A stretch of DNA of 64,000 nt from a virus (taxonomy: Duplodnaviria > Heunggongvirae > Uroviricota > Caudoviricetes). Positions 1-64,000 of this stretch are shown here, in pieces. The DNA lies in the IMG/VR virus record IMGVR_UViG_3300032053_000007; one strand, given 5' to 3'. Below the pieces are notes generated by a model. The model was not told the DNA's origin. It worked only from the letters and a program-made list of their open reading frames with translations, and did no database searches. How positions within the stretch are numbered: the stretch's first letter is position 1; each line of letters opens with the position of its first letter. The position numbers and the translations under genes are program-made.

Positions 1-43
1 CAAGAATAAGAACTACCTTCACTCTCCCTCTTTTTCCGCAAGA

Positions 44-51
44 TTTAAATA
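44..51 (+). promoter_or_regulatory. TATA box (promoter without GAGCATGG box)
   Basis: TTTAAATA about 37 nt before ATG 88. Confidence 0.35.
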
Positions 52-87
52 CTTCCTTTACTCTATGTTATCCCTTAGTGAGAAAAT

Positions 88-408
88 ATGCCTAACCCGA
101 AAATTCATGAAGATATTGATTGGAAAATTTTTGGAGAATCTTATCCCGAAGTTCATAAGTGGATAGATGGAACATATAATGGAACTAACGGACGTACTCA
201 TTGGATAGATACACACTATACAATTGCAATTTATGATAAATACAACCCAGAGGATTACCCAGATATAAAACAACGTGAAAGATTTATTGAAGTAGCAAAG
301 ATGCACGTTATGTTCGATTGGGCACTCTATTATAAGAGAATACTTCTACCAATTTCTCGTGACGATGTAATTAGAGAATTAAGGTCCGAGGGTATATTGA
401 TTGAGTGA
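88..408 (+). CDS. hypothetical protein
   Basis: track ORF; TATA upstream; no recognisable domain. Confidence 0.6.
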   Translation: MPNPKIHEDIDWKIFGESYPEVHKWIDGTYNGTNGRTHWIDTHYTIAIYDKYNPEDYPDIKQRERFIEVAKMHVMFDWALYYKRILLPISRDDVIRELRSEGILIE

Positions 409-802
409 ACGAAAGGTATATACAAAGCATGACCTATTAGGTTTCAAATTTACATGTGTTCATGAATGTAGTGAATGGAAACATGATATATGTAAACATT
501 GTCGTTCTCGACATTTATGCAATGACCATGTTCGCCCAGTTTATCTTTCCGAAACTGGGGTTTGTTTTGCAACAGAAACAGTAGAAATTGCTCCCAGATA
601 TTCTCAGGATTTAGGAACATATATTCATGAATTCACAGAAGTTGAGATTATCAAAATCCTAATAAAGTATCGCAAAGATTGGAATGCAGACTTTAACATT
701 AAAGGATATAGAGGAACTTTCATAGCTCACTTCATTTCTTTGTATGGAGTAAATGGCACTTGCCTAGAACCTGTAACAAAGAGAAATAGACCAAGATGGT
801 AA
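401..802 (+). CDS. hypothetical Cys/His-rich protein (paralog of 52399..52782)
   Basis: TTG start overlapping previous stop; YIHEFTEVEI resembles FVHEFNEVAI of 52399 gene. Confidence 0.55.
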   Translation: MSERKVYTKHDLLGFKFTCVHECSEWKHDICKHCRSRHLCNDHVRPVYLSETGVCFATETVEIAPRYSQDLGTYIHEFTEVEIIKILIKYRKDWNADFNIKGYRGTFIAHFISLYGVNGTCLEPVTKRNRPRW

Positions 803-803
803 T

Positions 804-962
804 ATGAGTTTCGAATATGATGGACTTTGGATTCATGCAACCGATAGATATAGTATAGAATGGAAAATGAAGGGCGAAAATCTTATTCCACCAGTTGAGG
901 GATTTCATCATCAATTTATTATTCTGAGACATCTTGGAAAAGAACAGAGACTCGAAAGTTGA
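804..962 (+). CDS. hypothetical small protein (52 aa)
   Basis: ATG 2 nt after previous stop; its TGA is the first 3 nt of the promoter cassette at 960; below track cutoff. Confidence 0.45.
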   Translation: MSFEYDGLWIHATDRYSIEWKMKGENLIPPVEGFHHQFIILRHLGKEQRLES

Positions 963-992
963 GCATGGTCTTTCTAGGGCAAGGTTTATATA
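960..992 (+). promoter_or_regulatory. GAGCATGG-box/TATA promoter cassette
   Basis: tGAGCATGGtctTTCT..TTTATATA; box-to-TATA offset 24; drives 1029 gene. Confidence 0.65.
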
Positions 993-1028
993 GGACGAAT
1001 GCGTGTATATATTCAAGGTAAGAAAAAA

Positions 1029-1298
1029 ATGATAAAACAAATCCGAAGTTGTATGCGGATTCCTTTAGAAAACATAAGCGAAGACGAGAAACGAAAAATC
1101 AAGGAAATGGATGGGCGAATCGTTGTAGTTAATGTTGAAGAACCGTGTCTTACTTGTGGACGACATAAACGTATGAAGTACACACAACATATTGACGGAA
1201 AGCTATTCGTTATTGAGGAATGTCTCTACTGCACAATCAACAACGGGAATGGCAAATTACATGGGATTCTCACATACGCCAATAGACAAACGAAGTAG
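1029..1298 (+). CDS. zinc-ribbon protein
   Basis: track ORF 999..1298 trimmed: ATG 999 lies 7 nt after the TATA box; ATG 1029 fits TSS; CLTC..CLYC. Confidence 0.55.
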   Translation: MIKQIRSCMRIPLENISEDEKRKIKEMDGRIVVVNVEEPCLTCGRHKRMKYTQHIDGKLFVIEECLYCTINNGNGKLHGILTYANRQTK

Positions 1299-1306
1299 AT
1301 GGTTTT

Positions 1307-1537
1307 ATGCCAGATTATATGTCAATGGTTTACATCGGAGAAAAAACTTATCTTGTTGACCGAGAAGCATACTATTTGCTTTGTAAGTTACAAGAGAAGA
1401 AGATGCCGAGAACCCCATATGAGACTATCTATCTAAAAGTTCTTAGCTGGCTAGTGGATAATAAAAAAGCCATTGAATTATCGCAGAAACCAATACAATT
1501 GGTAATACCGCATTTCAATCAATGGAGCGAAGAATAA
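1307..1537 (+). CDS. hypothetical protein
   Basis: track ORF. Confidence 0.55.
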   Translation: MPDYMSMVYIGEKTYLVDREAYYLLCKLQEKKMPRTPYETIYLKVLSWLVDNKKAIELSQKPIQLVIPHFNQWSEE

Positions 1538-1546
1538 AGGTGGTGA

Positions 1547-1933
1547 ATGAGTTTGAACCCTAGATGTCCAGAACCAAAATGTATTAGATTACTGCGAACC
1601 AGAAAACTCATAACTAACTTGGGATTATCCGAATGCCCTAACTGTAAAAGAAGTCAATCTAAGCCATTCATCTTGACCGAGAAAAAGAAAGGTATGCGTA
1701 AATGCTTGAAATGCCGCAAAGATTTCATGCCTAAATGCCGAGAAGGACTCACCAAATATTTCATATGCCAAGACCATCCGTGGCAGAAATTCAAAGTTGG
1801 TGCAGAAGTCATCTCATACAAGACTAAACCAAAGACGGCAGAAGAATTAGTTAGAGATGCTGGCGCAAAGAAACCATTCCAAGCGAAGAAGAAACAGAGG
1901 CAATCTAATGTCCAAATGCGACCACGAGCATAA
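1547..1933 (+). CDS. basic zinc-ribbon protein
   Basis: CPEPKC..CPNC, CLKC; K/R-rich. Confidence 0.6.
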   Translation: MSLNPRCPEPKCIRLLRTRKLITNLGLSECPNCKRSQSKPFILTEKKKGMRKCLKCRKDFMPKCREGLTKYFICQDHPWQKFKVGAEVISYKTKPKTAEELVRDAGAKKPFQAKKKQRQSNVQMRPRA

Positions 1934-2165
1934 GGTCTGCGAAAGTCGTTTGCGTACAGTCCTTAAAGGTGTAACCGCAAAGATGTTGGAAGTAGTATTT
2001 GACTTCATAGTTCTCGACCTTATCTTCCAACGTCCAGCGGAATCTTTAGGCGTAGCAATTGGGATAGAAGGACTTTGTTATGCTATTACCTATTTCAATG
2101 AACGTGGATGGAATAGAATACAATGGGGAAGAAAAATAATCAATGTTGCCACTAATAGAAATTGA
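1908..2165 (+). CDS. hypothetical protein, possibly membrane
   Basis: track ORF 1857..2165 trimmed to ATG 1908; hydrophobic stretches. Confidence 0.35.
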   Translation: MSKCDHEHKVCESRLRTVLKGVTAKMLEVVFDFIVLDLIFQRPAESLGVAIGIEGLCYAITYFNERGWNRIQWGRKIINVATNRN

Positions 2166-3078
2166 GGGCTTCAAAGTTTCTTTCACTCTTCTTTGGGTTA
2201 GAGATGATACCCCATTTTTAGGGAAAGTAGCTAAAGATGTAGTTCTTCTTGTGCCTATTTACAATACTACAAGACGTTGCTGGAAAGTTTTCGAACGAGC
2301 ACTTTATCGCTTAGACCCACAGCCTGAAAAAGTCATCTTCTGCGAAAACAATAGCGTAGATAATACTCTTGAACTGATTGAAAAGTTTCAGTTGCCACAC
2401 GAAGTTATTCGTATTTGGTTCAAAGAAGATGCCGCTAAGGGACAACCTTATGAGCCAATAGCTAATGTTCGTCAACTGCTTTTAACACGGGCAAGAACAT
2501 TTGGTGCAAACATAGCGATATTTCTCGATGATGACTGTATCCCACAGGATAAAGATTTTATTCAAAGGTTTTTGGATAATATTTATTACGACAATAATCT
2601 CGATATTTGTGGCGGGTCATATACTAGGGATTTTCCACAAGAAACTATGGTAGCAACCGTATGGTCTATTGATGCTCCTATTAAGGACATGCCGAAAGGG
2701 ACTGTTCCGATTATAAAACGAGGAATTGCAAAAGAGATAAGAAAAGCCAGACAACTTAATCTTAATGTTCTCGGCTTTAAATATCAAGATTATGACGAGG
2801 GAAAGATATACAAAGCGACTTGCACAAGTGCTGGTGCTTTGGCGTTAAGCAGAAAAATTCTTAATGATAAAAGATTGAATTTTGTTCCTATACGCCATGA
2901 TTTGGCTAAACAAGAAGAGGGGGCAAGCGAAGACTTTGGATTTTGTCTTTTAGCTGGTAGTTTGGGATATTCAGTTCATCTTGATTTCAGAATAAAGTTC
3001 GCTCATTTGGGTGCTATGTCTAATGAAACGGCAAAAAACCGTCCGTGGGCTACCTATGTGAAAGATTTCAAATATTGA
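2143..3078 (+). CDS. glycosyltransferase family 2-like
   Basis: VLLVPIYNT N-terminus, FLDDDC DxD motif; stop TGA inside cassette 3076. Confidence 0.65.
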   Translation: MLPLIEIEGFKVSFTLLWVRDDTPFLGKVAKDVVLLVPIYNTTRRCWKVFERALYRLDPQPEKVIFCENNSVDNTLELIEKFQLPHEVIRIWFKEDAAKGQPYEPIANVRQLLLTRARTFGANIAIFLDDDCIPQDKDFIQRFLDNIYYDNNLDICGGSYTRDFPQETMVATVWSIDAPIKDMPKGTVPIIKRGIAKEIRKARQLNLNVLGFKYQDYDEGKIYKATCTSAGALALSRKILNDKRLNFVPIRHDLAKQEEGASEDFGFCLLAGSLGYSVHLDFRIKFAHLGAMSNETAKNRPWATYVKDFKY

Positions 3079-3108
3079 GCATGGTGTTTTTTACGCAAGA
3101 TTTATATA
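3076..3108 (+). promoter_or_regulatory. GAGCATGG-box/TATA promoter cassette
   Basis: tGAGCATGGtgtTTTT..TTTATATA; offset 24. Confidence 0.65.
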
Positions 3109-3141
3109 GGACGACTGATATAATAGGATAGTGACCTAAAA

Positions 3142-3309
3142 ATGGGTAAAATAACTATAAGGGATTACGAGAGCTTGAGAAGATGGGCACAAAGAAAAAT
3201 AGGCGAATCCTATAATCTTTGGATAATGGAACAAGCTCTTAGGGAAATAAATGAAGCATTCAAAGCCTATATCGTTATGGGAGCCAAATCAGTAGAGGTT
3301 AATGAATAA
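3142..3309 (+). CDS. hypothetical small protein (55 aa)
   Basis: first ATG after cassette; TAATG overlap with next gene. Confidence 0.45.
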   Translation: MGKITIRDYESLRRWAQRKIGESYNLWIMEQALREINEAFKAYIVMGAKSVEVNE

Positions 3310-3698
3310 TGCCAGAAATACCGAAAGTACCAACAATCAAGCCAGTTCTTCCTATCAATCAAGAGAAATGTCCGAAGTGCGGCTCAATAGAAGTCAAACT
3401 TACATATGTTTCAGAAACTTATACAAAGATGGAATGTCGTAAATGTGGTTATCGGGTTGGTGACGATTGGAGACAACCAGCACCACTTAAGGAAGGATGG
3501 GTTTGGTTTCTTAATAGCAAAAAGGCACATTATGTCAAGGAACATCGTGCGCTTTGCGGACGTTGGCTATATCTAGGAAACACTTATGAGTTAGGAAATG
3601 ACGACAGCGTAGATAATTGTGCGGAATGCAAACGAAAATTGCTCAAAACGAATTGGAGAGAAGCAAAGAAATTAGCAAAGGAAGGATTGATACAATAA
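3309..3698 (+). CDS. zinc-ribbon protein
   Basis: CPKCGS..CRKCGY and CAEC. Confidence 0.6.
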   Translation: MPEIPKVPTIKPVLPINQEKCPKCGSIEVKLTYVSETYTKMECRKCGYRVGDDWRQPAPLKEGWVWFLNSKKAHYVKEHRALCGRWLYLGNTYELGNDDSVDNCAECKRKLLKTNWREAKKLAKEGLIQ

Positions 3699-4012
3699 TG
3701 CCAGTAACCATTCATTGTCCACATTGTAACGCAGAACTTCAACTCAAAGAAGAGAATAAAGGTCCAGAAGGTTTACTTGAATGTCCTAAATGTAAATGCA
3801 CATTCAGAGTTTGCTTGGCTACTTTTAATAGAGAATGTTTTGCTAAAATTTATCCAAAAACTGAGTGGAAAGCAGACAAAGACATTCAGATGGAAATTGG
3901 GGAAACTCTTGAGAAACGAAAGCGTGGGCGACCAAAGAAGGATAAAGTAGAATGGCAAGGTGGTCCTATGCAAGAAGTACCAAAAGAGAAGGAAGAAAAA
4001 AATGCCTCTTGA
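3698..4012 (+). CDS. zinc-ribbon protein
   Basis: track ORF 3617.. trimmed to ATG 3698 (TAATG overlap); CPHC..CPKCKC. Confidence 0.55.
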   Translation: MPVTIHCPHCNAELQLKEENKGPEGLLECPKCKCTFRVCLATFNRECFAKIYPKTEWKADKDIQMEIGETLEKRKRGRPKKDKVEWQGGPMQEVPKEKEEKNAS

Positions 4013-4358
4013 ATTGAATTTTCCTAATGCACCACAGATAAAGACAATACGAATAAAAGACAAGTATATATTCAAAGAACCTGATATAGATGAAGACCCC
4101 TATATTATCTGGGTCTGGAACAAAAGACTTCAATCTGGAAATACATTCTATGCAAAGCCTATTAACTTGGTGACGATGAATCTTTATATGGCTAAGAAGA
4201 TGCATGACTGTCCAGAGGATATGGTCGGAATAAGTCAATTCATGAGTGCTGTCTTGGTTGAGGAACTTTCTCATTGTGCAACTCGTTCAATGAAGAATCA
4301 TGAGAATTGGATTAGTTTCTTAGTCAAACTACAGGAGCAACTTCATTATGGCGTATAA
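4002..4358 (+). CDS. hypothetical protein
   Basis: track ORF 3960.. trimmed to ATG 4002. Confidence 0.5.
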   Translation: MPLELNFPNAPQIKTIRIKDKYIFKEPDIDEDPYIIWVWNKRLQSGNTFYAKPINLVTMNLYMAKKMHDCPEDMVGISQFMSAVLVEELSHCATRSMKNHENWISFLVKLQEQLHYGV

Positions 4359-4524
4359 GAGAAAAACTGTTGAAGAAATTCATATGATGATTGATTCTTT
4401 CAAGAAGTTGAGAGAAAAAGCTAAAGTTGACCACGAGTGGGCGATGTTCCATATTTTGAAAAGTTACATAGATTTGTTAGAATGGACTTTAGGAGAAAAA
4501 GAACTCAATGTGCCAAGTAAATGA
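4348..4524 (+). CDS. hypothetical small protein (58 aa)
   Basis: ATG overlapping the end of the previous gene; below cutoff. Confidence 0.4.
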   Translation: MAYKRKTVEEIHMMIDSFKKLREKAKVDHEWAMFHILKSYIDLLEWTLGEKELNVPSK

Positions 4525-4525
4525 A

Positions 4526-4786
4526 ATGAAACTTCACGTTCGGTGCAAGACTCTCGAAGACCCAGCCATTGTTTATATAACTTGGAAAAAGAAGGGTCAA
4601 ATAGGTGTATGTGCCAAATGCTGGGAGCGTATTGCAGATAAGGATTGGGAAACTGGTGATAGTCCCAAATCAACTATGGAAGAAATACTTTCCGATAAAG
4701 CTAGGTTCGGAGAAAATCCAGTAGAAACCGAATACAAACTTAGAGGTAAGAAACTTGAAGAGCAAAAAGACGAAGAAGATTTCTAA
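4526..4786 (+). CDS. hypothetical protein
   Basis: track ORF 4508.. trimmed to ATG 4526 just after previous stop; CAKCW. Confidence 0.5.
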   Translation: MKLHVRCKTLEDPAIVYITWKKKGQIGVCAKCWERIADKDWETGDSPKSTMEEILSDKARFGENPVETEYKLRGKKLEEQKDEEDF

Positions 4787-5030
4787 GTCCTATCGCACAT
4801 TTCTTTTTAAAGAACGCATGATAAACATAATTTCTATAATGCAAAGGTCTAATCCAACAATATGCTACTTTTGTGGTTTGCCTTTTGATGCATCCGATTT
4901 TCCGATTGATGGAAGGGACAAAGTTGATATTCACCATGTTTCTTATTCTCCTGAATATCTAGTATTGGCTCACACAAAATGTCACAAAAAGTTTCACGCC
5001 AAGCAGAAAAAAATCAGAACTAAAGTTTGA
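4755..5030 (+). CDS. HNH endonuclease-like protein
   Basis: CYFCG, DIHHVS, AHTKCHKKFH; start uncertain (alternative ATG 4818). Confidence 0.5.
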   Translation: MKSKKTKKISKSYRTFLFKERMINIISIMQRSNPTICYFCGLPFDASDFPIDGRDKVDIHHVSYSPEYLVLAHTKCHKKFHAKQKKIRTKV

Positions 5031-5096
5031 TAACTATATTATAAAGCATGTTGAAAGCATGGGAAAACGGCGGAGAAGGTTATCAAAACCAATATT

Positions 5097-5112
5097 TTAA
5101 TCAGTTGATTAA
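5097..5112. promoter_or_regulatory. TTAATCA-NN-TGATTAA palindrome (operator candidate)
   Basis: ttaatcagttgattaa, 22 nt upstream of box 5134. Confidence 0.55.
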
Positions 5113-5133
5113 CTGGCATCATAACCTTTAAAT

Positions 5134-5166
5134 TGAGCATGGTTATTCTAGCGTAAGGTTTATAAG
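5134..5166 (+). promoter_or_regulatory. GAGCATGG-box/TATA promoter cassette
   Basis: tGAGCATGGttaTTCT..TTTATAAG; offset 24. Confidence 0.65.
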
Positions 5167-5204
5167 GGACGGAGAGATTATAGTAGTTGGAGTATTGATG
5201 TATA

Positions 5205-5897
5205 ATGGCTCTTAATATAGATATGAGATTTTGGATTAACACGTTAATTTTCAATAATCTAGCTGAAATTTGTCCATTGCTAAGTCTTACTGGCGAAGAC
5301 CGAAAGGTTTATGAAATCTGCATTGAAGACTTTAAGAATTATACTGAATATCTTGACAGAAACCATATGAGTGTTGATAAACAAATATCTCAAGAGTTTC
5401 TACCTTCGCAACAAGTAATCATGGAAGAGATTATATCATTAATTGTAGAAAATTTTGGCGTAACCAAAAATTTGCAAGATATAAAAGACACAGAGGAATT
5501 TGTTCATTTTTGGGTTCAGTCGTGGTGGAAGAAATGGCAATATAGGACGAAAATTATTTTCAAAGACCAACCACATATGATTAATGTTAATTCACACTTT
5601 ACGGTGAATGATTTTACAGGAGAAGAACTTAACGAATTAACTCATGTCGTGACTGACAGACTTATACAATGTGGTGAGATATGCTGTGTCAACATTATGG
5701 CTGATGCCCTTATTAAGAAAGATATTCAAGCCGCTCAAAAATCAGAATGGACCGTTCAAGATAAACTTAATCTGATTCCAAGATTGCAAAGAGAAGTTAA
5801 GGAAATGAGTTATACCCACGGTCCACTCGTGTTCATTAAGGCAAACAAAAGTTACGGACTGAGGGAATGGCGGGATGGCTCAAACAAAATTATATAG
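5205..5897 (+). CDS. hypothetical protein
   Basis: track ORF, 230 aa, no recognisable domain. Confidence 0.6.
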   Translation: MALNIDMRFWINTLIFNNLAEICPLLSLTGEDRKVYEICIEDFKNYTEYLDRNHMSVDKQISQEFLPSQQVIMEEIISLIVENFGVTKNLQDIKDTEEFVHFWVQSWWKKWQYRTKIIFKDQPHMINVNSHFTVNDFTGEELNELTHVVTDRLIQCGEICCVNIMADALIKKDIQAAQKSEWTVQDKLNLIPRLQREVKEMSYTHGPLVFIKANKSYGLREWRDGSNKII

Positions 5898-6021
5898 GCA
5901 AATCCATAATCACAAATTTCGACTTGGAAATAACAAATGCAGAGCGGCTTTAGGATGGTACACTCGTTTTATTATGATGGCAATTAAATTTGTAGAAGAA
6001 GAAAAGGTTACGTTCACATGA
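5875..6021 (+). CDS. VxFT-tail mini-protein (48 aa)
   Basis: ends EEKVTFT, ovl ATGA; W-x-R..A..E motif shared with 6018 and 16732 ORFs. Confidence 0.4.
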   Translation: MAQTKLYRQIHNHKFRLGNNKCRAALGWYTRFIMMAIKFVEEEKVTFT

Positions 6022-6167
6022 AACCAAAAAATACATGGGGATGTATAATACCACCACCGACCACTCAATGTGGTAGTAATCATAGAGCATGTATGAGATG
6101 GTTTGTACGACTTGCTCACGAATATTACAACTATTTTCATAAAATAGAGAAGGTCCAATTCGATTGA
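6018..6167 (+). CDS. VxFT-tail mini-protein (49 aa)
   Basis: ends EKVQFD, ovl TTGA. Confidence 0.55.
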   Translation: MKPKNTWGCIIPPPTTQCGSNHRACMRWFVRLAHEYYNYFHKIEKVQFD

Positions 6168-6343
6168 AATGCCTTAATTGCGGTATCGAATTCGAATGTG
6201 ATGCCAAGTTTAAAGACTGTAGAACCAAAGAATGTTTCTGTAGAAAATGTTGGAAGAAAACTCGTTCGTATATTGAGAATCCCCATGCATTTGATGACTG
6301 TTATAAAGTTCGTGTAGAGTCTGAAAAGGTGAAGTTCGATTGA
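6164..6343 (+). CDS. ZR-F family zinc-ribbon mini-protein (59 aa)
   Basis: CLNCGIEFEC..CFCRKC; ends EKVKFD, ovl TTGA. Confidence 0.6.
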   Translation: MKCLNCGIEFECDAKFKDCRTKECFCRKCWKKTRSYIENPHAFDDCYKVRVESEKVKFD

Positions 6344-6519
6344 TAAAAGAACTTAGAATACGTCCTTCGATGGTTCAAAGAATTTATTGGACAGACCGAA
6401 AGCCTTACTTCTTTATCGAGTTGTTTCTATTTTTAGATATTCCAGAGTTTCCAAAATACCCAGATGACATTATGGTTCTCGTCAATGAATGGTTGACCCT
6501 CTCATTGATTAGAAGTTGA
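6340..6519 (+). CDS. hypothetical small protein (59 aa)
   Basis: TTG in junction; stop TGA opens cassette 6517. Confidence 0.5.
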   Translation: MIKELRIRPSMVQRIYWTDRKPYFFIELFLFLDIPEFPKYPDDIMVLVNEWLTLSLIRS

Positions 6520-6549
6520 GCATGGAGTTTCTGACGCAAAGTTTAAATA
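6517..6549 (+). promoter_or_regulatory. GAGCATGG-box/TATA promoter cassette
   Basis: tGAGCATGGagtTTCT..TTTAAATA; offset 24. Confidence 0.65.
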
Positions 6550-6584
6550 GGACGAGTGCGTAATACCTTTATAGTGATTGAAAT

Positions 6585-7298
6585 ATGAAACAAAAACAGA
6601 AATGTTCATCATGTGGACAAGATTATTTCGTAACAATGTTGAAGGTTTACGTCTTCAAGAAACATACTTGCCCTGACGACAAAACAGAATTGGCGAAGTC
6701 TATTGATGGGAATATTTTTGGTTGCCCTAAATGTAAGAAGGTATTTCGTAAAACTGTTCCAACCGAATGGAATAGTATGGGCACAAAAATTGAGGGTTCA
6801 ACTCGAAGTCTCGAAGAAAAAGGAAAAAGACTAATAAAGGAACCGAACACAGAGGTTGACAATGTTATGATTCCAGAGAAATCAATGTGCCAGAAATGTC
6901 GTAATTGGCAAATTAGAAGCGAACAAGCTACCAAGAATCGTGAACGAAAAATTGCAATGGGTGTGCCTGATGACATAAAGGTGGTTCCAGATTCGATAAG
7001 TAACGCTGATATTTACAAATATGAAATTTTCAGAAAAACCCAGACAGACTATCAGGAAACTAGAAAAGCGGAAGCATATGAACTACAGAAGAAAGAACGT
7101 GCCGCAATGGAAGCTGAACGCCAAGCAAAACTAGCCGAACAATTTAAGAAACCAGAAACTATGATACCCACAAAAGAAGAAATGATACCATTGATTGACC
7201 CCGAAACTGCAAAAATCATAGAAGAAGTAAAGAAGAAAGACGCTCACATAGCCGAACTGAAAAAGAAACTTGAGAAAGCACAAAAGGCTGAGAAGTAA
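6585..7298 (+). CDS. zinc-ribbon / coiled-coil protein
   Basis: CSSC, CPKC, CQKC; K/E-rich helical C-terminus; SD GTGATTGAA. Confidence 0.6.
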   Translation: MKQKQKCSSCGQDYFVTMLKVYVFKKHTCPDDKTELAKSIDGNIFGCPKCKKVFRKTVPTEWNSMGTKIEGSTRSLEEKGKRLIKEPNTEVDNVMIPEKSMCQKCRNWQIRSEQATKNRERKIAMGVPDDIKVVPDSISNADIYKYEIFRKTQTDYQETRKAEAYELQKKERAAMEAERQAKLAEQFKKPETMIPTKEEMIPLIDPETAKIIEEVKKKDAHIAELKKKLEKAQKAEK

Positions 7299-8416
7299 TG
7301 ACAGGCGCAGATAATCCAGACGAAATCTGGAAACCTTCCAAAGTATTCAAAAGGTTGGAGAAATTAGGAAAGAAGATGAGAAAACCACGAAAGATTCCAG
7401 AAGGATTCGAATGGGACCCTAAAGCTAAAGAATTGATTGATACTAGATGTAATAATGCAAAACTGAGAAAGTTGGTTAAGGAATCTGTTAAGGTTGATTT
7501 CGATAAACCAGCCATATGTATATCTCCATTCTTTACTGGAACAAAGAAACGCCAAAAAGAACTTCCGTGGGAACACTACCCTCATATTCCTATTTTGACA
7601 ACTAATGCCAGACTTAGAAGGTCATTGCTCGGACTTAGACTTCAATGGACAATAAAAGAAGATGGTGAAAATGTTACCATATGGAAGAGAAAGAAACCAC
7701 ATACGCGGAAACAGTTCGAGTTTGTCATATCAAGTCATAATCAAGAGATAGCCGCTAAGGATATTCAAGCCAGAGTAAGAAAAGATTGTGTAGAGGATTA
7801 TGAGAAAATCGTAGCACTAATCGAAGCTAATCCAACATTCAGAGTAATTGTAGAAGAATGTGCCAAAGGTGCAAGCGTCACAGGGATAAGAAGGTATGAA
7901 AAGCCTATCCTGTTCGTTGTTGACATCTACGATACCGCACTCAAGAATTTCCTTCCTTATACACAGGTATATCAATATTGTTATCACTCTAAAATTCCAG
8001 TTGTCCAGCTTTACGCATCAACAAGACACAGAACAATAAAGGATTTGATAAAGTTTTCTAATCACGTTCTGGAATACTGTAACACCGAAAAGGATTACGG
8101 CAAAGATGAAGGTATGGTACTGAAAACATTCGATAAAGAAGGAGAGTATATTCAAGCAAAAGTGAAACTAGATATTCCAAAGCCAATAGTCGAACGGATA
8201 CGAGAGGGACCGCCAAAGTTACCACAAATTCCAGAGAGCGAAATCATGGGTGCAATAAGCCATGTCGAAGCGGACTTTGGATTAGATGGTACACCAAAAC
8301 ATGATATGCCACTTATTGCTAAAGCCGTTTCAGAAGAATGCCGAAAACATCTCTACTCAAGTCGTGGAAACTTGTTCACATTCTATGAAGATTACATGGA
8401 GCGAAGAAAGAAATGA
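7298..8416 (+). CDS. ATP-dependent RNA/DNA ligase-like nucleotidyltransferase
   Basis: motif I KEDG (K120), motif IV EGMVLK, motif V AKVK. Confidence 0.6.
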   Translation: MTGADNPDEIWKPSKVFKRLEKLGKKMRKPRKIPEGFEWDPKAKELIDTRCNNAKLRKLVKESVKVDFDKPAICISPFFTGTKKRQKELPWEHYPHIPILTTNARLRRSLLGLRLQWTIKEDGENVTIWKRKKPHTRKQFEFVISSHNQEIAAKDIQARVRKDCVEDYEKIVALIEANPTFRVIVEECAKGASVTGIRRYEKPILFVVDIYDTALKNFLPYTQVYQYCYHSKIPVVQLYASTRHRTIKDLIKFSNHVLEYCNTEKDYGKDEGMVLKTFDKEGEYIQAKVKLDIPKPIVERIREGPPKLPQIPESEIMGAISHVEADFGLDGTPKHDMPLIAKAVSEECRKHLYSSRGNLFTFYEDYMERRKK

Positions 8417-8529
8417 GAAGGTATCCCGTTAACTTTAGACCGTATAATTGTTGTGCAACCTGTGGAAATGAAGAATGCACCCATAGATGGTGGGGAAGTT
8501 GCAGAGAATGGACGGAGAAGAAAAAATGA
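8413..8529 (+). CDS. Cys-rich mini-protein (38 aa)
   Basis: ATGA overlap at both ends; CCATCG..C..C. Confidence 0.45.
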   Translation: MRRYPVNFRPYNCCATCGNEECTHRWWGSCREWTEKKK

Positions 8530-8810
8530 AAGCTACATTTGAAGGAATATTAAATCTTTCTAATGAGGAATGGGAACAGAAAAAGAAAGAGATAGAATCC
8601 TTTCGAAATTGTACTATTTGTAATGCACGGCTTGTTATGAATCTTTGTCATCTTTACGAAGACAAATACTATTGTGAAGAACATTGCCCAGAACATAAAT
8701 GGCAAAGTGATTATGATTGGGTTACAGAATGTGCCAAATGTGGATTACATTACGAACATTATCTCCAAAAACTTCTCGAAGATAATAAAATTTCTTATTT
8801 AAAAAGATGA
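8526..8810 (+). CDS. Cys/His-rich protein
   Basis: track ORF 8487.. trimmed to ATG 8526 (ovl). Confidence 0.55.
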   Translation: MKATFEGILNLSNEEWEQKKKEIESFRNCTICNARLVMNLCHLYEDKYYCEEHCPEHKWQSDYDWVTECAKCGLHYEHYLQKLLEDNKISYLKR

Positions 8811-8839
8811 TGATAGTGATATATGGAGAGTAGAAAGAA

Positions 8840-8956
8840 ATGACCGATGAAGAATTACGAATAATTTCAGAAAGTCTTAAAGAATATTTGGAAGCAAGGC
8901 GAGAATATAACAGAGTCTATAGGTATCTTAAAGTTGTAAAGGTAATGAGAAAATGA
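8840..8956 (+). CDS. hypothetical mini-protein (38 aa)
   Basis: ATGA overlap with 8953 gene. Confidence 0.4.
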   Translation: MTDEELRIISESLKEYLEARREYNRVYRYLKVVKVMRK

Positions 8957-9174
8957 TATGTCCACATTGCAGAAAAGGAGAATTAGTAAATCCCAGACAT
9001 AACGTTCAACTAGATGCCGACCTTTATACTTGTAATGTTTGTCATCGTGGTTGGCATCAGGATAAAAAGAAGAGATGGCACAGTCACTTTGCGGCAGACG
9101 TTGAAGTATATAGTGAAAATGGGCATACTCTAATAGACTGTTCAACTTGGCACATAAATGAGGGAAGAAAATGA
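8953..9174 (+). CDS. zinc-ribbon protein
   Basis: CPHC..CNVC. Confidence 0.6.
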   Translation: MICPHCRKGELVNPRHNVQLDADLYTCNVCHRGWHQDKKKRWHSHFAADVEVYSENGHTLIDCSTWHINEGRK

Positions 9175-9596
9175 ACTGGCTTAAAAAAGCTAAAAAGAGT
9201 CTTAAAGAAAAATATAACCCCGATACACAGATAGATAAATGTGAATTGTGCGTATGTTGCTTCAAGAAATATAGAGAAGAATATGCCGTGGATTTTAACG
9301 ATGTATTTTTGAGGGCTTCTAATCTCGATAGTCGTATTAGTGGGGAATATTCACCTTATTACAACCTTATTAGGTTGAACAAAATGTATTTGAAACGTTT
9401 GTTCCAATTGAAAACCGTTGATGATGTAATTAGCCACGAGTTGGAACATGCATTAATTTATCGAATAATGCGGCGATTTGGTTTTTCAGAAGAAGTAAGC
9501 GATATTGGTTCTCTCTGTGTTTCCAAACCGTCACAATTTGATTTAAAAGATTTACGAGAGAAACTACATAAAAGGAAGCCAAAAAAATATGCCTGA
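9171..9596 (+). CDS. small HExxH metallopeptidase-like protein
   Basis: VISHELEHALIY. Confidence 0.55.
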   Translation: MNWLKKAKKSLKEKYNPDTQIDKCELCVCCFKKYREEYAVDFNDVFLRASNLDSRISGEYSPYYNLIRLNKMYLKRLFQLKTVDDVISHELEHALIYRIMRRFGFSEEVSDIGSLCVSKPSQFDLKDLREKLHKRKPKKYA

Positions 9597-10266
9597 TGAA
9601 GAGAAAAGAAAAGAAATAAGACACCCAAGTTTTGGTGTAATAAATATCTCTAGGGGCGTTTGCTCAGAGAAAATGAATTTGTTTGGAAGCAGTATCCAGC
9701 AGAGAACATTCATCAGAGTAGATATTAGCAAAGCTATTCTTATGAGGGACCTTTACAAAGATTGGATTATGTCGGACCACGGCGTACCGATAGTATCCGT
9801 TTATCTTTCGCCGTCACAGTTTGCAGATGCTATAACATCTTTGAATCAGGGTGAAGGAACCCCATGCACAATACGTTACATGGATGGACATGAAGTAAAA
9901 GAGGCACAATTTGAAAGTAAACGTGTGCAGTTCGATACCGAATTCGAAGATAAGATGAAGGAAGTCGCATCGACTACTAACCAATTTTACACCAAGATTG
10001 CTGGGATACTAGCGAAGCCGAGCATAGGAAAACATGATAGGGAAGAAATTCAAAAGCAACTCGACCAGTTAAAGATGCAGATAGAAAATAATGTTCCTTT
10101 TATAAAAAGACAATTCTCAGAACAGATGGATGAAACTGTAGTCGAAGCAAAGAATGAAGTTACCGCATTCATAGAAGACAAAATAAAGAAGTTGGGCTTA
10201 GAGGGATACAAAAAGGAACTACAGAAATCTTTAGAATTCAAGGAAGAAAAGAAGGAAGAACCATGA
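9589..10266 (+). CDS. hypothetical protein
   Basis: track ORF 225 aa; helical K/E-rich C-terminal half. Confidence 0.6.
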   Translation: MPDEEKRKEIRHPSFGVINISRGVCSEKMNLFGSSIQQRTFIRVDISKAILMRDLYKDWIMSDHGVPIVSVYLSPSQFADAITSLNQGEGTPCTIRYMDGHEVKEAQFESKRVQFDTEFEDKMKEVASTTNQFYTKIAGILAKPSIGKHDREEIQKQLDQLKMQIENNVPFIKRQFSEQMDETVVEAKNEVTAFIEDKIKKLGLEGYKKELQKSLEFKEEKKEEP

Positions 10267-10430
10267 ACTTTAACGAAGCCAGATGGAAAATTCAAGTGGA
10301 CATAATGTTTTTCCTAGATAGAAAAAATATTCCAATGGCTCTTGAAATTAGTCTATGGCTTACAACCCCGATAACTCTTTGGTACTGGATTATAGGAACA
10401 TTCGTCAAATTGGGGATTCTCGATTTATGA
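10263..10430 (+). CDS. small membrane protein (55 aa)
   Basis: ATGA overlap at both ends; W-rich TM segment. Confidence 0.4.
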   Translation: MNFNEARWKIQVDIMFFLDRKNIPMALEISLWLTTPITLWYWIIGTFVKLGILDL

Positions 10431-10615
10431 CCGAGGAAGTTAAACTTCTTAAATGCCCCAAATGTGGTGAATTGCTTATTCGGGTTAATGAAGAGAAGGA
10501 ACGTCAGCGTGTCGATTGCAAATGGATGTGTATTAACCAAGATTGTAGAAAAGGTTTAGAGTTTCCTGTCTATTATGGTTATACACAAAAAGATATTGAC
10601 AATCAGGTGAAATAA
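10427..10615 (+). CDS. zinc-ribbon protein
   Basis: track ORF 10355.. trimmed to ATG 10427; CPKCG..C..C. Confidence 0.5.
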   Translation: MTEEVKLLKCPKCGELLIRVNEEKERQRVDCKWMCINQDCRKGLEFPVYYGYTQKDIDNQVK

Positions 10616-10746
10616 TGGTTGCTATTAAATCTTGTGACCATTGTGGAAACGATGTTCTCGTTCAAGAAGTTCATCTTTACTGGAACGGCACTTCAATGTC
10701 ATGGATATGTGAAGTGTGTTGGAATAAATGTGGTAGTAAAAATTGA
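10615..10746 (+). CDS. zinc-ribbon mini-protein (43 aa)
   Basis: TAATG overlap; CDHCG..CEVCWNKC. Confidence 0.5.
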   Translation: MVAIKSCDHCGNDVLVQEVHLYWNGTSMSWICEVCWNKCGSKN

Positions 10747-10754
10747 ATGAAACA

Positions 10755-10922
10755 ATGAAACAATGGGTTAAGTCGTCTGGTAAAAAATGTAAAAGTTGTA
10801 AAAGAGAATTAACAGAAATCGAAGCGGCATATTGTGAGAATTTGCATACCTGTGCATACTATTGTATTAACTGTCTTTCAAAGAAGTATTATCTAATGCC
10901 AAAATTGCATGAGGACGATTGA
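10755..10922 (+). CDS. Cys-rich mini-protein (55 aa)
   Basis: CKSC..C..C..CINC. Confidence 0.45.
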   Translation: MKQWVKSSGKKCKSCKRELTEIEAAYCENLHTCAYYCINCLSKKYYLMPKLHEDD

Positions 10923-10936
10923 TATGTTCGAAATTT

Positions 10937-10969
10937 TGAGCATGGGCGTTCTACCACAAAGTTTATAAG
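10937..10969 (+). promoter_or_regulatory. GAGCATGG-box/TATA promoter cassette
   Basis: tGAGCATGGgcgTTCT..TTTATAAG; offset 24. Confidence 0.65.
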
Positions 10970-11008
10970 GAATGAATGCGTATTAGTGTGTAGATAGGTG
11001 AAACAGTA

Positions 11009-11404
11009 ATGTTTGAAATCTGGAAAGACCATTTGGCAACTTGTAACATCTTAGAATCTATGACTCCCGAAGGATGGATAATCGTAGATGTTAGAGATAT
11101 AAAGGATGGAACTGGCAACGATATTGAAGCTATAAAAACCAAAATACAAATCATAGCTAACCTTCTTTCTGTCGGGCAAAAAGTTGTAGTTAGATGTTGC
11201 GGCGGAATATCTCGGTCAAATACTATCGCATGTGCCGTAATGGTATTTATGCTTAATATTGACGGCAGAGATTTCGCTTATCATTGGGCAAAAGTTCGAA
11301 AAGCATGTCCACGGGCACTTATAAATATGGGATTCTTTGATGAAGTAAAGAAAGCCTTAGAAGAATTAGGCGTTGAAGAGAAACGGTTATTCTATGATAC
11401 CTAA
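11009..11404 (+). CDS. Cys-based (dual-specificity-type) protein phosphatase
   Basis: C-X5-R signature VVVRCCGGISRSNT. Confidence 0.7.
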   Translation: MFEIWKDHLATCNILESMTPEGWIIVDVRDIKDGTGNDIEAIKTKIQIIANLLSVGQKVVVRCCGGISRSNTIACAVMVFMLNIDGRDFAYHWAKVRKACPRALINMGFFDEVKKALEELGVEEKRLFYDT

Positions 11405-11651
11405 AAAGAAAGTATGGTTAGTCTGGGAATTTCAAATAGTAACTATAGAAACTGCTAAAGTTCAGTTACAGAGTCTTAGAGTTATCGCTGATACGGAAGA
11501 GAAAGGCGTTATCTATAAAGCCATATTTGAAAGAGAGAAACAATGGAAGTTTACTAAAGATGAATTATGGTTTGAACTTGAGGAAAGAGAGGTTAATCAT
11601 ATGTTCGGAATAGAAGACTTGAACAGATATGTGAGTAGAAATAGAATATGA
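11394..11651 (+). CDS. hypothetical protein
   Basis: track ORF 11373.. trimmed to ATG 11394. Confidence 0.5.
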   Translation: MIPKKKVWLVWEFQIVTIETAKVQLQSLRVIADTEEKGVIYKAIFEREKQWKFTKDELWFELEEREVNHMFGIEDLNRYVSRNRI

Positions 11652-12304
11652 ACAAACTTATTTGCTTAATGCCAGTTTACAACTCGGCTGATGTAGTTCT
11701 AGAAGCCTTAAAATCTATAGACGGCAAAGTTGATGAGATATTTTGTCTTGACGGGCGATGGATTGGTACGAGTGGTTTAGACCATTCAACTGATGAAACA
11801 CAGGAAATAATTTTGAATTTTTCTGAACATTCAAAATCTCGTGTTTGTTACACAAGATTACGACCTATGCATCAATGGGAAGCTAGGACAGAATCATTAA
11901 AATTTTGTGGTGATGGAGATTGGGCAATTTTTCTCGACTCAGATGAGATAATAATCATGTGGGGCGATAATGTTCGTAAAACGCTTGAAATATCAAATGA
12001 GAAAGTATATCGTATTTATTGGAAATTTTATAAACCTCATACGGCACTTCTAAGATATGGACTTGTTAAAAAGACAGAAACAATACATTGGTCAACAGAC
12101 CATAGGAGAATATTTGATAAAGATGGTGAATTAGATATAGTACATGCTCCAATAATCAATATTGTATTTGACCATCAAAAAATAGCCGACATAAAGAAGA
12201 TGCGTAAACGAGAGGAAGAATACAAACATTGGCTTCACGAATATGAAACTACACATTGGAATTTAGAAGATGGTCCAGACCCCAATCAAATTGATTTGGG
12301 ATAA
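11648..12304 (+). CDS. glycosyltransferase family 2-like
   Basis: LMPVYNSADVV N-terminus; FLDSDE DxD motif. Confidence 0.6.
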   Translation: MNKLICLMPVYNSADVVLEALKSIDGKVDEIFCLDGRWIGTSGLDHSTDETQEIILNFSEHSKSRVCYTRLRPMHQWEARTESLKFCGDGDWAIFLDSDEIIIMWGDNVRKTLEISNEKVYRIYWKFYKPHTALLRYGLVKKTETIHWSTDHRRIFDKDGELDIVHAPIINIVFDHQKIADIKKMRKREEEYKHWLHEYETTHWNLEDGPDPNQIDLG

Positions 12305-12555
12305 TCAAGATAGGAATTAGGTGGGTAATAAATTTTCCCATCAAAACATGGTATTTCTTTATAGTTCAATTCTTTACAACAAAAGTACCGATGATGACCA
12401 TTCAGAATTATGGCTTTTCCATCTTCACGAAACATTACTCGCAAAGGCTCTTTTAATCCATTAACTCGAATATCTTCAAGTAATACCTTCTCAACTTTGG
12501 GATTTCCTCTTGGAATTATTTTGTCTATGGGAACCATAATTATAGGGATTTTCAA
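12286..12555 (-). CDS. ParB/sulfiredoxin-like N-terminal domain protein (nuclease-type)
   Basis: PLRV..ILNGHHRYFCC..IPC; TTG start in junction. Confidence 0.65.
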   Translation of the reverse strand: MKIPIIMVPIDKIIPRGNPKVEKVLLEDIRVNGLKEPLRVMFREDGKAIILNGHHRYFCCKELNYKEIPCFDGKIYYPPNSYLDYPKSI

Positions 12556-12671
12556 GTGAACTGCACCTTAGTTTTTTCTTTTATATGTTTACAATTCTCA
12601 CAGAGCCATCGTGTCGTCTTTGGCTTCTTGTATAATACTTGAACATCTTTGCCACACCCATCGCAAATCAA
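12552..12671 (-). CDS. zinc-ribbon VxFT-tail mini-protein (39 aa)
   Basis: CDGCGK..CENC; ends TKVQFT; ovl at both ends. Confidence 0.55.
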   Translation of the reverse strand: MICDGCGKDVQVLYKKPKTTRWLCENCKHIKEKTKVQFT

Positions 12672-12850
12672 GTGAACTCGACCTTCTCTCCAAGTTCTCT
12701 ATAACCACATTCTTTAATTTGACCTTTACTTTTACAAGTGCATTTTTTACAAAGACAAACAGAAAGTCCTTTTGACACACTTTCCTCACACACTATATCA
12801 CCTTTACAGAAAAATTCTTTTCCACAATCAACACATTTCATTTTTATCAA
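12668..12850 (-). CDS. ZR-F family zinc-ribbon mini-protein
   Basis: CVDCGKEFFCKGDIVC..CLCKKC; ends EKVEFT. Confidence 0.65.
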   Translation of the reverse strand: MIKMKCVDCGKEFFCKGDIVCEESVSKGLSVCLCKKCTCKSKGQIKECGYRELGEKVEFT

Positions 12851-12960
12851 TCGAACTGCACCTTTACCCTCTCATCTTCTTTTTTCGGAAATTTAGGTTT
12901 CATTTTGTCGGCTGGAAGTAGAACAATGTTGTAATAGTCATCCCAACGATAGTTGCACAT
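12847..12960 (-). CDS. VxFT-tail mini-protein (37 aa)
   Basis: track ORF ..13089 trimmed to ATG 12960, 30 nt from TATA; ends VKVQFD. Confidence 0.45.
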   Translation of the reverse strand: MCNYRWDDYYNIVLLPADKMKPKFPKKEDERVKVQFD

Positions 12961-12985
12961 GGTAATCAATAGAACAATAACCATA

Positions 12986-13016
12986 AGACTTATATATACC
13001 TTTCTCCTTCTATATA
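12986..13016. promoter_or_regulatory. divergent promoter region (TATA boxes for minus operon and 13037 gene)
   Basis: cttatatatac plus ctatatac between divergent starts 12960(-) and 13037(+). Confidence 0.45.
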
Positions 13017-13036
13017 CAGATTGTGTAGTGATAAGC

Positions 13037-13201
13037 ATGGCAAAGCCATTTATTCCTTTGACAAAAGAGGAACAACAGGCTAGAGCCACTAGGATAGCAC
13101 AACGGGTTTGTACTTCATGCCGTTACGACTACGAAACTGGATGCAAAAAATGTATCTGGTATTTCATAATGAATGGAATGATAGGAGAGGAAGAATTTTG
13201 A
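13037..13201 (+). CDS. Cys-rich small protein
   Basis: track ORF 12953.. trimmed to ATG 13037 after SD GTGATAAGC; CTSC..CKKC. Confidence 0.5.
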   Translation: MAKPFIPLTKEEQQARATRIAQRVCTSCRYDYETGCKKCIWYFIMNGMIGEEEF

Positions 13202-13274
13202 GCGAGGAAGAATTAGAAGACGGTTCATTATTCTGGCAAGCATATCTTACTGACAATTGGGTGTTTAATCCTTC

Positions 13275-13481
13275 ATGAATCCCCTCAAGAAACTCTGGAA
13301 TCTTTTCATTACTCTACAGCTTTCTCTAATGTGGTGGCTTCTAACGGCTGTGATTCTTTTCAATTACTTTGGGTTTCTGGGATTGGTATGGGCGTTTTTT
13401 ATCATGTATTATGCCCGATACGCTAAACGAGAAGACCTCAAAAAGATGAGAGAAACCGCAAGGTTTATTAGTGACCGATAG
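13275..13481 (+). CDS. small membrane protein (2 TM)
   Basis: two hydrophobic helices. Confidence 0.55.
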   Translation: MNPLKKLWNLFITLQLSLMWWLLTAVILFNYFGFLGLVWAFFIMYYARYAKREDLKKMRETARFISDR

Positions 13482-13494
13482 ATACATTCTATAG

Positions 13495-14250
13495 ATGACT
13501 AATATGGCAAAATATATGATATGTATTTGCGGTTGGGTAAGTGAAGAATATCCAGATAATTGGATGCCTATAGGTTTAGGCGGAGTATTGGACTGTCCAA
13601 TATGTCATGCTCAACAACGAAATGCTACACTTGAAATGTGTTACGGTCACGTTTCTGTAGTTACCTTAAAGGAACTCAAAATGATTAGAGAATTTGAAGC
13701 AAGAGATATTCCGTGGGAAAAAGCAATATCGTTGTATCATGAAATAAAAATATGGGAAGGAGCTAGTGTGGAAAACTTGGCTAAAACTTATGAAAAACTT
13801 GAAACCAAATCTATTCATTGTCATCTTGCGTGGTTTGGTAGCGAGTTGGTTTGCAAAGAATGTAACCCAGTTTGCTATAAGAATCACCAGATGGGCAACC
13901 CAAATCATCTCAAATGGTGTGGCGAAGAGAAGTGTCCGATAAATCCCGAAAGATTCAAGAAACCAACATTTCCAGTAACATATAACCAAGAATTAGCTGA
14001 CTATCTAAGTTCTCCGCGAGAAGGTGTTTCTCCTAGAGAAAAAAAGGAAATAAAAAAGGGATTAGACGCATTAAAGACAGAAGAGGCTAAACCATTTGTT
14101 CCTGTAATACGTTCTCGAAGTGATGAATGCTGGGAAGAAGAGGAAGAACTGGAAGCAAAAGAGGATGCTATTCGAATGTCAAAGCGCAAGTCAATTCGCA
14201 AGGGTGGAAAATATAAAGAGCGAGGCAAGGAAAAACGGCGTGAACCATGA
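13495..14250 (+). CDS. Cys-rich protein with K/E-rich tail
   Basis: track ORF; several CxxC/CxxH pairs. Confidence 0.6.
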   Translation: MTNMAKYMICICGWVSEEYPDNWMPIGLGGVLDCPICHAQQRNATLEMCYGHVSVVTLKELKMIREFEARDIPWEKAISLYHEIKIWEGASVENLAKTYEKLETKSIHCHLAWFGSELVCKECNPVCYKNHQMGNPNHLKWCGEEKCPINPERFKKPTFPVTYNQELADYLSSPREGVSPREKKEIKKGLDALKTEEAKPFVPVIRSRSDECWEEEEELEAKEDAIRMSKRKSIRKGGKYKERGKEKRREP

Positions 14251-14411
14251 GTGATTGTAATAGATGTCCATATTGTGGTTCTGTTCCTATTCATGACCCA
14301 ATAATGTGTATAAATAAGTGCCCCCATTGTGGACGAATATGGTCTGATATTTACGCTGAGAATTATCTTTCAGATTTTTGGAACCGACCAGTAAAGGTAC
14401 AATTCGACTAA
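14247..14411 (+). CDS. zinc-ribbon VxFT-tail mini-protein (54 aa)
   Basis: CNRCPYCG..CPHCG; ends VKVQFD; stop TAA. Confidence 0.55.
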   Translation: MSDCNRCPYCGSVPIHDPIMCINKCPHCGRIWSDIYAENYLSDFWNRPVKVQFD

Positions 14412-14449
14412 CCGTAAAGTTTATATACTTCTTTTAATACAGTATCTCT

Positions 14450-14735
14450 TAGACACGGGTAATTGTTCACAACTTACATAGATGGACATGCCCCATGTTA
14501 GGACCTTTCGGGTACACGATTGGCGACAACATGATTGGTCGGACAACGAACAAGACCTATAGGAGTTGGGTGAACCCGCCAGCAATGCATTGGGGGTGGC
14601 GAAACCCTGACAAAACCGTGTCATGACCGAAGACCCACGGTGGGAGCGAAACGTACACTATGATATACGGATTGGCAGAACGGCTCGCCGTGATAGCTAT
14701 GGGGTCGGGTGTACTTTACCCGTCCCCACATTCTA
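14450..14735 (+). ncRNA. candidate structured ncRNA, class unknown
   Basis: own TATA (14420-14427); GC-richer than flanks; no + ORF; ends pair (acgggtaa 14455 / ttacccgt 14718); internal hairpins and GATTGG..ACAAC repeats. Confidence 0.45.
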
Positions 14736-14785
14736 TTTCCATAACCTTTAAATACCCGTTTTTCTTCTCATTCTAATGGATAGCA

Positions 14786-15229
14786 ATGGCTAGAATAAAG
14801 AAAAACATCAAAGGTATTCCGTTATTTTTATACGACTTTTTACAAATTTCCTTGTCAGCCTTCAAAGATTATTATCTAAAATTGAAGGTTTCTATAACAG
14901 GAGAAAATTATATTGGTCGTTATGTGGGAATCATTAGTTCATCTGAAAGACGACTTAGTTTTGAGAAATGCATAGCTGGTGGCTATACGGGGTATGTTCA
15001 GATAAAACTTTTCTCAAATCCAGATTGTGATGATTATGAAGAATGTGCAGAAGAAATTCTCAATCATGAAATACTTCATCAAGTGCTTGACAAAGTTGTG
15101 GGGCATGAAGCCAAAATGGGATTAGATAATATTCACAAGTCTTTCTATGTTCTCGATTGCAATGATAATAAGTGGCGGTTTGTGATAAAATTCATTAGCA
15201 AGAAAAAAGGGAATGTAGCCATTATCTGA
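14786..15229 (+). CDS. small HExxH metallopeptidase-like protein
   Basis: ILNHEILHQV; TATA TTTAAATA at 14747. Confidence 0.55.
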   Translation: MARIKKNIKGIPLFLYDFLQISLSAFKDYYLKLKVSITGENYIGRYVGIISSSERRLSFEKCIAGGYTGYVQIKLFSNPDCDDYEECAEEILNHEILHQVLDKVVGHEAKMGLDNIHKSFYVLDCNDNKWRFVIKFISKKKGNVAII

Positions 15230-15301
15230 GGTAAACAAAAACCTATAAGATGAACCGAAAGATTTATATATTAGTTAGAAGTATATAAGTTTGTGATTTC
15301 A

Positions 15302-15679
15302 ATGTCATTAAAAGATAGAAAACAAAAAAGACAATATATGAAAGATTATTGGATAACTCATCCAGAGAAATATGCGGACCAAAAGAAATCCATGACAAAA
15401 TTTCATAGAAAACAAAGACAATCGTTGAGAGTTGAGATTATTCAACTGCTCGGTAGCAAGTGTTCTAATACAGATTGTCCTATTCCACCTGAAAAGATGG
15501 ATATTAGATGTTTGCAAATAGACCATATAAATGGAAACGGAAATAAAGAACGAAGTCAATTTAGCAATTATAACCAATGGTTGAAATTTATCTTACCAAA
15601 AATACAAGTTGGTTCTAAAGATTATCAACTTCTTTGTGCATATTGTAATTGGATAAAACGTTATACTGAAAAATCCTAG
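15302..15679 (+). CDS. HNH endonuclease
   Basis: CLQIDHINGNGN..LLCAYCNWIK; trimmed to ATG 15302; TATA 15263. Confidence 0.65.
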   Translation: MSLKDRKQKRQYMKDYWITHPEKYADQKKSMTKFHRKQRQSLRVEIIQLLGSKCSNTDCPIPPEKMDIRCLQIDHINGNGNKERSQFSNYNQWLKFILPKIQVGSKDYQLLCAYCNWIKRYTEKS

Positions 15680-15727
15680 TATAAAAACCTATCGCAAGAT
15701 GTAAATAGGCGTTATACGTGAATTCTT

Positions 15728-15743
15728 TTAATCATATGATTAA
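15728..15743. promoter_or_regulatory. TTAATCA-NN-TGATTAA palindrome
   Basis: ttaatcatatgattaa. Confidence 0.5.
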
Positions 15744-15845
15744 ACTTTCAAAATGTGCGATTGGGCAAAAAGCGATTTCAAATCTTAACACCGTGGCTCT
15801 GCTCCGCACCATATGTTCAAACCGACTTATAAATGTTGCGGAAAT

Positions 15846-15878
15846 TGAGTATGGAGTTTCTAGCGCAAGGTTTATAAG
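15846..15878 (+). promoter_or_regulatory. GAGCATGG-box/TATA promoter cassette
   Basis: tGAGTATGGagtTTCT..TTTATAAG; offset 24; heads array 1. Confidence 0.65.
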
Positions 15879-15910
15879 GGACGAAAGACATTATTATTCC
15901 CAGATGGAAA

Positions 15911-16153
15911 ATGAGCGACAATCGTAAAACCCCATTCGGAAAACTCAACAGACGAGCAGAGCAAATTGCTGGTGATATTGATACAAAGAAGTTGGAAGAC
16001 GAGATTGGTGAGGCATTAGCAGATGCATGGCAAGCTGGCTATGACGAAGGATGCGGTACAGCACATGATGAGGGTTATCAGGAAGGAAAGGCAGAGGGCA
16101 TAAGGGAAGCCGAAGAGAAGTTTAAAGCCAAAGAGAAAGTGACGTTCACATGA
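15911..16153 (+). CDS. acidic VxFT-tail mini-protein
   Basis: ends EKVTFT, ovl ATGA. Confidence 0.6.
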   Translation: MSDNRKTPFGKLNRRAEQIAGDIDTKKLEDEIGEALADAWQAGYDEGCGTAHDEGYQEGKAEGIREAEEKFKAKEKVTFT

Positions 16154-16287
16154 TGAAGCCACCGAAAGAATGTTTTGTTTGTAGAGGAATTGGTTACGTG
16201 ATAGAAAGAAATCCAGACCCAAAAGGAGATAGATGGATTAGAGTTATGTGTAGAAGATGTAAAGGAGCGGGGTTTCTGAGAGAATGA
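16150..16287 (+). CDS. DnaJ-type CxxCxGxG zinc-finger mini-protein (45 aa)
   Basis: CFVCRGIG and CRRCKGAG; ATGA overlap at both ends. Confidence 0.55.
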   Translation: MMKPPKECFVCRGIGYVIERNPDPKGDRWIRVMCRRCKGAGFLRE

Positions 16288-16502
16288 TTCATTGTGAATG
16301 GAGAGGGTGTTCTAAGAAATCGGAATATGTTATCAATTGGAAAAACGAGCCTAGACCAATAATCATTGAACCTTTTGCGGACCATAACTTTCTTTGTGGA
16401 ACACACTTCAAAAAATTACAGCATGATTTTCCTGAGACAAAACAGAAACCTATAGAAATCTATGAACTTACAGACCCAGTTATAAAGGTGACATTTACTT
16501 GA
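16284..16502 (+). CDS. VxFT-tail mini-protein
   Basis: ends IKVTFT, ovl TTGA. Confidence 0.6.
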   Translation: MIHCEWRGCSKKSEYVINWKNEPRPIIIEPFADHNFLCGTHFKKLQHDFPETKQKPIEIYELTDPVIKVTFT

Positions 16503-16735
16503 ACTTTGACAAAATAAGGGCTGGCGACATTGTAATGTTCGAGCGAGAAGGAAAAATGCTTCATGGCAGAGTGTCAGCTAAAGGTTATCGTTATGTTGTT
16601 AGACCATTTGTGAATACTGATGAGCCAATTCTTTTCATTAGAGTGATTGAACATCCAGAATGGAAGGAAATAACTTTGTCTAGTAAAGAAGTAAAAAATA
16701 TTATCACAATAGGAGAAGTAGTGCATTTCACATGA
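16499..16735 (+). CDS. VxFT-tail mini-protein
   Basis: TTG start; ends EVVHFT. Confidence 0.6.
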   Translation: MNFDKIRAGDIVMFEREGKMLHGRVSAKGYRYVVRPFVNTDEPILFIRVIEHPEWKEITLSSKEVKNIITIGEVVHFT

Positions 16736-16833
16736 ACAGAAAAGATATAGACTATCCTCTCATCTTTAGACGACTTCGCTGGTTTAAACGACTTGCTAAA
16801 GAATATCAGAAAGAAAAGGTGCAGTTCACATGA
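16732..16833 (+). CDS. VxFT-tail mini-protein (33 aa)
   Basis: ends EKVQFT; ovl at both ends. Confidence 0.5.
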   Translation: MNRKDIDYPLIFRRLRWFKRLAKEYQKEKVQFT

Positions 16834-17102
16834 CAATCATACTTAAAAAGAACTTCAAGAAATGTCCTATGTGCGGCTCACGAAATTTAGCCCCTCATCT
16901 TCATAGCCAACATACTGAAAAGGAAGTACCGTGGGTTCGTTGCGAAGATTGTACGGCAATGTTTGTTAGAAGTTGTTCAAGTAATTCCCCAACAGAATCT
17001 ATTGTTATTTGGAATCGTAGAGGAAATGGCACTAAAATTGAGCCTGAAAGCACTAGCGTCTTTGTAACGCCAGAAGACCCAGAGGTTGTGCATTTTACAT
17101 GA
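16830..17102 (+). CDS. Lar-like (restriction-alleviation family) zinc-ribbon protein
   Basis: KCPMCGS..VRCEDC..IVIWNRR pattern; ends EVVHFT. Confidence 0.5.
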   Translation: MTIILKKNFKKCPMCGSRNLAPHLHSQHTEKEVPWVRCEDCTAMFVRSCSSNSPTESIVIWNRRGNGTKIEPESTSVFVTPEDPEVVHFT

Positions 17103-17347
17103 TTGGGTCAACTATTGCTAATATAAGAAAAGACGGACACACTAGATGTGTAGCAATGCATGGTCGGAGTGACCAATGCCCAAAAGAGGCAGAATTCTTA
17201 CTTTACTATAAAATACAAGGAAGAGTTAATGTTGAACCGTTTTGCGAAGATGACGCATATGAATTCTCAATGTATTTCTCGAATTATCTAGGGCTAAAAG
17301 TAATAATCGAAGAGATGAGACTTAAAGAGAGGGTACAATTTACATGA
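17099..17347 (+). CDS. Cys-rich VxFT-tail protein (paralog of 18682)
   Basis: AYEFSMYFSNYLGLKV shared; ends ERVQFT. Confidence 0.6.
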   Translation: MIGSTIANIRKDGHTRCVAMHGRSDQCPKEAEFLLYYKIQGRVNVEPFCEDDAYEFSMYFSNYLGLKVIIEEMRLKERVQFT

Positions 17348-17595
17348 TGAAGAGACCATGTGACAAGTGCAATAATATGTCTGATGCGTTAGTAAGAGTA
17401 CATCCAATTGATAAAAATGGACAAAATTTGGAAACTGTTTATCTTTGCCCAAATTGTCGTGCGGCGTGGGGAAAAGTTTATGATAAGGAAGTAAAGAATG
17501 TTGATTCTATTAAATTCCAAAGTGCGTGGACTAATTCTTGGGAAAACTTTATGAGTGGGAAATATGAAGAACGAGAAGTGGTGCAGTTTACATGA
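17344..17595 (+). CDS. ZR-W family zinc-ribbon mini-protein
   Basis: CDKC..CPNCRAAW; ends EVVQFT. Confidence 0.65.
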   Translation: MMKRPCDKCNNMSDALVRVHPIDKNGQNLETVYLCPNCRAAWGKVYDKEVKNVDSIKFQSAWTNSWENFMSGKYEEREVVQFT

Positions 17596-17774
17596 GTGCT
17601 GAACCAGTTCTTTTAACGCATCCTTCTAAACTGAACGTTAAATGGAGTATTTCGGGATGCACAGTACATAATTCGCTTAACAAAGAATATTGCATAAAAT
17701 CTTGCAGAATAAGAGAACATTGTACGGTTTATGTGTCAATTATGAATGAACGGGAGAAGGTTCAATTCACATGA
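17592..17774 (+). CDS. VxFT-tail mini-protein
   Basis: ends EKVQFT. Confidence 0.55.
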   Translation: MSAEPVLLTHPSKLNVKWSISGCTVHNSLNKEYCIKSCRIREHCTVYVSIMNEREKVQFT

Positions 17775-17998
17775 AACAACTCAAAGTTTTGCATTATGAT
17801 AAAGATTGTGGTTTGGTTCGTTTGACTACGCGAGAACATAGGTCTATACATTCTAATATTTGTTTCGGTTGTGGATATAATGGAGCAATAAAATGGAATT
17901 CTTATAACAAAGTTGTTCAATGTCACAATTGCGGACAGATAATAGCTAAACCAGAAAGTCATCCAGAATTAGAACGAGAGGTAGTGCAATTTACATGA
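17771..17998 (+). CDS. zinc-ribbon VxFT-tail mini-protein
   Basis: CFGCG..CHNCG; ends EVVQFT. Confidence 0.6.
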   Translation: MKQLKVLHYDKDCGLVRLTTREHRSIHSNICFGCGYNGAIKWNSYNKVVQCHNCGQIIAKPESHPELEREVVQFT

Positions 17999-18210
17999 CT
18001 GAACTACTAATTATTGGAATGATAAGTACAATTTGTGGTCTAATTATTGCAATGGTATTAGAGGCAAAAAGACAAAAACGCAAAATGATAAAAAGAGTAA
18101 GAATATATATCAAAGACCGTAATAAAACTTTACGTCTTTCAAAATGGAAAAGAATTGCTACTGAATGGAGAGAAGAATTAAAGAGACCTGTAAAGGTGAA
18201 GTTTACATGA
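17995..18210 (+). CDS. N-terminal-TM VxFT-tail mini-protein
   Basis: hydrophobic N-terminus; ends VKVKFT. Confidence 0.6.
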   Translation: MTELLIIGMISTICGLIIAMVLEAKRQKRKMIKRVRIYIKDRNKTLRLSKWKRIATEWREELKRPVKVKFT

Positions 18211-18560
18211 GCAAATTTTTACGGGCATATCTAGTTCAGGGTAACAAGAAATATGAGGGGATTTCATCAGTCGATATGACAGTAAAAGTGAATGGTGGCG
18301 ACATTTGGGAAATCGAACTTAAAATAGATAACGCACAGAAATTATGTAAAGATTGTGATAATAACAAAATGTTCAGGCTTCATATAGAAAGTACATCAAT
18401 GAAGGATTCAAAACCAATGATTGAAACTACTACAGGGGAAATACTAATAACTGAGATTGAATTTTTATCACAAACTCAATGTCGTGTAAATGGAATCGCA
18501 TCTAATATACGTTGGGCTTCCAGAGAAGGAATCACTAGAGAAAAGGTGCAATTTACGTGA
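18207..18560 (+). CDS. VxFT-tail protein
   Basis: track ORF 18165.. trimmed to junction ATG 18207; ends EKVQFT. Confidence 0.55.
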   Translation: MSKFLRAYLVQGNKKYEGISSVDMTVKVNGGDIWEIELKIDNAQKLCKDCDNNKMFRLHIESTSMKDSKPMIETTTGEILITEIEFLSQTQCRVNGIASNIRWASREGITREKVQFT

Positions 18561-18685
18561 AGTCAAAGTTATTTGATAATTGGGATACAGAAATTCAATA
18601 CAAAGCTAGAGTAATAGATTGGATGCTTGTTGTTGCAATTTGGAGACAGAACAAACACAGAAGGGAAAAGGTGCAGTTTACTTGA
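18557..18685 (+). CDS. VxFT-tail mini-protein (42 aa)
   Basis: GTG in junction ACGTGA; ends EKVQFT. Confidence 0.45.
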   Translation: MKSKLFDNWDTEIQYKARVIDWMLVVAIWRQNKHRREKVQFT

Positions 18686-18930
18686 ATGGTCGTGTTTTAA
18701 CCTGTTGTCTCGCGGTTGATTGTAGAAAAGAATCAGAGATTATTTTGTCATACAAAATGGTGCGAAGCGAAGGGAGCACTCGTGAATTTGCTACAAAAAT
18801 AACACATATATGCCACGATGAATTTTGTGAAGAACATGCTTATGAGTTCGGTATGTATTTTTCAAATTACTTAGGACTAAAAGTAAGAACAAAGAGAATA
18901 AATAGACCAGTAAAGGTGCAGTTTACATGA
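18682..18930 (+). CDS. Cys-rich VxFT-tail protein (paralog of 17099)
   Basis: track ORF 18619.. trimmed to junction TTG; ends VKVQFT. Confidence 0.6.
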   Translation: MNGRVLTCCLAVDCRKESEIILSYKMVRSEGSTREFATKITHICHDEFCEEHAYEFGMYFSNYLGLKVRTKRINRPVKVQFT

Positions 18931-19157
18931 AACGATGGTATCATAAAAAGTGTTGTTATTGCCATTGCAGTTTTATGTGTCACGGAGAATGTGGAATAGA
19001 ACTTAAAGCTAAACAAGAAACTGCTTGCTATTGTGGGGCTTGCATTCAAGAATTTGAGAGAGAGAAGGGTGGCAGAGAAATTGTCTCTGGAAAAGAGCGT
19101 TGTAGAAGTAGAATGGATTTTGGAATTGATGCAAAGGAGAAGGTGGAATTCACATAG
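18927..19157 (+). CDS. Cys-rich VxFT-tail mini-protein
   Basis: ends EKVEFT but stop is TAG (ACATAG), junction start lost. Confidence 0.6.
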   Translation: MKRWYHKKCCYCHCSFMCHGECGIELKAKQETACYCGACIQEFEREKGGREIVSGKERCRSRMDFGIDAKEKVEFT

Positions 19158-19201
19158 CTCTCAATACTTTTGGTTTAAAATTCAACTTCACTAAATGCCC
19201 T

Positions 19202-19405
19202 ATGTGCCATTCACGAAATATAGAAAAGAAAGAAGTATGTATGGAATGTAAAGATTGTCATGCTCAGTTTGTTCGAAGAGTACATCTTTTCGACAAAGAA
19301 TCATTGACGTGTATTTGGAATAGAAAAACAGATGGGACATATTTTGAGCATAGCAACAAAGTTTTTATAGTACCAGAGGACCCAGAGGTAGTGCAGTTCA
19401 CATGA
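19202..19405 (+). CDS. Lar-like zinc-ribbon protein, N-terminally compromised paralog of 16830
   Basis: homology continues upstream (FNFTKCPMC) to ATA 19154; first ATG removes first Cys; ends EVVQFT. Confidence 0.45.
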   Translation: MCHSRNIEKKEVCMECKDCHAQFVRRVHLFDKESLTCIWNRKTDGTYFEHSNKVFIVPEDPEVVQFT

Positions 19406-19692
19406 CTGTTTGGATTTGTCCGTTCTGTAAAAGTGAACTGATATTTACTGGAAAACGAAATGGCATAGGTTGGTTTGGAGATTTAGGCGCGAGTTTCTAT
19501 GCTTGTGAGTGCGGGCACAATATTATTAGCGAGGCATTCAAAAATGAAGATGGGACTCCAAAGATTTTCTATGATAATAAATGGGAACATCTTCTTAATG
19601 ACAAATGGAGATTTTATGATGAAAGGGATATGTGGGGAACGCCTAAAGATGTGCCGAAAGAATTAAAGAGAATAAAGGTGCAGTTTACTTGA
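19402..19692 (+). CDS. zinc-ribbon VxFT-tail protein
   Basis: CPFC..CECG; ends IKVQFT. Confidence 0.6.
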   Translation: MTVWICPFCKSELIFTGKRNGIGWFGDLGASFYACECGHNIISEAFKNEDGTPKIFYDNKWEHLLNDKWRFYDERDMWGTPKDVPKELKRIKVQFT

Positions 19693-19868
19693 CTGAATAT
19701 AAATGTACTTGTTGCACACTTACCAAAGGATGCATATTACGGACTAACAAACATGGAGAAATTTTTTGCACTCATGGTGGTAAAAGTATCAAAATTCCAA
19801 TTGAAAGGGAAATAAAACGTGGGGATTTAAAAGTGATAATACCGAGAGAGGTAGTGCAATTCACATGA
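19689..19868 (+). CDS. Cys-rich VxFT-tail mini-protein (59 aa)
   Basis: TTG junction start; ends EVVQFT. Confidence 0.5.
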   Translation: MTEYKCTCCTLTKGCILRTNKHGEIFCTHGGKSIKIPIEREIKRGDLKVIIPREVVQFT

Positions 19869-20104
19869 GAGCTAATTGGCTTAAAGGTAGAAAATGTGAC
19901 CGTTGTGGAAAAGAATCTGAATTGGTTTTAGGCAAATTTGAACATTTTCTTTGCAGAGAATGTAGTACAGAATGGGGTAATTTTATACAACCATTTCTTT
20001 CCAAACTTCATGATGTAGCGAGAACTCCTAAATGGTCTGAATTATGGGAAAAAATTTACGCCAAGTTTTTGGCTGAATGGATAGAGAAGGTACAATTCAC
20101 TTGA
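19865..20104 (+). CDS. ZR-W family zinc-ribbon mini-protein
   Basis: CDRCGK..CRECSTEW; ends EKVQFT. Confidence 0.65.
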   Translation: MRANWLKGRKCDRCGKESELVLGKFEHFLCRECSTEWGNFIQPFLSKLHDVARTPKWSELWEKIYAKFLAEWIEKVQFT

Positions 20105-20385
20105 CCGAAGAAATAAATCTTGAAAACCTCATTATTAAGGTGCGAAAAAGTACGCCTAAAAATCATAGACGAGCAAAAATTTGGGTTAAAAAAGGTTCGG
20201 CTAAAGTGGAGATTACTGACCAAGAAAAGTGGCTTAATGTAGAAGATATGTGTTGCGTTCTTAATCACGAGTTTCTTCATTGGATAATTACAAATATGAC
20301 AAAAACAAGACCTAAACAATATGACAAATACTTAGAGAGTCTTGGATTGTACTACCACGAAATATTAAGGGAAATATGGCAATAA
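20101..20385 (+). CDS. small HExxH metallopeptidase-like protein
   Basis: track ORF 20077.. trimmed to junction TTG; VLNHEFLHWI. Confidence 0.55.
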   Translation: MTEEINLENLIIKVRKSTPKNHRRAKIWVKKGSAKVEITDQEKWLNVEDMCCVLNHEFLHWIITNMTKTRPKQYDKYLESLGLYYHEILREIWQ

Positions 20386-20564
20386 GGGTAGTGAATAAGA
20401 TACCATTTGAAGAGATAAAGGAACGTGCAAAATGTAAGGAATGTTTAAGGGAAGAATACTGCAAGCGTATTCCAGTAAACGACCTTATCGTTCAGGCAAT
20501 AAAGGAGAATGGCAAGTGCCCAGACTTTATTACAACAGCTTCCCCGCCACCCGCTTCCTTCTGA
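20376..20564 (+). CDS. Cys-rich small protein
   Basis: CKEC..C..C; last gene of array 1. Confidence 0.5.
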   Translation: MAIRVVNKIPFEEIKERAKCKECLREEYCKRIPVNDLIVQAIKENGKCPDFITTASPPPASF

Positions 20565-20978
20565 GCATATACCAACTTTCTCTGGGATAGTCCCCTACCC
20601 CTAGCTCCCCTAGACGTTCAAAACTCCCTGAAAAAAAGACGTTTTCAGTTATTTTCTTTTCTCGAATCCTTAGTAAATCTAAATCGAAATGCTCAGGAAA
20701 TAGGAAATAAAAATAATACCAAAATAACAATCATAACAGAAATCACAAAGTTCGCCGACCAAAATCAAATTTTCGCCTGCGCGCCGCCTATGTGTGGGTA
20801 TGTGGTTTCAAAAAGTGTGACCGATGGTTTTTTCCTAAAGGTTTTTCTGCGTTACCCTTTTCCGTGTTTCCGTCTGGGTCACTTTCGAGGTTACGGTTAG
20901 TGTAACTTTCTGTGTCATTGAAAGTTCAACTCTTCCTTATATAATACGAGTTGCACCATATAAACCTTTCGGTAGTTA

Positions 20979-20994
20979 TTAATCAACTGATTAA
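20979..20994. promoter_or_regulatory. TTAATCA-NN-TGATTAA palindrome
   Basis: ttaatcaactgattaa. Confidence 0.55.
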
Positions 20995-21042
20995 AAGTTT
21001 GGGGCATGGAGCCGAGGGGGTGGAAAAAAGCCATCTGACCCC

Positions 21043-21174
21043 CGAACTGAATCGAACTCGGCAATACGAGCAAATTTCGGGGCGATTTGGCTCCCGCCCT
21101 TTCCCACCGAGAAAATTTCCCATAGGGTGAGTTTCGAACTGAGTCGAATTTCCGAAAACGAGCAAATTTCGAGG
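21043..21174 (+). repeat. two 40-nt imperfect direct repeats (period 92)
   Basis: cgaactgaRtcgaa..acgagcaaatttcgRgg at 21043-21082 and 21135-21174. Confidence 0.6.
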
Positions 21175-21311
21175 CAGATAATTTTTACAGGTCTCGCAAA
21201 TGACCATCACTTTTTTGCTGGTTGGGGATGTTTGTATGGAGAGAATGGCTTTCGAAATTTTTCGAAGTGCCAAAAAAGCTCCCAACCCTGCTGGTCATGG
21301 AAACCGAATGT

Positions 21312-21327
21312 TTAATCAACTGATTAA
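21312..21327. promoter_or_regulatory. TTAATCA-NN-TGATTAA palindrome
   Basis: ttaatcaactgattaa. Confidence 0.55.
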
Positions 21328-21392
21328 AATAGTTCCTTTTATGACCTTCGGCATGGAGAAGTCCATGCAAACCAGCGATACTCATAGGGTTT

Positions 21393-21425
21393 TGAGCATG
21401 GGAGTTCTTACTAAACCTTTATATA
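21393..21425 (+). promoter_or_regulatory. GAGCATGG-box/TATA promoter cassette
   Basis: tGAGCATGGgagTTCT..TTTATATA; offset 24. Confidence 0.65.
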
Positions 21426-21459
21426 GGGGAAAGCTATATCTCTAGGTAGTGACCGATTA

Positions 21460-21681
21460 ATGGGAAAAGTTAGAGATACAATGAAGCAGATAGGAATCAG
21501 GAACAGACCGAAAACCAATCTCGATAATGCTCAATGTCTCATTCAATGGGTTGCAAAGAAACACCCAAAAGTCTTAACTGAATATCTTGACTCCGAATTT
21601 TTCAAGATTCTAACGAGAACAAACCAATACGTTAGCGTCATGGAAGCAATGCACTTTCTTGATACAGGGAAGGATGAATAA
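21460..21681 (+). CDS. hypothetical protein
   Basis: track ORF. Confidence 0.55.
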   Translation: MGKVRDTMKQIGIRNRPKTNLDNAQCLIQWVAKKHPKVLTEYLDSEFFKILTRTNQYVSVMEAMHFLDTGKDE

Positions 21682-22337
21682 TGATTGAGGAAAAGAGAAA
21701 GAAAATTATAGTTACAATGGAACGGTTGCAAGACCTTCACCATTTAGCTATTCGACACCCGTTTCGTGTGAGTAGAAAAGGTACAACAGATGAATATTAT
21801 GACGTTCTTGATGAACTCGGTGAAGTTTTTCTAGCGTTAGTAAAGAAGTCTTTCGAGAACTCGGACATACCTTATCCGTGGTATCCGACAGGTAGATGGA
21901 TTTGGTCACACCAATATTGGTCATGCCTTCTTTCTCTCAGAGGGGAGATTGACGCTCAAACACCCGAATACATGGAAACTGTCGAACATTACCTAAATAC
22001 AATTCATCAATTCATGGAAAGAGAAAAACTCGAATCTTTCTATATGCACTCTGGTTATTCAACTTATGACAAGAAACAGCATGAAGAAAATCCCATGCGA
22101 AGTATGTTGTATGTCTATTATCCGAAAAGTAAAAGATGGGATTTGACAAAGTTCTGGGCTGAACGGGAATTGGAATATTGGAAGAAAGAACTAGCCGATG
22201 ATTTGGAACAAGTCAGGAAAGCAAAAAAAGATAAGGGACAATTCGTAAAAGTAAACGTCAACTATTATGAACGAAACACATATTACGATAGAAGAAGAAT
22301 AAAGGAATTGAAGGAGATAATAAATGGTGAAGCATAG
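21681..22337 (+). CDS. hypothetical protein
   Basis: track ORF 218 aa; TAATG overlap with previous. Confidence 0.6.
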   Translation: MIEEKRKKIIVTMERLQDLHHLAIRHPFRVSRKGTTDEYYDVLDELGEVFLALVKKSFENSDIPYPWYPTGRWIWSHQYWSCLLSLRGEIDAQTPEYMETVEHYLNTIHQFMEREKLESFYMHSGYSTYDKKQHEENPMRSMLYVYYPKSKRWDLTKFWAERELEYWKKELADDLEQVRKAKKDKGQFVKVNVNYYERNTYYDRRRIKELKEIINGEA

Positions 22338-22428
22338 ATTCATTCCGCGTCCTTTCATTGAGGACGATGAACGCCCGACTAGACCGATGCCTCACGGGAA
22401 TCCATTCGACTTAGGAGAACTTGATTAA
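22324..22428 (+). CDS. hypothetical mini-protein (34 aa)
   Basis: TAATG overlap with 22428 gene. Confidence 0.35.
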   Translation: MVKHRFIPRPFIEDDERPTRPMPHGNPFDLGELD

Positions 22429-22661
22429 TGCCTAAGAAATTCTACGCGCGTTGTGGTTTGTGCAAGAAAAACTTTGCAACAAAGAGAGGCGTTGATACTC
22501 ATTTTAAAAGTGAAGAACATCTCAGACGACTTGCAAGATGGTATGAACTTTGTACGGAAGGTAAAGAAAAAGGATTCACTTATATTTTAGGAAACATGGA
22601 AGGAAGTGCAAAGGAAGTTCTTGCAGAAGAGGAACGTCCAGAAGTTGTTAGCTTTGACTAA
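22428..22661 (+). CDS. C2H2 zinc-finger protein with VxFD tail
   Basis: C-x2-C-x12-H-x5-H (CGLCKKNF..HFKSEEH); ends EVVSFD. Confidence 0.55.
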   Translation: MPKKFYARCGLCKKNFATKRGVDTHFKSEEHLRRLARWYELCTEGKEKGFTYILGNMEGSAKEVLAEEERPEVVSFD

Positions 22662-22893
22662 AAGAAACTGTGAGAAATGTGGACGAGTTTTCACGGTGAC
22701 AGAAGATAAACTAAAATATCCTCATTCTATAGACGCTATTCTTTGTGGTTCTTGTCTAAGAAAATGGCTAGAGTTTTTTGCTGACCATAATACATTTTTT
22801 GTTGCTAAATATCCTAAGAAAATAAACCCAACTTGGGAAGTATTTAAGGGGAAAATTGCAGACTATACTAGAGAGAAGGTTGTGTTCACTTGA
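22654..22893 (+). CDS. ZR-W family zinc-ribbon mini-protein
   Basis: track ORF 22606.. trimmed to TTG 22654; CEKCG..CGSCLRKW; ends EKVVFT. Confidence 0.6.
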   Translation: MTKRNCEKCGRVFTVTEDKLKYPHSIDAILCGSCLRKWLEFFADHNTFFVAKYPKKINPTWEVFKGKIADYTREKVVFT

Positions 22894-23078
22894 CGACTTG
22901 GCAAATTGTTAAGTGTGACGTTTGCGGACGGTCTTATGAACAATACGGGGACGCTCACGATATTGGTGAACAAAACTTCTGCTGTGAACATTGCCTCTGG
23001 ACAGCAGTTAGTAATAGTGGAGAACCACAACCTAGACATACTTGCATAGAGGTAAAGGAAAAGGTGAACTTTACTTGA
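22890..23078 (+). CDS. zinc-ribbon VxFT-tail mini-protein
   Basis: CDVCG..CCEHC; ends EKVNFT. Confidence 0.6.
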   Translation: MTTWQIVKCDVCGRSYEQYGDAHDIGEQNFCCEHCLWTAVSNSGEPQPRHTCIEVKEKVNFT

Positions 23079-23263
23079 GTGGTTTATCAATTAATCGTGG
23101 TTGCTTCAACTGTAAGAAATACAAAAATTGTCGTGGTTCCATAGATAGTGAAAAAGGAATAGACCCAAAAGAAATTCAGAAAGGTAGAAATAATATACCT
23201 TATCGTGCTGGCTGTTGTTGCCAAAATTACGAGTTTGTCAAAGAAAAGGTGCTGTTCACATGA
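23075..23263 (+). CDS. GCFNC family mini-protein
   Basis: trimmed to junction TTG; RGCFNCKKYKNC..YRAGCCC; ends EKVLFT. Confidence 0.6.
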   Translation: MSGLSINRGCFNCKKYKNCRGSIDSEKGIDPKEIQKGRNNIPYRAGCCCQNYEFVKEKVLFT

Positions 23264-23535
23264 TTTGTGCTAAATGCGGAAAGGAAAACGGAAAAGCCAC
23301 GATGTTTAGGGAAACGGGGACAACCAACATTCTTAAACTAAATCCTGTATTTTATATTGGTGCTGATTGTGGTTGTTTTTGGAAGTGGTTGAAATTTCTT
23401 AAAGAGAAAGACCCAAATATCAAAATTGAAAAGAAAAGATGGGGCGCGTCTATAATATTTTCAAAGGGAATAGGTGAAGCAAACGAATTAGCCAAAGAGT
23501 TCGCGGACGATTTTGTGAAGGTGCAATTCACTTGA
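23260..23535 (+). CDS. zinc-ribbon VxFT-tail protein
   Basis: trimmed to junction ATG; ICAKCGK..CGCFWKW; ends VKVQFT. Confidence 0.6.
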   Translation: MICAKCGKENGKATMFRETGTTNILKLNPVFYIGADCGCFWKWLKFLKEKDPNIKIEKKRWGASIIFSKGIGEANELAKEFADDFVKVQFT

Positions 23536-23735
23536 AATGCCAAATTCCGATGTGCAATAAAGAAGCTGTAAAAGAAGTTCACGTTTACAAAAAGGTGAAC
23601 AGAGTAGAAATAATTTTTCTTTGTGAAGAACATTTTAAACAAGAAAATAAATGGCTCAGATATAAGAATATACAGCGAGAGATTTTCGACTTGAAACCTA
23701 AAGTGGATGATAGAATAAGGGTGCAATTTACTTGA
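23532..23735 (+). CDS. VxFT-tail mini-protein
   Basis: CQIPMC..CEEH; ends IRVQFT. Confidence 0.6.
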   Translation: MKCQIPMCNKEAVKEVHVYKKVNRVEIIFLCEEHFKQENKWLRYKNIQREIFDLKPKVDDRIRVQFT

Positions 23736-23968
23736 AACCGAAAAATAGACAAAACGTAAAATGTCCTAAATGTGGAAACGGATGGAATGAATGGGGATTT
23801 GCTTTTGAGCAAAAAGACATAAAATGGGTTCCGAACGGACATAAATTCTTAATGGGATATAAAGTTGTTGAAGGACACGACCCTTATCCTCTTAAAGTAA
23901 CTTGCAAGAAATGTGGTAAAGTTTTCAGAATAGAGTATGTTGATAAGGAAAAGGTCGAGTTCACTTGA
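23732..23968 (+). CDS. zinc-ribbon VxFT-tail mini-protein
   Basis: CPKCG..CKKCG; ends EKVEFT. Confidence 0.6.
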   Translation: MKPKNRQNVKCPKCGNGWNEWGFAFEQKDIKWVPNGHKFLMGYKVVEGHDPYPLKVTCKKCGKVFRIEYVDKEKVEFT

Positions 23969-24288
23969 CTTACTATTGTCCCTTCTGCAAACAAAAAATG
24001 TTTCATCAACCGAACAACCAAAGCGTAACTCAAGACGAAAAACTGAAAGCCAAAGTTGGAGACACTTTCAAATGTAGTTGCAGTATTTTTCAAGAAGATT
24101 CAGACGGGCAAGTTTACCAACTAAATTCGTGGAAACTTGAAAATGATGGATGGTATCATTTCGGCTCAACAAACGGCAAACCAATTAGAGAACATTTTCA
24201 CATGCACAACGAAAATGAGTGGGTAAAAATTTGTGGCAGAACTAGCGAACCATTTGATACACTTCCAGAGGTTGTGAGTTTTACTTGA
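23965..24288 (+). CDS. zinc-ribbon VxFT-tail protein
   Basis: CPFC..CSC; ends EVVSFT. Confidence 0.6.
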   Translation: MTYYCPFCKQKMFHQPNNQSVTQDEKLKAKVGDTFKCSCSIFQEDSDGQVYQLNSWKLENDGWYHFGSTNGKPIREHFHMHNENEWVKICGRTSEPFDTLPEVVSFT

Positions 24289-24443
24289 GCAAAAGAATCA
24301 CTATGAGTATAGACTACGCTGACATTCAGAAAGCCATAGAAATAATGGAGAAAGACGGGTTCTTGGTTGCTATTAGAGGAGATAAAATGATTGTCATGGG
24401 AAAACCAATAAAGGATACAAAGGAGAAGGTACAGTTTACATGA
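24285..24443 (+). CDS. VxFT-tail mini-protein (52 aa)
   Basis: junction TTG; ends EKVQFT. Confidence 0.5.
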   Translation: MSKRITMSIDYADIQKAIEIMEKDGFLVAIRGDKMIVMGKPIKDTKEKVQFT

Positions 24444-24580
24444 CCGAACTTCCAGAACATAAGTGCAAAGGTTGTCAAATGGATTGTTGGGGCAAAGAAT
24501 GGGACGATGAGAAGAAACAATATTTCTGTATAGCTGACGGATTTTATATTCAACAGAAAGAAAGAGTTGAGTTTACTTGA
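24440..24580 (+). CDS. Cys-rich VxFT-tail mini-protein (46 aa)
   Basis: CKGCQMDC; ends ERVEFT. Confidence 0.5.
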   Translation: MTELPEHKCKGCQMDCWGKEWDDEKKQYFCIADGFYIQQKERVEFT

Positions 24581-24870
24581 CAGACCTGAAAATTTGTTCT
24601 GTTTGTAATGAGGAAAAGACATGCCATTCTATTGCCCCATATACTATATGTAAAGATTGTTTTTCAAAATGGACACACTTTCTTGACAAAGGAAGTAGAA
24701 TACAAAGATTAAATGATGCTCGTAAAAATTATAACAATAGTGCAAAATTTGGAAATGATAACGATGAGGGTGAAAAAGCGTGGAAAGAATTCAGCGAAAT
24801 TTGGAACAAATATTTTGAAGAGTTTTTGAAAAACATAGAAACCAGAAAAGAGAAGGTTGCATTTACATGA
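24577..24870 (+). CDS. ZR-W family zinc-ribbon mini-protein
   Basis: CSVC..CKDCFSKW; ends EKVAFT. Confidence 0.65.
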   Translation: MTDLKICSVCNEEKTCHSIAPYTICKDCFSKWTHFLDKGSRIQRLNDARKNYNNSAKFGNDNDEGEKAWKEFSEIWNKYFEEFLKNIETRKEKVAFT

Positions 24871-25013
24871 ATGCCAAAATCACTATGGCTTATACAGGAT
24901 TAACGTGTGACGGATGCGGAAGAAAACAGATTGTGGTAGTTCTTAAAGGAAGAAAGTGGCTTTGTTATGACTGTATGCACAAAATGGACGTGGAGAAAGT
25001 AACCTTTACTTGA
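24867..25013 (+). CDS. zinc-ribbon VxFT-tail mini-protein (48 aa)
   Basis: CDGCG..CYDC; ends EKVTFT; TGA opens cassette 25011. Confidence 0.55.
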   Translation: MNAKITMAYTGLTCDGCGRKQIVVVLKGRKWLCYDCMHKMDVEKVTFT

Positions 25014-25043
25014 GCATGGTTCTTCTACCACAACCTTTATATA
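25011..25043 (+). promoter_or_regulatory. GAGCATGG-box/TATA promoter cassette
   Basis: offset 24; downstream only a 31-aa ORF (25071..25166) or noncoding RNA. Confidence 0.55.
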
Positions 25044-25369
25044 GTAGTTTGCACATACTACTTCTCAGCTATGGGTGATAGCATGGAAAACTACACCACA
25101 ACGAATCGTCTGAATGCTAGAATAGGACTTGAAACAACGATTACTGTTTCCATTATATATATTTAATGAATTGGTATATAGAATTAAAATGCGTGTAGAA
25201 AGAAACACGTACTTCTAGCCTAATCGTGCCCGTCCCGTTCAAGTGGACGAAGCGAAACCCCCTAACGGCTGTTCCGTTTTGGATGTTTCATTTTCAATTT
25301 TTCTACGTTAGTTTTTTTTCGAATGCTCAAAATTTTGCGCGAGCGCGACTCACCCGATTTTTCGAATTT

Positions 25370-25385
25370 TTAATCAGTTGATTAA
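25370..25385. promoter_or_regulatory. TTAATCA-NN-TGATTAA palindrome
   Basis: ttaatcagttgattaa. Confidence 0.55.
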
Positions 25386-25420
25386 TTATCCTATATTGTC
25401 CATGCAATATACGACCACGG

Positions 25421-25436
25421 TTAATCACCTGATTAA
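25421..25436. promoter_or_regulatory. TTAATCA-NN-TGATTAA palindrome
   Basis: ttaatcacctgattaa. Confidence 0.55.
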
Positions 25437-25439
25437 AAT

Positions 25440-25762
25440 TCTAAAATATAATTTTAATATTTTTTATATCTATGTCCTTTTGTCAAACGGGGCATTCTTA
25501 TGGCTTCTCTGGGCAATCGGATAGTTATTTTAATCCATAAAATCCTAAATAATTATATTTTCTTTTCGAAAATTGTTCGAATAGTCTATGGTAAAAGTAT
25601 GGACTTTTTGATGTTTCGAACTAACTCCGAAATCTATCAAGGATTATATTTAGGATTTATGGAATAGTTTATAACCTATGGGAAAAGACCATGAAAAATT
25701 ATATAACAGTCCCATTAAATCTTAAATTTAATTCATATACTTTTTCGAACTAACTTCGAAAC
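25440..25762. other. AT-rich noncoding block with inverted and direct repeats (origin-like)
   Basis: IR arms 25534-25558 / 25643-25663; tttcgaactaacYYcgaaa at 25614 and 25743. Confidence 0.35.
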
Positions 25763-25795
25763 TGAGCATGGCAATTCTTAGGGAAAGTTTATAAG
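25763..25795 (+). promoter_or_regulatory. GAGCATGG-box/TATA promoter cassette
   Basis: tGAGCATGGcaaTTCT..TTTATAAG; offset 24. Confidence 0.65.
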
Positions 25796-25827
25796 GGACA
25801 TTGCTATCTTAGTGTGTAGTGATTGAA

Positions 25828-26235
25828 ATGAACGACAAGAAATCAACTCAAGTCGTAGTAAAAACCTATGGAACTTCGTGGATAACTTCGCTGATTATCG
25901 CACTCATAGTCGGTGCTGTCGGCTTTCTAATTACGTCAAGCATACAAGGATTCATAGTCGGCTTCGTTATGGTTTTCCTGACTGAACTCATAATGCTGGC
26001 TTCGCTTATTCCCTACGTTGGCATATATCTCTATTGGGTCTGGGCGATACAACTAAATCAATTACTGATTAGTCTGGGAAACTTTACAACTGCACAAACA
26101 GCAACCTTCACAAACTTGCTAATCTATGCCCCATTGATTTACTGCCTGATTATCGGAATAATTCTTTTTGCCGTTTCAACACTCGTAGTCACGGTGTTCA
26201 TAGGAGCTTTGATAGGAGCATTGCTATCTCGATGA
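25828..26235 (+). CDS. polytopic membrane protein
   Basis: ATG after SD GTGATTGAA; about 4 TM helices. Confidence 0.6.
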   Translation: MNDKKSTQVVVKTYGTSWITSLIIALIVGAVGFLITSSIQGFIVGFVMVFLTELIMLASLIPYVGIYLYWVWAIQLNQLLISLGNFTTAQTATFTNLLIYAPLIYCLIIGIILFAVSTLVVTVFIGALIGALLSR

Positions 26236-26429
26236 ACACGATAAAAACCAAAAAACTTCACCTTTTTTTAGAAGGAAAGAAAATAAAACAAACGTCCGAA
26301 GAAAAAGAATGGGAAGCACATGAAGCTGGATTTTCAGAGGGTTATGACGCTGGCGCGGACGATTTTGAAGAGGTTGCAAGACGTAAAGCAAAACTTAGAG
26401 CAAAAGGAATCCCCGTGATGCACGATTAA
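26232..26429 (+). CDS. hypothetical acidic small protein
   Basis: track ORF; ATGA overlap. Confidence 0.5.
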   Translation: MNTIKTKKLHLFLEGKKIKQTSEEKEWEAHEAGFSEGYDAGADDFEEVARRKAKLRAKGIPVMHD

Positions 26430-26430
26430 T

Positions 26431-26463
26431 CGAGCATGGACGTTCTAACGCAAAGTTTATAAG
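26431..26463 (+). promoter_or_regulatory. GAGCATGG-box/TATA promoter cassette
   Basis: cGAGCATGGacgTTCT..TTTATAAG; offset 24. Confidence 0.65.
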
Positions 26464-26498
26464 TCACATTGAGATAGTATAGAAGTAAAGTGATTGAA

Positions 26499-26657
26499 AT
26501 GGTTGACAGAGATACGAAAAAGATAGATACCAAGTCCGAGAAGATTTGGATAACACAAATTCAACAAAGACATGGCTACGATACGTTAGTCACGATGCTT
26601 GTTCCAAACCCGAATTTGGGTGGAAAAAAGAACAAACGAAAACGTAGAGAAGATTAG
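26499..26657 (+). CDS. hypothetical small protein (52 aa), basic C-terminus
   Basis: ATG after SD GTGATTGAA. Confidence 0.45.
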   Translation: MVDRDTKKIDTKSEKIWITQIQQRHGYDTLVTMLVPNPNLGGKKNKRKRRED

Positions 26658-26658
26658 A

Positions 26659-26928
26659 ATGCAAGTAGAAAAACACGACAAATGGAATGCAAAAATAGGT
26701 TTCATAGTTCCAGAAGAGAAGCAACGGGGAGCAGAGTATCATTATACTGCTTATGCAGAAGGGAAAACTCCTAAAGAGTTGCGAAAAGCGATACGCGAGA
26801 AGATAAAATATCTTGAAAACAACGGAAGAGTAGTGAAAACGATTGAATTAGTTCACGATGTTAGTTTGGCTCTTATTTTTTCAAAAGAAGAATATCTAAG
26901 CGGAAAGGCAAAGGGGAAAAGAGAATGA
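26659..26928 (+). CDS. hypothetical protein
   Basis: track ORF 26599.. trimmed to ATG 26659. Confidence 0.5.
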   Translation: MQVEKHDKWNAKIGFIVPEEKQRGAEYHYTAYAEGKTPKELRKAIREKIKYLENNGRVVKTIELVHDVSLALIFSKEEYLSGKAKGKRE

Positions 26929-27242
26929 TAGACCCCTCAATGCTTTTCAACATTTCTAACATTCTCTTTCTGCTTGGCACATCTGCGCTGATTAGGGCAG
27001 TATTGAAGAACCGAAACATCTTGAAAGGCTACGATTGGCTAGGGGCATTGCTAACTTTGTCGGCGATGGCTTGCGTTCAGGGAGCGTATATTGTCTTTAT
27101 CGGACAGGGTTTGGGAAATTATTGGGTTTCATTTTTCTTCGCTCTTCCAACAGTTGCATATTGGGTTCTAGTCACAGTTTACTCGGTAAAGAACAAAATA
27201 CAAAAAGGCAAAATCGAAATCAAAGAAATAGAGGACGATTGA
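26925..27242 (+). CDS. small 3-TM membrane protein
   Basis: three hydrophobic helices; ATGA overlap. Confidence 0.55.
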   Translation: MIDPSMLFNISNILFLLGTSALIRAVLKNRNILKGYDWLGALLTLSAMACVQGAYIVFIGQGLGNYWVSFFFALPTVAYWVLVTVYSVKNKIQKGKIEIKEIEDD

Positions 27243-27243
27243 A

Positions 27244-27477
27244 ATGTTCGGATGGGGAAAGAAAGATAAATGCGATAGTTGTCCAACAGCGAAAATTTTA
27301 GAGGACGCAATGAGATTAGAGAGCGAAACGATTCGTACTTACCGCGACAGAATGGAAACACTTACGAATTATCTTCACCATTTCGAATTACGATACTTAG
27401 ACTTGAAAGAGGAAAACGAAGGTTTAAGAAAAGAGTTAAAGAAGTTGACGGGAAAAGAAAAGGTTCAATTCACTTGA
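27244..27477 (+). CDS. coiled-coil VxFT-tail protein
   Basis: heptad-like LKEENEGLRKELKKL; ends EKVQFT. Confidence 0.6.
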   Translation: MFGWGKKDKCDSCPTAKILEDAMRLESETIRTYRDRMETLTNYLHHFELRYLDLKEENEGLRKELKKLTGKEKVQFT

Positions 27478-27487
27478 GTTGATTGAA

Positions 27488-27679
27488 ATGTCCGAAATAA
27501 AATTCGTAGGTACTTTCCATTTAGGCGAAAGATTCTACGCGATGCTTTCTAATCTAGCTTTCTATTTCCAGATAGGCATAGTTCCAAACCCAAAGATAGA
27601 ACATTTTATCTATTTGCAGATAGACTTTGAGGACAAGAAGATTCATTGGAGATTCTTTAAATTCACTAATTTAAGGTGA
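27488..27679 (+). CDS. hypothetical protein
   Basis: ATG after GTTGATTGAA. Confidence 0.5.
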   Translation: MSEIKFVGTFHLGERFYAMLSNLAFYFQIGIVPNPKIEHFIYLQIDFEDKKIHWRFFKFTNLR

Positions 27680-27684
27680 TTGAA

Positions 27685-27894
27685 ATGTCTGAAAAACAAA
27701 AAGCACAAGCACAGGGAATACTAGACGCGCTGAAAGAATTAGGTTACTTGTCGATTGAATATGATTGTGGACATAGAGTAACCGTTTCTATAAGTGCTGG
27801 CGATGCACAGCGTTCAAGACCGAAAGCAACTGCGCTGGCTGTTGTAAAACTTCGAGAAATTATCCTTCAAGCGATAGTAAAGACAGAGGAATAA
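27685..27894 (+). CDS. hypothetical protein
   Basis: ATG after GGTGATTGAA. Confidence 0.5.
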   Translation: MSEKQKAQAQGILDALKELGYLSIEYDCGHRVTVSISAGDAQRSRPKATALAVVKLREIILQAIVKTEE

Positions 27895-27896
27895 AA

Positions 27897-28841
27897 ATGA
27901 GCGAAGAACAAAGTAAAAAAGAACTAGAGGAAAGAGCTAAATCTGTAATGGAGAGAATGGAAGAGATAATCGCTAAGGCTCAGAATGATGGAACGCTAGA
28001 GAGTTTTAACAAACCAATTCAACTTACTAAAGACTTTCTGACCACTAGACCGAACGATGCAAAGATAAAGACACAAATAGCATTATTCAAAAGCAGAACC
28101 TTCCTAGACAATTTCTTCTTAGACAAAGACGATAAACCTATGGGGGGCATTCCGAAAGTTGCACAGATAGGTGTGGTCGGAAACCCAGATGTCGGCAAGT
28201 CTTTAATCGCTCAGGAAGTTGCGCTCAGATTAGCTAGTGACGGAAACAAAGTTATTTTCACAACTAGCGAAGATATTTTCCAAGCTGACAACGACAGATT
28301 TGATTTGCAGAGTCGAATGAAACAGATGGCAACTTTTCTGGGACTGAGTTGGGAAAACATAAAGCAGAATCTTTTTGTGCTGGACGTTATTGCACACGGC
28401 GAACTTAGAGAATGGAATACACTTGTTTCAACTTATCGCGTACTCGTAGAACAGGAAAAGGCTGAGTTTCTAATTGTCGATTCGTTAACTCTCCTAGATG
28501 ATTATCGTGCTGGACTGAAATTCCACTTAGGCGAATTTGTCCGCTATAATCAGAAGAAAGGCGTGACAGGAATCTTTATCTCACAGAAAGCAAATGAGGA
28601 ATCAGTTGACCAACACGGACTTGCAGGGGGCATTGCATTAAGCCATTTGCTAGACGTGGAGTTTGAAATCAACTTTAAGAAACTCTCAAGTTGGGACGCT
28701 CAAATGAAAATCGACACCGAAGCAAAACAAGGCGAACTTCTACACTTCATACGGGTTCTCAAGTGTCGGCTAGGCAAGGCTGATATGCGATACCACAAAC
28801 TCCAAATAAGTAAAGATGGGATACTTCAATTAATCAAGTGA
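27897..28841 (+). CDS. KaiC/RadA-like RecA-superfamily ATPase
   Basis: Walker A GNPDVGKS, Walker B FLIVDSLT. Confidence 0.7.
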   Translation: MSEEQSKKELEERAKSVMERMEEIIAKAQNDGTLESFNKPIQLTKDFLTTRPNDAKIKTQIALFKSRTFLDNFFLDKDDKPMGGIPKVAQIGVVGNPDVGKSLIAQEVALRLASDGNKVIFTTSEDIFQADNDRFDLQSRMKQMATFLGLSWENIKQNLFVLDVIAHGELREWNTLVSTYRVLVEQEKAEFLIVDSLTLLDDYRAGLKFHLGEFVRYNQKKGVTGIFISQKANEESVDQHGLAGGIALSHLLDVEFEINFKKLSSWDAQMKIDTEAKQGELLHFIRVLKCRLGKADMRYHKLQISKDGILQLIK

Positions 28842-28846
28842 TTAAT

Positions 28847-28963
28847 ATGTTGACCGAACTTCAATTCTACGGCTTGATGGCTCTCTACTTTCTCGGTGTG
28901 GTTATATTCGCTCACTTGAAGTATGAGAAGCACAAACCCCCAGAACCGTTCAAACGTGATTGA
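28847..28963 (+). CDS. small TM protein (38 aa)
   Basis: hydrophobic core; TGA opens cassette 28961. Confidence 0.45.
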   Translation: MLTELQFYGLMALYFLGVVIFAHLKYEKHKPPEPFKRD

Positions 28964-28993
28964 GTATGGTCTTTCTAGGGAAACCTTTATTAG
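28961..28993 (+). promoter_or_regulatory. GAGCATGG-box/TATA promoter cassette
   Basis: tGAGTATGGtctTTCT..TTTATTAG; offset 24. Confidence 0.6.
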
Positions 28994-29028
28994 TTACGCT
29001 GTTATAACATAAGTATAAAGTGGTTGAA

Positions 29029-29136
29029 ATGACAAAGAAGATATTGGGCTACACAACTCAATTCGGAAAAGTTTGCGAAATCGTTGAGAAGGATAAAGAA
29101 ATAGTTGTCGAAGAAACAAACATAGATAGTGACTGA
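29029..29136 (+). CDS. hypothetical mini-protein (35 aa)
   Basis: ATG after GTGGTTGAA. Confidence 0.4.
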   Translation: MTKKILGYTTQFGKVCEIVEKDKEIVVEETNIDSD

Positions 29137-29138
29137 AG

Positions 29139-29408
29139 ATGGAAACAAGAAAACGAAAACTCGAAAGCGAATTGACGAAGATTGCAGAGATGGAAAAAGA
29201 ATCAAAACAACTCAGAACTTTTGAATCTTTTACAGACAAAGAAAAGATAGAATATTTCCGTAAAGTTTACGCATTCGCCAAAAAAATCATGGACGAAAAA
29301 CTCGGCGAAGATTGGTGTGAAGATAACGATAATGACCACTATGCTTTCGAGTTAGTTATGGAAATCTTCGGCAAAGACATTTGGAAACTCTACAATGGAA
29401 GCGATTAA
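29139..29408 (+). CDS. hypothetical protein
   Basis: track ORF. Confidence 0.55.
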   Translation: METRKRKLESELTKIAEMEKESKQLRTFESFTDKEKIEYFRKVYAFAKKIMDEKLGEDWCEDNDNDHYAFELVMEIFGKDIWKLYNGSD

Positions 29409-29409
29409 A

Positions 29410-29586
29410 ATGAAGTGTCCTAATTGCGGAAGTTCAAAAATCGCATACGATGTGAATCGTTCAAAGTTATCGAAGAAAGCAAAGGCAGAAGCGTACAGGC
29501 ATATTGAGGGAATAGTAAAGTCAGAGGGTCGGACAGATTTTCACGCAACATGTAAAAAGTGTGGCTATAAAGGAGAAATAAGATAA
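29410..29586 (+). CDS. zinc-ribbon protein
   Basis: CPNCGS..CKKCGY; alternative start 29395. Confidence 0.55.
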   Translation: MKCPNCGSSKIAYDVNRSKLSKKAKAEAYRHIEGIVKSEGRTDFHATCKKCGYKGEIR

Positions 29587-29843
29587 TGGCACACGTTAGA
29601 CTTAGAAATCGGGAAACTCCAAAGAGTGAAATAGAATGTCAAATAGGGGAAACGGTTAACCCAAAAAAGGTTTGTCCGAAATGTGCTTATGCAACGGGAT
29701 GCTCTGATTATGAGAATTATCTAAGCGAAAGGCATAGACGACATCAGGTATTAACAAAAATCAAACTAGAATTACAATATCGGTATTGGCAACTTAGAGT
29801 TTGGCTTGACAACTACAAACTGAGGTATTGGAACTATGAATAG
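29586..29843 (+). CDS. hypothetical protein
   Basis: track ORF; CPKC. Confidence 0.5.
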   Translation: MAHVRLRNRETPKSEIECQIGETVNPKKVCPKCAYATGCSDYENYLSERHRRHQVLTKIKLELQYRYWQLRVWLDNYKLRYWNYE

Positions 29844-30057
29844 CGGTTGTAACTGTCACGAGTGCAACGGTTGTCGTGAAGTTCCCCGTAAAATGCTCAA
29901 AGAAAGACTGAAAATAATTCGAACACAAGATAAACGAATCGAAAGGGATTTAGAAAAAATGATTGCTCAAGAAACCATTCGAATACTGATAATGAATATA
30001 GGTGAACTAATAGAATATTCAGACCTATACCTAGAAAGCAAAGGTGTTTTCAGATGA
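29836..30057 (+). CDS. hypothetical protein
   Basis: track ORF. Confidence 0.5.
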   Translation: MNSGCNCHECNGCREVPRKMLKERLKIIRTQDKRIERDLEKMIAQETIRILIMNIGELIEYSDLYLESKGVFR

Positions 30058-30317
30058 GCGAATGTCGAGAACATCATTGGGGTTCTAACGGGCGATGCTC
30101 AGTTTGCAGTATGCAAGCTAGATATTACGGTGAAGGTATGGGAAATTTGAGGGCTTGGTCGAAAAGAGAAATTGTTGGCGATAAGGCTCATTATGAAAGT
30201 TGTCTTGAATCTATGAAGTGTCATCCTCACGTTCATTGGTTACACACATCTCACATAATGTTGCCAACTGAGAAATCTCCACTAGCACAACTTTACAATA
30301 TGGAAGGGAACCAATAA
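30054..30317 (+). CDS. hypothetical Cys/His-rich protein
   Basis: track ORF; ATGA overlap. Confidence 0.5.
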   Translation: MSECREHHWGSNGRCSVCSMQARYYGEGMGNLRAWSKREIVGDKAHYESCLESMKCHPHVHWLHTSHIMLPTEKSPLAQLYNMEGNQ

Positions 30318-30469
30318 TGAACAAAATAAATTGGAAGAAAGAAATCCGAGATTGGCGAAATTGGGTGTGGATTGGTATGTCTAGCTTTGGAACTTGGATA
30401 TGGTTTCTTAGTTGGGTTACTTCACCACAGGGACAGCAATTCATTCAACATCTGGGGCGTTTAGCATGA
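30317..30469 (+). CDS. Trp-rich small membrane protein (50 aa)
   Basis: TAATG and ATGA overlaps. Confidence 0.4.
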   Translation: MNKINWKKEIRDWRNWVWIGMSSFGTWIWFLSWVTSPQGQQFIQHLGRLA

Positions 30470-30678
30470 ACGTAAGATGTATGAATAGGGGACAATTACG
30501 AAAACATCTTGCCATTTGGGATTATCTGGGAATATCCGAAGAGGAATTTCGAAAACGTGCGCTATATGGGTCGTGTGTCAAATGCGGTCAAACAGCAAGA
30601 GTACCAGATTCTTGTTTGTGTTTAGCGCACACGAGAGGATACCACAAATGGAGAAACACTAGAGAGCGAAAACTATGA
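30466..30678 (+). CDS. hypothetical protein
   Basis: track ORF 30412.. trimmed to ATG 30466; CVKCG. Confidence 0.5.
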   Translation: MNVRCMNRGQLRKHLAIWDYLGISEEEFRKRALYGSCVKCGQTARVPDSCLCLAHTRGYHKWRNTRERKL

Positions 30679-30839
30679 ATCAAGACGAACGCCGAGCATT
30701 GAAACTTCTTCGTGAACGATGCTTCTTAGTTGACGAAATGGAATTTAGAAAGTGGTGCGATAGCAGAGTAAAAGGCGAACGTGAAGGGCAATTACAAATA
30801 TCAGAACTTTGGTTAGCAAGGAATAGGTTGAATCAATGA
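30675..30839 (+). CDS. hypothetical small protein (54 aa)
   Basis: ATGA overlap at both ends. Confidence 0.45.
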   Translation: MNQDERRALKLLRERCFLVDEMEFRKWCDSRVKGEREGQLQISELWLARNRLNQ

Positions 30840-31060
30840 CTAAAGAAAGACATTGTATTCGATGCGGACGGAGAATCTTTAATCCTTCGGACACTTGTTT
30901 TGAATGCAATAAAGAATGGCAGACGTATATGAAAACTCATCCTTTGAAAACTAACATAGATTATTCCAGAGATAACGTAGAACAAAAACTTAGAGAAATG
31001 AGAGAGGAATCAAACAAACGCTGGAAAGGCTTTATTAGCGAAAAGGTGATGTTCACTTGA
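30836..31060 (+). CDS. ZR-W family zinc-ribbon mini-protein
   Basis: CIRCG..CFECNKEW; ends EKVMFT. Confidence 0.6.
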   Translation: MTKERHCIRCGRRIFNPSDTCFECNKEWQTYMKTHPLKTNIDYSRDNVEQKLREMREESNKRWKGFISEKVMFT

Positions 31061-31197
31061 AGTGGACAGTTGTAACTAGCAAACGTAAATTTGAAGTTAA
31101 GGCTAAAAGAAAAGCAGACGCGGAGCGAGAGGCGTGGAAACTAGCCGAGAAAGGCGAAGAAATTCTTTTTGTCGTTCCTAAATTTCCCTCTGACTAA
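31057..31197 (+). CDS. hypothetical mini-protein (46 aa), paralog of 37318
   Basis: VTSKR..EILF shared with 37318..37482. Confidence 0.45.
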   Translation: MKWTVVTSKRKFEVKAKRKADAEREAWKLAEKGEEILFVVPKFPSD

Positions 31198-31213
31198 TTA
31201 ATCAGGTGTTTAA
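31198..31213. promoter_or_regulatory. degenerate TTAATCA-NN-TGATTAA palindrome
   Basis: ttaatcaggtgtttaa. Confidence 0.4.
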
Positions 31214-31215
31214 CC

Positions 31216-31485
31216 GTGAGTGAAAAAGTAAAACAATATCTGCAATGTGGATGCAAAACAAAATTTATTCTTCTTGCTAGAGAGGAACACGAGAAACTTC
31301 ACAGAGATGCGTTTATACATTCTCTTGCACTATATAATGGTGCGATTGTTCACAACAACGTGGCACTACTTCATAGCGGAGAATCTTATTATCCTTCTAT
31401 TTCACTTAATTTAGGGGTTCGCCGTTTAGCTTGGCAAAGACGAGTTGAAATCTGGAACGAACCCGAACGTGTTCAATTTACTTGA
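31216..31485 (+). CDS. VxFT-tail protein
   Basis: GTG start; ends ERVQFT; TGA opens cassette 31483. Confidence 0.55.
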   Translation: MSEKVKQYLQCGCKTKFILLAREEHEKLHRDAFIHSLALYNGAIVHNNVALLHSGESYYPSISLNLGVRRLAWQRRVEIWNEPERVQFT

Positions 31486-31515
31486 ACATGGACTTTCTTA
31501 GCGAAGGTTTATAAG
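31483..31515 (+). promoter_or_regulatory. GAGCATGG-box/TATA promoter cassette
   Basis: tGAACATGGactTTCT..TTTATAAG; offset 24. Confidence 0.6.
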
Positions 31516-31553
31516 TGACGCTGATAACTTACTTTCAGTAAGGTCGAGAATAA

Positions 31554-32450
31554 ATGAGAAATATACTAAAGAATAAAAACGGCGAATGGAGCATTATTCG
31601 AATTGCTATTGTTGTCATCATTTCCGCATTTCTAGTGTTGACAGGCGTTCTAGGAATCAGGACTGTTCCAAGCGGTTACATAGGCGTTTCTACTCAATTC
31701 GGGCAAATTACAGGCACAACGGGTGAAGGCATTCATTGGGTCAACATTTGGTTTGGACAAGACATAGTGAACATTGACTTGCAGATTCATAAAGCAGAAC
31801 TAGCAAACATGTCTTGTGGAACTAACGACATGCAAGAAGTCACAACCACAGTTGCAATAAACTATCGAATTGAGTCTGGATTTGCAGAGGATATTTACAG
31901 AACACTCCGCACAGATTGGGAATCACGGGTTATAATCAACAACATGCAAGAAAGTCTAAAAGGTTCAATCTCTACTTTCAAAGCAGAAGAACTTCTCCAA
32001 AAACGAGATGCAGTAAAAGTTCTCTTTTTAGACACACTTCGCTCACGAATAAAGGATTATCACATAACAGTCGTTGACGTTCAGCTAGAGAACTTCGCAT
32101 TCTCAACAAAGTTCAACGAAGCCATTGAGAACAAAGTAACAGCCGAACAGCAAGCAATCACAGAAAAGAACAACTTAGAAATAGTTCGCTATCAACAGGA
32201 ACAGGAAATTCTCAAGCAACAAGCACAAGCAAACATGACAAGAATTGAAGCAGACGCATACGCATACGCAACTTTGGCAAAAGCCAATGCAGACGCGGAA
32301 GCATTGCAATTAATCGCACAGAAACTAAATGTTAGCCCAGAATATCTTCAATATCTCTATCTGCAACAATGGGACGGCAAACTGCCGACCTATTACGGAA
32401 GCGGTATAATTCCGTTCTTCCAACTGCCAACCAATTCGACAACTCCATAA
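31554..32450 (+). CDS. SPFH/band-7 (prohibitin-like) membrane protein
   Basis: N-terminal TM, RTVPSGYIGVSTQFGQ SPFH core, A/Q/E-rich coiled C-terminus. Confidence 0.75.
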   Translation: MRNILKNKNGEWSIIRIAIVVIISAFLVLTGVLGIRTVPSGYIGVSTQFGQITGTTGEGIHWVNIWFGQDIVNIDLQIHKAELANMSCGTNDMQEVTTTVAINYRIESGFAEDIYRTLRTDWESRVIINNMQESLKGSISTFKAEELLQKRDAVKVLFLDTLRSRIKDYHITVVDVQLENFAFSTKFNEAIENKVTAEQQAITEKNNLEIVRYQQEQEILKQQAQANMTRIEADAYAYATLAKANADAEALQLIAQKLNVSPEYLQYLYLQQWDGKLPTYYGSGIIPFFQLPTNSTTP

Positions 32451-32451
32451 A

Positions 32452-32470
32452 ATCTTCCTTTCTTTTTTTG
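32452..32470 (+). terminator. oligo-T terminator
   Basis: cttcctttctttttttg directly after stop. Confidence 0.5.
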
Positions 32471-32501
32471 TATATGGGTTTTCTTAGTAAACATTTATAT
32501 A
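32470..32501 (+). promoter_or_regulatory. degenerate box/TATA promoter cassette
   Basis: gtatATGGgttTTCT..TTTATATA; offset 24. Confidence 0.5.
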
Positions 32502-32537
32502 GAGGATTGTTATAGTATTCTAGTAAGGTCGAGAAAA

Positions 32538-33218
32538 ATGAAAAAAAGAAATTTGATAATAATCGCGCTTTTGATTGCGTTAGTGATACCAATAGTGATA
32601 GTTCCAGCATTTGCTTCTGACGACAATGATAAGCCAAATTGCAATGACGGTGACGATGGCAACTCTTGTAACAACAAGACCAAAATAATCTACGTGGACA
32701 GAATTGTTTACGTCAACCAAACGGTTGAAGTTCCTGTTTACGTGGACAGAATAGTGTACGTTGACAGAGTTGTTGAGAAAATCGTTTACAAAGACAGAAT
32801 AGTGGAAAAGACTGTTTACATTGACAGAATAGTTGAAAAGATTGTCTATGTTGACAAAGTTGTTGAAACAGTCGTTTACGTTGAAGTGCCAATAGAGGTC
32901 ATCAAAGAAGTCATTAAGGAAGTGCCTGTCGAAGTCATCAAGGAAGTCGAAATAATCAAATACTGCAACAACACGGTCTATATCGAAGTGCCAAAAGAAG
33001 TCATCAAGTACATCGAGAAAGTCCTTTACGTGAACAGAGTTGTTTACGTTGACAAGCCATTCTACGTCTATATCACCGACAACAAGAAAGACTGTAACCC
33101 ATGTTGGCTCTTGATAATCATACTGACTTTCATACTAGGACTGATAATTGGGGCATTGCTCAACAATCGAAAGTGTGTTTGCGTCAAAGAAACCAAAAAC
33201 AAAAATACCAAACAATAG
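32538..33218 (+). CDS. secreted/anchored repeat protein (x-V-Y-x-D-R-I-V-E-K decapeptide repeats)
   Basis: N-terminal signal/TM, Cys/Asp/Asn-rich stretch, about 10 repeats, then (E)VIKEV repeats, C-terminal TM. Confidence 0.65.
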   Translation: MKKRNLIIIALLIALVIPIVIVPAFASDDNDKPNCNDGDDGNSCNNKTKIIYVDRIVYVNQTVEVPVYVDRIVYVDRVVEKIVYKDRIVEKTVYIDRIVEKIVYVDKVVETVVYVEVPIEVIKEVIKEVPVEVIKEVEIIKYCNNTVYIEVPKEVIKYIEKVLYVNRVVYVDKPFYVYITDNKKDCNPCWLLIIILTFILGLIIGALLNNRKCVCVKETKNKNTKQ

Positions 33219-33256
33219 AGCATTTTTTTAATTGCTCTCTATATTTCTCTTTTTTA
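33217..33256 (+). terminator. hairpin plus T-run terminator
   Basis: agagca-tttttttaat-tgctct then tttctctttttt. Confidence 0.55.
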
Positions 33257-33388
33257 ATCTAGTTATCCATTTTAGGGCATACTGCTTTAATTTTCTGTAA
33301 CTTTAAAACATAACAAACTCTTCTGGTTTTATATATGAACCCTTCTTAAACACTACTACTGTGGGCGGAACGGCAAATTTGAGAAATT

Positions 33389-33404
33389 TTAATCAGTTGA
33401 TTAA
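33389..33404. promoter_or_regulatory. TTAATCA-NN-TGATTAA palindrome
   Basis: ttaatcagttgattaa. Confidence 0.55.
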
Positions 33405-33446
33405 TTAATTTATTGGAAAGACCGTGGAATTTTTTCCAAAGTCGAG

Positions 33447-33462
33447 TTAATCAACTGTTTAA
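33447..33462. promoter_or_regulatory. degenerate palindrome
   Basis: ttaatcaactgtttaa. Confidence 0.45.
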
Positions 33463-33506
33463 AAAAGTGGCTTTTGATGGCACAAGGGCTTGGACAGACG
33501 GTTATA

Positions 33507-33539
33507 TTGGCATGGATGTTCTAGGCAAAAGTTTATAAG
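33507..33539 (+). promoter_or_regulatory. GAGCATGG-box/TATA promoter cassette
   Basis: ttGGCATGGatgTTCT..TTTATAAG; offset 24; leaderless ATG 33563. Confidence 0.6.
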
Positions 33540-33562
33540 GGACGCTGATAATATATCCTAAT

Positions 33563-33853
33563 ATGACAACAAGAGAAGATGCAATAAAGCACATTCAGAA
33601 TTATAACAAGCCAAACGAACATATCTGTCTAATAATTTGGAATGTTGAGGACGTTCTGGGACGGGCAAAAGACAGGGGTATGAAAATTACCAAAAATGAA
33701 GCAGAGGAAATTATTGACATAATGGAACATAGACATGACGCAACAATAGGTGTAACTTGGGATACTATTGACTGTTATCTAGGAGATTTAGATGACAAAC
33801 GCCAAGAAGAGGAAAAGGCAAAGAATGGGGCAGAAAAGGTGTCCTTCACTTGA
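33563..33853 (+). CDS. VxFT-tail protein
   Basis: ends EKVSFT; TGA opens cassette 33851. Confidence 0.6.
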   Translation: MTTREDAIKHIQNYNKPNEHICLIIWNVEDVLGRAKDRGMKITKNEAEEIIDIMEHRHDATIGVTWDTIDCYLGDLDDKRQEEEKAKNGAEKVSFT

Positions 33854-33883
33854 GTATGGGGTTTTAGGGCAAAGGTTTATAAG
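33851..33883 (+). promoter_or_regulatory. GAGCATGG-box/TATA promoter cassette
   Basis: tGAGTATGGggtTTTA..TTTATAAG; offset 24. Confidence 0.6.
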
Positions 33884-33916
33884 GGTCGATGCTATTAATA
33901 ATTCAGGGTAGATTAG

Positions 33917-34174
33917 ATGACAAAGAAAAAAGAAACATTAATGCGTGATTTGAGTGTTAATCCAGAAAACGAAATGGATATTGAAACGGCAGTTCAAAAG
34001 CTAAAAGAAAGACAACGTAGAGCAATGCTTGTTCGAGATAAACGTATGGAAGAGTTTTCAATGTTCCGTTCGAAGAAACTTGCGTGTTTTTGGATTTTCG
34101 GGGGTTTGTTGTTAGCTTTGGCATTCATAGAGTTTATGAATGTACTATTAAGCAGTATGGCAACACCACTTTAG
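33917..34174 (+). CDS. C-terminal-TM small protein
   Basis: track ORF; hydrophobic C-terminus. Confidence 0.55.
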   Translation: MTKKKETLMRDLSVNPENEMDIETAVQKLKERQRRAMLVRDKRMEEFSMFRSKKLACFWIFGGLLLALAFIEFMNVLLSSMATPL

Positions 34175-34183
34175 GTGAATGGA

Positions 34184-35041
34184 ATGACCGAAACAGAAAA
34201 TAAAATCGCGGTTGAAATATCTGAACCCGATAAGGTTCAAGAAATGAGCGATGCAATACTTGAAATGATAGTGAAGAACCTAGTCGATAACGGAAGATTG
34301 CTTGTTATTGGGCTAGGGGGAACGGGCAAGACAAACGCCGTGAAGCACATAGTAAGATACATTCGAAACTCACAAAGATATAAAGAGGGAAAAATAGTAA
34401 TTCGAATAGGCGATAGTGCTAATACATGGAAACTCACATTTGATGAAATACCCTACGTTGACATAACAAAGAAACCGAGCATTCCAGAGGACGAGAAAAC
34501 AGTTTTGCTTGATTTGGGATTCTTATCAACTGCAAAAAATGTTAGCCTAGTCGAAAACTTAGTCGGACAAGACTATTACATTCAGAGAGAATCAATGAAC
34601 AAGAACAACGGGACGGCAGAAATCCAGAGAATCTACGTTCTGGAAGAGATTCAGAACTTGTTTGGTTCTTACAAGAAATCTGACTTCTGGTTGAAGATTT
34701 GGAGCGAATCAAGAAATTATAGTCAATTCTTCATAGGAATAGGTCAACGTCTGAGTGACATTTCTACTCAGATAGTTGAGCGCACAAAATATCTACTGAT
34801 AGGTTCTCTCGCTGGCGATAACGACATCTCGAAATTGAAAAGGGCATTTGGTTCAGAGAAGGGACAGAGAATAGCAAATGTAGTTATGAGTTTGCGAAAA
34901 GGCGAATTTCTCTGGGTTGACAGAGAGGGCGAAAACTCTATGAAAATTTCGTTTCCAAAGTTCGAACAGAACGGTAAACCTTATGAATTTAACGACAAAA
35001 CCATTAACACAAGGATTCATGCCGAGAGAGTTTTCCTATGA
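34184..35041 (+). CDS. P-loop NTPase (FtsK/HerA/A32-type candidate)
   Basis: Walker A GLGGTGKT, Walker B-like RIYVLEE; ATG 34184 after SD AGGTGA (track used GTG 34175). Confidence 0.6.
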   Translation: MTETENKIAVEISEPDKVQEMSDAILEMIVKNLVDNGRLLVIGLGGTGKTNAVKHIVRYIRNSQRYKEGKIVIRIGDSANTWKLTFDEIPYVDITKKPSIPEDEKTVLLDLGFLSTAKNVSLVENLVGQDYYIQRESMNKNNGTAEIQRIYVLEEIQNLFGSYKKSDFWLKIWSESRNYSQFFIGIGQRLSDISTQIVERTKYLLIGSLAGDNDISKLKRAFGSEKGQRIANVVMSLRKGEFLWVDREGENSMKISFPKFEQNGKPYEFNDKTINTRIHAERVFL

Positions 35042-35187
35042 ATTTCTGGAAAGTTTATCAGAAATGGGTTTTGGTTACGGGCAATATTATTGCCTATTAC
35101 ACCCATTCTGAATTTCTTCTTTTCCTTTTTTTCCTTCTCAATGACCCATTAATAGTTTTAGCATTGAAAGGGAGAACAACAGAATGA
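35038..35187 (+). CDS. small hydrophobic protein (49 aa)
   Basis: ATGA overlap at both ends. Confidence 0.4.
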   Translation: MNFWKVYQKWVLVTGNIIAYYTHSEFLLFLFFLLNDPLIVLALKGRTTE

Positions 35188-35405
35188 TTAAGGTCAGATG
35201 TGCGAATTGCAAAAAAGAATTTTACTGTAATGGTAATGATATGTGTTCTGTCGGCATTCGAGTTTCACAATTTCACAAAAAGATACATGAATGTTATTGT
35301 GAAGAATGTACGAGAAAACAACGCTTAGATACCGCGAAAGGAATTAAAAAATGCGGTTACAGAAAAGTTGAGGACGTAGAACCAGAAATGGTGAAATTCA
35401 CATGA
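35184..35405 (+). CDS. ZR-F family zinc-ribbon mini-protein
   Basis: CANCKKEFYCNGNDMC..CYCEEC; ends EMVKFT. Confidence 0.65.
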   Translation: MIKVRCANCKKEFYCNGNDMCSVGIRVSQFHKKIHECYCEECTRKQRLDTAKGIKKCGYRKVEDVEPEMVKFT

Positions 35406-35725
35406 TTGTCGGATTAAAAATCTTAGATGATTTTCAAGTTGGGGACGCGGAAGAGTTAGTCGAACAACTGAGAAAACGCGGTTTGCTAGATTTGACTCTT
35501 GAACAAGTGAAAGAGAAAGTTAAGAAAGAATATAATGGCACAGATTTTGAGGACGTAGTTTGTAACGATGATTGTATAGACTATATTCTCAAAGATTTAG
35601 CTGACGGTTGTTTTTATTGGGAATACCACAATAGTTCAGAACAATTTACGATAAACATAATTGACCCTAATAAACCATTCACTAAAGACGGTAAAGAACC
35701 AAAGGTTAAGGTGCAATTCAGTTGA
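35402..35725 (+). CDS. acidic VxFS-tail protein
   Basis: ends VKVQFS (AGTTGA junction). Confidence 0.6.
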   Translation: MIVGLKILDDFQVGDAEELVEQLRKRGLLDLTLEQVKEKVKKEYNGTDFEDVVCNDDCIDYILKDLADGCFYWEYHNSSEQFTINIIDPNKPFTKDGKEPKVKVQFS

Positions 35726-35949
35726 GTTTACCAACACAGGGCTGTTTCAACTGTTTGTTTAACAACCGAAAAAAAGGATATTGTGATACGAAAGGAGAAC
35801 AATATGGAACGAGATATGAGAATATAGGAAAACACAGCGAAAAATCCATTAAGACGACAGGAAGCAGTTGTATAACTTGGAAACAAGGAATAGACCTTTT
35901 CGCAAAATGGGATAAAGAGAAAGTAAAGGAAAGGGTGAAGTTTACTTGA
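35722..35949 (+). CDS. GCFNC family mini-protein
   Basis: QGCFNC..GSSC; ends ERVKFT. Confidence 0.6.
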   Translation: MSLPTQGCFNCLFNNRKKGYCDTKGEQYGTRYENIGKHSEKSIKTTGSSCITWKQGIDLFAKWDKEKVKERVKFT

Positions 35950-36119
35950 AGTGTAAAAATTGTAAAAAAGAGTTTAATTGCAAGCAATCATGTGATGCGA
36001 AAAATAGAAAGATGAACCAATGTTTATGTCCTGATTGTTGGGTGAAAAAGAAAGAAAGACTTGTAGAATGTCTTAAAGTCAAGCAACCAAATGAAAGGGA
36101 AATAGTGATGTTCACTTGA
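35946..36119 (+). CDS. ZR-F family zinc-ribbon mini-protein (57 aa)
   Basis: CKNCKKEFNCKQSC..CLCPDC; ends EIVMFT. Confidence 0.6.
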   Translation: MKCKNCKKEFNCKQSCDAKNRKMNQCLCPDCWVKKKERLVECLKVKQPNEREIVMFT

Positions 36120-36265
36120 ACAAAATAATACCCAGAGGACAAGCCAACAGAGAAGAGTTGAAAGTTGGAGATGTCTTTCACAAAAACGGTTATCGTTATC
36201 TGGTTCAAAAAATAGTTCATGGGATTCCATATTTAGAAGAACAAGAGGAAGTGCAATTCACTTGA
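36116..36265 (+). CDS. VxFT-tail mini-protein (49 aa)
   Basis: ends EEVQFT. Confidence 0.5.
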   Translation: MNKIIPRGQANREELKVGDVFHKNGYRYLVQKIVHGIPYLEEQEEVQFT

Positions 36266-36390
36266 ATCGAGAACAGATAATCAAAAATCTAAAATCTGTT
36301 CCAACAGGAAATGTCCAACAGAATCAGCAAATAATTGCTCAGGCATTAATTTACATCTTGGAGAATAAAGAAAAGGTGTCCTTCACTTGA
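36262..36390 (+). CDS. VxFT-tail mini-protein (42 aa)
   Basis: ends EKVSFT. Confidence 0.5.
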   Translation: MNREQIIKNLKSVPTGNVQQNQQIIAQALIYILENKEKVSFT

Positions 36391-36551
36391 GAAGAATGCA
36401 ACTGCAAGCTAACATAAAAACGGGCGTAACTACTCTGAAAGTTTTGATATGCACAAACTATTTACAAGACAGATGCCAAAAGTGTGACATGTATTCTGTG
36501 TGCGATGTTAGTGGCAAAAAGCCTAAAAAGGAAGTTGTGTGTTTCACTTGA
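36387..36551 (+). CDS. Cys-rich VxFT-tail mini-protein (54 aa)
   Basis: CQKCDMYSVC; ends EVVCFT. Confidence 0.5.
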   Translation: MRRMQLQANIKTGVTTLKVLICTNYLQDRCQKCDMYSVCDVSGKKPKKEVVCFT

Positions 36552-36763
36552 CCGAAAAAATTCCGCTAGAAGAAGATTATGACCCCCCAGATTATAGAGA
36601 GAAACTTACTTGTTATAATTGTGAGAAGTTCGCAAGTAGTATTAGAGAAATAGGCAATGGGGGAAGAGTAAAATTTGCTCACAAGTTTTGGTGGCTTTGT
36701 CCCGAATGTTTCAAAAAGCTAATTTTGAAAGAAAAAAGAAAAGAGAGGGTTGAGTTCACATGA
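36548..36763 (+). CDS. zinc-ribbon VxFT-tail mini-protein
   Basis: trimmed to junction TTG; CYNC..CPEC; ends ERVEFT. Confidence 0.6.
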   Translation: MTEKIPLEEDYDPPDYREKLTCYNCEKFASSIREIGNGGRVKFAHKFWWLCPECFKKLILKEKRKERVEFT

Positions 36764-37047
36764 CACGTAAAGTTAGTTTAAGATGGCTTGCGTATTCTAA
36801 TGACCCTCTTGCAGTAAAATTTAGAGGGGGTATAAGTGGGGGTTCAGAGGAATGTGCTCTTTGCTCTATGTTTTTTGAAGATGACTACGATGACGGAGAA
36901 CATATATCTAAATGTTCATTTGAAGAGATACACGAAAGCGAGATAGAACACTTTCAACAGATGGCAGATGAGATGATTTTGGATATTAAAATTACTTCAC
37001 TAGGCGATATAAGGAACGCTATAAAAGAAGTAGTTCAGTTCACTTGA
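36760..37047 (+). CDS. VxFT-tail protein
   Basis: ends EVVQFT; TGA opens cassette 37045. Confidence 0.6.
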   Translation: MTRKVSLRWLAYSNDPLAVKFRGGISGGSEECALCSMFFEDDYDDGEHISKCSFEEIHESEIEHFQQMADEMILDIKITSLGDIRNAIKEVVQFT

Positions 37048-37077
37048 GTATGGTAGTTCTGGGCTAAGGTTTATATA
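37045..37077 (+). promoter_or_regulatory. GAGCATGG-box/TATA promoter cassette
   Basis: tGAGTATGGtagTTCT..TTTATATA; offset 24. Confidence 0.6.
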
Positions 37078-37108
37078 GGACGATGCTAATATACTCTTGT
37101 TGATAAAA

Positions 37109-37318
37109 ATGGACTCCGAAGTTGATTTGATTATCGCCTACGAATCAGGCGAACTAGACGAACAGAAAACTCTGGAACTTTTCTCGATGCTAGTGAAAAA
37201 CGGACACGCTTGGAGTTTACAGGGAACCTACGGACGCATGGCTCACCAATTAATCGAAGCTGGCTACCTAGATAAACAGGGAAATATAACTCGAACATTC
37301 GAAGAGGACGAAGGTTAA
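37109..37318 (+). CDS. hypothetical protein
   Basis: trimmed to ATG 37109. Confidence 0.5.
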   Translation: MDSEVDLIIAYESGELDEQKTLELFSMLVKNGHAWSLQGTYGRMAHQLIEAGYLDKQGNITRTFEEDEG

Positions 37319-37482
37319 TGCCTGAACCGAAATTCAAAATAGTTACGAGTAAACGCAATTGGGTTGAGAAAGCGAAGGACAAGCAAACAGCCTACATACA
37401 GGCAGAGAAAAAGTTGGACAGGGACGAAAAGATTCTCTTCAACTTAGCATGGAATCAGGAAGCAAAACTTAGCGGTGAATGA
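37318..37482 (+). CDS. hypothetical small protein (54 aa), paralog of 31057
   Basis: TAATG overlap. Confidence 0.45.
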   Translation: MPEPKFKIVTSKRNWVEKAKDKQTAYIQAEKKLDRDEKILFNLAWNQEAKLSGE

Positions 37483-37483
37483 A

Positions 37484-37618
37484 ATGCCAAAAACCCTTTA
37501 TGATGTTGTCTTAAAGGAATTGGACAAACAATTGAAATACTACGGAGAAGATGTCGATTCAGAAATAGTTGCTTCGGAGATTGTAAAAAAAGTTGAGAAG
37601 TTTCTAGGAGAAAAGTAA
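37484..37618 (+). CDS. hypothetical mini-protein (44 aa)
   Basis: ATG 1 nt after previous stop. Confidence 0.4.
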   Translation: MPKTLYDVVLKELDKQLKYYGEDVDSEIVASEIVKKVEKFLGEK

Positions 37619-37619
37619 A

Positions 37620-37790
37620 ATGCCAAAACAAGCAACAGATGAACAAGTAAAAGACCTAGTTCGAAAGATAGACTTTCGGTCAAGAGTTTACGAAAGACTC
37701 AGAGTTCTAGGCTATTCAAAAGAAGATGCAACAGAAATAGTTATCGAATTAAGAAAAGCAATGGAGAAAATAGACGATGCCAACGCTTGA
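37620..37790 (+). CDS. hypothetical small helical protein (56 aa)
   Basis: ATG 1 nt after previous stop. Confidence 0.4.
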   Translation: MPKQATDEQVKDLVRKIDFRSRVYERLRVLGYSKEDATEIVIELRKAMEKIDDANA

Positions 37791-38013
37791 ATCTTCGATT
37801 TACATTGAAGCCCAAAAGAAAAAGAAAGACCCGAATGCAGAACTTAGACGAATGAAGGGAACGGCGATTCTTTTCATCTGCGATAATCCGACCCCGATAT
37901 TCACACGACAATTTAATGCGGAGAAACAAGCCGTTTCCGAGTTGGCGTTTTCGGAAGAAATGGTTGAGAACCCCGAAAAAAGGAAGGAAAGACTTAGAGG
38001 TTACGTTTGCTGA
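37777..38013 (+). CDS. hypothetical protein
   Basis: track ORF; TGA opens cassette 38011. Confidence 0.5.
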   Translation: MPTLESSIYIEAQKKKKDPNAELRRMKGTAILFICDNPTPIFTRQFNAEKQAVSELAFSEEMVENPEKRKERLRGYVC

Positions 38014-38043
38014 GTACGTTCGTTCTAGGCATACATTTATATA
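38011..38043 (+). promoter_or_regulatory. GAGCATGG-box/TATA promoter cassette (variant box)
   Basis: tGAGTACGTtcgTTCT..TTTATATA; offset 24; heads 17-gene array. Confidence 0.6.
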
Positions 38044-38076
38044 GGACGAACACATAGACATAACTGAGTGTCTGCA

Positions 38077-38343
38077 ATGGAAGGAAGTAAAGCGTTTCGC
38101 GCTCAGATAGACAAACTTGTTAAGCAACGAACAAAACTTAAACTAGACGATGACGTAAAAATATTGAGGGGGGAAAACAAAGGCAAGATAGGGTTCATTG
38201 ACAAAATAGGCTCTATAACAGACATTAAAGACGTAAATTCTACACACGTTCAATATCTTGTTCGTGTTGGCAAAGACCTTCTTGCATACGATGATTTTGA
38301 ATTACAGGTAACAATGAAACCTGAGAAAGTGGACTTCACATGA
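38077..38343 (+). CDS. VxFT-tail protein
   Basis: trimmed to ATG 38077; ends EKVDFT. Confidence 0.6.
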   Translation: MEGSKAFRAQIDKLVKQRTKLKLDDDVKILRGENKGKIGFIDKIGSITDIKDVNSTHVQYLVRVGKDLLAYDDFELQVTMKPEKVDFT

Positions 38344-38606
38344 TGTTGAAAACGGATTGTCTAAAATGTGGTGCATGGGTTCCTGAATATAATCGGGACG
38401 ATGATATGATAGACGTTTCTTTGTGCAAAGATTGTCTTGCGATGTGGCACAAATTTCATCACAAATATGGAAGGGATATTGAAAGAAAATATACTCAGGG
38501 CATAAATGGACATCACGCAAGTTGGGCTGTTTTTCTAGGCGAACTTCCTAACTTCTGGGATAAGAGTATAGACAAACCTAAAAAAGAACGAGTGCAATTT
38601 ACATGA
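38340..38606 (+). CDS. ZR-W family zinc-ribbon mini-protein
   Basis: CLKCG..CKDCLAMW; ends ERVQFT. Confidence 0.65.
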   Translation: MMLKTDCLKCGAWVPEYNRDDDMIDVSLCKDCLAMWHKFHHKYGRDIERKYTQGINGHHASWAVFLGELPNFWDKSIDKPKKERVQFT

Positions 38607-38761
38607 ATAACCCCGATTGTGAAAAGTGTCATTGCAACGGTTGTGCTAACTTCTGCTATAAAACTTGTAAAAGTCATTCATGTGGTGCTGACAGAGAAAA
38701 TTATCCTTACAAAATTTTGTGCAGAGAAATCAAAATCAGAGAGAAGGTATTGTTCACTTGA
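38603..38761 (+). CDS. Cys-rich VxFT-tail mini-protein (52 aa)
   Basis: 9 Cys; ends EKVLFT. Confidence 0.5.
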   Translation: MNNPDCEKCHCNGCANFCYKTCKSHSCGADRENYPYKILCREIKIREKVLFT

Positions 38762-38985
38762 AGTGCGCTAAATGTCACAAAGAAATTCAGGGACGAGAAG
38801 TTAAGATAGGAGAATCTAAAGAAACTATGAGAATTATTTGTATGGGGTGCAGAACAGTTTGGATAAAAATTTATGAGAAAAAGATTCAGATATTAGAAGG
38901 TTTCCAACTTCAAAATAAAGTTTGGAAAGAAGAGTATCACAAGTTCATAGGAATTATAGACAAAGAACAGGTAGAATTTACATGA
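38758..38985 (+). CDS. ZR-W family zinc-ribbon mini-protein
   Basis: trimmed to junction TTG; CAKC..CMGCRTVW; ends EQVEFT. Confidence 0.6.
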   Translation: MKCAKCHKEIQGREVKIGESKETMRIICMGCRTVWIKIYEKKIQILEGFQLQNKVWKEEYHKFIGIIDKEQVEFT

Positions 38986-39128
38986 ATCGAAACGAACAAC
39001 CTGATTATTGCAAAAAGTGTGAGTTGGATTGTGAGGGAAGAGTATGGGATTCAAAAAGAGGATTGTGGTATTGCACAAGTTGGACTTGCTTTATTCCAGA
39101 TAACAGAGAGCGAGTTGAGTTTACTTGA
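38982..39128 (+). CDS. Cys-rich VxFT-tail mini-protein (48 aa)
   Basis: trimmed to junction ATG; CKKCELDC; ends ERVEFT. Confidence 0.55.
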   Translation: MNRNEQPDYCKKCELDCEGRVWDSKRGLWYCTSWTCFIPDNRERVEFT

Positions 39129-39505
39129 GTGGCACTTTTTCGAATTGGACTTTACGCAAAGAACCTGAGTTTGAAACCGAACTAACAGATATTATGGAAG
39201 AATATTCAGATGACACGATAGAGAAAAATATCCTTATCATTTTGAAACGGGAGAAATTATGGGATAAGGGGTTTGAACTGATTTTTCCTATTGGAGCTTT
39301 CAAAGAGATAGATAAAGAAAATGATAGCTACCAATTTGACTATGAGATTTGGAAGGGCGATAAGGTAATTGCTAGTGGAACTTGTTACGGGACTGTCACA
39401 ACCGACTTGGCATATTCAGAAATTTTAGATATGACACTAGAAATAAATGAGGGATATAGCGAACTTGTACGTTTACATTCAAAAGAAAAGGTTGAGTTTA
39501 CATGA
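39125..39505 (+). CDS. acidic VxFT-tail protein
   Basis: ends EKVEFT. Confidence 0.6.
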   Translation: MSGTFSNWTLRKEPEFETELTDIMEEYSDDTIEKNILIILKREKLWDKGFELIFPIGAFKEIDKENDSYQFDYEIWKGDKVIASGTCYGTVTTDLAYSEILDMTLEINEGYSELVRLHSKEKVEFT

Positions 39506-39717
39506 TAGTCCCCGAACTTTTCAAAAGAACTTGTAGAACGTGTGGACGAATTTTTTACTGTGATAATGATTGTGGAAAACTTGAAAAGAGCAAACATAGT
39601 AATGGTTGTGAATGTGGATTATGCCACGCAAAAACAGTAAGGGAAAATGGTCGTTCTTGCGAAGAACGAATGGAGCGAAACAAATATCGTTATCAAGAGG
39701 TTGTACAATTTACATGA
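39502..39717 (+). CDS. ZR-F family zinc-ribbon mini-protein
   Basis: CRTCGRIFYCDNDC..CECGLC; ends EVVQFT. Confidence 0.65.
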   Translation: MIVPELFKRTCRTCGRIFYCDNDCGKLEKSKHSNGCECGLCHAKTVRENGRSCEERMERNKYRYQEVVQFT

Positions 39718-39815
39718 ACCATCTACAACATATTTTTACAAAATATAGAAGTCTCAAAAAATGGTATGACCGTTTTGAAATTGAGAAAGAACCCGTGAGA
39801 GTGCAATTCACATGA
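39714..39815 (+). CDS. VxFT-tail mini-protein (33 aa)
   Basis: trimmed to junction ATG; ends VRVQFT. Confidence 0.5.
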   Translation: MNHLQHIFTKYRSLKKWYDRFEIEKEPVRVQFT

Positions 39816-40027
39816 CACAAAAATCCTATAATCGTATTTGTGAAAAATGCGGTGAATCTTTTCAAACGAATAACGATATTCTTTGTCAAAAATGCAGAGA
39901 AAAATGGTATAATTTTTACGAACTTCACAAAAACGATGCCGACATTCCAGAATCCGAAGCAAAAGCAACCTTTCTCTGGGACAAGTTTATTAAAAGGGTA
40001 GATAAAGAGGTAGTGCAATTTACATGA
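39812..40027 (+). CDS. ZR-W family zinc-ribbon mini-protein
   Basis: CEKCG..CQKCREKW; ends EVVQFT. Confidence 0.65.
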   Translation: MTQKSYNRICEKCGESFQTNNDILCQKCREKWYNFYELHKNDADIPESEAKATFLWDKFIKRVDKEVVQFT

Positions 40028-40233
40028 AGAAATATCCATTAGCTCTAACAAAGAAGTGCGGTAATTGTGGTAGAACTTTCACTTGTAAAGGGAGAGGATG
40101 GACTAAATCTTCAATAACGGGAAAATGTCCTCACGAATATAGCGTTTGTTGGTGTGAAAAATGCAATCATGGGTCGGGTCGTCCAGAAGGTTGCGAAGAG
40201 GTTGACTTAAAAGAAGTGGTGCAATTCACATGA
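40024..40233 (+). CDS. ZR-F family zinc-ribbon mini-protein
   Basis: CGNCGRTFTCKG..CWCEKC; ends EVVQFT. Confidence 0.65.
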   Translation: MKKYPLALTKKCGNCGRTFTCKGRGWTKSSITGKCPHEYSVCWCEKCNHGSGRPEGCEEVDLKEVVQFT

Positions 40234-40373
40234 CGGAAATATACTGCGCTGGAAAAATAATTTACTGCGATGTCGGGGAGATAAATCATTATGACGATTT
40301 TTGTCAAAAGAGTTGCAGACAACGTTCGATTTGTGAAGTGAGAAAACAAAAAGAAGAGGTTCAATTCACTTGA
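40230..40373 (+). CDS. Cys-rich VxFT-tail mini-protein (47 aa)
   Basis: ends EEVQFT. Confidence 0.5.
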   Translation: MTEIYCAGKIIYCDVGEINHYDDFCQKSCRQRSICEVRKQKEEVQFT

Positions 40374-40567
40374 AAGAAATGACGTGCCAAGTTTGCGGAA
40401 AAAAGTTCTTCTGTAATTGTGACGAAGAATGTTCCCCAGACGCTACATTATGCTATTGTAAAGAATGTTCAATCAAAAAATGGGGAACAAAATTTACTGA
40501 AGATATAGGGTCACTTGAATTGTGCTATGGGGGAATACCCGAAAAAGAGAAGGTGTTATTCACTTGA
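40370..40567 (+). CDS. ZR-F family zinc-ribbon mini-protein
   Basis: CQVCGKKFFCNC..CYCKEC; ends EKVLFT. Confidence 0.65.
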   Translation: MKEMTCQVCGKKFFCNCDEECSPDATLCYCKECSIKKWGTKFTEDIGSLELCYGGIPEKEKVLFT

Positions 40568-40773
40568 CAAACAAACTCGTTGATAAAGAAGAACTTCCAG
40601 ATTTTTGTCCCGTGTGCGGAGAAAAGAATAACGGAAAATGGGCGTTTCTTTGTATAAAATGTTGGATGGTTTTTGTCAAGTGGAGTCATGAAAAATATCC
40701 GAATGACATAATAATTTCAGACCATATTCCAGAATATTTAGCCAAACTCAAAGAGAAGGTAGAGTTCACTTGA
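40564..40773 (+). CDS. ZR-W family zinc-ribbon mini-protein
   Basis: trimmed to junction TTG; CPVCG..CIKCWMVF; ends EKVEFT. Confidence 0.6.
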   Translation: MTNKLVDKEELPDFCPVCGEKNNGKWAFLCIKCWMVFVKWSHEKYPNDIIISDHIPEYLAKLKEKVEFT

Positions 40774-41048
40774 AATGTTCGAAATGTGGAAAACCAATAA
40801 CTGTAACTCTTCCAAAAAAGAAATGGTTCCACGTAAGCAATTCTAATAATTTTGAACATAAAGACGAAGATACCAAAACGATAGATGCGGTTTTAATCTT
40901 TTTAGTAAATAGCGGATTTAAACATAACATCTGGATTTGTAGAGGATGTTATGACGAATGGGGCATCTTTCATGGGAAACATTTTGGAAGATGGGAATAT
41001 TGCTGGAATCTCTGGTTTAATATGAGAGAGGTTGTTCGATTCACATGA
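40770..41048 (+). CDS. ZR-W family zinc-ribbon mini-protein
   Basis: CSKCGK..CRGCYDEW; ends EVVRFT. Confidence 0.65.
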   Translation: MKCSKCGKPITVTLPKKKWFHVSNSNNFEHKDEDTKTIDAVLIFLVNSGFKHNIWICRGCYDEWGIFHGKHFGRWEYCWNLWFNMREVVRFT

Positions 41049-41260
41049 ACAAAATTTGTGGAAAATGCGGAAAACATTTCGTGTGCAATAATGGGTGCGC
41101 TAGATTAGGTCTTAGTCATGGCAAAGTGCAATACGGGGGTTGTTATTGCTCCGATTGTGCGCGAAAGTTTGAGAAATCCGAAGTTGGGGAATACCCAAAA
41201 GATTTGAAAGAAGTTTGTTCACGATTCTGTAAAGCTAAAGAAACGGTGTCATTCACATGA
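41045..41260 (+). CDS. ZR-F family zinc-ribbon mini-protein
   Basis: CGKCGKHFVCNNGC..CYCSDC; ends ETVSFT. Confidence 0.65.
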   Translation: MNKICGKCGKHFVCNNGCARLGLSHGKVQYGGCYCSDCARKFEKSEVGEYPKDLKEVCSRFCKAKETVSFT

Positions 41261-41487
41261 CCCATAAATCTCCGCTTGCACAATGGAAAAAGAAACCACT
41301 TGTCGAATTGAAAAGTGAAATTCATACTTTACAAGCATTGAGCAACCGATTAACTAGGTCTGCGGAACTACATAAAAAAGAGAGAAATTTTCCAATGCAA
41401 ATGGTTTGTCTGATAAAGAAGAGAAAAGTCGATATTAGAATTTCTGAACTTATGTTTCGGATTCCAGAAAAGGTGAGTTTCGATTGA
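41257..41487 (+). CDS. VxFD-tail protein
   Basis: ends EKVSFD. Confidence 0.6.
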   Translation: MTHKSPLAQWKKKPLVELKSEIHTLQALSNRLTRSAELHKKERNFPMQMVCLIKKRKVDIRISELMFRIPEKVSFD

Positions 41488-41624
41488 CAGAAGAGAAAAT
41501 GATAGAATGTTTTAGATGTGGAAAACTTTGGTTCTGCAAACCCTTCGCTGGAAGTCGTGCACTTTTTTGTCCCGAATGTCTAAAACTATTGTATAAACAA
41601 AAAGAGAAAGTTCGGTTCGATTAG
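41484..41624 (+). CDS. zinc-ribbon VxFD-tail mini-protein (46 aa)
   Basis: CFRCGKLWFC..CPEC; ends EKVRFD; stop TAG, last gene of array. Confidence 0.55.
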   Translation: MTEEKMIECFRCGKLWFCKPFAGSRALFCPECLKLLYKQKEKVRFD

Positions 41625-41729
41625 TCCCCTACCCCTAGCTACATTTGACAGGTAAATAGACTAGGGAAAAAGACGTTCTGGATGCTAGGGCGAAGCCAAT
41701 GGGAACTGAAGCCTGAAGTCGGTGCTTTT

Positions 41730-41745
41730 TTAATCAGTTGATTAA
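41730..41745. promoter_or_regulatory. TTAATCA-NN-TGATTAA palindrome
   Basis: ttaatcagttgattaa. Confidence 0.55.
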
Positions 41746-41899
41746 AAGTCTGGGGAATACGTTGGGGGCTGGCAGAGGGCTTCACCATAAACCGAAATCT
41801 AATTGGGAAGAAAAAACGCCTATGTGCGTTATGTGACACTCAGGATTCTACTAAAAATTTAATTTTCGAGGGGACGGAAAGTTACACCGAAAGTGTGAC

Positions 41900-42031
41900 C
41901 TAGCCTTCGTCCTCTAGTGCTTCCTCAAGTTCTGACGGGTCGGGACAACCAACGGGTCGCCTGAAAGTTTTAACTACTTTTGCAAGAACAATTAAACCTA
42001 TTATGAAACCCAGAGTATCAAACGGAAACAT
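41900..42031 (-). CDS. small membrane protein (43 aa)
   Basis: MFPFDTLGFIIGLIVLAKVV..; ATG about 12 nt after TSS predicted from minus-strand cassette 42067-42099. Confidence 0.4.
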   Translation of the reverse strand: MFPFDTLGFIIGLIVLAKVVKTFRRPVGCPDPSELEEALEDEG

Positions 42032-42066
42032 ATTTGTGCCTCTTTGTGAATACTACAACACGGTAG

Positions 42067-42099
42067 CTTATAAATCTTTCCCTAAAAACGCCATGCTCA
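42067..42099 (-). promoter_or_regulatory. GAGCATGG-box/TATA promoter cassette (minus strand)
   Basis: reverse complement reads tGAGCATGGcgtTTTT..TTTATAAG; offset 24. Confidence 0.55.
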
Positions 42100-42164
42100 A
42101 TTTCCAGCACAGCTTTCACAATGGTCGCTTTTGCCAAACGGGACGCGGTGCGAGGCGCATTTAA

Positions 42165-42180
42165 TTAATCAGGTGATTAA
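42165..42180. promoter_or_regulatory. TTAATCA-NN-TGATTAA palindrome
   Basis: ttaatcaggtgattaa. Confidence 0.55.
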
Positions 42181-42230
42181 CTGCTTCACGCCCCTTCACG
42201 CCGAGGCACGATGCGAACTGTTGAGCTTAT

Positions 42231-42246
42231 TTAATCAAATGATTAA
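42231..42246. promoter_or_regulatory. TTAATCA-NN-TGATTAA palindrome
   Basis: ttaatcaaatgattaa. Confidence 0.5.
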
Positions 42247-42340
42247 TTTCAAAACTCGAAGCCTTTACATTCGAAGTCTGCGCGTTGCCGTTTTCCAAGA
42301 CTGATTTTCCAAAACGAACCCGAACGAAACCCAGATTCCA

Positions 42341-42520
42341 TAGGACTGATGGTCTTTTTAACATCGTTTCCATTGGTCGAAAAGCATTATTTGAGCCTCT
42401 TCGAACAAAAGAAGGACACTCGTTCAATATCGTTTATATATGTTCGAAATTATTGAACGATTTGCCCCGAAGAGAACGCTCAGGGGATGAAATTGAGAGT
42501 CGGGCATTATCCACAGTCCT
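42341..42520 (+). repeat. conserved 180-nt noncoding element, copy 1 (candidate structured RNA)
   Basis: collinear with 56347-56526: taggactgatg .. hairpin cgttcaat/attgaacg .. cgggcattatccacagtcct. Confidence 0.5.
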
Positions 42521-42629
42521 TTGGGGGACACTACTTCGGGGCACAGTTAAACTCTAGGTGTAATAAAAGTTTCGACCATGCCTTTGACCATCAACATTTA
42601 AGTCACTCAGAGTGCAACCTTTCACTTTT

Positions 42630-42645
42630 TTAAACAGTTGATTAA
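42630..42645. promoter_or_regulatory. palindrome (one mismatch)
   Basis: ttaaacagttgattaa, 7 nt upstream of box. Confidence 0.5.
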
Positions 42646-42651
42646 CTAAAA

Positions 42652-42684
42652 CGAGCATGGTCGTTCTGGGGAAACCTTTATAAG
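42652..42684 (+). promoter_or_regulatory. GAGCATGG-box/TATA promoter cassette
   Basis: cGAGCATGGtcgTTCT..TTTATAAG; offset 24; leader cgctggcatctata shared with 44919 cassette. Confidence 0.65.
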
Positions 42685-42714
42685 CTACGCTGGCATCTAT
42701 AAAGGTGTGGAAAA

Positions 42715-44442
42715 ATGACAAAGCAGAAACAAGCAAAGACGAACAACTTCTCTAAGATACTTGACGAGATGAGGAATCTTGCCATAGCAATTACGAAGGA
42801 CAAACGGATTCGTATCAAGTATATTCCAGAACAACCAACTTCTGCTTTCAATATGGAAAACTTTGAGATTTCTTTGAGTTTACAGAGTTATCCCGATTTC
42901 GTGAAAACATCGCCCCGTCTATTCCGAAAAATCCTAGACGGTGACATGGTTCACGAGTGCGGTCATCTGATTCTAACAAAACCGAATTGGGAATTTTTCA
43001 ACAATTGGACAACAAAAATCAAACGACAGAGAGGATTTTACAAGCTGGCTCACGAAGTTTGCAACATAGTTGAAGATAAGCGCGTGAATCATTTCATAAT
43101 TCTCAGATACAGGTTTGATGTCGGCAAGAGGCTACTTTTGGCGAATTTGATACTAAAAGACATGATAGACAACACAATTGAAAAGCCACAAATAGCCATG
43201 TCAACCATCTTACCGAAGGGCGAAAACTTAGGCGAAAACGAAATTCCAAACATGACAATTCAAGCTGGACAACAAGACGGGGTTTACATGGTTGCAATTT
43301 TGTGCAATGAAGGTCTATATGAGGCTAAATGCACAGAGTTATGGAACAAACTAAGCCCAGATGCTAGAAAGGACTGTGAAACAGCCCTTAAAGTGCTAGA
43401 GGGGACGAAATATCAACGTGTCAAACTCGACATAATAAGGTCTTGCCAAACGATTTATGAATTGGTAGCTAAACACTTGAACGCTGACTATACGACAAAG
43501 GAATATGTCGTTTCTAGAAGAGGGGGCAACGTAAAGGGCAAAATATCGGACAGACTTAGGCAATTACTAGAAAAAGAGGAAGAGCAAGAAAAGGCAGAAG
43601 AGGACAAGAAGAAACACCTAGAAGATTTGCAGAAAGGTTCGGGTGCTGGCGAAGGCACAGGCGAAGAGATTCCAGCCCCAGACCCAGATTTTGAGGCGTA
43701 TTCGAAACTTCTGGACGAATGCAAGCCTGAAATTTCCGAGCTATTGAATCAACTAAAGAAGAAAATGAAACCGAGAGTTCAACGGGACATTTTCCAGAAA
43801 CGCGGAAAAATGATGAGTCCAATTGTTCCACGCATCTACACAAACAGCTTTAGGGGAACCGTTCGCAATGTGTATCTGCGTACAACAACAAAATTTGAGA
43901 AGGAACAAGTCGCAATTCAATTTTGGTTCGATTTCTCAGGGTCAGTTAGTCGAATAGAGGCTGAAAAGATAACCACTATACTGAATGAGGTCTTTGGACA
44001 TTACGTTGACGATTACGGGTTCAGTATTGGGTGCTTTGGGGCAGATACCCAGAAAGTAAAGACTTTCTTTGAAACCTTCGAAAACACACGGGCAAGAATT
44101 GGAGCTATTTCGGTGAATGCTGGCGGTACTGAGGTTTCCGTTGGATTAGAGGCAAGCCTGAGAATGTTCAATACGATTAAAGGCGAACGCCGAAAGATTC
44201 TGGTCATTGCGTCCGATTTCTGCTTCTGTGGTGATGAAGAAACGAAAGCAGAGGAATTAATCGACCAATATGCGAAAGCTGGAATTGAATGTATCTTCAT
44301 AGGTTTCTGTGACTGTGAGAATGTAGAAACCTTCGCAAGCAAAGTGAAAAACTTGAAGTGCTCACGAACACGGATAAACCAAATATCCGAATTACCTCAG
44401 AGATTCCTAAACGTGTATCTAAACGTAGAAACCCAGAAGTGA
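42715..44442 (+). CDS. vWA-domain protein with N-terminal HExxH putative metallopeptidase domain
   Basis: MVHECGHLI; MIDAS-like FDFSGSVS; E/K-rich linker; architecture as in metallopeptidase-plus-VWA proteins partnered with MoxR ATPases. Confidence 0.65.
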   Translation: MTKQKQAKTNNFSKILDEMRNLAIAITKDKRIRIKYIPEQPTSAFNMENFEISLSLQSYPDFVKTSPRLFRKILDGDMVHECGHLILTKPNWEFFNNWTTKIKRQRGFYKLAHEVCNIVEDKRVNHFIILRYRFDVGKRLLLANLILKDMIDNTIEKPQIAMSTILPKGENLGENEIPNMTIQAGQQDGVYMVAILCNEGLYEAKCTELWNKLSPDARKDCETALKVLEGTKYQRVKLDIIRSCQTIYELVAKHLNADYTTKEYVVSRRGGNVKGKISDRLRQLLEKEEEQEKAEEDKKKHLEDLQKGSGAGEGTGEEIPAPDPDFEAYSKLLDECKPEISELLNQLKKKMKPRVQRDIFQKRGKMMSPIVPRIYTNSFRGTVRNVYLRTTTKFEKEQVAIQFWFDFSGSVSRIEAEKITTILNEVFGHYVDDYGFSIGCFGADTQKVKTFFETFENTRARIGAISVNAGGTEVSVGLEASLRMFNTIKGERRKILVIASDFCFCGDEETKAEELIDQYAKAGIECIFIGFCDCENVETFASKVKNLKCSRTRINQISELPQRFLNVYLNVETQK

Positions 44443-44448
44443 GTAAAA

Positions 44449-44613
44449 ATGGTTTGCATAATTGACGATAAAGAATGTAGAAAATTGGCAGACGAAATTT
44501 CTAAAGACCTCTTCGAATACAATAAACACAAGATAAAGCTAACCAAAAAATTCTTGTGGACTATGCTTTATTGCGAATTGAAACGAAGTAAACTTAACAA
44601 AACTCGAATGTGA
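44449..44613 (+). CDS. hypothetical small protein (54 aa)
   Basis: ATG 6 nt after vWA stop. Confidence 0.4.
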   Translation: MVCIIDDKECRKLADEISKDLFEYNKHKIKLTKKFLWTMLYCELKRSKLNKTRM

Positions 44614-44619
44614 TAACTT

Positions 44620-44847
44620 GTGAAATATAAAAGACATTGCACACATTGTAAGAACAATTTTTTCTGCAACGGAAAATGCAAAAGTGATAGACTTAAAAAT
44701 CCGAATGACTGTTATTGTCTTGAGTGTGTAAAAAAAGTTTCGGAAGAGTTTTCAAAGTTGTCTGGGGCAGACTCTACTTATGAATCTTTTAACGTTGTTC
44801 AATTTCATTGCCAAGAATCGGGCAGAGAAGAAGTGCAATTTACTTAA
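44620..44847 (+). CDS. ZR-F family zinc-ribbon mini-protein
   Basis: CTHCKNNFFCNGKC..CYCLEC; ends EEVQFT with TAA and no downstream gene. Confidence 0.65.
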   Translation: MKYKRHCTHCKNNFFCNGKCKSDRLKNPNDCYCLECVKKVSEEFSKLSGADSTYESFNVVQFHCQESGREEVQFT

Positions 44848-44896
44848 ACTTTTGGTGCAACCTTTGGTTCGGGCGGGAGAGGGGTTTTGAGAAATT

Positions 44897-44912
44897 TTAA
44901 TCAGTTGATTAA
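44897..44912. promoter_or_regulatory. TTAATCA-NN-TGATTAA palindrome
   Basis: ttaatcagttgattaa, 7 nt upstream of box. Confidence 0.55.
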
Positions 44913-44918
44913 CTAAAA

Positions 44919-44951
44919 TGAACATGGTCTTTCTAAGCAAACATTTAAATA
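44919..44951 (+). promoter_or_regulatory. GAGCATGG-box/TATA promoter cassette
   Basis: tGAACATGGtctTTCT..TTTAAATA; offset 24. Confidence 0.65.
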
Positions 44952-44985
44952 GGACGCTGGCATCTATACTCGTAAGGTAATAAAG

Positions 44986-45873
44986 ATGAACTCAGAATTT
45001 GAAAAGATTCATGCAAAGGTCGAATCAGCACTTGAAGGTGCTGGCATCTACGTCAAAGGCATCGAGTTCGTGGACGAACATGGCTACATTGAAAAGTCAA
45101 GAGCGATTCTTGAAATTGTCGGCAACCTTAGATTAGTCGGCGAAACGGGGACGGGCAAAACAACTCTTGTTCACAAGTTGGCTGAATTGTTAGAGGTTCC
45201 GCTTTTTGAAATTGTCTTAACACGGGACGTGACAAAGTGGGATTTGCTGGCATGTGATACTCTGAAAGCTGGAAGCACAGAAACAAGAGATGGAATCATA
45301 ATTCAATGGTTGAACAGCGAGAAAGGTCTGCTTTACATAGACGGGTTCAACTATGCAGAACCATCGATAATTTCACTTCTGGAATCATTGGCAGACTTTA
45401 GGGGAAACGTGTATATTCCAGAATACAAGAAGCAATTCACACGGACAGCACAGCACTATCTCGTTATCAGCTATAACCCCTCAGAAAAATCGGGTTACTC
45501 TGGGACATTCATCGAGAACATTGCAACCATTAGACGATTTGAAGGTCTGATAATCGAATACCTTAGCCCCCAGAAAGAACGCGAATTGGTAAAGAAGTTC
45601 TCTGGAAACTATGACTTTTCTGCGAAGTTCGTAGAAATTGCCAAAAAGACGCGAACCGAATACGAGAACGGAAAACTTAGAACGCCCCTCACGACAGGCA
45701 ACCTAATAAACTACGGCAAACTCTACAAAGCGAAGATGTCCGAAGAGGACATAATCGATATAGCAAGTTCGCTTTACACCGCAAGAGAAGAGCGCAATTT
45801 ATTTAGGTCGTTCTTCGAAGATAGCTCTGAGATAGACGTAGAAAAGTTGAAAAAGAAAGAAGAGGATACCTAA
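44986..45873 (+). CDS. AAA+ ATPase, MoxR/CbbQ/CobS-like (AAA_5 type)
   Basis: Walker A GETGTGKTT; LLYIDGFNYA Walker B region (Gly where Glu is expected); IRRFEG like the MoxR DRF motif. Confidence 0.7.
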   Translation: MNSEFEKIHAKVESALEGAGIYVKGIEFVDEHGYIEKSRAILEIVGNLRLVGETGTGKTTLVHKLAELLEVPLFEIVLTRDVTKWDLLACDTLKAGSTETRDGIIIQWLNSEKGLLYIDGFNYAEPSIISLLESLADFRGNVYIPEYKKQFTRTAQHYLVISYNPSEKSGYSGTFIENIATIRRFEGLIIEYLSPQKERELVKKFSGNYDFSAKFVEIAKKTRTEYENGKLRTPLTTGNLINYGKLYKAKMSEEDIIDIASSLYTAREERNLFRSFFEDSSEIDVEKLKKKEEDT

Positions 45874-46200
45874 ATGAATAGATTCTTTTGCAATAGAAAA
45901 ATTATAGTAGCGAACCCTGCTGGCGAAGAACCCCCAACACCACAACCGACACGAAAAACTTTGCAGAAACCGTTTGACCCCAAAAACCCCCCGAAAGGTA
46001 TCTGTGAAATTTGCCTAGACCCGAAACACAAAACTGCACATTGCGAAGCACACGGACGGATTCACTATATTCACAAAAAATGCCACAAAATTGCAGATGG
46101 AAAACTTCTCGAATTCATACGTCATTTCTACTGTAAAGAATTCGAAGAGTTACCAATTGAACAACGTGCAATTTGGCTATGGCTACACGATAAATGGTAA
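45874..46200 (+). CDS. Cys/His-rich (zinc-binding?) protein
   Basis: CEIC..HC..H..C..H; starts right after AAA+ stop. Confidence 0.5.
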   Translation: MNRFFCNRKIIVANPAGEEPPTPQPTRKTLQKPFDPKNPPKGICEICLDPKHKTAHCEAHGRIHYIHKKCHKIADGKLLEFIRHFYCKEFEELPIEQRAIWLWLHDKW

Positions 46201-46233
46201 ACCCAAAATTCCACTTTTTTGAGGAAAACCAAA

Positions 46234-46386
46234 ATGACTGATTATATTGAAGAGGCGTTAGCGCGAAGAGAAATGCAAGAATTTCTAATCGAGAGAAGAA
46301 AAGACTATCAGAAAAAATACGCTCAAACTCACAAACGAAAATCGAAACCGAAAAAGAAAGTTGAACGGGAAATTTTCCATTGGTGA
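46234..46386 (+). CDS. basic small protein (50 aa)
   Basis: below cutoff; K/R-rich. Confidence 0.4.
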   Translation: MTDYIEEALARREMQEFLIERRKDYQKKYAQTHKRKSKPKKKVEREIFHW

Positions 46387-46390
46387 AAAA

Positions 46391-46606
46391 ATGACATATA
46401 TCGGGCAAGACGAAGAATTAACGATAGAGCGTGGTTGTTTTAATTGCGCTCGATTCAAAAAATGTCATCTTATTGAGGGACAAAGAAGAAATGGAATTAA
46501 TTTTATGGAGATTTTGAAGGACGGTGCGGAAGATTATCGTTATGGTTGTTGTTGCACAACTTATCTAGCAGAATCCGAAGCTAGAGAACAGGTGCAATTT
46601 ACTTGA
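46391..46606 (+). CDS. GCFNC family mini-protein
   Basis: trimmed to ATG 46391; RGCFNCARFKKC..YRYGCCC; ends EQVQFT. Confidence 0.6.
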   Translation: MTYIGQDEELTIERGCFNCARFKKCHLIEGQRRNGINFMEILKDGAEDYRYGCCCTTYLAESEAREQVQFT

Positions 46607-46890
46607 TTCAAAATTGTCCGTCTTGCGGTTCAATTCGCTTGACTCGAAAATGTCCGTCTTGTGGTTCTATTCTGGAAGAACAAAGTGGAACACTTTTTTT
46701 CACAGATAGTTTTTCACAACACGATAGACAAAAAATAAGGGAAACTCACTTTTTGCATTATTTTTGCGAAGTTTGTCGTAAAAATGATTTGCCTTTTGAC
46801 TTTTTATTTTTCAAAGGAAAACAATTCATTTATGATAAGGGCAGATGGAACCTCTTAGCTCCTGAGAGAGAATGTGTTCAATTCACCTAA
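46603..46890 (+). CDS. zinc-ribbon VxFT-tail protein
   Basis: CPSCGS..CPSCGS; ends ECVQFT encoded GAATGTGTTCAATTCACCTAA (no SD, TAA stop). Confidence 0.6.
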   Translation: MIQNCPSCGSIRLTRKCPSCGSILEEQSGTLFFTDSFSQHDRQKIRETHFLHYFCEVCRKNDLPFDFLFFKGKQFIYDKGRWNLLAPERECVQFT

Positions 46891-46946
46891 TTAATCAACC
46901 ATAAGACTTAAATACTTAATTAACCATCTATTAATTAGTGTTTCAA

Positions 46947-47300
46947 ATGAAATGTCAAGACTGTGAAAAAGAAACAAATACAAAATCTCAAAGATGTCCT
47001 GAATGCCAAAAGATATATCACCAAAAATGGCTAGAAGAATTAAAACTCTGGGCGATTCAAAAGTTAGGCGATAAGTGTTTTCATTGCGATAAACATTTTG
47101 ATTCTTGTGTTTATGATTTTCACCATGAAGGAAACGATACATGGCTTCGTTGCAATGAACAACAAAAAAATGCGAATCGAAGAGTAAAAGAATTGGTTCG
47201 TTGGAGAAGGGCAGAGAAAATTCCAGAGGACGTTCGATTAGTCTGCGCGAATTGTCACAGAATTATTAGTCATAAATCGTTTAATCACCTGATTAAGTAA
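46947..47300 (+). CDS. HNH endonuclease
   Basis: CFHCDK..DFHHEGN..LVCANCHRIISH; 3-prime end encodes palindrome 47281 (FNHLIK). Confidence 0.65.
   Translation: MKCQDCEKETNTKSQRCPECQKIYHQKWLEELKLWAIQKLGDKCFHCDKHFDSCVYDFHHEGNDTWLRCNEQQKNANRRVKELVRWRRAEKIPEDVRLVCANCHRIISHKSFNHLIK
47281..47296. promoter_or_regulatory. TTAATCA-NN-TGATTAA palindrome
   Basis: ttaatcacctgattaa inside end of HNH CDS, 7 nt upstream of box. Confidence 0.55.
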
Positions 47301-47302
47301 AA

Positions 47303-47335
47303 TGAGAATGGAGATTCCTAGCAAACGTTTATATA
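47303..47335 (+). promoter_or_regulatory. GAGCATGG-box/TATA promoter cassette
   Basis: tGAGAATGGagaTTCC..TTTATATA; offset 24. Confidence 0.6.
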
Positions 47336-47352
47336 GGACGCTGTATTTATAG

Positions 47353-47368
47353 TTAATCAAGTGATTAA
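47353..47368. promoter_or_regulatory. TTAATCA-NN-TGATTAA palindrome on predicted TSS
   Basis: ttaatcaagtgattaa centred about 27 nt after TATA centre. Confidence 0.55.
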
Positions 47369-47369
47369 A

Positions 47370-48059
47370 ATGGCTGACCAAAAAACGACAAACAAACTCA
47401 TCATAGACGAAAAGGCTCTTGAATCGTTAGGACTACACGGCGAAACGATTTATACAATAGAGTATGACCTTTACAGCGAGAAATATCTGACGGACGCGGA
47501 AAAGAAAAAGTTGACAAAAGAACAACGGGACGCAAACACGCGATTCAACAAACTTGCGCGAATTTTCAGAAACGCAATTGTGTTCGCTCTGAAATTCAAG
47601 CTGGACGCTGTGAAACATCTCGAAAGCAGTTGGCTTCTGGACGGCGATAAGCTGGACTTAGCTGTTGCAGAAATTGAAGAGATAAAGGCAAAGGCAAAGA
47701 GCAAAGGATTTGAGGACATCGACAGACGCATAAAAATCATTCCGATTTTCACGACCCCAGAAGGATTCGAAAACTACAAAGACAAGAAAGCAGAGTTCAT
47801 TCTTAACTTCATAATGGAACACGTCAAGATGGCAGAGGACGGGTTAAAAGACAAACGCATGGCTCAGAGCACACTTTGGAGATGTCGAAAAGCAGTTGAG
47901 ATTTGCAATTCACACATCGAAAGCATGAAGGGACACGAGCGATATAACGAAATGTTAGACACCGTGAATATGCTGGACGAATTGAACGGGCAATGCGAAA
48001 GTTTTCTCTGTGACCAAAAGGCAGAAAAGGCAAAGAAGAACAAGAAAGAAGAGGACTGA
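47370..48059 (+). CDS. hypothetical helical protein
   Basis: trimmed to ATG 47370; K/E-rich. Confidence 0.55.
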   Translation: MADQKTTNKLIIDEKALESLGLHGETIYTIEYDLYSEKYLTDAEKKKLTKEQRDANTRFNKLARIFRNAIVFALKFKLDAVKHLESSWLLDGDKLDLAVAEIEEIKAKAKSKGFEDIDRRIKIIPIFTTPEGFENYKDKKAEFILNFIMEHVKMAEDGLKDKRMAQSTLWRCRKAVEICNSHIESMKGHERYNEMLDTVNMLDELNGQCESFLCDQKAEKAKKNKKEED

Positions 48060-48091
48060 AAACTTAGACAAAAATTCGAGCGTGAAAGAAA

Positions 48092-48370
48092 ATGTTTCAA
48101 TTCAATATAATTTCAACCAAAGAAATAGAAGAGGACGCTAAACTGTTCTCAAACCTTAAAGTACCATGTTCTCTGTTGCTCATTAGAAAAGACGGTTTCG
48201 ACATAGAAGAACAGGAAGATATTGACCTTATATGCAACCTTCTTTCTCAATTTGAATATGAGGTTAGTACCGAGTCCACTTTTTATGTTTCGACAAAAGA
48301 CATAGGCAAAATTAAAGAAGTCTTAGTTGCCTACGGAATTGCATTAAATCCACACATTAAGGAAGATTAA
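48092..48370 (+). CDS. hypothetical acidic protein
   Basis: track ORF. Confidence 0.5.
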   Translation: MFQFNIISTKEIEEDAKLFSNLKVPCSLLLIRKDGFDIEEQEDIDLICNLLSQFEYEVSTESTFYVSTKDIGKIKEVLVAYGIALNPHIKED

Positions 48371-48373
48371 AAA

Positions 48374-48490
48374 ATGAGTAAAGAACTAACGGGCTACGAA
48401 ATATTTCGTAAAATCTTTAGTGAAACTGAGGGTGGCAAAAAGTTTTCAGAACACCCGTTAGCGAAAAAAATCTTTAAGGAACGGACGTGA
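48374..48490 (+). CDS. hypothetical mini-protein (38 aa)
   Basis: GTGA overlap with next. Confidence 0.35.
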   Translation: MSKELTGYEIFRKIFSETEGGKKFSEHPLAKKIFKERT

Positions 48491-48648
48491 AAACTTTGAC
48501 AAAACAACCTTCGTGGACGGATAACCGAATTTTGACACGCAACGAAGTTAGACGGGGATTAGTAGAAAATTGGCTGAACGGTTGTGAATTTTCCGAAGCG
48601 TTTCTTAATTCAGACCTTTACAAACTAGAGAACAAGAGCGTGAAATAA
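48487..48648 (+). CDS. hypothetical small protein (53 aa)
   Basis: GTG start; TAATG overlap with next. Confidence 0.4.
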   Translation: MKTLTKQPSWTDNRILTRNEVRRGLVENWLNGCEFSEAFLNSDLYKLENKSVK

Positions 48649-48803
48649 TGTCTAAAAAGAAATTCTTAGTTACATACGAAGGGGACGACCCCCCGACATT
48701 GCTCGACATGAAAGACTGTCTGTTATCAAACGGAATGGACGAAGGGGGCATTCTCACAGTCGTAGAGGTCAAACGGACGAAGGAAAAGGTTGCATTTACA
48801 TGA
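48648..48803 (+). CDS. VxFT-tail mini-protein (51 aa)
   Basis: ends EKVAFT. Confidence 0.5.
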   Translation: MSKKKFLVTYEGDDPPTLLDMKDCLLSNGMDEGGILTVVEVKRTKEKVAFT

Positions 48804-49021
48804 ATCAAATAATAAAAGCTGGCGATTTTGTACGGTTGCTTAAATCAAATAATCCTTACGTTCCCGTAGGCACGATACTAGAAGTTGAATCAATTACAAA
48901 AAAAACCCCACTTGTTTTTACCGTGTGTGTGGTAAAACGAAAATGGTCAAAGTATTTCGTTCACGGTGACATAATTCGAAAGGTGAAATTCATGGTTCCT
49001 GAGAGGGTTGAATTTACATGA
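48800..49021 (+). CDS. VxFT-tail mini-protein
   Basis: ends ERVEFT. Confidence 0.6.
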   Translation: MNQIIKAGDFVRLLKSNNPYVPVGTILEVESITKKTPLVFTVCVVKRKWSKYFVHGDIIRKVKFMVPERVEFT

Positions 49022-49266
49022 CTGATTTGAAGAACGTAGCTCGAAAACTTGGGCATATTGGATTTGGAGTTCGAATTGAGGGGGACAAACTAATCGTTTA
49101 TGAGGGATGGATGAAAGATTGTCTGCTCATTCTGGGCGTTAAATCCTATAAGGACGGGCTGGCGAAGAGGGCGAAGCAATTAGAGGCTGAATATGGGCTT
49201 AAACTCGAAAGTTGTAAGATACGGAACAGTATTTCGAGAATGGTCTTTCTGGAACAACCTTTATAA
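49018..49266 (+). CDS. hypothetical protein
   Basis: track ORF; reads through cassette 49235 and stops in its TATA (tttaTAAg). Confidence 0.5.
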   Translation: MTDLKNVARKLGHIGFGVRIEGDKLIVYEGWMKDCLLILGVKSYKDGLAKRAKQLEAEYGLKLESCKIRNSISRMVFLEQPL

Positions 49267-49267
49267 G
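49235..49267 (+). promoter_or_regulatory. GAGCATGG-box/TATA promoter cassette
   Basis: cGAGAATGGtctTTCT..TTTATAAG; offset 24. Confidence 0.6.
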
Positions 49268-49284
49268 TCACGGTGTTGTTCTAG

Positions 49285-49300
49285 TTAATCAGGTGATTAA
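49285..49300. promoter_or_regulatory. TTAATCA-NN-TGATTAA palindrome on predicted TSS
   Basis: ttaatcaggtgattaa. Confidence 0.55.
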
Positions 49301-49464
49301 TACGGGAAAACTTCATAGGATAAAGCGCAAACTCGCAAAACGCAAAGTCACGGGGGTCTGCCGTTGAACGTCCGAAAACTTAGACGTTTCTATTCAAGTC
49401 TGCCGACAGGCTCACATCACGGTCAACCGTTCGCACATGGCAAGTTTAGAGAGGGGTTGAAAGC

Positions 49465-49662
49465 GTGACGGATTTAAACTTAAAGGCTCTTCTGAAAAAT
49501 CACGATGTCCCTATTTGCATTGATGAGGCAGAATGTCCTCATAAGGTTCACAGAAAGAACCCCTATAAACCTCTATGCTTATTGCCTTTTCTTAACTATA
49601 AACATAAAGAATGCAAAGCGCAAAGATACCCAGACGCAAAGGAAAAGGTGAACTTTACATGA
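49465..49662 (+). CDS. VxFT-tail mini-protein
   Basis: GTG start; ends EKVNFT. Confidence 0.55.
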   Translation: MTDLNLKALLKNHDVPICIDEAECPHKVHRKNPYKPLCLLPFLNYKHKECKAQRYPDAKEKVNFT

Positions 49663-49952
49663 CGGGTAAATGGGTCTGGGATGGAACTAATTCGTGGAGA
49701 ATAGGAACCGAATTTCTTAGTTTAGACGTTTATGAAGATTGTGAAACTCATACTCCCAATGAATGTGAGTGCACAGAGATTTGGCTCAGAGATGATAAAA
49801 CAGGAAAATACGATACTGAGGGAATCTTTAACACTTATGAAGAGGCAAAAAGTCATGCTGAACAATTTATGAGAGAAAATCCGAATGGATGGCTTTTAAA
49901 GGACAGTTTAAAAACAGAATACGACAAAAGGGAAAAGGTGACGTTTACATGA
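49659..49952 (+). CDS. VxFT-tail protein
   Basis: trimmed to junction ATG; ends EKVTFT. Confidence 0.6.
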   Translation: MTGKWVWDGTNSWRIGTEFLSLDVYEDCETHTPNECECTEIWLRDDKTGKYDTEGIFNTYEEAKSHAEQFMRENPNGWLLKDSLKTEYDKREKVTFT

Positions 49953-50068
49953 CTGACTGTGCTATAATAGTGTTCGACAAAGATACAGGAAAACTTAGAT
50001 GTTTCATTCATACGGCAGAGTTTAATCGCTGGCTAGACAGAAGAAAAGAACGGGTGATTTTCTCGTGA
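49949..50068 (+). CDS. VxFS-tail mini-protein (39 aa)
   Basis: ends ERVIFS, GTGA junction. Confidence 0.45.
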   Translation: MTDCAIIVFDKDTGKLRCFIHTAEFNRWLDRRKERVIFS

Positions 50069-50259
50069 CGTTTCAAGTTGGCGATAAGGCAAAGCTAAAA
50101 TACGCTGGCTTTAGGCATTGCCCCAAAGGTTCATTTGTTAAAATTACAAGAATTATGTCAAACAGAACCATTGATATAAGATATAAAACCGAAAGGTATG
50201 TTGTATCTGATACAGATTTAATCGAATTACAACAAAAGGAGAAGGTATGTTTCACATGA
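50065..50259 (+). CDS. VxFT-tail mini-protein
   Basis: ends EKVCFT. Confidence 0.6.
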   Translation: MTFQVGDKAKLKYAGFRHCPKGSFVKITRIMSNRTIDIRYKTERYVVSDTDLIELQQKEKVCFT

Positions 50260-50462
50260 CAACAATAGACGATAACGGTTATATCGAGTACGATTATGAG
50301 GATTTGTGTACGGAATGCAAGATGCACGATAAATGTCACGAAAACAGTATTGATTATGATGAAATTGATAAATGTTGTCAAGAACTTAATTCTCAAATGA
50401 AAGCGCGAGGAACCAAACTATATAAAACCCCAGAGCCAAAAGAGAAGGTGTTATTCACATGA
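50256..50462 (+). CDS. acidic Cys-rich VxFT-tail mini-protein
   Basis: trimmed to junction ATG; CTECKMHDKC; ends EKVLFT. Confidence 0.6.
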   Translation: MTTIDDNGYIEYDYEDLCTECKMHDKCHENSIDYDEIDKCCQELNSQMKARGTKLYKTPEPKEKVLFT

Positions 50463-50605
50463 CGGGCGTTCTCGTTATACCGTGTTCAAAATGTGGCAGA
50501 CCTCTCAATATTCCCGTTAAAAACTATGCGGATGCAAAGAAGATAGGTTCAAGAATGTGTAAGCAATGCAACAACAAAGGAAGAGAAAAGGTCTGTTTCA
50601 CATGA
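50459..50605 (+). CDS. zinc-ribbon VxFT-tail mini-protein (48 aa)
   Basis: CSKCG..CKQC; ends EKVCFT. Confidence 0.55.
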   Translation: MTGVLVIPCSKCGRPLNIPVKNYADAKKIGSRMCKQCNNKGREKVCFT

Positions 50606-50820
50606 TTTGTTCTAAATGTGGAAACGAGTTCAAACAACGAATTAACGAGAAATTATGCTTTAATTGTATGATGTACGAGCTAGACAGGCTCAGAGAGCAA
50701 GGCGAACGCATAGACAAGTTACTTTCCGATAACCCAGAGATAATGGAACTCTTAGACAAAATGAAGGCGCGAGAGATTATTAACCGTCTAAAGGGACGGG
50801 AAACGGTGACGTTCACATGA
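50602..50820 (+). CDS. zinc-ribbon VxFT-tail mini-protein
   Basis: trimmed to junction ATG; CSKCG..CFNC; ends ETVTFT. Confidence 0.6.
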   Translation: MICSKCGNEFKQRINEKLCFNCMMYELDRLREQGERIDKLLSDNPEIMELLDKMKAREIINRLKGRETVTFT

Positions 50821-50996
50821 TTTGTAAAGTTTGTGGAAAGAGATTCACTTGCAATAATATATGTGATAGTTTGCATAAATTGAGCGCGAACGTGTGTTAT
50901 TGCAAACCATGTTCAATAGAAAGAGGATTCAAAGGCAATACCCTAAATGTTTGTTATAAAAAGGCTAACGAAAAAGAACAGGTCGAGTTCACATGA
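50817..50996 (+). CDS. ZR-F family zinc-ribbon mini-protein (59 aa)
   Basis: CKVCGKRFTCNNIC..CYCKPC; ends EQVEFT. Confidence 0.6.
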   Translation: MICKVCGKRFTCNNICDSLHKLSANVCYCKPCSIERGFKGNTLNVCYKKANEKEQVEFT

Positions 50997-51232
50997 TAAA
51001 TTCAAACCGTAAAAAGTGTTGTATTTGCGGTAAAAAAGGTTATGCAAATTATCACGATATACAGACTGAGGAAAAACTTTATCTTTGCGACTCACATGGT
51101 ATTTTGTGGGAAAAATCACAAGAACGACATGACTTCTTTCACGATAGAAGAGATAATACTTGGGAGTCTTTTTTCAAAAAGTGGCTATTAAAACGCAAAG
51201 TAACAACAAAAGAGAAGGTCAATTTCACTTGA
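50993..51232 (+). CDS. zinc-ribbon VxFT-tail mini-protein (ZR-W-like)
   Basis: CCICGK..CDSHGILW; ends EKVNFT. Confidence 0.6.
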   Translation: MINSNRKKCCICGKKGYANYHDIQTEEKLYLCDSHGILWEKSQERHDFFHDRRDNTWESFFKKWLLKRKVTTKEKVNFT

Positions 51233-51456
51233 AAGAGAAAGGTTGCTTTAACTGTTCGAACAAGAGGAATCTCGACAAGATTTATTATAAATGCACAGAG
51301 ATGCGCTCACAACCTAACTTAACTGAACCGAACGGGAAAGCTACAGGATTTTTAAGGGACGTGAAAACTCCGTTAGGTAGTCCTAGACATTCTTATCGTT
51401 TAGGTTGTTCATGTGAGTATTGGAAGAGTGAACGGGAAACGGTTGAATTTACATGA
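51229..51456 (+). CDS. GCFNC family mini-protein
   Basis: trimmed to junction TTG; KGCFNC..YRLGCSC; ends ETVEFT. Confidence 0.6.
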   Translation: MKEKGCFNCSNKRNLDKIYYKCTEMRSQPNLTEPNGKATGFLRDVKTPLGSPRHSYRLGCSCEYWKSERETVEFT

Positions 51457-51695
51457 CAAAATTTAAAGGACGTTGTAGAAAATGCAAAAGAATAGTTAGC
51501 GGTCAATTTCCAATTAAACTATTATTGGCTGTTCTCTGCGAAAGTTGTAACGAAGAATGGAAGAGATATTTTTCAAAAAGGTTTGACAAAGAACATGGGA
51601 CGCTTTTAGGTTTTCATACGCCCATTGAAGAATGGGAAAAGGAAAAGTGGTTTAAGGATTTTCTCAACAGCAAAGAGAAGGTAGAGTTTACATGA
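51453..51695 (+). CDS. ZR-W family zinc-ribbon mini-protein
   Basis: CRKCK..CESCNEEW; ends EKVEFT. Confidence 0.65.
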   Translation: MTKFKGRCRKCKRIVSGQFPIKLLLAVLCESCNEEWKRYFSKRFDKEHGTLLGFHTPIEEWEKEKWFKDFLNSKEKVEFT

Positions 51696-51907
51696 TTCAA
51701 CTAACAAAAACCGATTATAATATTTGTATTTCATCAATAAGCTATTATAGTTGCACTAATTGTTGGAAAAACAGCCTAAAAGTTTATCGTTTGAAAGGAA
51801 AAGTACAAGAAAGAGGAAAAATTGGCATAACTTTAACGTGGCTCTGCCCTGACTGTTTCGAAAAAATCATCAAAAAGAAAGACATAGAACAGGTTCAATT
51901 TACATAA
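51692..51907 (+). CDS. zinc-ribbon VxFT-tail mini-protein
   Basis: CTNC..CPDC; ends EQVQFT with ACATAA (no start formed). Confidence 0.6.
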   Translation: MIQLTKTDYNICISSISYYSCTNCWKNSLKVYRLKGKVQERGKIGITLTWLCPDCFEKIIKKKDIEQVQFT

Positions 51908-51948
51908 ACCATAACCTTTATAAGCAACTTCTACTATTTTATCTTTAG

Positions 51949-52275
51949 ATGATTCAGATGCGATTAAAGTCTATTGGAAATTTTGACGTTGAAATAAAAG
52001 AGAAAACTGAATCACAAAAAAAGAGACAACGAGAACAAATAAAAATGTGGGGAAAAAAACACCCAGAGCGAACTAAAATGAAGAATGCAAAACGGCGAGA
52101 ATTAGGGTTTGACCCTTTTAATGGGAGATTTATTGGCTCTGTTGCTCATCATATAGATTTTGAATGTGTTATCTATATTCCCAGAGAACTTCATATTTCT
52201 ATTCATCATTGCGTTTGGACAGGTCAGGGTATGGCAGAAATAAATGATAAAGTTTTCGAATGGCTTACCACATAA
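51949..52275 (+). CDS. HNH-like protein (weak)
   Basis: VAHHIDFE..LHISIHH; TATA 51917; alternative ATG 51958. Confidence 0.4.
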   Translation: MIQMRLKSIGNFDVEIKEKTESQKKRQREQIKMWGKKHPERTKMKNAKRRELGFDPFNGRFIGSVAHHIDFECVIYIPRELHISIHHCVWTGQGMAEINDKVFEWLTT

Positions 52276-52305
52276 ACGTGGCGACAAGTGGTTTTTAGCG
52301 AATTT

Positions 52306-52321
52306 TTAATCAGTTGATTAA
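52306..52321. promoter_or_regulatory. TTAATCA-NN-TGATTAA palindrome
   Basis: ttaatcagttgattaa, 3 nt upstream of box. Confidence 0.55.
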
Positions 52322-52323
52322 CT

Positions 52324-52356
52324 CGAACATGGACGTTCTAGGCGAAACTTTATATA
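52324..52356 (+). promoter_or_regulatory. GAGCATGG-box/TATA promoter cassette
   Basis: cGAACATGGacgTTCT..TTTATATA; offset 24. Confidence 0.6.
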
Positions 52357-52370
52357 GCGCGCTGTACTGA

Positions 52371-52386
52371 TTAATCAGTTGATTAA
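52371..52386. promoter_or_regulatory. TTAATCA-NN-TGATTAA palindrome on predicted TSS
   Basis: ttaatcagttgattaa. Confidence 0.55.
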
Positions 52387-52398
52387 TTGGTGAACGCG

Positions 52399-52782
52399 AT
52401 GAACACGGAGAAAATTTACTTCGATAACGCTGAACTCGATGGAACAGCTTTGGCTTCTGGGACTATTTCAAGATATGATACTAAAATTACCAAAGTTATC
52501 TATTCCATTGACGGTATAATCGCTGATGATATTGGTGCTGAGTTGTTCGTTCACGAATTCAATGAAGTTGCAATTTATGAAGTATTGAATCGAATTCTTC
52601 CATACGAAAGTTTATCAGCTATTTCTCACAACTTGAACGCTGAAAGCGATAACGAGTATGTAGAAGAGAGAAACCTTTTACATGGTTATGTAAAGAGCGA
52701 TAGACTTCCAGCTATTGACAAAGTTTTCACACAACAAGAAACAGACGAGTTTAGGGCAAGAGCAAACAAACCTAGACGATAA
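52399..52782 (+). CDS. hypothetical protein (paralog of 401..802)
   Basis: trimmed to ATG 52399 after SD TGGTGA; FVHEFNEVAIYEVL. Confidence 0.55.
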   Translation: MNTEKIYFDNAELDGTALASGTISRYDTKITKVIYSIDGIIADDIGAELFVHEFNEVAIYEVLNRILPYESLSAISHNLNAESDNEYVEERNLLHGYVKSDRLPAIDKVFTQQETDEFRARANKPRR

Positions 52783-52783
52783 A

Positions 52784-52816
52784 CGAGCATGGACTTTTTC
52801 CCGAAACATTTATATA
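52784..52816 (+). promoter_or_regulatory. GAGCATGG-box/TATA promoter cassette
   Basis: cGAGCATGGactTTTT..TTTATATA; offset 24. Confidence 0.6.
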
Positions 52817-52837
52817 CTTGATTGACATCTGTAATAA

Positions 52838-53090
52838 CATGACGCACTCGCGTCTAACTAAAGGGCGCGTAAGACCGAAGGACGCACAACGTCCAAAAAC
52901 TTACCGACCCTTCAAAGTCGCTAGGGTTACGTTCGAAATAAGCGACAAGAACGGAACCGCACAAGACCGAAGGTTTGTCTCGCGGTAAAACGGGGCATTC
53001 CACCAACTTGTGCTTCAACTGACAAAAAAACCACAAACCACGTCCGAAAACGGGGCATGGCACACTCTCCATGCCCCCTCTCTCCTTTTT
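52838..53090 (+). other. promoter-to-terminator unit: GC-rich RNA or leaderless 49-aa basic ORF (52838..52987)
   Basis: ATG at predicted TSS; atypically GC-rich; repeats aagaccgaagg x2 and aaacggggcat x2; ends in hairpin plus T5. Confidence 0.35.
53052..53090 (+). terminator. hairpin plus T-run terminator
   Basis: ggggcatgg-cacactct-ccatgcccc ..ccttttt. Confidence 0.55.
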
Positions 53091-53122
53091 AAGTATGGTC
53101 TTTCTATGACAAGGTTTATATA
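53091..53122 (+). promoter_or_regulatory. GAGCATGG-box/TATA promoter cassette (variant box)
   Basis: aAGTATGGtctTTCT..TTTATATA; offset 24. Confidence 0.55.
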
Positions 53123-53144
53123 GGACGCAGACATATTACTTTTG

Positions 53145-53262
53145 GGTTCGTGCGGAACACTCTCAGATAGTCGGCGAGTTAATGAGCCATGAAAAACCGC
53201 TAGGGTATGGGAGTTAGGCGTGGGTAATGGCACTCACGGTGTATCAGCCACACGAACTCACT
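53145..53262 (+). ncRNA. candidate small RNA (about 120 nt)
   Basis: cassette-driven; no ORF over 11 aa; terminal 10-bp stem gttcgtgcgg / ccacacgaac. Confidence 0.4.
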
Positions 53263-53265
53263 AAT

Positions 53266-53298
53266 TGAATATGGTCTTTCTTAGCGAAAGTTTATATA
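53266..53298 (+). promoter_or_regulatory. GAGCATGG-box/TATA promoter cassette (variant box)
   Basis: tGAATATGGtctTTCT..TTTATATA; offset 24. Confidence 0.55.
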
Positions 53299-53319
53299 GT
53301 TGGGTGTGTATTATACTCT

Positions 53320-53436
53320 TCCGCACGTTGAAAAATCCTTATGCGGTGCGATACGACATAGGGCAAATTTCAACCTCTACATTAAATAAAACTAGGGTCA
53401 CGGCGAAACGCACTAGCCAAGACCCCCCTAAAATTT
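53320..53436 (+). ncRNA. candidate small RNA (about 115 nt)
   Basis: cassette-driven; no ORF over 6 aa before next cassette. Confidence 0.4.
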
Positions 53437-53469
53437 TGAGCACGTTCTTTCTTAGCAAACCTTTATATA
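53437..53469 (+). promoter_or_regulatory. GAGCATGG-box/TATA promoter cassette (variant box)
   Basis: tGAGCACGTtctTTCT..TTTATATA; offset 24. Confidence 0.6.
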
Positions 53470-53503
53470 GGACGGCGAACACTACATCTCAAAGGTTGAA
53501 ACT

Positions 53504-53893
53504 ATGAAATTGCAAGAACTTAGGGAAAAGTTGACATCGAAGGACGTTAAACCCTCAGAGTCATGGCTAGAAAATCAATATCCAGCACAACCATCTGAAC
53601 GATACTCTAAGCTAACATATTTGAACCTAGCGAACATTGAGGACAATTTCGGCAAAGAGGCAAAAGAACAACTAGAAAAATATCTTCTAAAGAACCCAGA
53701 AAAACGTGTCGTTGTTCTCGCGGAACTCACAGAGAAGGGCAATGTCAAAAAGCGACCCAGAATCTTCGTAGATTCAGGTGTTGGTTATGACAACTTTGCG
53801 TCATACTACGGAATCTATGAGCTATTCGCGTGTTCCGTTCACATGCACGGATTCATTGAAGTTTTCCAGAATATCAAAGACGGACAACAATAG
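53504..53893 (+). CDS. hypothetical protein
   Basis: track ORF. Confidence 0.6.
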   Translation: MKLQELREKLTSKDVKPSESWLENQYPAQPSERYSKLTYLNLANIEDNFGKEAKEQLEKYLLKNPEKRVVVLAELTEKGNVKKRPRIFVDSGVGYDNFASYYGIYELFACSVHMHGFIEVFQNIKDGQQ

Positions 53894-53904
53894 GTGACTG
53901 AGCA

Positions 53905-54252
53905 ATGAAGAACTTCCTAACATCAAAAGACAAATTCCCACCCGTCCATTGCAATGTTTTCCAAGACTATGACAGATTAGACGCGCTGGCAAAGAAACGG
54001 GGCTACCACGCTATTGAACTAGGAAATGACGACAAAATTACGACCCGTTCAGGCACAGGGCTTCAAAATGAACACCTTCATTCTGGATGGATAACAACTA
54101 TGGGTGAATCTGGAACAGACCCGAAAGCAATGACCGAATTGCTGAAAGACAAGATAAAAGAGTGCGAAACGCGCGGAGAAACCGTTATTATTGGCTTCTG
54201 CCAAACGGGATGGTTCTCAGTCGGATATACGCTTTACTTGAAGGACGCTTAA
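53905..54252 (+). CDS. hypothetical protein
   Basis: track ORF. Confidence 0.6.
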   Translation: MKNFLTSKDKFPPVHCNVFQDYDRLDALAKKRGYHAIELGNDDKITTRSGTGLQNEHLHSGWITTMGESGTDPKAMTELLKDKIKECETRGETVIIGFCQTGWFSVGYTLYLKDA

Positions 54253-54255
54253 GCC

Positions 54256-54435
54256 ATGATGGACAAAGAGTTTAAGGTCAAAATAACCCCTAAACAAGCT
54301 CGATACGTCATAAAGCTCTTGAAAGATGCCGTAAAGACGAAAAGACGCAAAAAACAGCAAAACATCGACAGCATTGAAATACTCGTCACGGACATCGACA
54401 TTCAGGTATCAACCGAGAACACACGATTTCTCTAA
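54256..54435 (+). CDS. small basic protein (59 aa), possible DNA binder
   Basis: below cutoff; KVKITPKQARYVIKLLKD strand-helix pattern (weak). Confidence 0.4.
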   Translation: MMDKEFKVKITPKQARYVIKLLKDAVKTKRRKKQQNIDSIEILVTDIDIQVSTENTRFL

Positions 54436-54450
54436 CCTTCTCTTTTTTTG
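54436..54450 (+). terminator. oligo-T terminator
   Basis: ccttctctttttttg. Confidence 0.5.
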
Positions 54451-54481
54451 TGCATGGACGTTCTACCACAATCTTTATATA
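54449..54481 (+). promoter_or_regulatory. GAGCATGG-box/TATA promoter cassette (variant box)
   Basis: tGTGCATGGacgTTCT..TTTATATA; offset 24; about 105-nt leader. Confidence 0.55.
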
Positions 54482-54608
54482 GCTGTTTGATTATTGTATT
54501 ACTCGTATGAGCACGGGAACAAGGTTTCCAAACTACGTCCTTAGCTGACGAGTGATGGACGCTTATTGGAGAATCGTCCGTGTTCCGCGCTAATCTAAGT
54601 GGTCTAAA

Positions 54609-54746
54609 ATGATAACACTAAAAACCGTGATTAAGAAAGTAAAAGAGAACGCTGGCATAATCATGGCATTTGCCCCGATAGCCTTTTTCGTAGTTGTAAT
54701 AGCTCTAATACTTTCTGGAATACTCAAAGTTCACATTGAATTTTGA
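54609..54746 (+). CDS. small TM protein (45 aa)
   Basis: hydrophobic core; TGA opens cassette 54744. Confidence 0.45.
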   Translation: MITLKTVIKKVKENAGIIMAFAPIAFFVVVIALILSGILKVHIEF

Positions 54747-54776
54747 GCATGGACGTTCTTAGGAAACCTTTATATA
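54744..54776 (+). promoter_or_regulatory. GAGCATGG-box/TATA promoter cassette
   Basis: tGAGCATGGacgTTCT..TTTATATA; offset 24. Confidence 0.65.
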
Positions 54777-54809
54777 GCTCGGTGTTGTTGTTATTATCAA
54801 GTGAACAAG

Positions 54810-55028
54810 ATGGTCAAGCAAAAAATAGGATTCTTTAAGTGGCTCTACACAAGAACCATCGAAGTCATACGTGACCCTCTAACCCAAAGTATAGGGGCAA
54901 TTCTGGGTGGAATTTTCATTTTCGCTTTTTCTGCTACTTTTGGTGCGCTATTCTCGCCTCTTCTATTTTTGGGTGTCCCTGTTGGAATATTGGTACTACT
55001 CTACGGAGTCTATAAAGTCGAACACTAG
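54810..55028 (+). CDS. small 2-TM membrane protein
   Basis: trimmed to ATG 54810. Confidence 0.55.
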   Translation: MVKQKIGFFKWLYTRTIEVIRDPLTQSIGAILGGIFIFAFSATFGALFSPLLFLGVPVGILVLLYGVYKVEH

Positions 55029-55031
55029 ATT

Positions 55032-55064
55032 CGAGCATGGTCTTTCTACCACAACCTTTATATA
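55032..55064 (+). promoter_or_regulatory. GAGCATGG-box/TATA promoter cassette
   Basis: cGAGCATGGtctTTCT..TTTATATA; offset 24; no CDS downstream. Confidence 0.6.
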
Positions 55065-55089
55065 CCCGTTTGACATACTACTCTATCAA

Positions 55090-55147
55090 GGGCGAAGGGA
55101 TATTGTTCCATTTTTTCACCGTCCTTTCTCGCGCTTTCCCTTCGCCC
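55090..55147 (+). other. 11-bp perfect hairpin at 5-prime end of a noncoding transcript
   Basis: gggcgaaggga (55090) / tcccttcgccc (55137), followed by C/T-rich tract to about 55330. Confidence 0.4.
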
Positions 55148-55335
55148 GTTCTACTCATTCCTTCTAACCTCTCTAACCCTCTACAAACTTAGACGATTTC
55201 ACTAACACTTTTTGTTAAAGACCTCAGAACCCCCGACCCAGAGAGCCTTTACACTTTTTGATTTCACCACGTCAACCGAAACTGACCCAAGTTCTGCCCA
55301 AGCCGTCTTGAGCCTCTCTCACGAAACCCAGATTT

Positions 55336-55351
55336 TTAATCAACTGATTAA
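55336..55351. promoter_or_regulatory. TTAATCA-NN-TGATTAA palindrome
   Basis: ttaatcaactgattaa. Confidence 0.55.
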
Positions 55352-55672
55352 CGAATCGTAGCTCGTAACGAGGCTGTGCACCCTTTACCCCGACCTCTAA
55401 CCATATAACACAAATTGTTAAGCAAATTCCCGAACCCCAGAGAACCCACGTCCGACCCCTAACCCAGACCCTCTAACGACCTCTAATCACTAACCCCCCC
55501 AAGAGAGCCATATACCCCCAAAAGTGGAGTCCATGCTTAAAAGAAATGCTCGATAAAAGATACTGATGACCTTTACATACGTAAAGGAAAGGGTTGTCAT
55601 ACGTAAAGGGTCTATGGAGTGGAATGTTGGCATACGACAACGGCGTGATTGACATAGTGCTGTAGCTCTATT

Positions 55673-55688
55673 TTAAACAGGTGATTAA
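55673..55688. promoter_or_regulatory. palindrome (one mismatch)
   Basis: ttaaacaggtgattaa. Confidence 0.5.
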
Positions 55689-55813
55689 CGACCCCATTAT
55701 AAAGAAGTCCCCCCCCTCTAGCTCCCCTGAATGCCAAAACAAGCCTAGAAAAAAGACGTTTTGGCAAACGGTGACTTTATTATCCGAAAGGCTCGCGGAA
55801 CTGTGGAGAATTT

Positions 55814-55829
55814 TTAATCAGGTGATTAA
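55814..55829. promoter_or_regulatory. TTAATCA-NN-TGATTAA palindrome
   Basis: ttaatcaggtgattaa. Confidence 0.55.
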
Positions 55830-56192
55830 GCAGGGCGAACCGACAGGTAGAAGGGACGGCGTGAACTCTCTGACCAGAAAATAATTGGAACCAAAAAAAC
55901 GCCTATGTGCGCTTATGTGATATTCTCAGTTGCATTCTATGGACAATTTCCTGTTAACCGAGGCGTTACCCCAAAAGTTGCACTTTTTGTTACACTAGAA
56001 GTTGTGCTAGACCAAAACGTTTATATACCCCCTATTTAAGCGTATCGCCGATAGCCTTATATAGTAGCTATTTAAACCTATCGGTTGCTTATATATGTGC
56101 AAACTTAGCAAAATTCGAACCATAAAGTACAACTCTCTATTATCACGTCCTTCGAACCATATACCGCAACTCTTATATAGATGCCATACTTA

Positions 56193-56225
56193 CTTATAAA
56201 CGTTTGCCCAGAACGACCATGCTCG
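56193..56225 (-). promoter_or_regulatory. GAGCATGG-box/TATA promoter cassette (minus strand)
   Basis: reverse complement reads cGAGCATGGtcgTTCT..TTTATAAG; offset 24; no convincing CDS downstream. Confidence 0.5.
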
Positions 56226-56346
56226 ATTTAGAGGCTGATTCAGGGCGGAAACAACTAACGGAGCACACTTACAGATTCGAACTCGCGCCGATGACTAGCT
56301 CTGAGACTGATTAACTAAAACGAACGTCATCGAACGGTGAATTCAT

Positions 56347-56526
56347 TAGGACTGATGACAATTTTGACGTTCTAACATTACCCCGAACTCCACGATTTAG
56401 CCTTATTCGACTAAACGGGGCGTACTCGCTCAATATCGTTGAGCAAATATAAAGGGAATTGAGCGTATTGCTCCGAACGACCCGCTCACAGGTTGATTTT
56501 AGAAAACGGGCATTATCCACAGTCCT
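56347..56526 (+). repeat. conserved 180-nt noncoding element, copy 2
   Basis: same landmarks and spacing as 42341-42520; hairpin cgctcaat/attgagcg shows a compensatory T-A to C-G change. Confidence 0.5.
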
Positions 56527-56792
56527 ACCCGCCATTGCTGGCGCGAACGGGCTTCGAACTTGGTTGTACTTTGAGTTACATTGAATATACATCATGCGTT
56601 ACTATGTAATATACGCTTAACGCGAACAACTCCAACTCTCTCAAACATACGTTCTCAGCGCACTATATATACGTTTGCTTTTTCCTGTACGACACATCTA
56701 CAAGTCAATGGTCGAACTGTTGGTTTAAGCTACACTTTAATGGAAACGTTTATAAGAGAGGGTGCGAACGTTATTCTAAGGACGTGAAACAC

Positions 56793-57287
56793 TTGAACGA
56801 TAAGGACGAATTGACACGACTTGAAAACTTAGCGCAAAAACTAGGTTTTACCGTGATATATAATTTAACCCTTAGCTGGAATCATTCGAAGGTTTCCTTT
56901 TATCCATGTCGAAGAATCCTTATCGGAACTAAGAACTATTCACCAAATTCAAATATCGGTTATGGAACCATACCTGATAAGGTTAAAGCGTTAATTCTGA
57001 ATCACGAGCTAGGGCATATTGTCGTATATGAAACGCTTTACCCTAACATGGATTTAGCTGATTTTTGTCTCTCAAATGATTCAAAATTCTTGGTACAACA
57101 AGAGATGTACGCATGGAAAACCGCAATAAATGAATCGCTCGATGATAATTCTGACCCTCTAGTGTTGGAATTGATACAAGAATCGATAAACCAATACATT
57201 TATTGTGAGTATATCGGAACATGCACAATAGAATCTCAGCAAGAACTACAGCAAAAAATAATTACTAAGTTTACACGTACAAAATAG
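56793..57287 (+). CDS. small HExxH metallopeptidase-like protein
   Basis: LNHELGHIVVYE; TTG 56793 six nt after AAGGACGTG (track used GTG 56784). Confidence 0.55.
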   Translation: MNDKDELTRLENLAQKLGFTVIYNLTLSWNHSKVSFYPCRRILIGTKNYSPNSNIGYGTIPDKVKALILNHELGHIVVYETLYPNMDLADFCLSNDSKFLVQQEMYAWKTAINESLDDNSDPLVLELIQESINQYIYCEYIGTCTIESQQELQQKIITKFTRTK

Positions 57288-57340
57288 TACACAAAGGTTT
57301 ATTAAGGACGGTGCTATTATACTCTTAAGGACGTGGAAAG

Positions 57341-57634
57341 ATGGTCGAAATAAAAATCTATGTCGTAACAACGGAAAACCCAGATAAGACAAAACTAGAT
57401 TCTGTGAAAGTTCAACTATGCGGTGCATTCGGCGGTTTAACCGTCATTAATAACTGTGAGGGTCTATGGCTAGATAACGGAAAATTATACGCGGACAACG
57501 TACAGATTTGGCTCATAGAAAGTTCAACTGTGGTTTCTCCTGAACAAATAATGAAATATGGTGAAGACTTAAAGGCAATATGCAAACAAAAATCTCAAAT
57601 GATAAGCATAAACGGACACCCATATTTTGTTTGA
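57341..57634 (+). CDS. hypothetical protein
   Basis: own TATA, tatact initiator region, AAGGACGTG SD. Confidence 0.6.
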   Translation: MVEIKIYVVTTENPDKTKLDSVKVQLCGAFGGLTVINNCEGLWLDNGKLYADNVQIWLIESSTVVSPEQIMKYGEDLKAICKQKSQMISINGHPYFV

Positions 57635-57645
57635 AACAATTTCCC

Positions 57646-57655
57646 TCTTTTTTTG
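57646..57655 (+). terminator. oligo-T terminator
   Basis: ctctttttttg after stop 57634. Confidence 0.45.
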
Positions 57656-57708
57656 ATATAAACCTTTATATAGAACGCTGACATTATACTATTGAAGGAC
57701 GTGTGAAC

Positions 57709-58302
57709 GTGGAACACTTACAACTTAGCGCAATATGCGAACACTTAACACAACTAGAGGACACGGACGCGGAAGGACTCTTCGATTTAAGCCTAGAATC
57801 ACAAGTGCAGTTCTTAGAATTCTTTAAACACTATAAGGACTGTGAAAAAGGCAAGGCTAAAGGAAAGGGCTTTGGAAATTGCTGGAAATTGAATTCTAAG
57901 CGTAATCCTAACGTATTTACCCATTTAGAGGCACAATTTAAGAGATTAGTGGACGACTTTAACCTAGAGTTGAACCATGAGGTACGCATAAAAGTTAAGG
58001 ATAGGTGCAACCGCTGGCACATTTTCAAATTAGACTTCTTTGACCCTAAGACCCAAATTGACATAGAAATAAGCCCAAATTGGCACAAGAATTACCTTTT
58101 AGTCGTAAGACGTGACGCATTGCGTAGAAGGCTCTTAAAACGGGTCGGGATTCGAAGTCTAACGGTTCCTGTAGTATATAAGGGCAAACACGGACACATA
58201 GATTATATAAGAGCGAAACGAATAATAAAGATAATCAAAAGTGCAACCGTCAGCCCTAACTCACTAGACTACTATACAACTAATAAAGAGGTGAATGAAT
58301 AA
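57709..58302 (+). CDS. endonuclease-fold protein (DUF559/Vsr-like, weak)
   Basis: KLDFFDPKTQIDIEISPNWH resembles DF..(h)IE.DG..H core; GTG 57709 after AAGGACGTG. Confidence 0.4.
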   Translation: MEHLQLSAICEHLTQLEDTDAEGLFDLSLESQVQFLEFFKHYKDCEKGKAKGKGFGNCWKLNSKRNPNVFTHLEAQFKRLVDDFNLELNHEVRIKVKDRCNRWHIFKLDFFDPKTQIDIEISPNWHKNYLLVVRRDALRRRLLKRVGIRSLTVPVVYKGKHGHIDYIRAKRIIKIIKSATVSPNSLDYYTTNKEVNE

Positions 58303-58535
58303 TGGAATATTTCGGAAATTGTCCCAAATGCAGACACCACACGATAGTTAAATCCGTGAAGGCTATAAAAAGTGCAACTGCGAGACTACCACAGCGTACA
58401 AGCGAATGTATCAACTGCGGAACAACTGCAAGAATAACCATAATCGGCGAAATAGTTAAACTTGCAGGGATAACTAACGTGGTCAACCCAGAGTTTGCAA
58501 CGGTAAACAGACTTGTGGTGCGCCTGTGGAGTTAA
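58302..58535 (+). CDS. zinc-ribbon protein
   Basis: CPKCRHH..CINCGT; TAATG overlap. Confidence 0.55.
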   Translation: MEYFGNCPKCRHHTIVKSVKAIKSATARLPQRTSECINCGTTARITIIGEIVKLAGITNVVNPEFATVNRLVVRLWS

Positions 58536-58537
58536 AC

Positions 58538-58577
58538 CACCGTGACATGCACGGTGCAACTTTCCCTTCTTTTTTTA
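58538..58577 (+). terminator. hairpin plus T-run terminator
   Basis: caccgtg-acatg-cacggtg ..cttcttttttt. Confidence 0.55.
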
Positions 58578-58642
58578 GTACAACTTTCTATTAACTGAAA
58601 ACTTAGCGAATTTTTAATTTTCTTCCCTGTTCGAATATTGTC

Positions 58643-58762
58643 TTCGATTCACCACAATGACGTGCTATTGAACCATACTCTCCATTGTGATGAATTTGTG
58701 TCCCACTTCGAGGTATGGTCTTTTCCCATGCTTTTCTTCGAATGTTGACTTCGATTCATCAC
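58643..58762. repeat. TTCGATTCAYCAC iteron-like repeats with hairpin
   Basis: ttcgattcaccac 58643, gtgatgaat 58687 (inverted), ttcgattcatcac 58750; related set at 59592-59780. Confidence 0.5.
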
Positions 58763-58830
58763 GAATTTTGGAAACATTGTTGGCATGGATGGAACGGTAC
58801 GGCGGAGCCGTGCGGCGAACTTAGCATTTT

Positions 58831-58846
58831 TTAATCAACTGATTAA
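58831..58846. promoter_or_regulatory. TTAATCA-NN-TGATTAA palindrome
   Basis: ttaatcaactgattaa, 20 nt upstream of TATA 58867. Confidence 0.55.
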
Positions 58847-58909
58847 CTCAGGACTGAGTAGGAATGTTTATAAGACTCGATGCTATTATACTCTTAAGGA
58901 CGTGGAATA

Positions 58910-59170
58910 ATGGCAAGAATCTTTAAAGTGAATGAAACCACAGAAATACTCTGTGAATTTGTGAGCACAAGAAGCGGTTTTAGACATGATGCAAGGCTGT
59001 TCAAAAATGGCAATGAATACGAAAAGGCTAAAGTATGCTACGTAAACAGAACATGGGAGAAATTTGACTTCGAAACCGTCATACATAAACTGCTAGAAAA
59101 GACGGACGCTTTGACCGAAACAGAAAAAGAGCAATTCAGAACCGAATTAAACAACAAATACGGCTATTAA
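58910..59170 (+). CDS. hypothetical protein
   Basis: TATA 58867, AAGGACGTG SD. Confidence 0.6.
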   Translation: MARIFKVNETTEILCEFVSTRSGFRHDARLFKNGNEYEKAKVCYVNRTWEKFDFETVIHKLLEKTDALTETEKEQFRTELNNKYGY

Positions 59171-59206
59171 CCCCCCTACCCCCTTTTTGTTTTTTTGGTG
59201 ATAATC

Positions 59207-59308
59207 ATGGAACAAAAAAGACGAATTCGGACACAACCGAAATTAAAAGGAAATCTCGGCAAACTGTTTAATAAGCGATTTTTTGAACTGCTCGAACAGA
59301 ACCGATAA
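59207..59308 (+). CDS. basic mini-protein (33 aa)
   Basis: SD TGGTGATAATC-ATG; flanked by T-run terminators. Confidence 0.4.
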   Translation: MEQKRRIRTQPKLKGNLGKLFNKRFFELLEQNR

Positions 59309-59445
59309 AACTCCCTCTTTTTTTGACTTGCAAACTTAGCGGAAAAACAAATTTTAACTTAATATATACCTATGTGCGTTACACCCCAGACAGTTACCCC
59401 CAGAAGTTCAACTTTCGGTTGACCACAACCTTTATATAGGTCGCC

Positions 59446-59497
59446 ATACCGAAACGTTTATATACTACCCTATACCGAAACCCTTATATACTACCTA
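59446..59497 (+). repeat. two 26-bp tandem repeats each carrying a TATA box
   Basis: ataccgaaacSYttatatactaccYt x2. Confidence 0.55.
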
Positions 59498-59591
59498 TTT
59501 GACTTCATAGTTCCTGTTCTAACCATACAACACCGTCACTTATAAACCTTCCTATTTAACTGTTCAACAATAATACAGTTAGTACATTGTG

Positions 59592-59780
59592 TTCGATTCA
59601 TCACAACGATGAGAGCGAAAATTTCGTTCGAGAAAATATACATGAAAACACCATAGTACGAGTAACCACTTCGAAAACACACATATGGGGCAATAAAAAG
59701 ACCATTGTGGTGAATCGTAGCCAATTTCGAAGCATGGGAAAAGCATGGTAAATTCTCGAATCGTGACTTCGATTCACCAC
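59592..59780. repeat. TTCGATTCAYCAC iteron-like repeats (second set)
   Basis: 59592 (+), 59707 (inverted), 59768 (+); central ttcgaagcatgggaaaagcatgg resembles reverse complement of 58716-58752. Confidence 0.5.
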
Positions 59781-60024
59781 GCATAGGAACAAAAGTTCAC
59801 CGTGAGTTCAACTGTGGGTGACATTCAATTCAAGTGATGCGTGTCCATGTAATATACGCTTAACGCGAGGCTCTGGTTATGAACGTGGGCACGGGACTAT
59901 TTAAACGTTTGCTTTTAACTGTTTAACGTGACTACACATGACCATATAAACTGTATATTTGACCTACACTTTAAAGCCAACCTTTAAATACTACGTTCGA
60001 CACGTTACCTAATGGTGAACAAGG

Positions 60025-60498
60025 ATGCCAATAAAAACCGTGGAATTTGTCTTATATCTCTCGGACGTTGTAAACTTAGGCTTTTCAGAATTGACGATTC
60101 AAAAAATTAAGCAGAGATTGATAGACCACTTTTCATTTGGTACGAATTTACCAGAGAATTACGTTGTAATTTATCCTCATATTGTAGCGTTTGAGATGCA
60201 CAACGAGGATAAAATTGTTCGCAAATTTAACTATACAGTTCTGCATGAATTGATACACGGATTACTTGAAGAGAGTGAACTTAATACAGAAGAGATGTGC
60301 CACGCTTGGAGTATGATACTAACCGATGACCGTGAATCAAATGTAAGCGGTCAAGGACACCACTATTATCAAATGTTAAAAGGACGAACAGAAATCGTTG
60401 TAAACGAAGAACCCAAATTCGAGGCGGAAAAGCTAAACGCGGCGCGGAATTTGTCCAGAATGCGATTAGTGAAACACCATGAGCTAACAGGACTTTAA
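60025..60498 (+). CDS. small HExxH metallopeptidase-like protein
   Basis: VLHELIHGLLEE. Confidence 0.55.
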   Translation: MPIKTVEFVLYLSDVVNLGFSELTIQKIKQRLIDHFSFGTNLPENYVVIYPHIVAFEMHNEDKIVRKFNYTVLHELIHGLLEESELNTEEMCHAWSMILTDDRESNVSGQGHHYYQMLKGRTEIVVNEEPKFEAEKLNAARNLSRMRLVKHHELTGL

Positions 60499-60581
60499 AC
60501 CGCGAAGTATATAAACCTTCTGGTTTTACCCAAACCTTTATTAATGACCGTGCTATATTATATCTCAAGGATGTTGAAAAA

Positions 60582-60884
60582 ATGGCAAACGTATTTAGTG
60601 TTAAACACTACGTAAAAATTGCCGAGCTAATAGGCAAGGCAAAAGACTTAGACGAATTTTACAGATTTTTCGTAAAGTTCGCACAAGCCGAAAACCCAAA
60701 ATTCTCTATTGAGAAGTTCTATAAAGCGGTTCAGAAAAGCCACCAATTCGGCGGAATCGGGTGCGGTGCGCCCGAATTAGCCGAGAAACCCCAAAAAGAG
60801 TGGGAATTTCCTCAAGAGGCTATAGAATCGGACGGTCAACCTGACGAAGCCCAAGAATGGCACGATTTCGACCCTGACGCTTAA
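60582..60884 (+). CDS. hypothetical protein
   Basis: own TATA (tttattaa); track ORF. Confidence 0.6.
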   Translation: MANVFSVKHYVKIAELIGKAKDLDEFYRFFVKFAQAENPKFSIEKFYKAVQKSHQFGGIGCGAPELAEKPQKEWEFPQEAIESDGQPDEAQEWHDFDPDA

Positions 60885-60901
60885 AGCGTCCCTCTTTTTT
60901 T
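60876..60901 (+). terminator. hairpin plus T-run terminator
   Basis: gacgc-ttaaa-gcgtc cctcttttttt (overlaps stop). Confidence 0.55.
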
Positions 60902-60992
60902 ATCCATAACATGTAACATAACATGTTTTCCATGCTTTGACCATGCCTGACATGACATAAAGGTTTATATAAGTCGGTTGATATAGTAGTAC

Positions 60993-61166
60993 ATGGCGAG
61001 AAAAATGAACACACACAACAACACACAAGTAAAAACTCATGTCGGGACTTTTCAAGTGAAATACCACCGTGACGGCGGAAAAGTCGGCAGTACGAGCGTG
61101 ATTATCCGAAAGAAGCTCGTTTATGAACCCTATGACATTTTAGCCTATAAATTCGGAGCAAAATAA
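60993..61166 (+). CDS. hypothetical small protein (57 aa), leaderless
   Basis: ATG 22 nt after TATA 60964-60971. Confidence 0.45.
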   Translation: MARKMNTHNNTQVKTHVGTFQVKYHRDGGKVGSTSVIIRKKLVYEPYDILAYKFGAK

Positions 61167-61168
61167 AA

Positions 61169-61291
61169 ATGCCAAAAACTTGTTTAGGAAATTTGACTCG
61201 TGACTGTTCTGGGACATGTCCAGATTATCAGGAATGCCTTAAAAAATACATGGACATGGAAATAAGAACGTCAGAACATAACAGAGATTAA
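61169..61291 (+). CDS. Cys-rich mini-protein (40 aa)
   Basis: C..C..C..C; ATG 2 nt after previous stop. Confidence 0.4.
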   Translation: MPKTCLGNLTRDCSGTCPDYQECLKKYMDMEIRTSEHNRD

Positions 61292-61522
61292 TGCAACCGA
61301 GGCGGTTCACGGGAAGTTTAACTTTAAGTTGGTTTCTAATCATGGTATCCGTGTCCATGTAATATCCCGTTTTTTCTCGCGCTGAGGTTGTCGCCCTCAA
61401 TAGTAACGTGTGCATCGAGGTATATAAACGTTTGCTTTCAAGTGTAGAACAGGACTACAGTTTAGCTACACAACAACGTTTATAAGTCACGGTGATATAA
61501 TATAGTTAAGGACGTGTGTGAC

Positions 61523-62035
61523 ATGGACGCATTAAAAAAAGCTCTTGCGGTTAAGCGTAAAATGATTCACCCAGAACGACAAAATTTTTGTCTAAACAAA
61601 CTTAGTGAATTCTCGAAACGCTTAATATTAGGAATTCAAGACACACCTTATATTTTGCTTCCTGACCAAAAACAAACCTATTCTATCGATTTGAACCTTA
61701 AGCAATGCCGAAAAGCTAAACGGGACGGTTTACAGAACGTAATTCGTGCATCATGGTCAAATCTGCCTTTTAGAAATAAAAGCGAATTTGATATTATTTA
61801 TGCTGATAATTTCGGCGATAGAAAAGACATTAACGAAATAGCGCACGAAGTAAATCGACTGAAAACCAAAAAGCTCATCGTTTTAGGTGCGGCTAGAGCA
61901 TTCAGGAAGCCAGCGAAGCGTAAATGGAAATATCTGCTCAAAACGAGGTTCCCTAAGCTAAAGCTCCAAGAATTACGGAAGGACGGCGGTTATTGTTCCA
62001 CGGTGCAATGGACAGCAATACTGTATAAGCGTTGA
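61523..62035 (+). CDS. hypothetical protein
   Basis: trimmed to ATG 61523 after AAGGACGTG; NLPFRNKSEFDIIYAD only weakly methyltransferase-like. Confidence 0.55.
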   Translation: MDALKKALAVKRKMIHPERQNFCLNKLSEFSKRLILGIQDTPYILLPDQKQTYSIDLNLKQCRKAKRDGLQNVIRASWSNLPFRNKSEFDIIYADNFGDRKDINEIAHEVNRLKTKKLIVLGAARAFRKPAKRKWKYLLKTRFPKLKLQELRKDGGYCSTVQWTAILYKR

Positions 62036-62091
62036 ACACTTAAATAGGAACGTTTATATAGCTCGCCGCATACGTTACTATTGGTGAAAAA

Positions 62092-62223
62092 ATGACCAAC
62101 AACAAAAAGCCCAAAAAGTTGAGCACGGAAGACTTTAACGCGATATTTGACGCGATAAGGAACACGGAAAAACACCCAAAAATAAAATTCTCATGTCGAA
62201 CGTTCAGAGGAGTCAGGGACTAA
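62092..62223 (+). CDS. hypothetical mini-protein (43 aa)
   Basis: TATA 62053, SD TGGTGA, T-run after stop. Confidence 0.45.
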   Translation: MTNNKKPKKLSTEDFNAIFDAIRNTEKHPKIKFSCRTFRGVRD

Positions 62224-62310
62224 AACCCTTTTTCTTTTGTAGTTCTGTTGTACACTTGAATCGAAAGGTATATAAGGAACGGTGTACACATACTATTGAG
62301 GGAAAAACTC

Positions 62311-62538
62311 ATGGCAAGGACAATAAGGGTTAACGTGGTTGTGTGCTACAGAAATAGGCTTACAAGAATGTTTAAAAACGTTGAACTTGACATAACACAC
62401 ATAAACGAACTTAATAACCGTAACATGTCAAGAGCGTTCGAAGAACAATACCCTAAACTCGTGGCAAAAATCCCAACGTGGACGGACAACCGAGGGTTTA
62501 CTTTTAGGGCTAACTTCGAATGTGAACCGCTCTACTAA
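62311..62538 (+). CDS. hypothetical protein
   Basis: trimmed to ATG 62311; TATA 62266; T-run after stop. Confidence 0.55.
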   Translation: MARTIRVNVVVCYRNRLTRMFKNVELDITHINELNNRNMSRAFEEQYPKLVAKIPTWTDNRGFTFRANFECEPLY

Positions 62539-62758
62539 AACCCCAATTTTTTGTGTATTTCTGTTCTACAGTTAAAAGCGAAGGTTTAAATAGGTCGGCG
62601 ATATACTATATTTGTCGAGCGCGGGACTCGGCGGCGCGAGCTATCGGATATTACATGGGCACGGACGGCAAGAATCCACCGAAACGTTTATAAGCAACCG
62701 CCTCACCAGAACCTTTATAAGTCTCTGTGCTATACTATTCTATAAGGACTGTGAAAAC

Positions 62759-63052
62759 ATGATAGACATGAATAAGGTCAGTATGGCGTTAACTCTAACA
62801 AACGCGAAGTTAAACGCTCTCTCAACAGAAAAATACAACACACTAAAAGCCTCTGTTGACGTACCACTTGAACCGCTGGAAATAGTGAAATATCAGAATC
62901 TAAAAGCTATCGCCCAAATAGAACAGAAAATTTCACTCGAAGTTGCACTCTGGATATACACGGCAATTGAGCATTGGGCAAAAACGACACTAGGAGAAAA
63001 AATTCTGATAACTCAAATGATAGCTGGCTGGGCTGGGATTCTTCGCAAATAA
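62759..63052 (+). CDS. hypothetical protein
   Basis: track ORF 62612.. trimmed: its 5-prime part covers two TATA boxes and a GC-rich hairpin. Confidence 0.55.
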   Translation: MIDMNKVSMALTLTNAKLNALSTEKYNTLKASVDVPLEPLEIVKYQNLKAIAQIEQKISLEVALWIYTAIEHWAKTTLGEKILITQMIAGWAGILRK

Positions 63053-63141
63053 ACCCTTTCTTTTCTGTATTATTGTTCTACAGTCAAAAGCAAACGTTTA
63101 AATACCTCTCTGAACATATACTATTATTGGTGAAAAGCGCA

Positions 63142-63288
63142 ATGAGAAACCGAAAAAGAGAATTTAGTTATGAAGAGCAACCTAGACAAATAGCTCTAGC
63201 ATTTGAACGTGAGCTATTGATAATCTGCGCTCAAGTAGAACAAGCCGAAAAAATCGAAGCACAAAAAAGACGAGGTTATCAAGTATGA
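63142..63288 (+). CDS. hypothetical mini-protein (48 aa)
   Basis: track ORF 62974.. trimmed to ATG 63142 after TATA 63097 and SD TGGTGA. Confidence 0.45.
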   Translation: MRNRKREFSYEEQPRQIALAFERELLIICAQVEQAEKIEAQKRRGYQV

Positions 63289-63377
63289 GCGAATTACTAA
63301 TAGCTCTCTTAGGCATCTTTTCAGCGTGGTTTATCTCTGACCAACTGATACAGAACGTAGGCAAAAAGAAAAAGTAA
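63285..63377 (+). CDS. TM mini-protein (30 aa)
   Basis: ATGA overlap; LLIALLGIFSAWFI. Confidence 0.4.
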   Translation: MSELLIALLGIFSAWFISDQLIQNVGKKKK

Positions 63378-63393
63378 GAGGGCTTCAATACAG

Positions 63394-63412
63394 CACGGGC
63401 TAATTGCCCGTG
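63394..63412 (+). terminator. terminator-like hairpin
   Basis: cacgggc-taatt-gcccgtg. Confidence 0.4.
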
Positions 63413-63573
63413 TTCCTAGTGATTAGCCTCTAGGTAGAATATAGCTAACTGATGAACCTTATAGGCTATGGTTTATAGGGTCAAGGTTGTTGCACTACAC
63501 TTGCAAGCTAGAGGCTATCACACAATAATACTTTTAGTACAACTAATTAGTTACACTTTTAGTTATACCAAAT

Positions 63574-63751
63574 CCTTATATACTAGCCTGTTTCACTTGT
63601 GCACAACACTACTATATAAACCTTTCACAACCCTTATATACTAGAGCCTCACTCACGAGCACAGCACTACTATATAAGGCTTACGCAACCCTTATATACT
63701 ACACCCTACCCCCTACCCCTATTTAAACTTATCGCAACGCTTATATACTAG
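63574..63751. repeat. 58-bp tandem repeats carrying inverted pairs of TATA boxes
   Basis: ccttatatactag at 63574, 63632, 63690 (and 63739); ctactatataa at 63610, 63668. Confidence 0.6.
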
Positions 63752-64000
63752 ACCCGCCCCTCTACCCCCTTATAAAGCTATCGGACAATTCTCAGTTGCA
63801 CTTTCGGTTGCACCCACAAGAGCACTAACAATTATCACAAAAAGTACAACTTTCAGTTACATCAACAAGTCCCCCGCCAGTTCCACCCACAGGCGAATCA
63901 GAGGTAATATAGTCCCCCCCTAAACACAGGAATTCGATTTTGGTGGATGGGACTAAGCTGGGTAAATTGCCCTATGTTTCAACTGGGTCATGATGTTTCA

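What the first reader, a model, noticed from the sequence alone, without database searches (positions are those of the whole stretch)
42630..46200. A vWA protein with an HExxH motif and a MoxR-like AAA+ ATPase, each behind an identical operator/promoter/leader module
42715..44442 combines an N-terminal HECGH motif with a C-terminal vWA-like MIDAS (FDFSGS). 44986..45873 is an AAA_5/MoxR-type ATPase (GETGTGKT, IRRF). A Cys/His-rich protein is fused directly downstream at 45874.

Both large genes have the same upstream module: palindrome, 7 nt, box, TATA, then the leader cgctggcatctata. This implies strict co-regulation even though they are separate transcription units.

In my by-eye alignment, the Walker B position reads D-G where D-E is expected. 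That could mean a hydrolysis-impaired ATPase.

MoxR-vWA pairs are known as chaperone or insertion machines. They have also been proposed as components of NTP-dependent conflict systems. In a mobile element, the pairing with a putative metallopeptidase is worth a look.
Basis: partly seen in the sequence, partly recalled or inferred. Interest (0 to 1): 0.65.

Follow-up and report, generated by a model that had tools for sequence, protein, structure and literature searches.

The report
Viral CobS/CobT-like ATPase–adaptor gene pair
These genes are a divergent copy of a two-protein module already known from many tailed viruses: a ring ATPase plus an adaptor with a protease-like head and a metal-binding tail. 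Here the ATPase lacks its catalytic glutamate, and a third, unknown protein always travels with the pair.

Summary
42715..44442 encodes a 575-aa protein. Its N-terminal domain has a zincin (M48-like) fold with invariant HExxH and E-D-x-R. A conserved Gly-rich linker and a disordered "shaft" follow. The C-terminus is a vWA domain with a complete MIDAS. 44986..45873 encodes an AAA_5/MoxR ATPase. Its Walker B reads D-G, in 112 of 120 homologs; 5 keep D-E.

This layout matches cobaltochelatase CobT and CobS. Profile and fold searches place the pair in the "cobST" / "MoxR + metallopeptidase-vWA" module already described in tailed bacterial and archaeal viruses. The kind is therefore known.

Three features are lineage-specific:
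- the missing catalytic glutamate;
- a conserved 229-aa ORFan (47370..48059) linked to the pair in every related contig examined;
- inteins at two conserved sites of the vWA protein in relatives.

The shared upstream module is real (61/74 nt). However, it is the element's general promoter, with 23 copies in the window. The palindrome-bearing version precedes five genes, including all three module genes.

No defence-system, CobN or riboswitch signal was found. The relatives found come only from metagenomic contigs, three of them IMG/VR viral contigs. The client and function remain unknown.

The parts
42630..42645 (+). Palindromic box TTAAACA-GT-TGATTAA upstream of the vWA gene (consensus TTAATCA-NN-TGATTAA, one mismatch)
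   Evidence: 24 copies in the window against 1.1 expected; it lies 23 nt upstream of the promoter core.
42653..42682 (+). Promoter core GAGCATGG-N3-TTCT-N9-TTTATA, with a BRE/TATA-like 3' part
   Evidence: 23 modules of fixed 30-nt geometry on the + strand and 2 on the - strand, typically 22-42 nt upstream of an ORF start (33 nt here).
42687..42701 (+). 15-mer ACGCTGGCATCTATA, shared exactly only with the AAA+ gene's upstream region
   Evidence: two exact copies in the window.
42715..43500 (+). N-terminal zincin (M48-like) domain of the adaptor, aa 1-262. HExxH at nt 42952..42966; E120-D121-K-R123 at nt 43072..43083.
43648..43686 (+). Conserved Gly-rich linker motif GAGEGTGEEIPAP (aa 312-324). 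It is an intein insertion site in relatives.
   Evidence: G312, G316, I319, P322 and P324 are conserved; inteins lie between GAGEG and TGEEIP in P0005, P0020 and P0059.
43765..43908 (+). Putative "shaft" (aa 351-398). Conserved in sequence but predicted disordered, with a short helix at 370-378, directly before vWA strand beta1.
   Evidence: One search gives the pLDDT and secondary structure, another the conservation. The position and shape match the CobT shaft described in bioRxiv 10.64898/2026.07.21.739949. The assignment is an inference.
43909..44442 (+). vWA domain with a complete MIDAS (D406, S408, S410 at nt 43930..43944; T472; D501)
44449..44847 (+). Two small ORFs (54 aa and 75 aa) lying between the two module genes. 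They are not conserved with the module.
   Evidence: found only in near-identical contigs; relatives carry a LAGLIDADG ORF here; other relatives have no such gap.
44897..44968 (+). Upstream module of the AAA+ gene: perfect palindrome (44897..44912), promoter core (44920..44949) and shared 15-mer (44954..44968)
44986..45873 (+). AAA_5/MoxR-family (CobS-like) ATPase. Walker A at nt 45139..45162. Walker B D119-G120 at nt 45340..45345. Sensor-1 N164, R183/R184 and K221-x-R223 are present.
   Evidence: (phrog_249, 9e-28).
45874..46200 (+). Cys/His-rich 108-aa ORF abutting the AAA+ stop codon. It is a neighbour, not a conserved module member.
   Evidence: No significant Pfam hit. Absent next to the AAA+ gene in all more distant relatives.
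47281..47368 (+). Upstream module of the third partner: palindrome (47281..47296), promoter core (47304..47333) and a second palindrome (47353..47368)
47370..48059 (+). Conserved third partner ("orf232"; 229 aa from the ATG at 47370, the listed GTG start being at 47361). A lineage-specific ORFan.
   Evidence: Linked to the AAA+ and vWA genes in L006, L013, L014 and L016-L018. Alignment A8. No Pfam, PHROG or PDB hit. Only 20 clusters among 1.84 billion representative proteins.

Best explanation
The genes form a virus-encoded motor-adaptor module of the CobS/CobT (MoxR AAA+ / vWA) type. The pair is a divergent member of the "cobST" or "MoxR + metallopeptidase-vWA" cluster known from tailed bacterial and archaeal viruses.

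Proposed mechanism, by analogy with the solved CobST complex (inferred, not shown here):
- The 295-aa AAA_5 protein forms a hexameric ring.
- The 575-aa adaptor docks its zincin-like N-domain on the ATPase lid.
- The adaptor threads the conserved, disordered shaft (aa ~351-398) into the ring pore.
- Its MIDAS face is presented to a third protein, the client.

Two features argue that this lineage is not a chelatase helper. The Walker B glutamate is glycine in 112 of 120 homologs, so the ring probably binds ATP but hydrolyses it poorly. It would then act as a nucleotide-gated clamp or switch rather than a motor. The HExxH...E-D-x-R zincin motif is invariant, which suggests a metal site under selection and possibly proteolysis.

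My preferred reading is a maturation or processing chaperone for a viral or host protein. The conserved 229-aa ORFan would be a third subunit, a regulator or the client.

My estimates: homology and architecture about 0.85; ring-shaft-MIDAS mechanism about 0.6; processing or assembly role about 0.35.
For: ATPase identity:
- Pfam AAA_5, 1e-13.
- phrog_249 "porphyrin biosynthesis" (the CobS family), 9e-28 over aa 30-293.
- PDB sequence hits to midasin, CbbQ, NorQ and CobS.

Adaptor identity:
- AF2 model pLDDT 84, with layout a1-b1b2b3-helices / linker / long helix / disordered loop with a short helix / vWA. This is the layout reported for CobT.
- hhalign to phage OC CobT gives 94.7% probability. 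To its family it gives 97%, E 1e-10, with HExxH and EDxR aligned.
- Foldseek against viral structures gives full-length matches, E down to 2.5e-13. These include "Cobalamin biosynthesis protein", "Cobalt chelatase, CobT subunit", Cantare gp56, and HVTV-1 and HCTV-2.

Linkage:
- The two genes lie on the same contig in every relative examined.
- A third conserved gene is always with them.

Other:
- Walker B statistics.
- Inteins at two conserved sites mark a core gene.
- Published precedents: PMC8651126 and PMC7824862.
Against: - No complex, structure or activity was tested here.
- The adaptor itself has no Pfam hit. The CobT Pfam and TIGR models do not match. The link to cellular CobT therefore rests on fold and layout plus the viral intermediates.
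- The shaft assignment is by position only.
- A D-G Walker B does not prove loss of hydrolysis. Another acidic residue, for example the mostly conserved E125, could substitute.
- The module sits among small early-type ORFs, not among structural genes. That does not favour an assembly role.
- The geometry of the HExxH/E120 site in the model was not measured.
Confidence: 0.6

Rival explanations
1. Cobalamin boosting. The pair is a true CobS/CobT that hijacks a host CobN-type chelatase to insert cobalt and raise B12 for viral DNA synthesis. This is the hypothesis of Liu et al. 2021 for viral cobST.
For: - Distant homology to CobS (TIGR01650 1e-5; PDB 9ujv 1.9e-5; phrog_249).
- A CobT-like layout.
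- Viral relatives are annotated as CobT.
- The hypothesis is published (PMC8651126).
Against: - CobS E142Q abolishes ATP hydrolysis, and this lineage has Gly at that position.
- TIGR01650 scores 24.9 bits against a cutoff of 558.
- No Pfam CobT or CobT_C hit in 38 homologs.
- No CobN-sized ORF in the 64 kb; the largest is 575 aa.
- No cobalamin riboswitch.
- An invariant zincin motif and a conserved third ORFan have no role in the chelatase model.
Confidence: 0.12
2. Virion-assembly chaperone with proteolytic processing. The model is the MoxR/vWA pair p618/p892 of Acidianus two-tailed virus, and this role was proposed for jumbo-phage MoxR + metallopeptidase-vWA pairs. This is a specific form of the best explanation in which the client is a structural protein.
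For: - PMC7824862 describes the same domain architecture in group 2.2 jumbo phages and proposes this role.
- The HExxH motif is invariant.
- The gene behaves as a core gene that hosts inteins.
Against: - No structural genes were identified nearby.
- The genes have early-type promoters shared with many small ORFs.
- A ring without the Walker B glutamate is a poor remodelling motor.
- There is no experimental support for the phage proposal.
Confidence: 0.25
3. Conflict or host-takeover system. A MoxR-vWA NTP-dependent system in which the zincin is an effector that cleaves a host defence or housekeeping protein after the MIDAS captures it.
For: - MoxR-vWA ternary conflict systems exist (PMC7159879).
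- The module here is also ternary and sits on a virus.
- A zincin effector is plausible.
Against: - No PADLOC hit for the vWA protein. The ATPase gives only weak matches limited to the P-loop stretch, best IetA 5e-4.
- The architecture is constant across 71 of 77 homologs, rather than having variable C-terminal effectors.
- The third gene has no VMAP, iSTAND or beta-propeller signature.
- The Pfam bpMoxR match is only to the P-loop, 0.0028, below the cutoff.
Confidence: 0.12

Closest known systems
Viral cobST cluster, also described as MoxR AAA+ plus vWA with an N-terminal metallopeptidase. Found in tailed phages and archaeal tailed viruses, e.g. Ochrobactrum phage vB_OspM_OC CobT/CobS, Brevibacterium phage Cantare gp55/gp56, HVTV-1 and HCTV-2.
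   Same: - Two linked genes.
- An AAA_5 ATPase in phrog_249.
- An adaptor with HExxH + EDxR in the N-domain and a DxSGS MIDAS vWA at the C-terminus. These are invariant in both families.
- Profile match at 97% probability.
- Full-length fold matches.
   Different: - About 25% identity for the ATPase, and no BLAST-level match for the adaptor.
- Walker B is D-G here, against D-E in phage OC.
- A conserved third ORFan is present.
- In this window the genes are separate transcription units, split by small ORFs.
Aerobic cobaltochelatase CobS-CobT (CobSTN), structures 9UJV, 9UKK and others
   Same: - The motor is an AAA+ clade-7 ring.
- The adaptor has an M48-like N-domain, a long linker, a shaft loop before the vWA domain, and a MIDAS (searches compared).
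   Different: - No significant sequence match to the CobT models.
- The catalytic glutamate is absent.
- No CobN is in view.
- The zincin motif is intact here. Whether cellular CobT keeps it was not tested.
NorQ-NorD, CbbQ-CbbO and midasin AAA/MIDAS systems
   Same: An AAA_5 ring works with a MIDAS-bearing vWA partner. The NorD VWA domain and the midasin MIDAS domain are among the top structural hits. CbbQ and NorQ are among the top sequence hits.
   Different: Those adaptors lack the zincin N-domain. Their ATPases keep Walker B D-E in the active sites.
Acidianus two-tailed virus p618 (MoxR) / p892 (vWA)
   Same: A virus-encoded MoxR-vWA pair, cited as a chaperone for tail development.
   Different: No peptidase domain is reported for it. 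No sequence comparison was made here.

Membership tests
AAA_5 / MoxR-family AAA+ ATPase (CobS, CbbQ, NorQ group) | Pfam AAA_5 match above the gathering score | tested here: met
   51.8 bits against a cutoff of 22, E 1.1e-13.
AAA_5 / MoxR-family AAA+ ATPase (CobS, CbbQ, NorQ group) | Walker A motif GxxGxGK[ST] | tested here: met
   GETGTGKT at aa 52-59. Present in 116 of 120 homologs.
AAA_5 / MoxR-family AAA+ ATPase (CobS, CbbQ, NorQ group) | Walker B motif hhhhD-E with the catalytic glutamate | tested here: not met
   The motif is LLYID-G. Gly is found in 112 of 120 homologs and Glu in 5. The register is confirmed against midasin and phage CobS.
AAA_5 / MoxR-family AAA+ ATPase (CobS, CbbQ, NorQ group) | Sensor-1 Asn, Arg finger and sensor-2 Arg | tested here: met
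   N164, R183/R184 and R223 are invariant. They were assigned by alignment and by analogy with CobS N186, R210 and R271. The sensor-2 register is uncertain.
AAA_5 / MoxR-family AAA+ ATPase (CobS, CbbQ, NorQ group) | Hexameric ring with helix-2 and pre-sensor-1 hairpins lining the pore | not testable with these tools
   The conserved segments aa 83-103 and 137-157 lie at the expected places.
vWA domain with MIDAS | vWA (Rossmann-like) fold | tested here: met
vWA domain with MIDAS | MIDAS residues DxSxS...T...D | tested here: met
   D406, S408, S410 and D501 are invariant, and T472 is at least 90% conserved.
vWA domain with MIDAS | Pfam VWA match for this protein | tested here: not met
   No Pfam family at E<=1 for the window protein. 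31 of 38 homologs hit PF00092, best 2.3e-8.
Zincin (gluzincin, M48-like) metallopeptidase | Zincin fold with HExxH on the active-site helix | tested here: met
Zincin (gluzincin, M48-like) metallopeptidase | Third zinc ligand (Glu) on the following helix, close to the two His | tested here: inconclusive
   E120/D121 are invariant on helix 109-131. Distances in the model could not be measured.
Zincin (gluzincin, M48-like) metallopeptidase | Peptidase activity | not testable with these tools
   Needs biochemistry.
Cellular CobT/CobS (aerobic cobaltochelatase) | Sequence membership (Pfam CobT/CobT_C; TIGR01650 CobS equivalog) | tested here: not met
   No CobT family among the hits of 38 homologs or in NCBIfam. 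TIGR01650 scores 24.9 bits against a cutoff of 558.55.
Cellular CobT/CobS (aerobic cobaltochelatase) | Domain layout: M48-like N-domain, linker, shaft, vWA | tested here: met
   compared with the published description.
Cellular CobT/CobS (aerobic cobaltochelatase) | A CobN partner and cobalt insertion | not testable with these tools
   No ORF longer than 575 aa in the window. The host is unknown.
Viral CobT-like / MoxR + metallopeptidase-vWA module | Full-length structural and profile similarity to viral CobT-like proteins | tested here: met
   Foldseek against BFVD: E 2.5e-13 to 1e-9 over 550-800 alignment columns. hhalign: 97% probability.
Viral CobT-like / MoxR + metallopeptidase-vWA module | Genomic linkage to a CobS-like AAA_5 gene | tested here: met
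   The window itself, the related contigs L001-L010, L013, L014 and L016-L018, and the phage examples L011 and L012.
MoxR-vWA ternary conflict systems (VMAP, iSTAND, beta-propeller, FtsH) | vWA protein with variable C-terminal effector domains | tested here: not met
   The vWA domain is C-terminal and the architecture is constant. The defining feature is taken from PMC7159879.
MoxR-vWA ternary conflict systems (VMAP, iSTAND, beta-propeller, FtsH) | A characteristic third component, or a defence-database match | tested here: not met
   orf232 has no Pfam hit. PADLOC gives nothing for the vWA protein and only weak matches limited to the P-loop stretch for the ATPase.

The most novel reading that the evidence does not exclude
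The module could be a new ternary, nucleotide-gated protease system of (probably archaeal) viruses. In this reading, a CobS-like ring that has lost its catalytic glutamate acts as an ATP-binding clamp on the adaptor's shaft. That clamp switches on an active zincin, whose substrate is captured by the MIDAS face. The lineage-specific 229-aa protein would be the third subunit or the substrate. This would make viral "cobST" a protein-processing machine and not a cobalamin gene.
Probability: 0.2. Interest if true: 0.65.

Novelty: new variant of a known kind. Interest (0 to 1): 0.42.

Why it matters
Viral cobS/cobT genes are widespread. In cyanophages they count as core genes. They are routinely listed as auxiliary metabolic genes for vitamin B12, without experimental support.

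This lineage keeps the whole motor-adaptor architecture under strong selection, as the invariant motifs and the inteins at conserved sites show. Yet it lacks the residue that the real chelatase motor needs for ATP hydrolysis, and it keeps a complete zincin motif. That is a natural experiment arguing against a chelatase role for at least part of the viral family.

It also offers concrete handles for study: G120, the HExxH motif, the shaft and a conserved third protein.

Tried and rejected
- BLAST of the region and of the adaptor against 50,697 phage records found no match.
- A scan of GTDB species-representative genomes for the ATPase found no relative.
- PDB sequence searches with the adaptor profile found only vWA hits.
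- PDB sequence searches with the N-domain profile and with phage OC CobT found nothing useful.
- The PADLOC defence models gave nothing meaningful.
- Rfam gave no family on the whole window or on 41600..48200, so there is no riboswitch.
- The sigma-70 promoter and intrinsic terminator scans showed no enrichment.
- The afdb50 fold library was unavailable.
- I considered a specific pairwise co-regulation signal. I rejected it because the promoter core occurs 23 times.
- I considered the Cys/His ORF as a module member. I rejected it because it is absent from all the more distant relatives.
- The host domain could not be settled. The BRE/TATA-like promoter and one homolog binned as Aenigmatarchaeota hint at archaea. 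A bacterial promoter reading is not excluded.

Full report
**Observation**

The ORFs and motifs are as described.

The 575-aa product of 42715..44442 carries HECGH at aa 80-84 and FDFSGS at aa 405-410. The 295-aa product of 44986..45873 carries GETGTGKT and IRRF.

The 108-aa Cys/His-rich ORF begins at 45874, directly after the TAA stop. It abuts the AAA+ gene and is not fused to it.

The two upstream regions share 61 of 74 nt, including an exact 17-mer and an exact 15-mer.

**The ATPase**

- It passes Pfam AAA_5 at 51.8 bits against a cutoff of 22.
- It matches PHROG 249, "porphyrin biosynthesis", the phage CobS family, at 9e-28 over nearly its full length.
- Its best solved relatives are the midasin AAA domains, CbbQ, NorQ and CobS.
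- The Walker B strand reads LLYID-G. It aligns to L(L/V)D-E of midasin, to VLD-E of a phage CobS, and to FVD-E of five members of its own family.
- Among 120 homologs, 112 have Gly at this position and 5 have Glu.
- Walker A, sensor-1 N164, R183/R184 and K-T-R223 remain invariant.

The substitution is therefore old, lineage-wide and under selection. It occurs in a protein that otherwise looks competent to bind ATP. In CobS, the equivalent E142Q mutant loses hydrolysis but still forms an ATP-bound ring holding the CobT shaft.

**The adaptor**

The window protein has no Pfam hit of its own. However, 31 of 38 homologs hit VWA, and the family profile hits integrin I domains.

Three elements lie between the two domains:
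- a Gly-rich motif, GAGEGTGEEIPAP;
- a long helix;
- a 48-residue segment that is conserved in sequence but predicted disordered, with a short helix at its centre, directly before vWA strand beta1.

**Identity**

A 2026 preprint on the cobaltochelatase CobSTN describes CobT as follows:
- an M48C-like N-domain (helix, three-stranded sheet, then helices);
- a disordered linker of about 90 residues;
- two helices;
- a "shaft" loop with a short terminal helix that inserts into the CobS ring;
- a vWA domain with MIDAS.

The layout here is the same.

Sequence evidence links the adaptor to viral "CobT" proteins:
- hhalign of the family profile against Ochrobactrum phage OC CobT gives 94.7% probability.
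- Against that protein's family it gives 97%, E 1e-10, with HExxH and ED-R aligned. Those motifs and DxSGS are invariant in that family too.
- Foldseek against predicted viral structures gives full-length matches, E down to 2.5e-13. The hits are proteins named "Cobalamin biosynthesis protein", "Cobalt chelatase, CobT subunit" or "VWFA domain containing protein". They come from many tailed phages and from haloarchaeal tailed viruses.
- In phage OC and phage Cantare, these genes sit next to the CobS-like ATPase.

The literature already covers this kind of module. Liu et al. 2021 describe a cobST cluster widespread in tailed viruses, with cobT often misannotated as a peptidase. Iyer et al. 2021 describe a MoxR ATPase plus a vWA protein fused to an N-terminal metallopeptidase in jumbo phages, and propose a virion-assembly role.

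Membership in cellular CobS and CobT is not met at the sequence level.

**Distribution and context**

The homologs found come only from metagenomic contigs of up to about 150 kb. One of them is a 4-kb NCBI fragment binned as Candidatus Aenigmatarchaeota. None was found in 185,579 GTDB species-representative genomes. Three are IMG/VR viral contigs.

Other genes in the window include:
- an RNA ligase;
- a KaiC-type ATPase;
- an SPFH protein;
- a glycosyltransferase;
- a weak terminase-like ATPase;
- a protein of a phage-wide unknown family.

The element is most likely a large virus. Its host is unresolved.

**A third partner**

A tblastn survey of all fetched loci shows that the ORF at 47370..48059 is linked to the pair in every relative. 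The arrangements are:
- orf232-AAA-vWA, contiguous, in L013;
- AAA-orf232-vWA in L017 and L018;
- with small insertions in L014 and L016;
- downstream of the pair in L006.

The protein has no Pfam, PHROG or PDB match. Only 20 clusters exist among 1.84 billion representative proteins. The Cys/His ORF and the two small ORFs between the pair are not conserved.

**Inteins**

Six vWA homologs carry inteins at two sites:
- just before C116, four residues upstream of E120;
- inside the GAGEG|TGEEIP linker motif.

In L006 a LAGLIDADG ORF lies between the two genes. Inteins home to conserved sites of important genes. This marks both motifs as functionally constrained.

**Promoters**

The promoter core GAGCATGG-N3-TTCT-N9-TTTATA occurs 23 times on the + strand and twice on the - strand. 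It typically lies 22-42 nt before an ORF start.

The palindrome TTAATCA-NN-TGATTAA occurs 24 times against 1.1 expected.

The palindrome lies directly upstream of the core at only five genes: 5205, the vWA gene, the AAA+ gene, orf232 and 52387.

The palindrome-bearing class does cover all three module genes, which fits common control of a module that small inserted genes have pulled apart. Only the 15-mer after the TATA is private to the vWA and AAA+ genes.

Similar modules precede the same genes in L006. In L018 a different module of about 60 nt is shared by the AAA+ gene and orf232.

Sigma-70 sites are not enriched. The AAA-N-TTTATA part resembles an archaeal BRE/TATA, but a bacterial reading is not excluded.

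**Function**

Shown here: the homology, the architecture, the linkage and the motif conservation.

Inferred: the ring-shaft-MIDAS mechanism, by analogy with CobST.

The chelatase role is unlikely for this lineage for four reasons:
- the catalytic glutamate is absent;
- no CobN or riboswitch is present;
- the zincin motif is invariant;
- there is an extra conserved partner.

A conflict-system reading lacks its defining features.

I favour a nucleotide-gated chaperone or processing complex acting on an unknown viral or host client, held with modest confidence.

**Verdict**

This is a real and correctly observed feature. The kind is known (viral CobS/CobT-like, or MoxR + zincin-vWA). It is a new variant because of the Walker B glycine and the conserved third gene. 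Interest is moderate.

Noticed in passing
window, 28 sites on the + strand, e.g. 16721, 17581, 18916, 40013, 40219, 44833, 46592: A junction motif, GTGCAATTTAC(A/T)TGA, ends many small Cys-rich ORFs. It gives them a common ...E-V-Q-F-T C-terminus. The motif also holds a GGTG ribosome-binding site and the overlapping start (ATGA or TTGA) of the next ORF. There are 28 copies on the + strand and 2 on the - strand. It looks like a reusable translational-coupling cassette between small genes.
   Followed up: partly
window, whole length; e.g. 961, 5135, 10938, 26432, 31484, 54745: 23 promoter-like modules of fixed 30-nt geometry, GAGCATGG-N3-TTCT-N9-TTTATA, lie almost all on the + strand. There are also 24 copies of the perfect palindrome TTAATCA-NN-TGATTAA. 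Sigma-70 consensus sites are not enriched.
   Followed up: partly
window 41640..42630: About 1 kb upstream of the vWA gene has no convincing + strand ORF. It has higher GC and three copies of the palindrome (41730, 42165, 42231). It also has a - strand promoter module (42084..42098) facing a 43-aa hydrophobic ORF (41900..42031). It may be a regulatory or non-coding RNA region. Rfam finds nothing there.
   Followed up: no
L006 6588..9350 and 9407..9934; proteins P0005, P0011, P0018-P0020, P0059: Inteins interrupt the vWA homologs at two different conserved sites. A free-standing LAGLIDADG ORF sits between the vWA and AAA+ genes in one lineage.
   Followed up: yes
L018 7930..8003 and 9125..9197: In a relative, the AAA+ gene and orf232 each sit behind a nearly identical upstream module of about 60 nt. 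Its sequence is unrelated to the one in the window.
   Followed up: partly
window 9589..10266: A 225-aa protein matches PHROG 6452 (unknown function) at 3e-40. It has homologs in 53 phage records infecting diverse bacteria, many of them large genomes (about 60-260 kb among those listed). This is the clearest phage-like marker found in the window.
   Followed up: partly
window 7298..8416, 27897..28841, 31554..32450, 2143..3078, 34175..35041: Other recognisable genes are an RNA ligase, a KaiC/RadA-type ATPase, an SPFH/Band-7 protein, a family-2 glycosyltransferase, and a 288-aa P-loop ATPase with weak similarity to the terminase large subunit.
   Followed up: no
L011 3821..4843 (Brevibacterium phage Cantare gp55): This phage CobS-like ATPase reads L-L-L-N-E at Walker B, with Asp replaced by Asn. 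Degenerate Walker B motifs may therefore recur among viral CobS-like proteins.
   Followed up: no

What the first reader, a model, noticed from the sequence alone, without database searches (positions are those of the whole stretch)
46603..46890. The V-x-F-T tail persists where translational coupling is impossible, which argues for a protein-level function
If the junction were only an SD plus restart signal, it should decay at operon ends. It does not.
- 46603..46890 ends E-C-V-Q-F-T, encoded GAATGTGTTCAATTCACCTAA. There is no AGGTG, the stop is TAA and no start is formed.
- 44620..44847 ends EEVQFT-TAA and is followed by noncoding DNA.
- 51692..51907 ends EQVQFT-TAA.
- 41484..41624 ends KVRFD-TAG.
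- 14247..14411 ends KVQFD-TAA.
- 24867, 31216, 33563 and 36760 keep the tail directly before a promoter cassette.

The peptide therefore appears to be selected in its own right. Possible roles (inference only):
- a common C-terminal docking or sorting strand, such as packaging into particles or vesicles;
- a degron, or a proteasome/chaperone-docking motif with a penultimate aromatic residue, loosely analogous to HbYX-type tails;
- beta-strand augmentation onto one shared partner.
Basis: partly seen in the sequence, partly recalled or inferred. Interest (0 to 1): 0.85.

Follow-up and report, generated by a model that had tools for sequence, protein, structure and literature searches.

The report
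Shared C-terminal peptide tag on viral mini-proteins
About a third of the genes in this large uncultivated virus-like element encode small, unrelated proteins that all end in the same seven-residue tail ([K/R/P]-E-x-V-x-F-T), and evolutionary comparisons show the tail is kept as a peptide, not just as the ribosome-binding site of the next gene, which points to an undescribed protein-tagging system.

Summary
80 of about 217 plus-strand genes end in V-x-F-[T/D/S], where about 0.07 are expected by chance. 68 overlap the next start (NTGA) and 12 do not, including 46603..46890. The tail carries two codes.

- **Nucleotide-level Shine-Dalgarno (SD) code.** It covers codon -5 and the synonymous sites of E, K and V. 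It relaxes at uncoupled ends: GGT is present in 88% of coupled tails and 51% of uncoupled ones.
- **Amino-acid code.** It covers [K/R/P]-7, E-6, V-4, F-2 and T-1, and does not relax. In orthologue pairs (mean 57% identity) V shows 63 synonymous and 2 non-synonymous changes, and F shows 64 and 0.

The protein bodies are unrelated: 63 BLAST clusters, each Pfam family hit only once.

Sister lineages give the strongest evidence. One keeps E-K-[V/I]-x-F-T with TAA/TAG stops and the next SD after the stop. Another carries P-F-[V/I]-F-R on homologous bodies.

The tail is therefore most likely a lineage-specific C-terminal recognition tag, secondarily used as an SD/restart junction. Its partner and function are unknown. 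One caveat: the arrays shuffle quickly, so persistence at operon ends alone would not have proved this.

The parts
46603..46890 (+). Focal gene (95 aa, CPSCGS x2 zinc-ribbon-like). Its TTG start overlaps the TGA of the upstream gene. It ends ERECVQFT-TAA and is uncoupled downstream (47-nt gap).
   Evidence: Its only homologue in 5.8e9 proteins is a 99% identical copy. The AF2 model is uninformative (pLDDT 43).
46867..46887 (+). Tail codons AGA GAA TGT GTT CAA TTC ACC = R-E-C-V-Q-F-T. The peptide motif is intact, the SD core is absent (TGT GTT instead of AAG GTG), and ACC+TAA cannot form a start.
46391..46606 (+). Upstream tail gene (AREQVQFT; CAG GTG carries the SD; ACT TGA gives the TTG start of 46603). 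In sister elements L031/L035 its orthologue is terminal: EKEHVQFT-TAA, with CAG changed to CAT.
15992..20104 (+). Array of 18 tail genes joined by NTGA overlaps. It contains one internal tail-less gene (16150-16287) and one internal uncoupled tail gene (18927-19157, TAG).
22428..25013 (+). Array of 12 tail genes. 22428-22661 ends VVSFD-TAA (uncoupled). The last gene, 24867-25013, keeps the tail before a promoter-like cassette.
35184..37047 (+). Array of 9 tail genes. The terminal gene 36760-37047 (IKEVVQFT-TGA, no GGT) sits before the cassette at 37068-37082. Its 52%-identical orthologue L047_12298 is also terminal (PEKVKFT-TAG).
38068..41624 (+). Array of 17 tail genes. The terminal gene 41484-41624 ends KVRFD-TAG.
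49465..51907 (+). Array of 12 tail genes. The terminal gene 51692-51907 ends EQVQFT-TAA.
44620..44847 (+). Tail gene just downstream of the vWA gene. It ends EEVQFT-TAA (GAA GTG, no SD), followed by 138 nt of non-coding DNA containing a palindrome and a promoter-like cassette.
14247..14411 (+). Tail gene ending KVQFD-TAA (uncoupled). Orthologues in L016/L020/L050 end KVQFT-TGA and are coupled.
31216..31485 (+). Stand-alone tail gene (EPERVQFT-TGA; CGT GTT, no SD) before the cassette at 31506-31520. Its orthologue L047_8718 is coupled, with AAG GTG.
33563..33853 (+). Stand-alone tail gene (GAEKVSFT-TGA) before the cassette at 33874-33888.
27244..27477 (+). Tail gene (GKEKVQFT-TGA) whose next start lies 1 nt after the stop. 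Its 47-48% identical homologues in L047 keep GKEVVQFT with TGA/TAG and no GGT.
6018..6343 (+). Two coupled tail genes ending KVQFD and KVKFD (the D variant of the last residue).
48648..49021 (+). Two coupled tail genes (KEKVAFT, PERVEFT) followed by a positionally stable, tail-less terminal gene at 49018-49266.
16830..17102 (+). Tail gene with a complete Lar restriction-alleviation domain (residues 8-64 of 90). The tail sits 26 residues beyond the domain, so it is an add-on.
   Evidence: 31.8 bits; cut-off 28.6.

Best explanation
The tail [K/R/P]-E-x-V-x-F-[T/D/S]-COOH is a C-terminal short linear motif. It acts as a recognition or docking tag shared by a large class of small (33-145 aa), mostly zinc-ribbon, otherwise unrelated proteins. 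These proteins are encoded in shuffling gene arrays of a family of large (at least 152 kb) virus-like elements.

**Shown**
- The conserved positions alternate (-6, -4, -2, plus the terminal residue).
- They are held at the amino-acid level while synonymous sites are saturated.
- The motif occurs only at the very C-terminus.
- It sits after complete domains, on a segment that AF2 models as unstructured.
- The tag is uniform within a lineage but differs between lineages: E-K-V-x-F-T here and in L110, P-F-[V/I]-F-R in L097/L093. The common core is hydrophobic(-4)-x-Phe(-2)-x-COOH.
- In the window's lineage the same codons also carry the signal for the next cistron. Codon -5 plus the V codon spell (A)AGGT(G), the last codon plus TGA spell A/T/GTGA, and codon choice is strongly bent to that end (K is AAG in 95% of coupled tails versus 24% in gene bodies; V is GTG in 60% versus 11%). 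That nucleotide layer relaxes where no gene follows, and the peptide layer does not.

**Inferred, not shown**
- The tail binds as an extended strand, with Phe(-2) and the hydrophobic residue at -4 in a pocket and the free carboxylate recognised.
- It binds one conserved partner, either host or viral.
- The result is sorting, loading, chaperoning or timed degradation of the whole protein class.
For: **Enrichment and position**
- 80 tails observed against about 0.07 expected. Internal occurrences are at chance level.

**Amino-acid-level purifying selection**
- Coupled orthologue pairs (synonymous/non-synonymous): V 63/2, F 64/0, T 50/14, E 51/16. The x position is free.
- The last residue varies only within T/S/D, although the codons are unrelated (ACN, TCN, AGT, GAY).

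**The SD layer is separable from the peptide layer**
- GGT is present in 88% of coupled and 51% of uncoupled tails (p = 3e-7). AAG and GTG bias, and the start-forming last base, are lost at uncoupled ends (ACC and GAC appear only there).
- Positions -7 and -6 are equally conserved in both classes.
- 73 non-tail NTGA junctions show that the overlap does not need the tail.

**Few decayed tails**
- Among in-array terminal genes, 26 have a perfect tail, 0 are near-misses and 17 have none.
- Tail-family orthologues that are uncoupled keep the tail in 24 of 26 pairings.

**Unrelated bodies**
- 63 BLAST clusters among 80 proteins.
- Each Pfam or PHROG family is hit only once.
- The Lar domain is complete 26 residues before the tail.
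- In the AF2 model of the Zn-ribbon family, the domain has block-mean pLDDT 56-76 (about 64-76 where it folds best), and residues 44-65, including the tail, are below 50 with no secondary structure.

**Deep conservation**
- One body family has about 47 of 51 representatives, each under 50% identical to the others, that all end in the tail.

**Sister lineages**
- L110 (MoxR 70% identical): four consecutive genes end KEKIKFT, TEKVLFT, LETVIFT and KEKVVFT. Their stops are TAA/TAG, gaps are 3-12 nt, the next SD lies after the stop, and 3 of 4 have no GGT in the tail.
- L097 (shares KaiC-like, P-loop, MoxR, vWA and 232-aa proteins at 35-62% identity): 9 of 32 genes end F-[V/I]-F-R. R is coded AGG 3, AGA 5, CGA 1; stops are mixed; gaps run from -4 to +75.
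- Homologous bodies align with KEKVQFT opposite KKPFVFR.
- In L093 the last gene has AGA TAA instead of AGG TGA and still ends PFIFR.
Against: - No partner has been identified, and no binding or localisation data exist. The function is pure inference.
- Tail presence correlates strongly with coupling: 243 of 289 tails are coupled.
- Array genes are reshuffled between elements that are only 70-80% identical. 25 of 33 orthologue pairings of uncoupled tail genes are to a coupled gene.
- Uncoupled tails still show intermediate SD codon bias and excess TGA. Many terminal tails are therefore evolutionarily young.
- Positionally stable terminal genes of arrays (families ending EILREIWQ, LTLSLIRS, MVFLEQPL) lack the tail.
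- The near-invariance of V and F across diverged elements could also fit a constraint from a universal machine such as the ribosome.
- Gene models are my own dynamic-programming calls, and at least one was wrong (L035).
Confidence: 0.58

Rival explanations
1. Cis-acting translation element. The nascent C-terminal peptide, together with the embedded SD, acts inside the terminating ribosome to favour termination and re-initiation at the overlapping start. Tails at operon ends are then relics, kept because array genes move quickly between internal and terminal positions (a source-sink dynamic).
For: - 84% of tails are coupled, and in-array coupled genes almost always carry the tail (182 of 190).
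- TTG is used as often as ATG at tail junctions (122 versus 113), unlike non-tail overlaps (14 versus 47), which hints at a special restart mode.
- Arrays are shuffled between relatives.
- Uncoupled tails mostly have coupled orthologues and only half-relaxed SD and stop usage.
- Stable terminal genes lack the tail.
Against: - Lineages L110 and L097 keep tails with TAA/TAG stops, gaps of 3-75 nt, and SDs located after the stop or absent from the tail.
- 73 NTGA overlaps work without the tail.
- SD, start base and stop have all changed in many uncoupled tails, yet V, F and T have not. Only about 2 true near-misses are seen against 41 perfect tails.
- Two different peptide dialects occur on homologous bodies. 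A universal ribosome would not obviously require that.
- Thr codons ACA and ACT use different tRNAs, and D/S variants exist, so a tRNA-level effect is unlikely.
Confidence: 0.15
2. Partner-independent protective ending. The tail is a generic safe C-terminus, giving resistance to exoproteases or C-degron pathways, or improving solubility. On this view, fast-evolving and possibly de novo mini-proteins need it to survive in the host, and no dedicated receptor exists.
For: - The tail is attached to very diverse and fast-diverging bodies.
- It sits on a flexible end.
- It occurs strictly at the C-terminus.
- The last residue is polar.
Against: - A generic protective function rarely demands an invariant V and F with a free intervening residue.
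- It would not predict a concerted, lineage-wide switch to a different sequence (PFVFR).
- Many other small proteins of the same elements do without the tail.
Confidence: 0.15
3. Purely RNA- or DNA-level signal. This could be SD plus spacer, a small hairpin, a site for an RNA-binding protein, or a recombination site between cassettes. The conserved peptide would then be a by-product.
For: - Strong nucleotide bias toward GAG AAG GTG in coupled tails.
- G-T at -12/-11 and A-C at -3/-2 are complementary.
- Cassette-like shuffling occurs with breakpoints at junctions.
Against: - Conservation has codon periodicity, with third positions randomised (TTT and TTC about 1:1; GTN uses all four codons).
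- T/S/D alternatives share no nucleotides.
- The V third base and the F third base do not covary (p = 0.34).
- Junction RNAs fold no better than shuffled controls (z = +0.3 to +1.2).
- There are no Rfam hits.
- The x codon is free, and identity between junctions is too low for homologous recombination.
Confidence: 0.03
4. Shared ancestry only. The tail genes are paralogues from recent tandem duplication, and the tail is a leftover with no function.
For: A few small paralogue families exist (sizes 7 and 4, plus 8 families of 2).
Against: - 63 body clusters among 80 proteins.
- Distinct Pfam families.
- Synonymous sites are saturated while the residues are fixed.
- Over 45 clusters at under 50% identity keep the tail.
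Confidence: 0.02

Closest known systems
Translational coupling by termination and re-initiation at overlapping stop/start codons (ATGA) with an SD inside the upstream ORF, in bacteria and archaea
   Same: 68 of 80 window tails end in NTGA with (A)AGGT(G) 9 nt upstream of the start. SD-forming synonymous codons are strongly favoured and relax when no gene follows.
   Different: Ordinary coupling imposes no fixed peptide. Here V, F, T and E are held at the amino-acid level, persist without coupling, and occur in sister lineages with non-overlapping junctions. 73 overlaps in the same elements have no tail.
C-terminal targeting peptides shared by unrelated cargo: encapsulin cargo-loading peptides, and the peroxisomal PTS1 (SKL-COOH) recognised by PEX5 (from general knowledge)
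   Same: A very short motif at the extreme C-terminus, on a flexible end, attached to many unrelated proteins and uniform within a system. This is the logic that best fits the data.
   Different: The sequence is unrelated. No shell, receptor or compartment gene was recognised in the window. The carriers are tiny zinc-ribbon proteins of a virus-like element. The tag is also dual-coded with an SD.
HbYX (hydrophobic-Tyr-X) C-terminal motif of proteasome activators such as PAN (definition from PMC12352868)
   Same: An extreme C-terminal position with an aromatic penultimate residue. In sister lineages the last three residues are [V/I/L]-F-[R/T], that is, Hb-aromatic-X.
   Different: The penultimate residue is always Phe, never Tyr. 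In the window lineage the antepenultimate residue is mostly Q or E. The conserved hydrophobic residue is at -4, not -3. The carriers are not ATPases or assembly factors. Binding is untested.
TURBS-type termination and re-initiation in caliciviruses (from general knowledge)
   Same: A conserved sequence just upstream of an overlapping stop/start that tethers the small subunit through rRNA complementarity.
   Different: TURBS acts as RNA. Here the rRNA-complementary part is only the SD core, and the rest of the motif is conserved as protein.

Membership tests
SD-led stop/start overlap junction (translational coupling) | Stop codon of the upstream gene overlaps the start of the next gene (NTGA or TAATG) | tested here: not met
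   For the focal gene 46603..46890: the stop is TAA, CTA is not a start, and the gap is 47 nt. The feature is met for 68 of 80 window tails and 243 of 289 pooled tails.
SD-led stop/start overlap junction (translational coupling) | SD-like sequence (GGT/AGGTG) 8-13 nt upstream of the downstream start | tested here: not met
   The focal tail reads GAA TGT GTT, with no GGT. Pooled figures: 88% of coupled and 51% of uncoupled tails have GGT, against a 10% baseline in non-tail uncoupled genes.
HbYX proteasome-docking motif | Penultimate residue is Tyr | tested here: not met
   The penultimate residue is Phe in all 80 window tails, in all pooled tails (which were selected on F at -2), and in both sister dialects. 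Definition taken from PMC12352868.
HbYX proteasome-docking motif | Antepenultimate residue is hydrophobic | tested here: not met
   In the window lineage this residue is Q in 38% and E in 22%, with hydrophobic residues a minority. The feature is met in L097 (V/I) and mostly in L110 (L, I, V, K).
HbYX proteasome-docking motif | Binds the inter-subunit pockets of the 20S alpha ring | not testable with these tools
   No complex prediction was available, and the host is unknown.
Encapsulin or capsid cargo-loading peptide | Short conserved C-terminal peptide on otherwise unrelated cargo proteins | tested here: met
   63 body clusters share one tail.
Encapsulin or capsid cargo-loading peptide | Shell or capsid gene in the same element that could receive the cargo | tested here: inconclusive
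   No encapsulin or HK97-type hit was found among the 30 large ORFs (114 aa or more) scanned with Pfam, ten of them also with PHROGs. The only related hit was a weak terminase-like ATPase. Only 64 kb of an element of at least 152 kb is visible.
PDZ-ligand type C-termini (class I/II) | Hydrophobic residue at the extreme C-terminus | tested here: not met
   The last residue is T (about 90%), D or S, and R in dialect 2.
Sortase, archaeosortase or exosortase C-terminal sorting signals | Motif followed by a transmembrane helix and a basic tail | tested here: not met
   The motif is the very end of the protein. The preceding 6 residues are 61% polar or charged.
PTS1-like C-terminal targeting signal | Consensus [S/A/C]-[K/R/H]-[L/M]-COOH and a TPR receptor | tested here: not met
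   The tail is x-F-T, and no TPR hit was found in the scanned ORFs. The resemblance is in logic only.

The most novel reading that the evidence does not exclude
A family of large virus-like elements, possibly archaeal, runs its own proteome-wide addressing system. A 4-7-residue C-terminal tag, hydrophobic-x-Phe-x-COOH with lineage-specific dialects, directs dozens of small effector proteins to a single receptor. That receptor could be an importer or loader of a virus-built compartment or particle, or a host hub such as the proteasome. The tag co-evolves with this receptor. In one lineage the tag has been fused with the SD/restart signal, making each array gene a self-contained plug-in cassette.
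Probability: 0.35. Interest if true: 0.92.

Novelty: new variant of a known kind. Interest (0 to 1): 0.8.

Why it matters
If the tail is a recognition tag, it would be the first simple linear address label shared by a large fraction of a prokaryotic virus's proteome. That would give a direct experimental handle, in the form of a 7-mer peptide, for fishing out the receptor. It would also allow dozens of orphan mini-proteins to be classified as one functional class.

The finding is also a clean natural example of dual coding. One 21-nt stretch carries a peptide motif, an SD and a start codon, and comparative data can separate the layers. The lineage-specific dialects offer a ready-made co-evolution screen for the partner. 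The standardised junction may explain how these elements shuffle and recruit small genes so quickly.

Tried and rejected
- **RNA hairpin.** GT at -12/-11 pairing with AC at -3/-2 was tested. The V and F third bases do not covary (p = 0.34), and folding is no better than shuffled sequences.
- **Programmed -1 frameshift or polyprotein.** TTY ACW TGA is not slippery in the -1 frame (reasoned from the sequence), and each downstream frame opens with A/T/GTG.
- **Gene conversion among junctions.** Rejected because third codon positions are randomised.
- **Recent duplication.** Rejected by body clustering.
- **Rfam and tRNA scans.** Nothing found.
- **Literature search.** Searches for the tail strings and for SD-driven C-terminal bias found nothing relevant.
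- **Homologue searches.** Searches with the focal protein and the Lar-like protein returned only self or near-identical copies. The Zn-ribbon profile in the word-indexed database returned only 11 proteins.
- **IMG/VR scans with the type-1 junction.** No real hits; the broad pattern gave 25 singletons, used as a negative control.
- **vWA protein in IMG/VR.** No relatives found.
- **AF2 of the focal protein.** Uninformative (pLDDT 43).
- **Pfam on the focal gene's neighbours.** This included the 46938-47300 ORF, which looks HNH-like by eye. No hits.
- **Promoter pattern.** A first long promoter pattern gave no matches. A shorter pattern gave 20.
- **Look-ups of two window-end proteins.** These failed, probably because of start-codon choice.
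- **Host assignment.** Not achieved. The only clues are a 1.9-kb contig binned with a Pacearchaeota MAG and TATA-like promoter cassettes.
Full report
**1. What is in the window**

The window is 89% coding by my gene model, with essentially all genes on the plus strand and about 37% GC. A scan of every stop codon found 84 open frames on the plus strand ending in [V/I/L]-x-F-[T/D/S], against 12 on the minus strand.

After gene modelling, 80 of about 217 genes (33-126 aa, median 71) end in V-x-F-[T/D/S]. From amino-acid composition, 3.1e-4 per C-terminus is expected, or about 0.07 genes. The motif is not enriched inside proteins: 22 internal occurrences against 18 expected, and the longer E-x-V-x-F-[TDS] occurs internally once.

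The full motif is [K/R/P]-E-[K/V/R]-V-x-F-T, with nucleotide consensus GAR AAG GTN NNN TTY ACW TGA. 68 tails overlap the next start by 4 nt (A/T/GTGA), and 12 do not.

Every coordinate and sequence in the finding is correct. In particular, 46603..46890 ends AGA GAA TGT GTT CAA TTC ACC TAA. That sequence contains no SD core, forms no start, and is followed by 47 nt of spacer.

**2. What kind of element this is**

The window maps to about 14.2-78.2 kb of a 151,756-bp metagenomic contig. Its gene content is as follows.

| Region | Genes |
|---|---|
| Upstream of the window | Sugar-nucleotide and glycosyltransferase genes, ParB_N, a trypsin-like protease |
| Inside the window | Two GT2 glycosyltransferases, an RNA ligase, a KaiC-like ATPase, SPFH, a weakly terminase-like P-loop ATPase, a MoxR AAA+ protein with a vWA/HExxH protein, and a member of phrog_6452 found in many tailed phages |
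| Downstream of the window | dCMP deaminase, ribonucleotide reductase, HNH endonuclease |

There are no tRNA or Rfam hits. Operons are preceded by a repeated TATA-like cassette, RGTTTAWAWAGGACG, found 20 times against 1.3 expected.

My inference is that this is a large virus-like element. An archaeal host is suggested by the BRE/TATA-like cassettes and by one short tail-bearing contig binned with a Pacearchaeota MAG. The host is not established.

**3. A family of related elements**

An exact scan for one junction variant found nothing in IMG/VR. It found 50 loci in JGI metagenomes, mostly lake sediment and peat. About 30 of these carry arrays of tail genes and are 68-80% identical to the window at the nucleotide level. 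A broader pattern gave only singletons in IMG/VR, which serves as a negative control.

Pooling and de-duplicating at 90% identity gave 715 genes. Of these, 289 are tail genes with usable context: 243 are coupled with a -4 overlap, 5 have a -1 overlap, and 41 are uncoupled.

**4. Two separable codes in the tail**

*(a) The nucleotide (SD) layer.*

| Feature | Gene bodies | Coupled tails | Uncoupled tails |
|---|---|---|---|
| K codon = AAG | 24% | 95% | 11 of 14 |
| V codon = GTG | 11% | 60% | 37% |
| E codon = GAG | 25% | 56% | 35% |
| GGT at -20..-9 | — | 88% | 51% (p = 3e-7) |
| Codon -5 non-synonymous between orthologues | — | 33% of pairs | 69% of pairs |

- When position -5 is V, the SD shifts to GAG GTN.
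- The last base is A or T in coupled tails, giving ATG or TTG. C appears only in uncoupled tails.
- GGT occurs at the same position in 10% of non-tail uncoupled genes, which sets the baseline.
- Stops in uncoupled tails have moved from all-TGA to TGA 51%, TAA 29% and TAG 20%. The background for non-tail uncoupled genes is 30%, 51% and 19%.

*(b) The amino-acid layer.* I compared 129 coupled-coupled and 42 uncoupled-containing reciprocal-best-hit pairs. Mean identity is 57% over all 191 reciprocal-best-hit pairs that include at least one tail gene.

| Codon | Coupled-coupled pairs (syn / non-syn) | Pairs with an uncoupled member (syn / non-syn) |
|---|---|---|
| V (-4) | 63 / 2 | 21 / 3 |
| F (-2) | 64 / 0 | 18 / 1 |
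| T (-1) | 50 / 14 | 16 / 6 |
| E (-6) | 51 / 16 | 17 / 7 |

- The x codon is non-synonymous in 85 coupled pairs. Synonymous sites are saturated (TTT and TTC about 1:1).
- Positions -7 and -6 are as conserved in uncoupled as in coupled tails: 85% versus 84%, and 83% versus 86%.
- The terminal residue varies only within T, S and D, which use codons with no nucleotides in common.
- There is no RNA structure and no covariation between the V and F third bases.

The conserved positions alternate (-6, -4, -2). An extended strand that presents one face to a partner would give this pattern.

**5. The tail is an add-on to unrelated bodies**

With the last 8 residues removed, the 80 window proteins fall into 63 BLAST clusters. 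Pfam and PHROG hits are each seen only once.

In 16830..17102 a complete Lar restriction-alleviation domain ends at residue 64 of 90. In 17344..17595 a DUF7569 domain ends at residue 55 of 83. AF2 on the largest family gave a moderately confident zinc-ribbon domain and an unstructured, low-confidence C-terminal third that includes the tail.

**6. How strong is the operon-end argument by itself?**

- Arrays are heavily reshuffled between elements whose flanking large genes are syntenic.
- 25 of 33 orthologue pairings of uncoupled tail genes are to a coupled gene.
- Uncoupled tails show only half-relaxed SD and stop usage.
- Positionally stable terminal genes of arrays lack the tail.

A source-sink model, in which cassettes are mostly internal and only briefly terminal, could therefore maintain tails at operon ends. 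Several observations count against pure relic status.

- Among in-array terminal genes there are 26 perfect tails, 0 near-misses and 17 unrelated endings.
- Only about 2 true near-misses and 1-2 visibly decayed tails exist in the whole set.
- Many uncoupled tails have independently lost the SD G, the start-forming base and the TGA without touching V, F or T.
- Some families are uncoupled in both diverged members. One pair is 36760..37047 and L047_12298 at 52% identity. Another is 27244..27477 and two L047 genes at 47-48%.
- Tail status behaves as a property of the gene family, not of position.

**7. The decisive evidence comes from sister lineages**

A profile of one window family, searched against 1.84 billion cluster representatives, found 52 proteins. 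About 47 of the 51 real hits end in the tail, although they are less than 50% identical to each other.

One exception (P0055) ends KPFIFR. On its contig every gene ends [P/T]-F-[V/I]-F-R, encoded CCN TTY RTN TTY AGG TGA. There the SD is formed by the last codon plus the stop. The last gene has AGA TAA and still ends PFIFR.

An IMG/VR contig (L097) shares the KaiC-like, P-loop, MoxR, 232-aa and vWA proteins with the window at 35-62% identity. 9 of its 32 genes end F-[V/I]-F-R. R is coded AGG 3 times, AGA 5 times and CGA once, stops are mixed, and gaps run from -4 to +75 nt. Homologous small bodies align with KEKVQFT in the window lineage opposite KKPFVFR in L097.

A third lineage (L110, MoxR 70% identical) has four consecutive genes ending KEKIKFT, TEKVLFT, LETVIFT and KEKVVFT. 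Their stops are TAA or TAG, gaps are 3-12 nt, the next SD lies after the stop, and three of the four have no GGT in the tail.

The peptide is therefore the primary conserved object. The ATGA/SD fusion seen in the window is a lineage-specific elaboration.

**8. Most likely mechanism**

*Shown:* there is a strictly C-terminal, flexible tag that is uniform within a lineage and under amino-acid-level purifying selection. It has a common core of hydrophobic(-4)-x-Phe(-2)-x-COOH and sits on dozens of unrelated mini-proteins. In this lineage it is dual-coded with the SD and the start of the next cistron.

*Inferred:* the tag docks as a short strand or pocket ligand on one conserved partner. The concerted change of dialect between lineages is what co-evolution with a single receptor would produce. 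The outcome (sorting, loading, chaperoning or degradation) is unknown. I put this at about 0.58.

*Rivals:*
- A cis-acting nascent-peptide role in re-initiation, plus cassette shuffling (about 0.15).
- A partner-independent protective ending (about 0.15).
- A pure RNA signal (about 0.03).
- Mere paralogy (about 0.02).

**9. Comparison with known systems**

The junction works like ordinary SD-led stop/start coupling, but it carries a fixed peptide that such coupling does not need. In the same elements, 73 overlaps have no tail.

In logic, the tag most resembles C-terminal targeting peptides such as encapsulin cargo-loading peptides and PTS1. Neither the sequence nor a recognisable receptor or shell matches.

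The HbYX analogy fails its definition here. The penultimate residue is Phe, not Tyr, and the antepenultimate residue is mostly Q or E. The sister dialects ([V/I]-F-R and [L/I/V]-F-T) are closer to it. PDZ-ligand and sortase-type signals are excluded by the polar last residue and by the absence of a hydrophobic anchor.

I found no description of this tail in the searchable literature.

**10. Verdict**

The function is still unknown. This is a new variant of a known kind: a C-terminal linear tag combined with an embedded SD. It is seen at an unusual, proteome-wide scale in an uncharacterised family of large virus-like elements, and it offers clear experimental handles.

Noticed in passing
L097 (IMGVR_UViG_3300005573_000073, reverse complement) and L093 (Ga0314860_0239874): A second tail dialect. 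9 of 32 genes in L097 and all 5-6 genes in L093 end [P/x]-F-[V/I]-F-R. In L093 the SD AGGTGA is built from the last codon plus the stop. L097 is a distant relative of the window element, and homologous small proteins carry KKPFVFR where the window lineage has KEKVQFT.
   Followed up: partly
L110 6883-7827 (IMGVR_UViG_3300009034_000042): A third lineage. Four consecutive genes downstream of the vWA gene end E-K-[V/I]-x-F-T. Their stops are TAA/TAG, the spacers are 3-12 nt and carry the next SD, and the x position is mostly hydrophobic.
   Followed up: partly
window, 24 sites, e.g. 5097, 20979/21312, 25370/25421, 33389/33447, 42165/42231, 44897, 47281/47353, 52306/52371: The palindrome TTAATCA-NN-TGATTAA occurs 24 times (1.1 expected), always at gene borders and often in pairs 50-140 bp apart (up to about 330 bp at 20979/21312). 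It is a candidate operator for a dimeric regulator, or a terminator-like element.
   Followed up: no
window, 20 sites, e.g. 983, 6540, 31506, 33874, 37068, 44942, 47326, 53113: The promoter-like cassette RGTTTAWAWAGGACG (resembling an archaeal BRE/TATA) occurs 20 times (1.3 expected), 18 of them on the plus strand. It is often preceded by GYATGG and a T-rich tract directly after an operon's last stop.
   Followed up: partly
window arrays 15992-20104, 22428-25013, 38068-41624 compared with loci L052, L034, L053, L047: Gene order inside tail arrays is scrambled, and genes are gained or lost whole between elements. The flanking large genes stay syntenic at 80-94% identity. The arrays behave like cassette arrays with the junction as a standard connector.
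   Followed up: partly
all tail junctions (pooled; window examples 46603, 40370, 36116): Half of the downstream genes at tail junctions start with TTG (122 TTG, 113 ATG, 8 GTG), matching neutral ACT/ACA usage. Non-tail overlaps prefer ATG (47 of 73). ACG (which would give a GTG start) is depleted, and ACC is absent from coupled tails.
   Followed up: partly
window 9171-9596, 14786-15229, 42715-44442, 56784-57287, 60025-60498: At least five proteins carry HExxH zinc-peptidase-like motifs. One is SprT-like by Pfam. The 575-aa protein combines HECGH with a vWA-type DxSxS (DFSGS) motif and sits next to a MoxR AAA+ gene. These are possible processing or partner candidates for the tails, but this is pure speculation.
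   Followed up: no
window 46603-47300 compared with L028, L031, L035: The focal gene and the following 120-aa Cys/His-rich ORF (HNH-like by eye, Pfam negative) are present only in the window lineage. In L031/L035 the upstream gene is terminal (EKEHVQFT-TAA), and in L028 a different 58-aa tail gene (KEHVQFT-TAG) holds that position.
   Followed up: partly
L042 930-1097 and L042 5601-5891: Two rare tail accidents. In one, TGA mutated to TGG, extending KEKVRFT by WKVVA, and the extension recreates AAGGTGG plus ATGA. The other is a decayed terminal tail, VQLRT-TAG.
   Followed up: no
window 11009-11404: A dual-specificity-phosphatase-like ORF (DSPc, E = 3e-7, just under the Pfam cut-off). Because the tail's last residue is restricted to T, S or D, phosphorylation of the terminal Thr is conceivable, with Asp as a mimic. 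This is untested.
   Followed up: no
window 32538-33218: A 226-aa protein next to the SPFH gene. It has an N-terminal and a C-terminal hydrophobic segment and many tandem V-Y-V-D-R-I-V-E-K-like repeats.
   Followed up: no
window 1-52000 compared with 52000-64000: Cumulative GC skew rises steadily to about 52 kb and then flattens. Tail genes and NTGA overlaps stop at the same point, which suggests a module or replication boundary.
   Followed up: no
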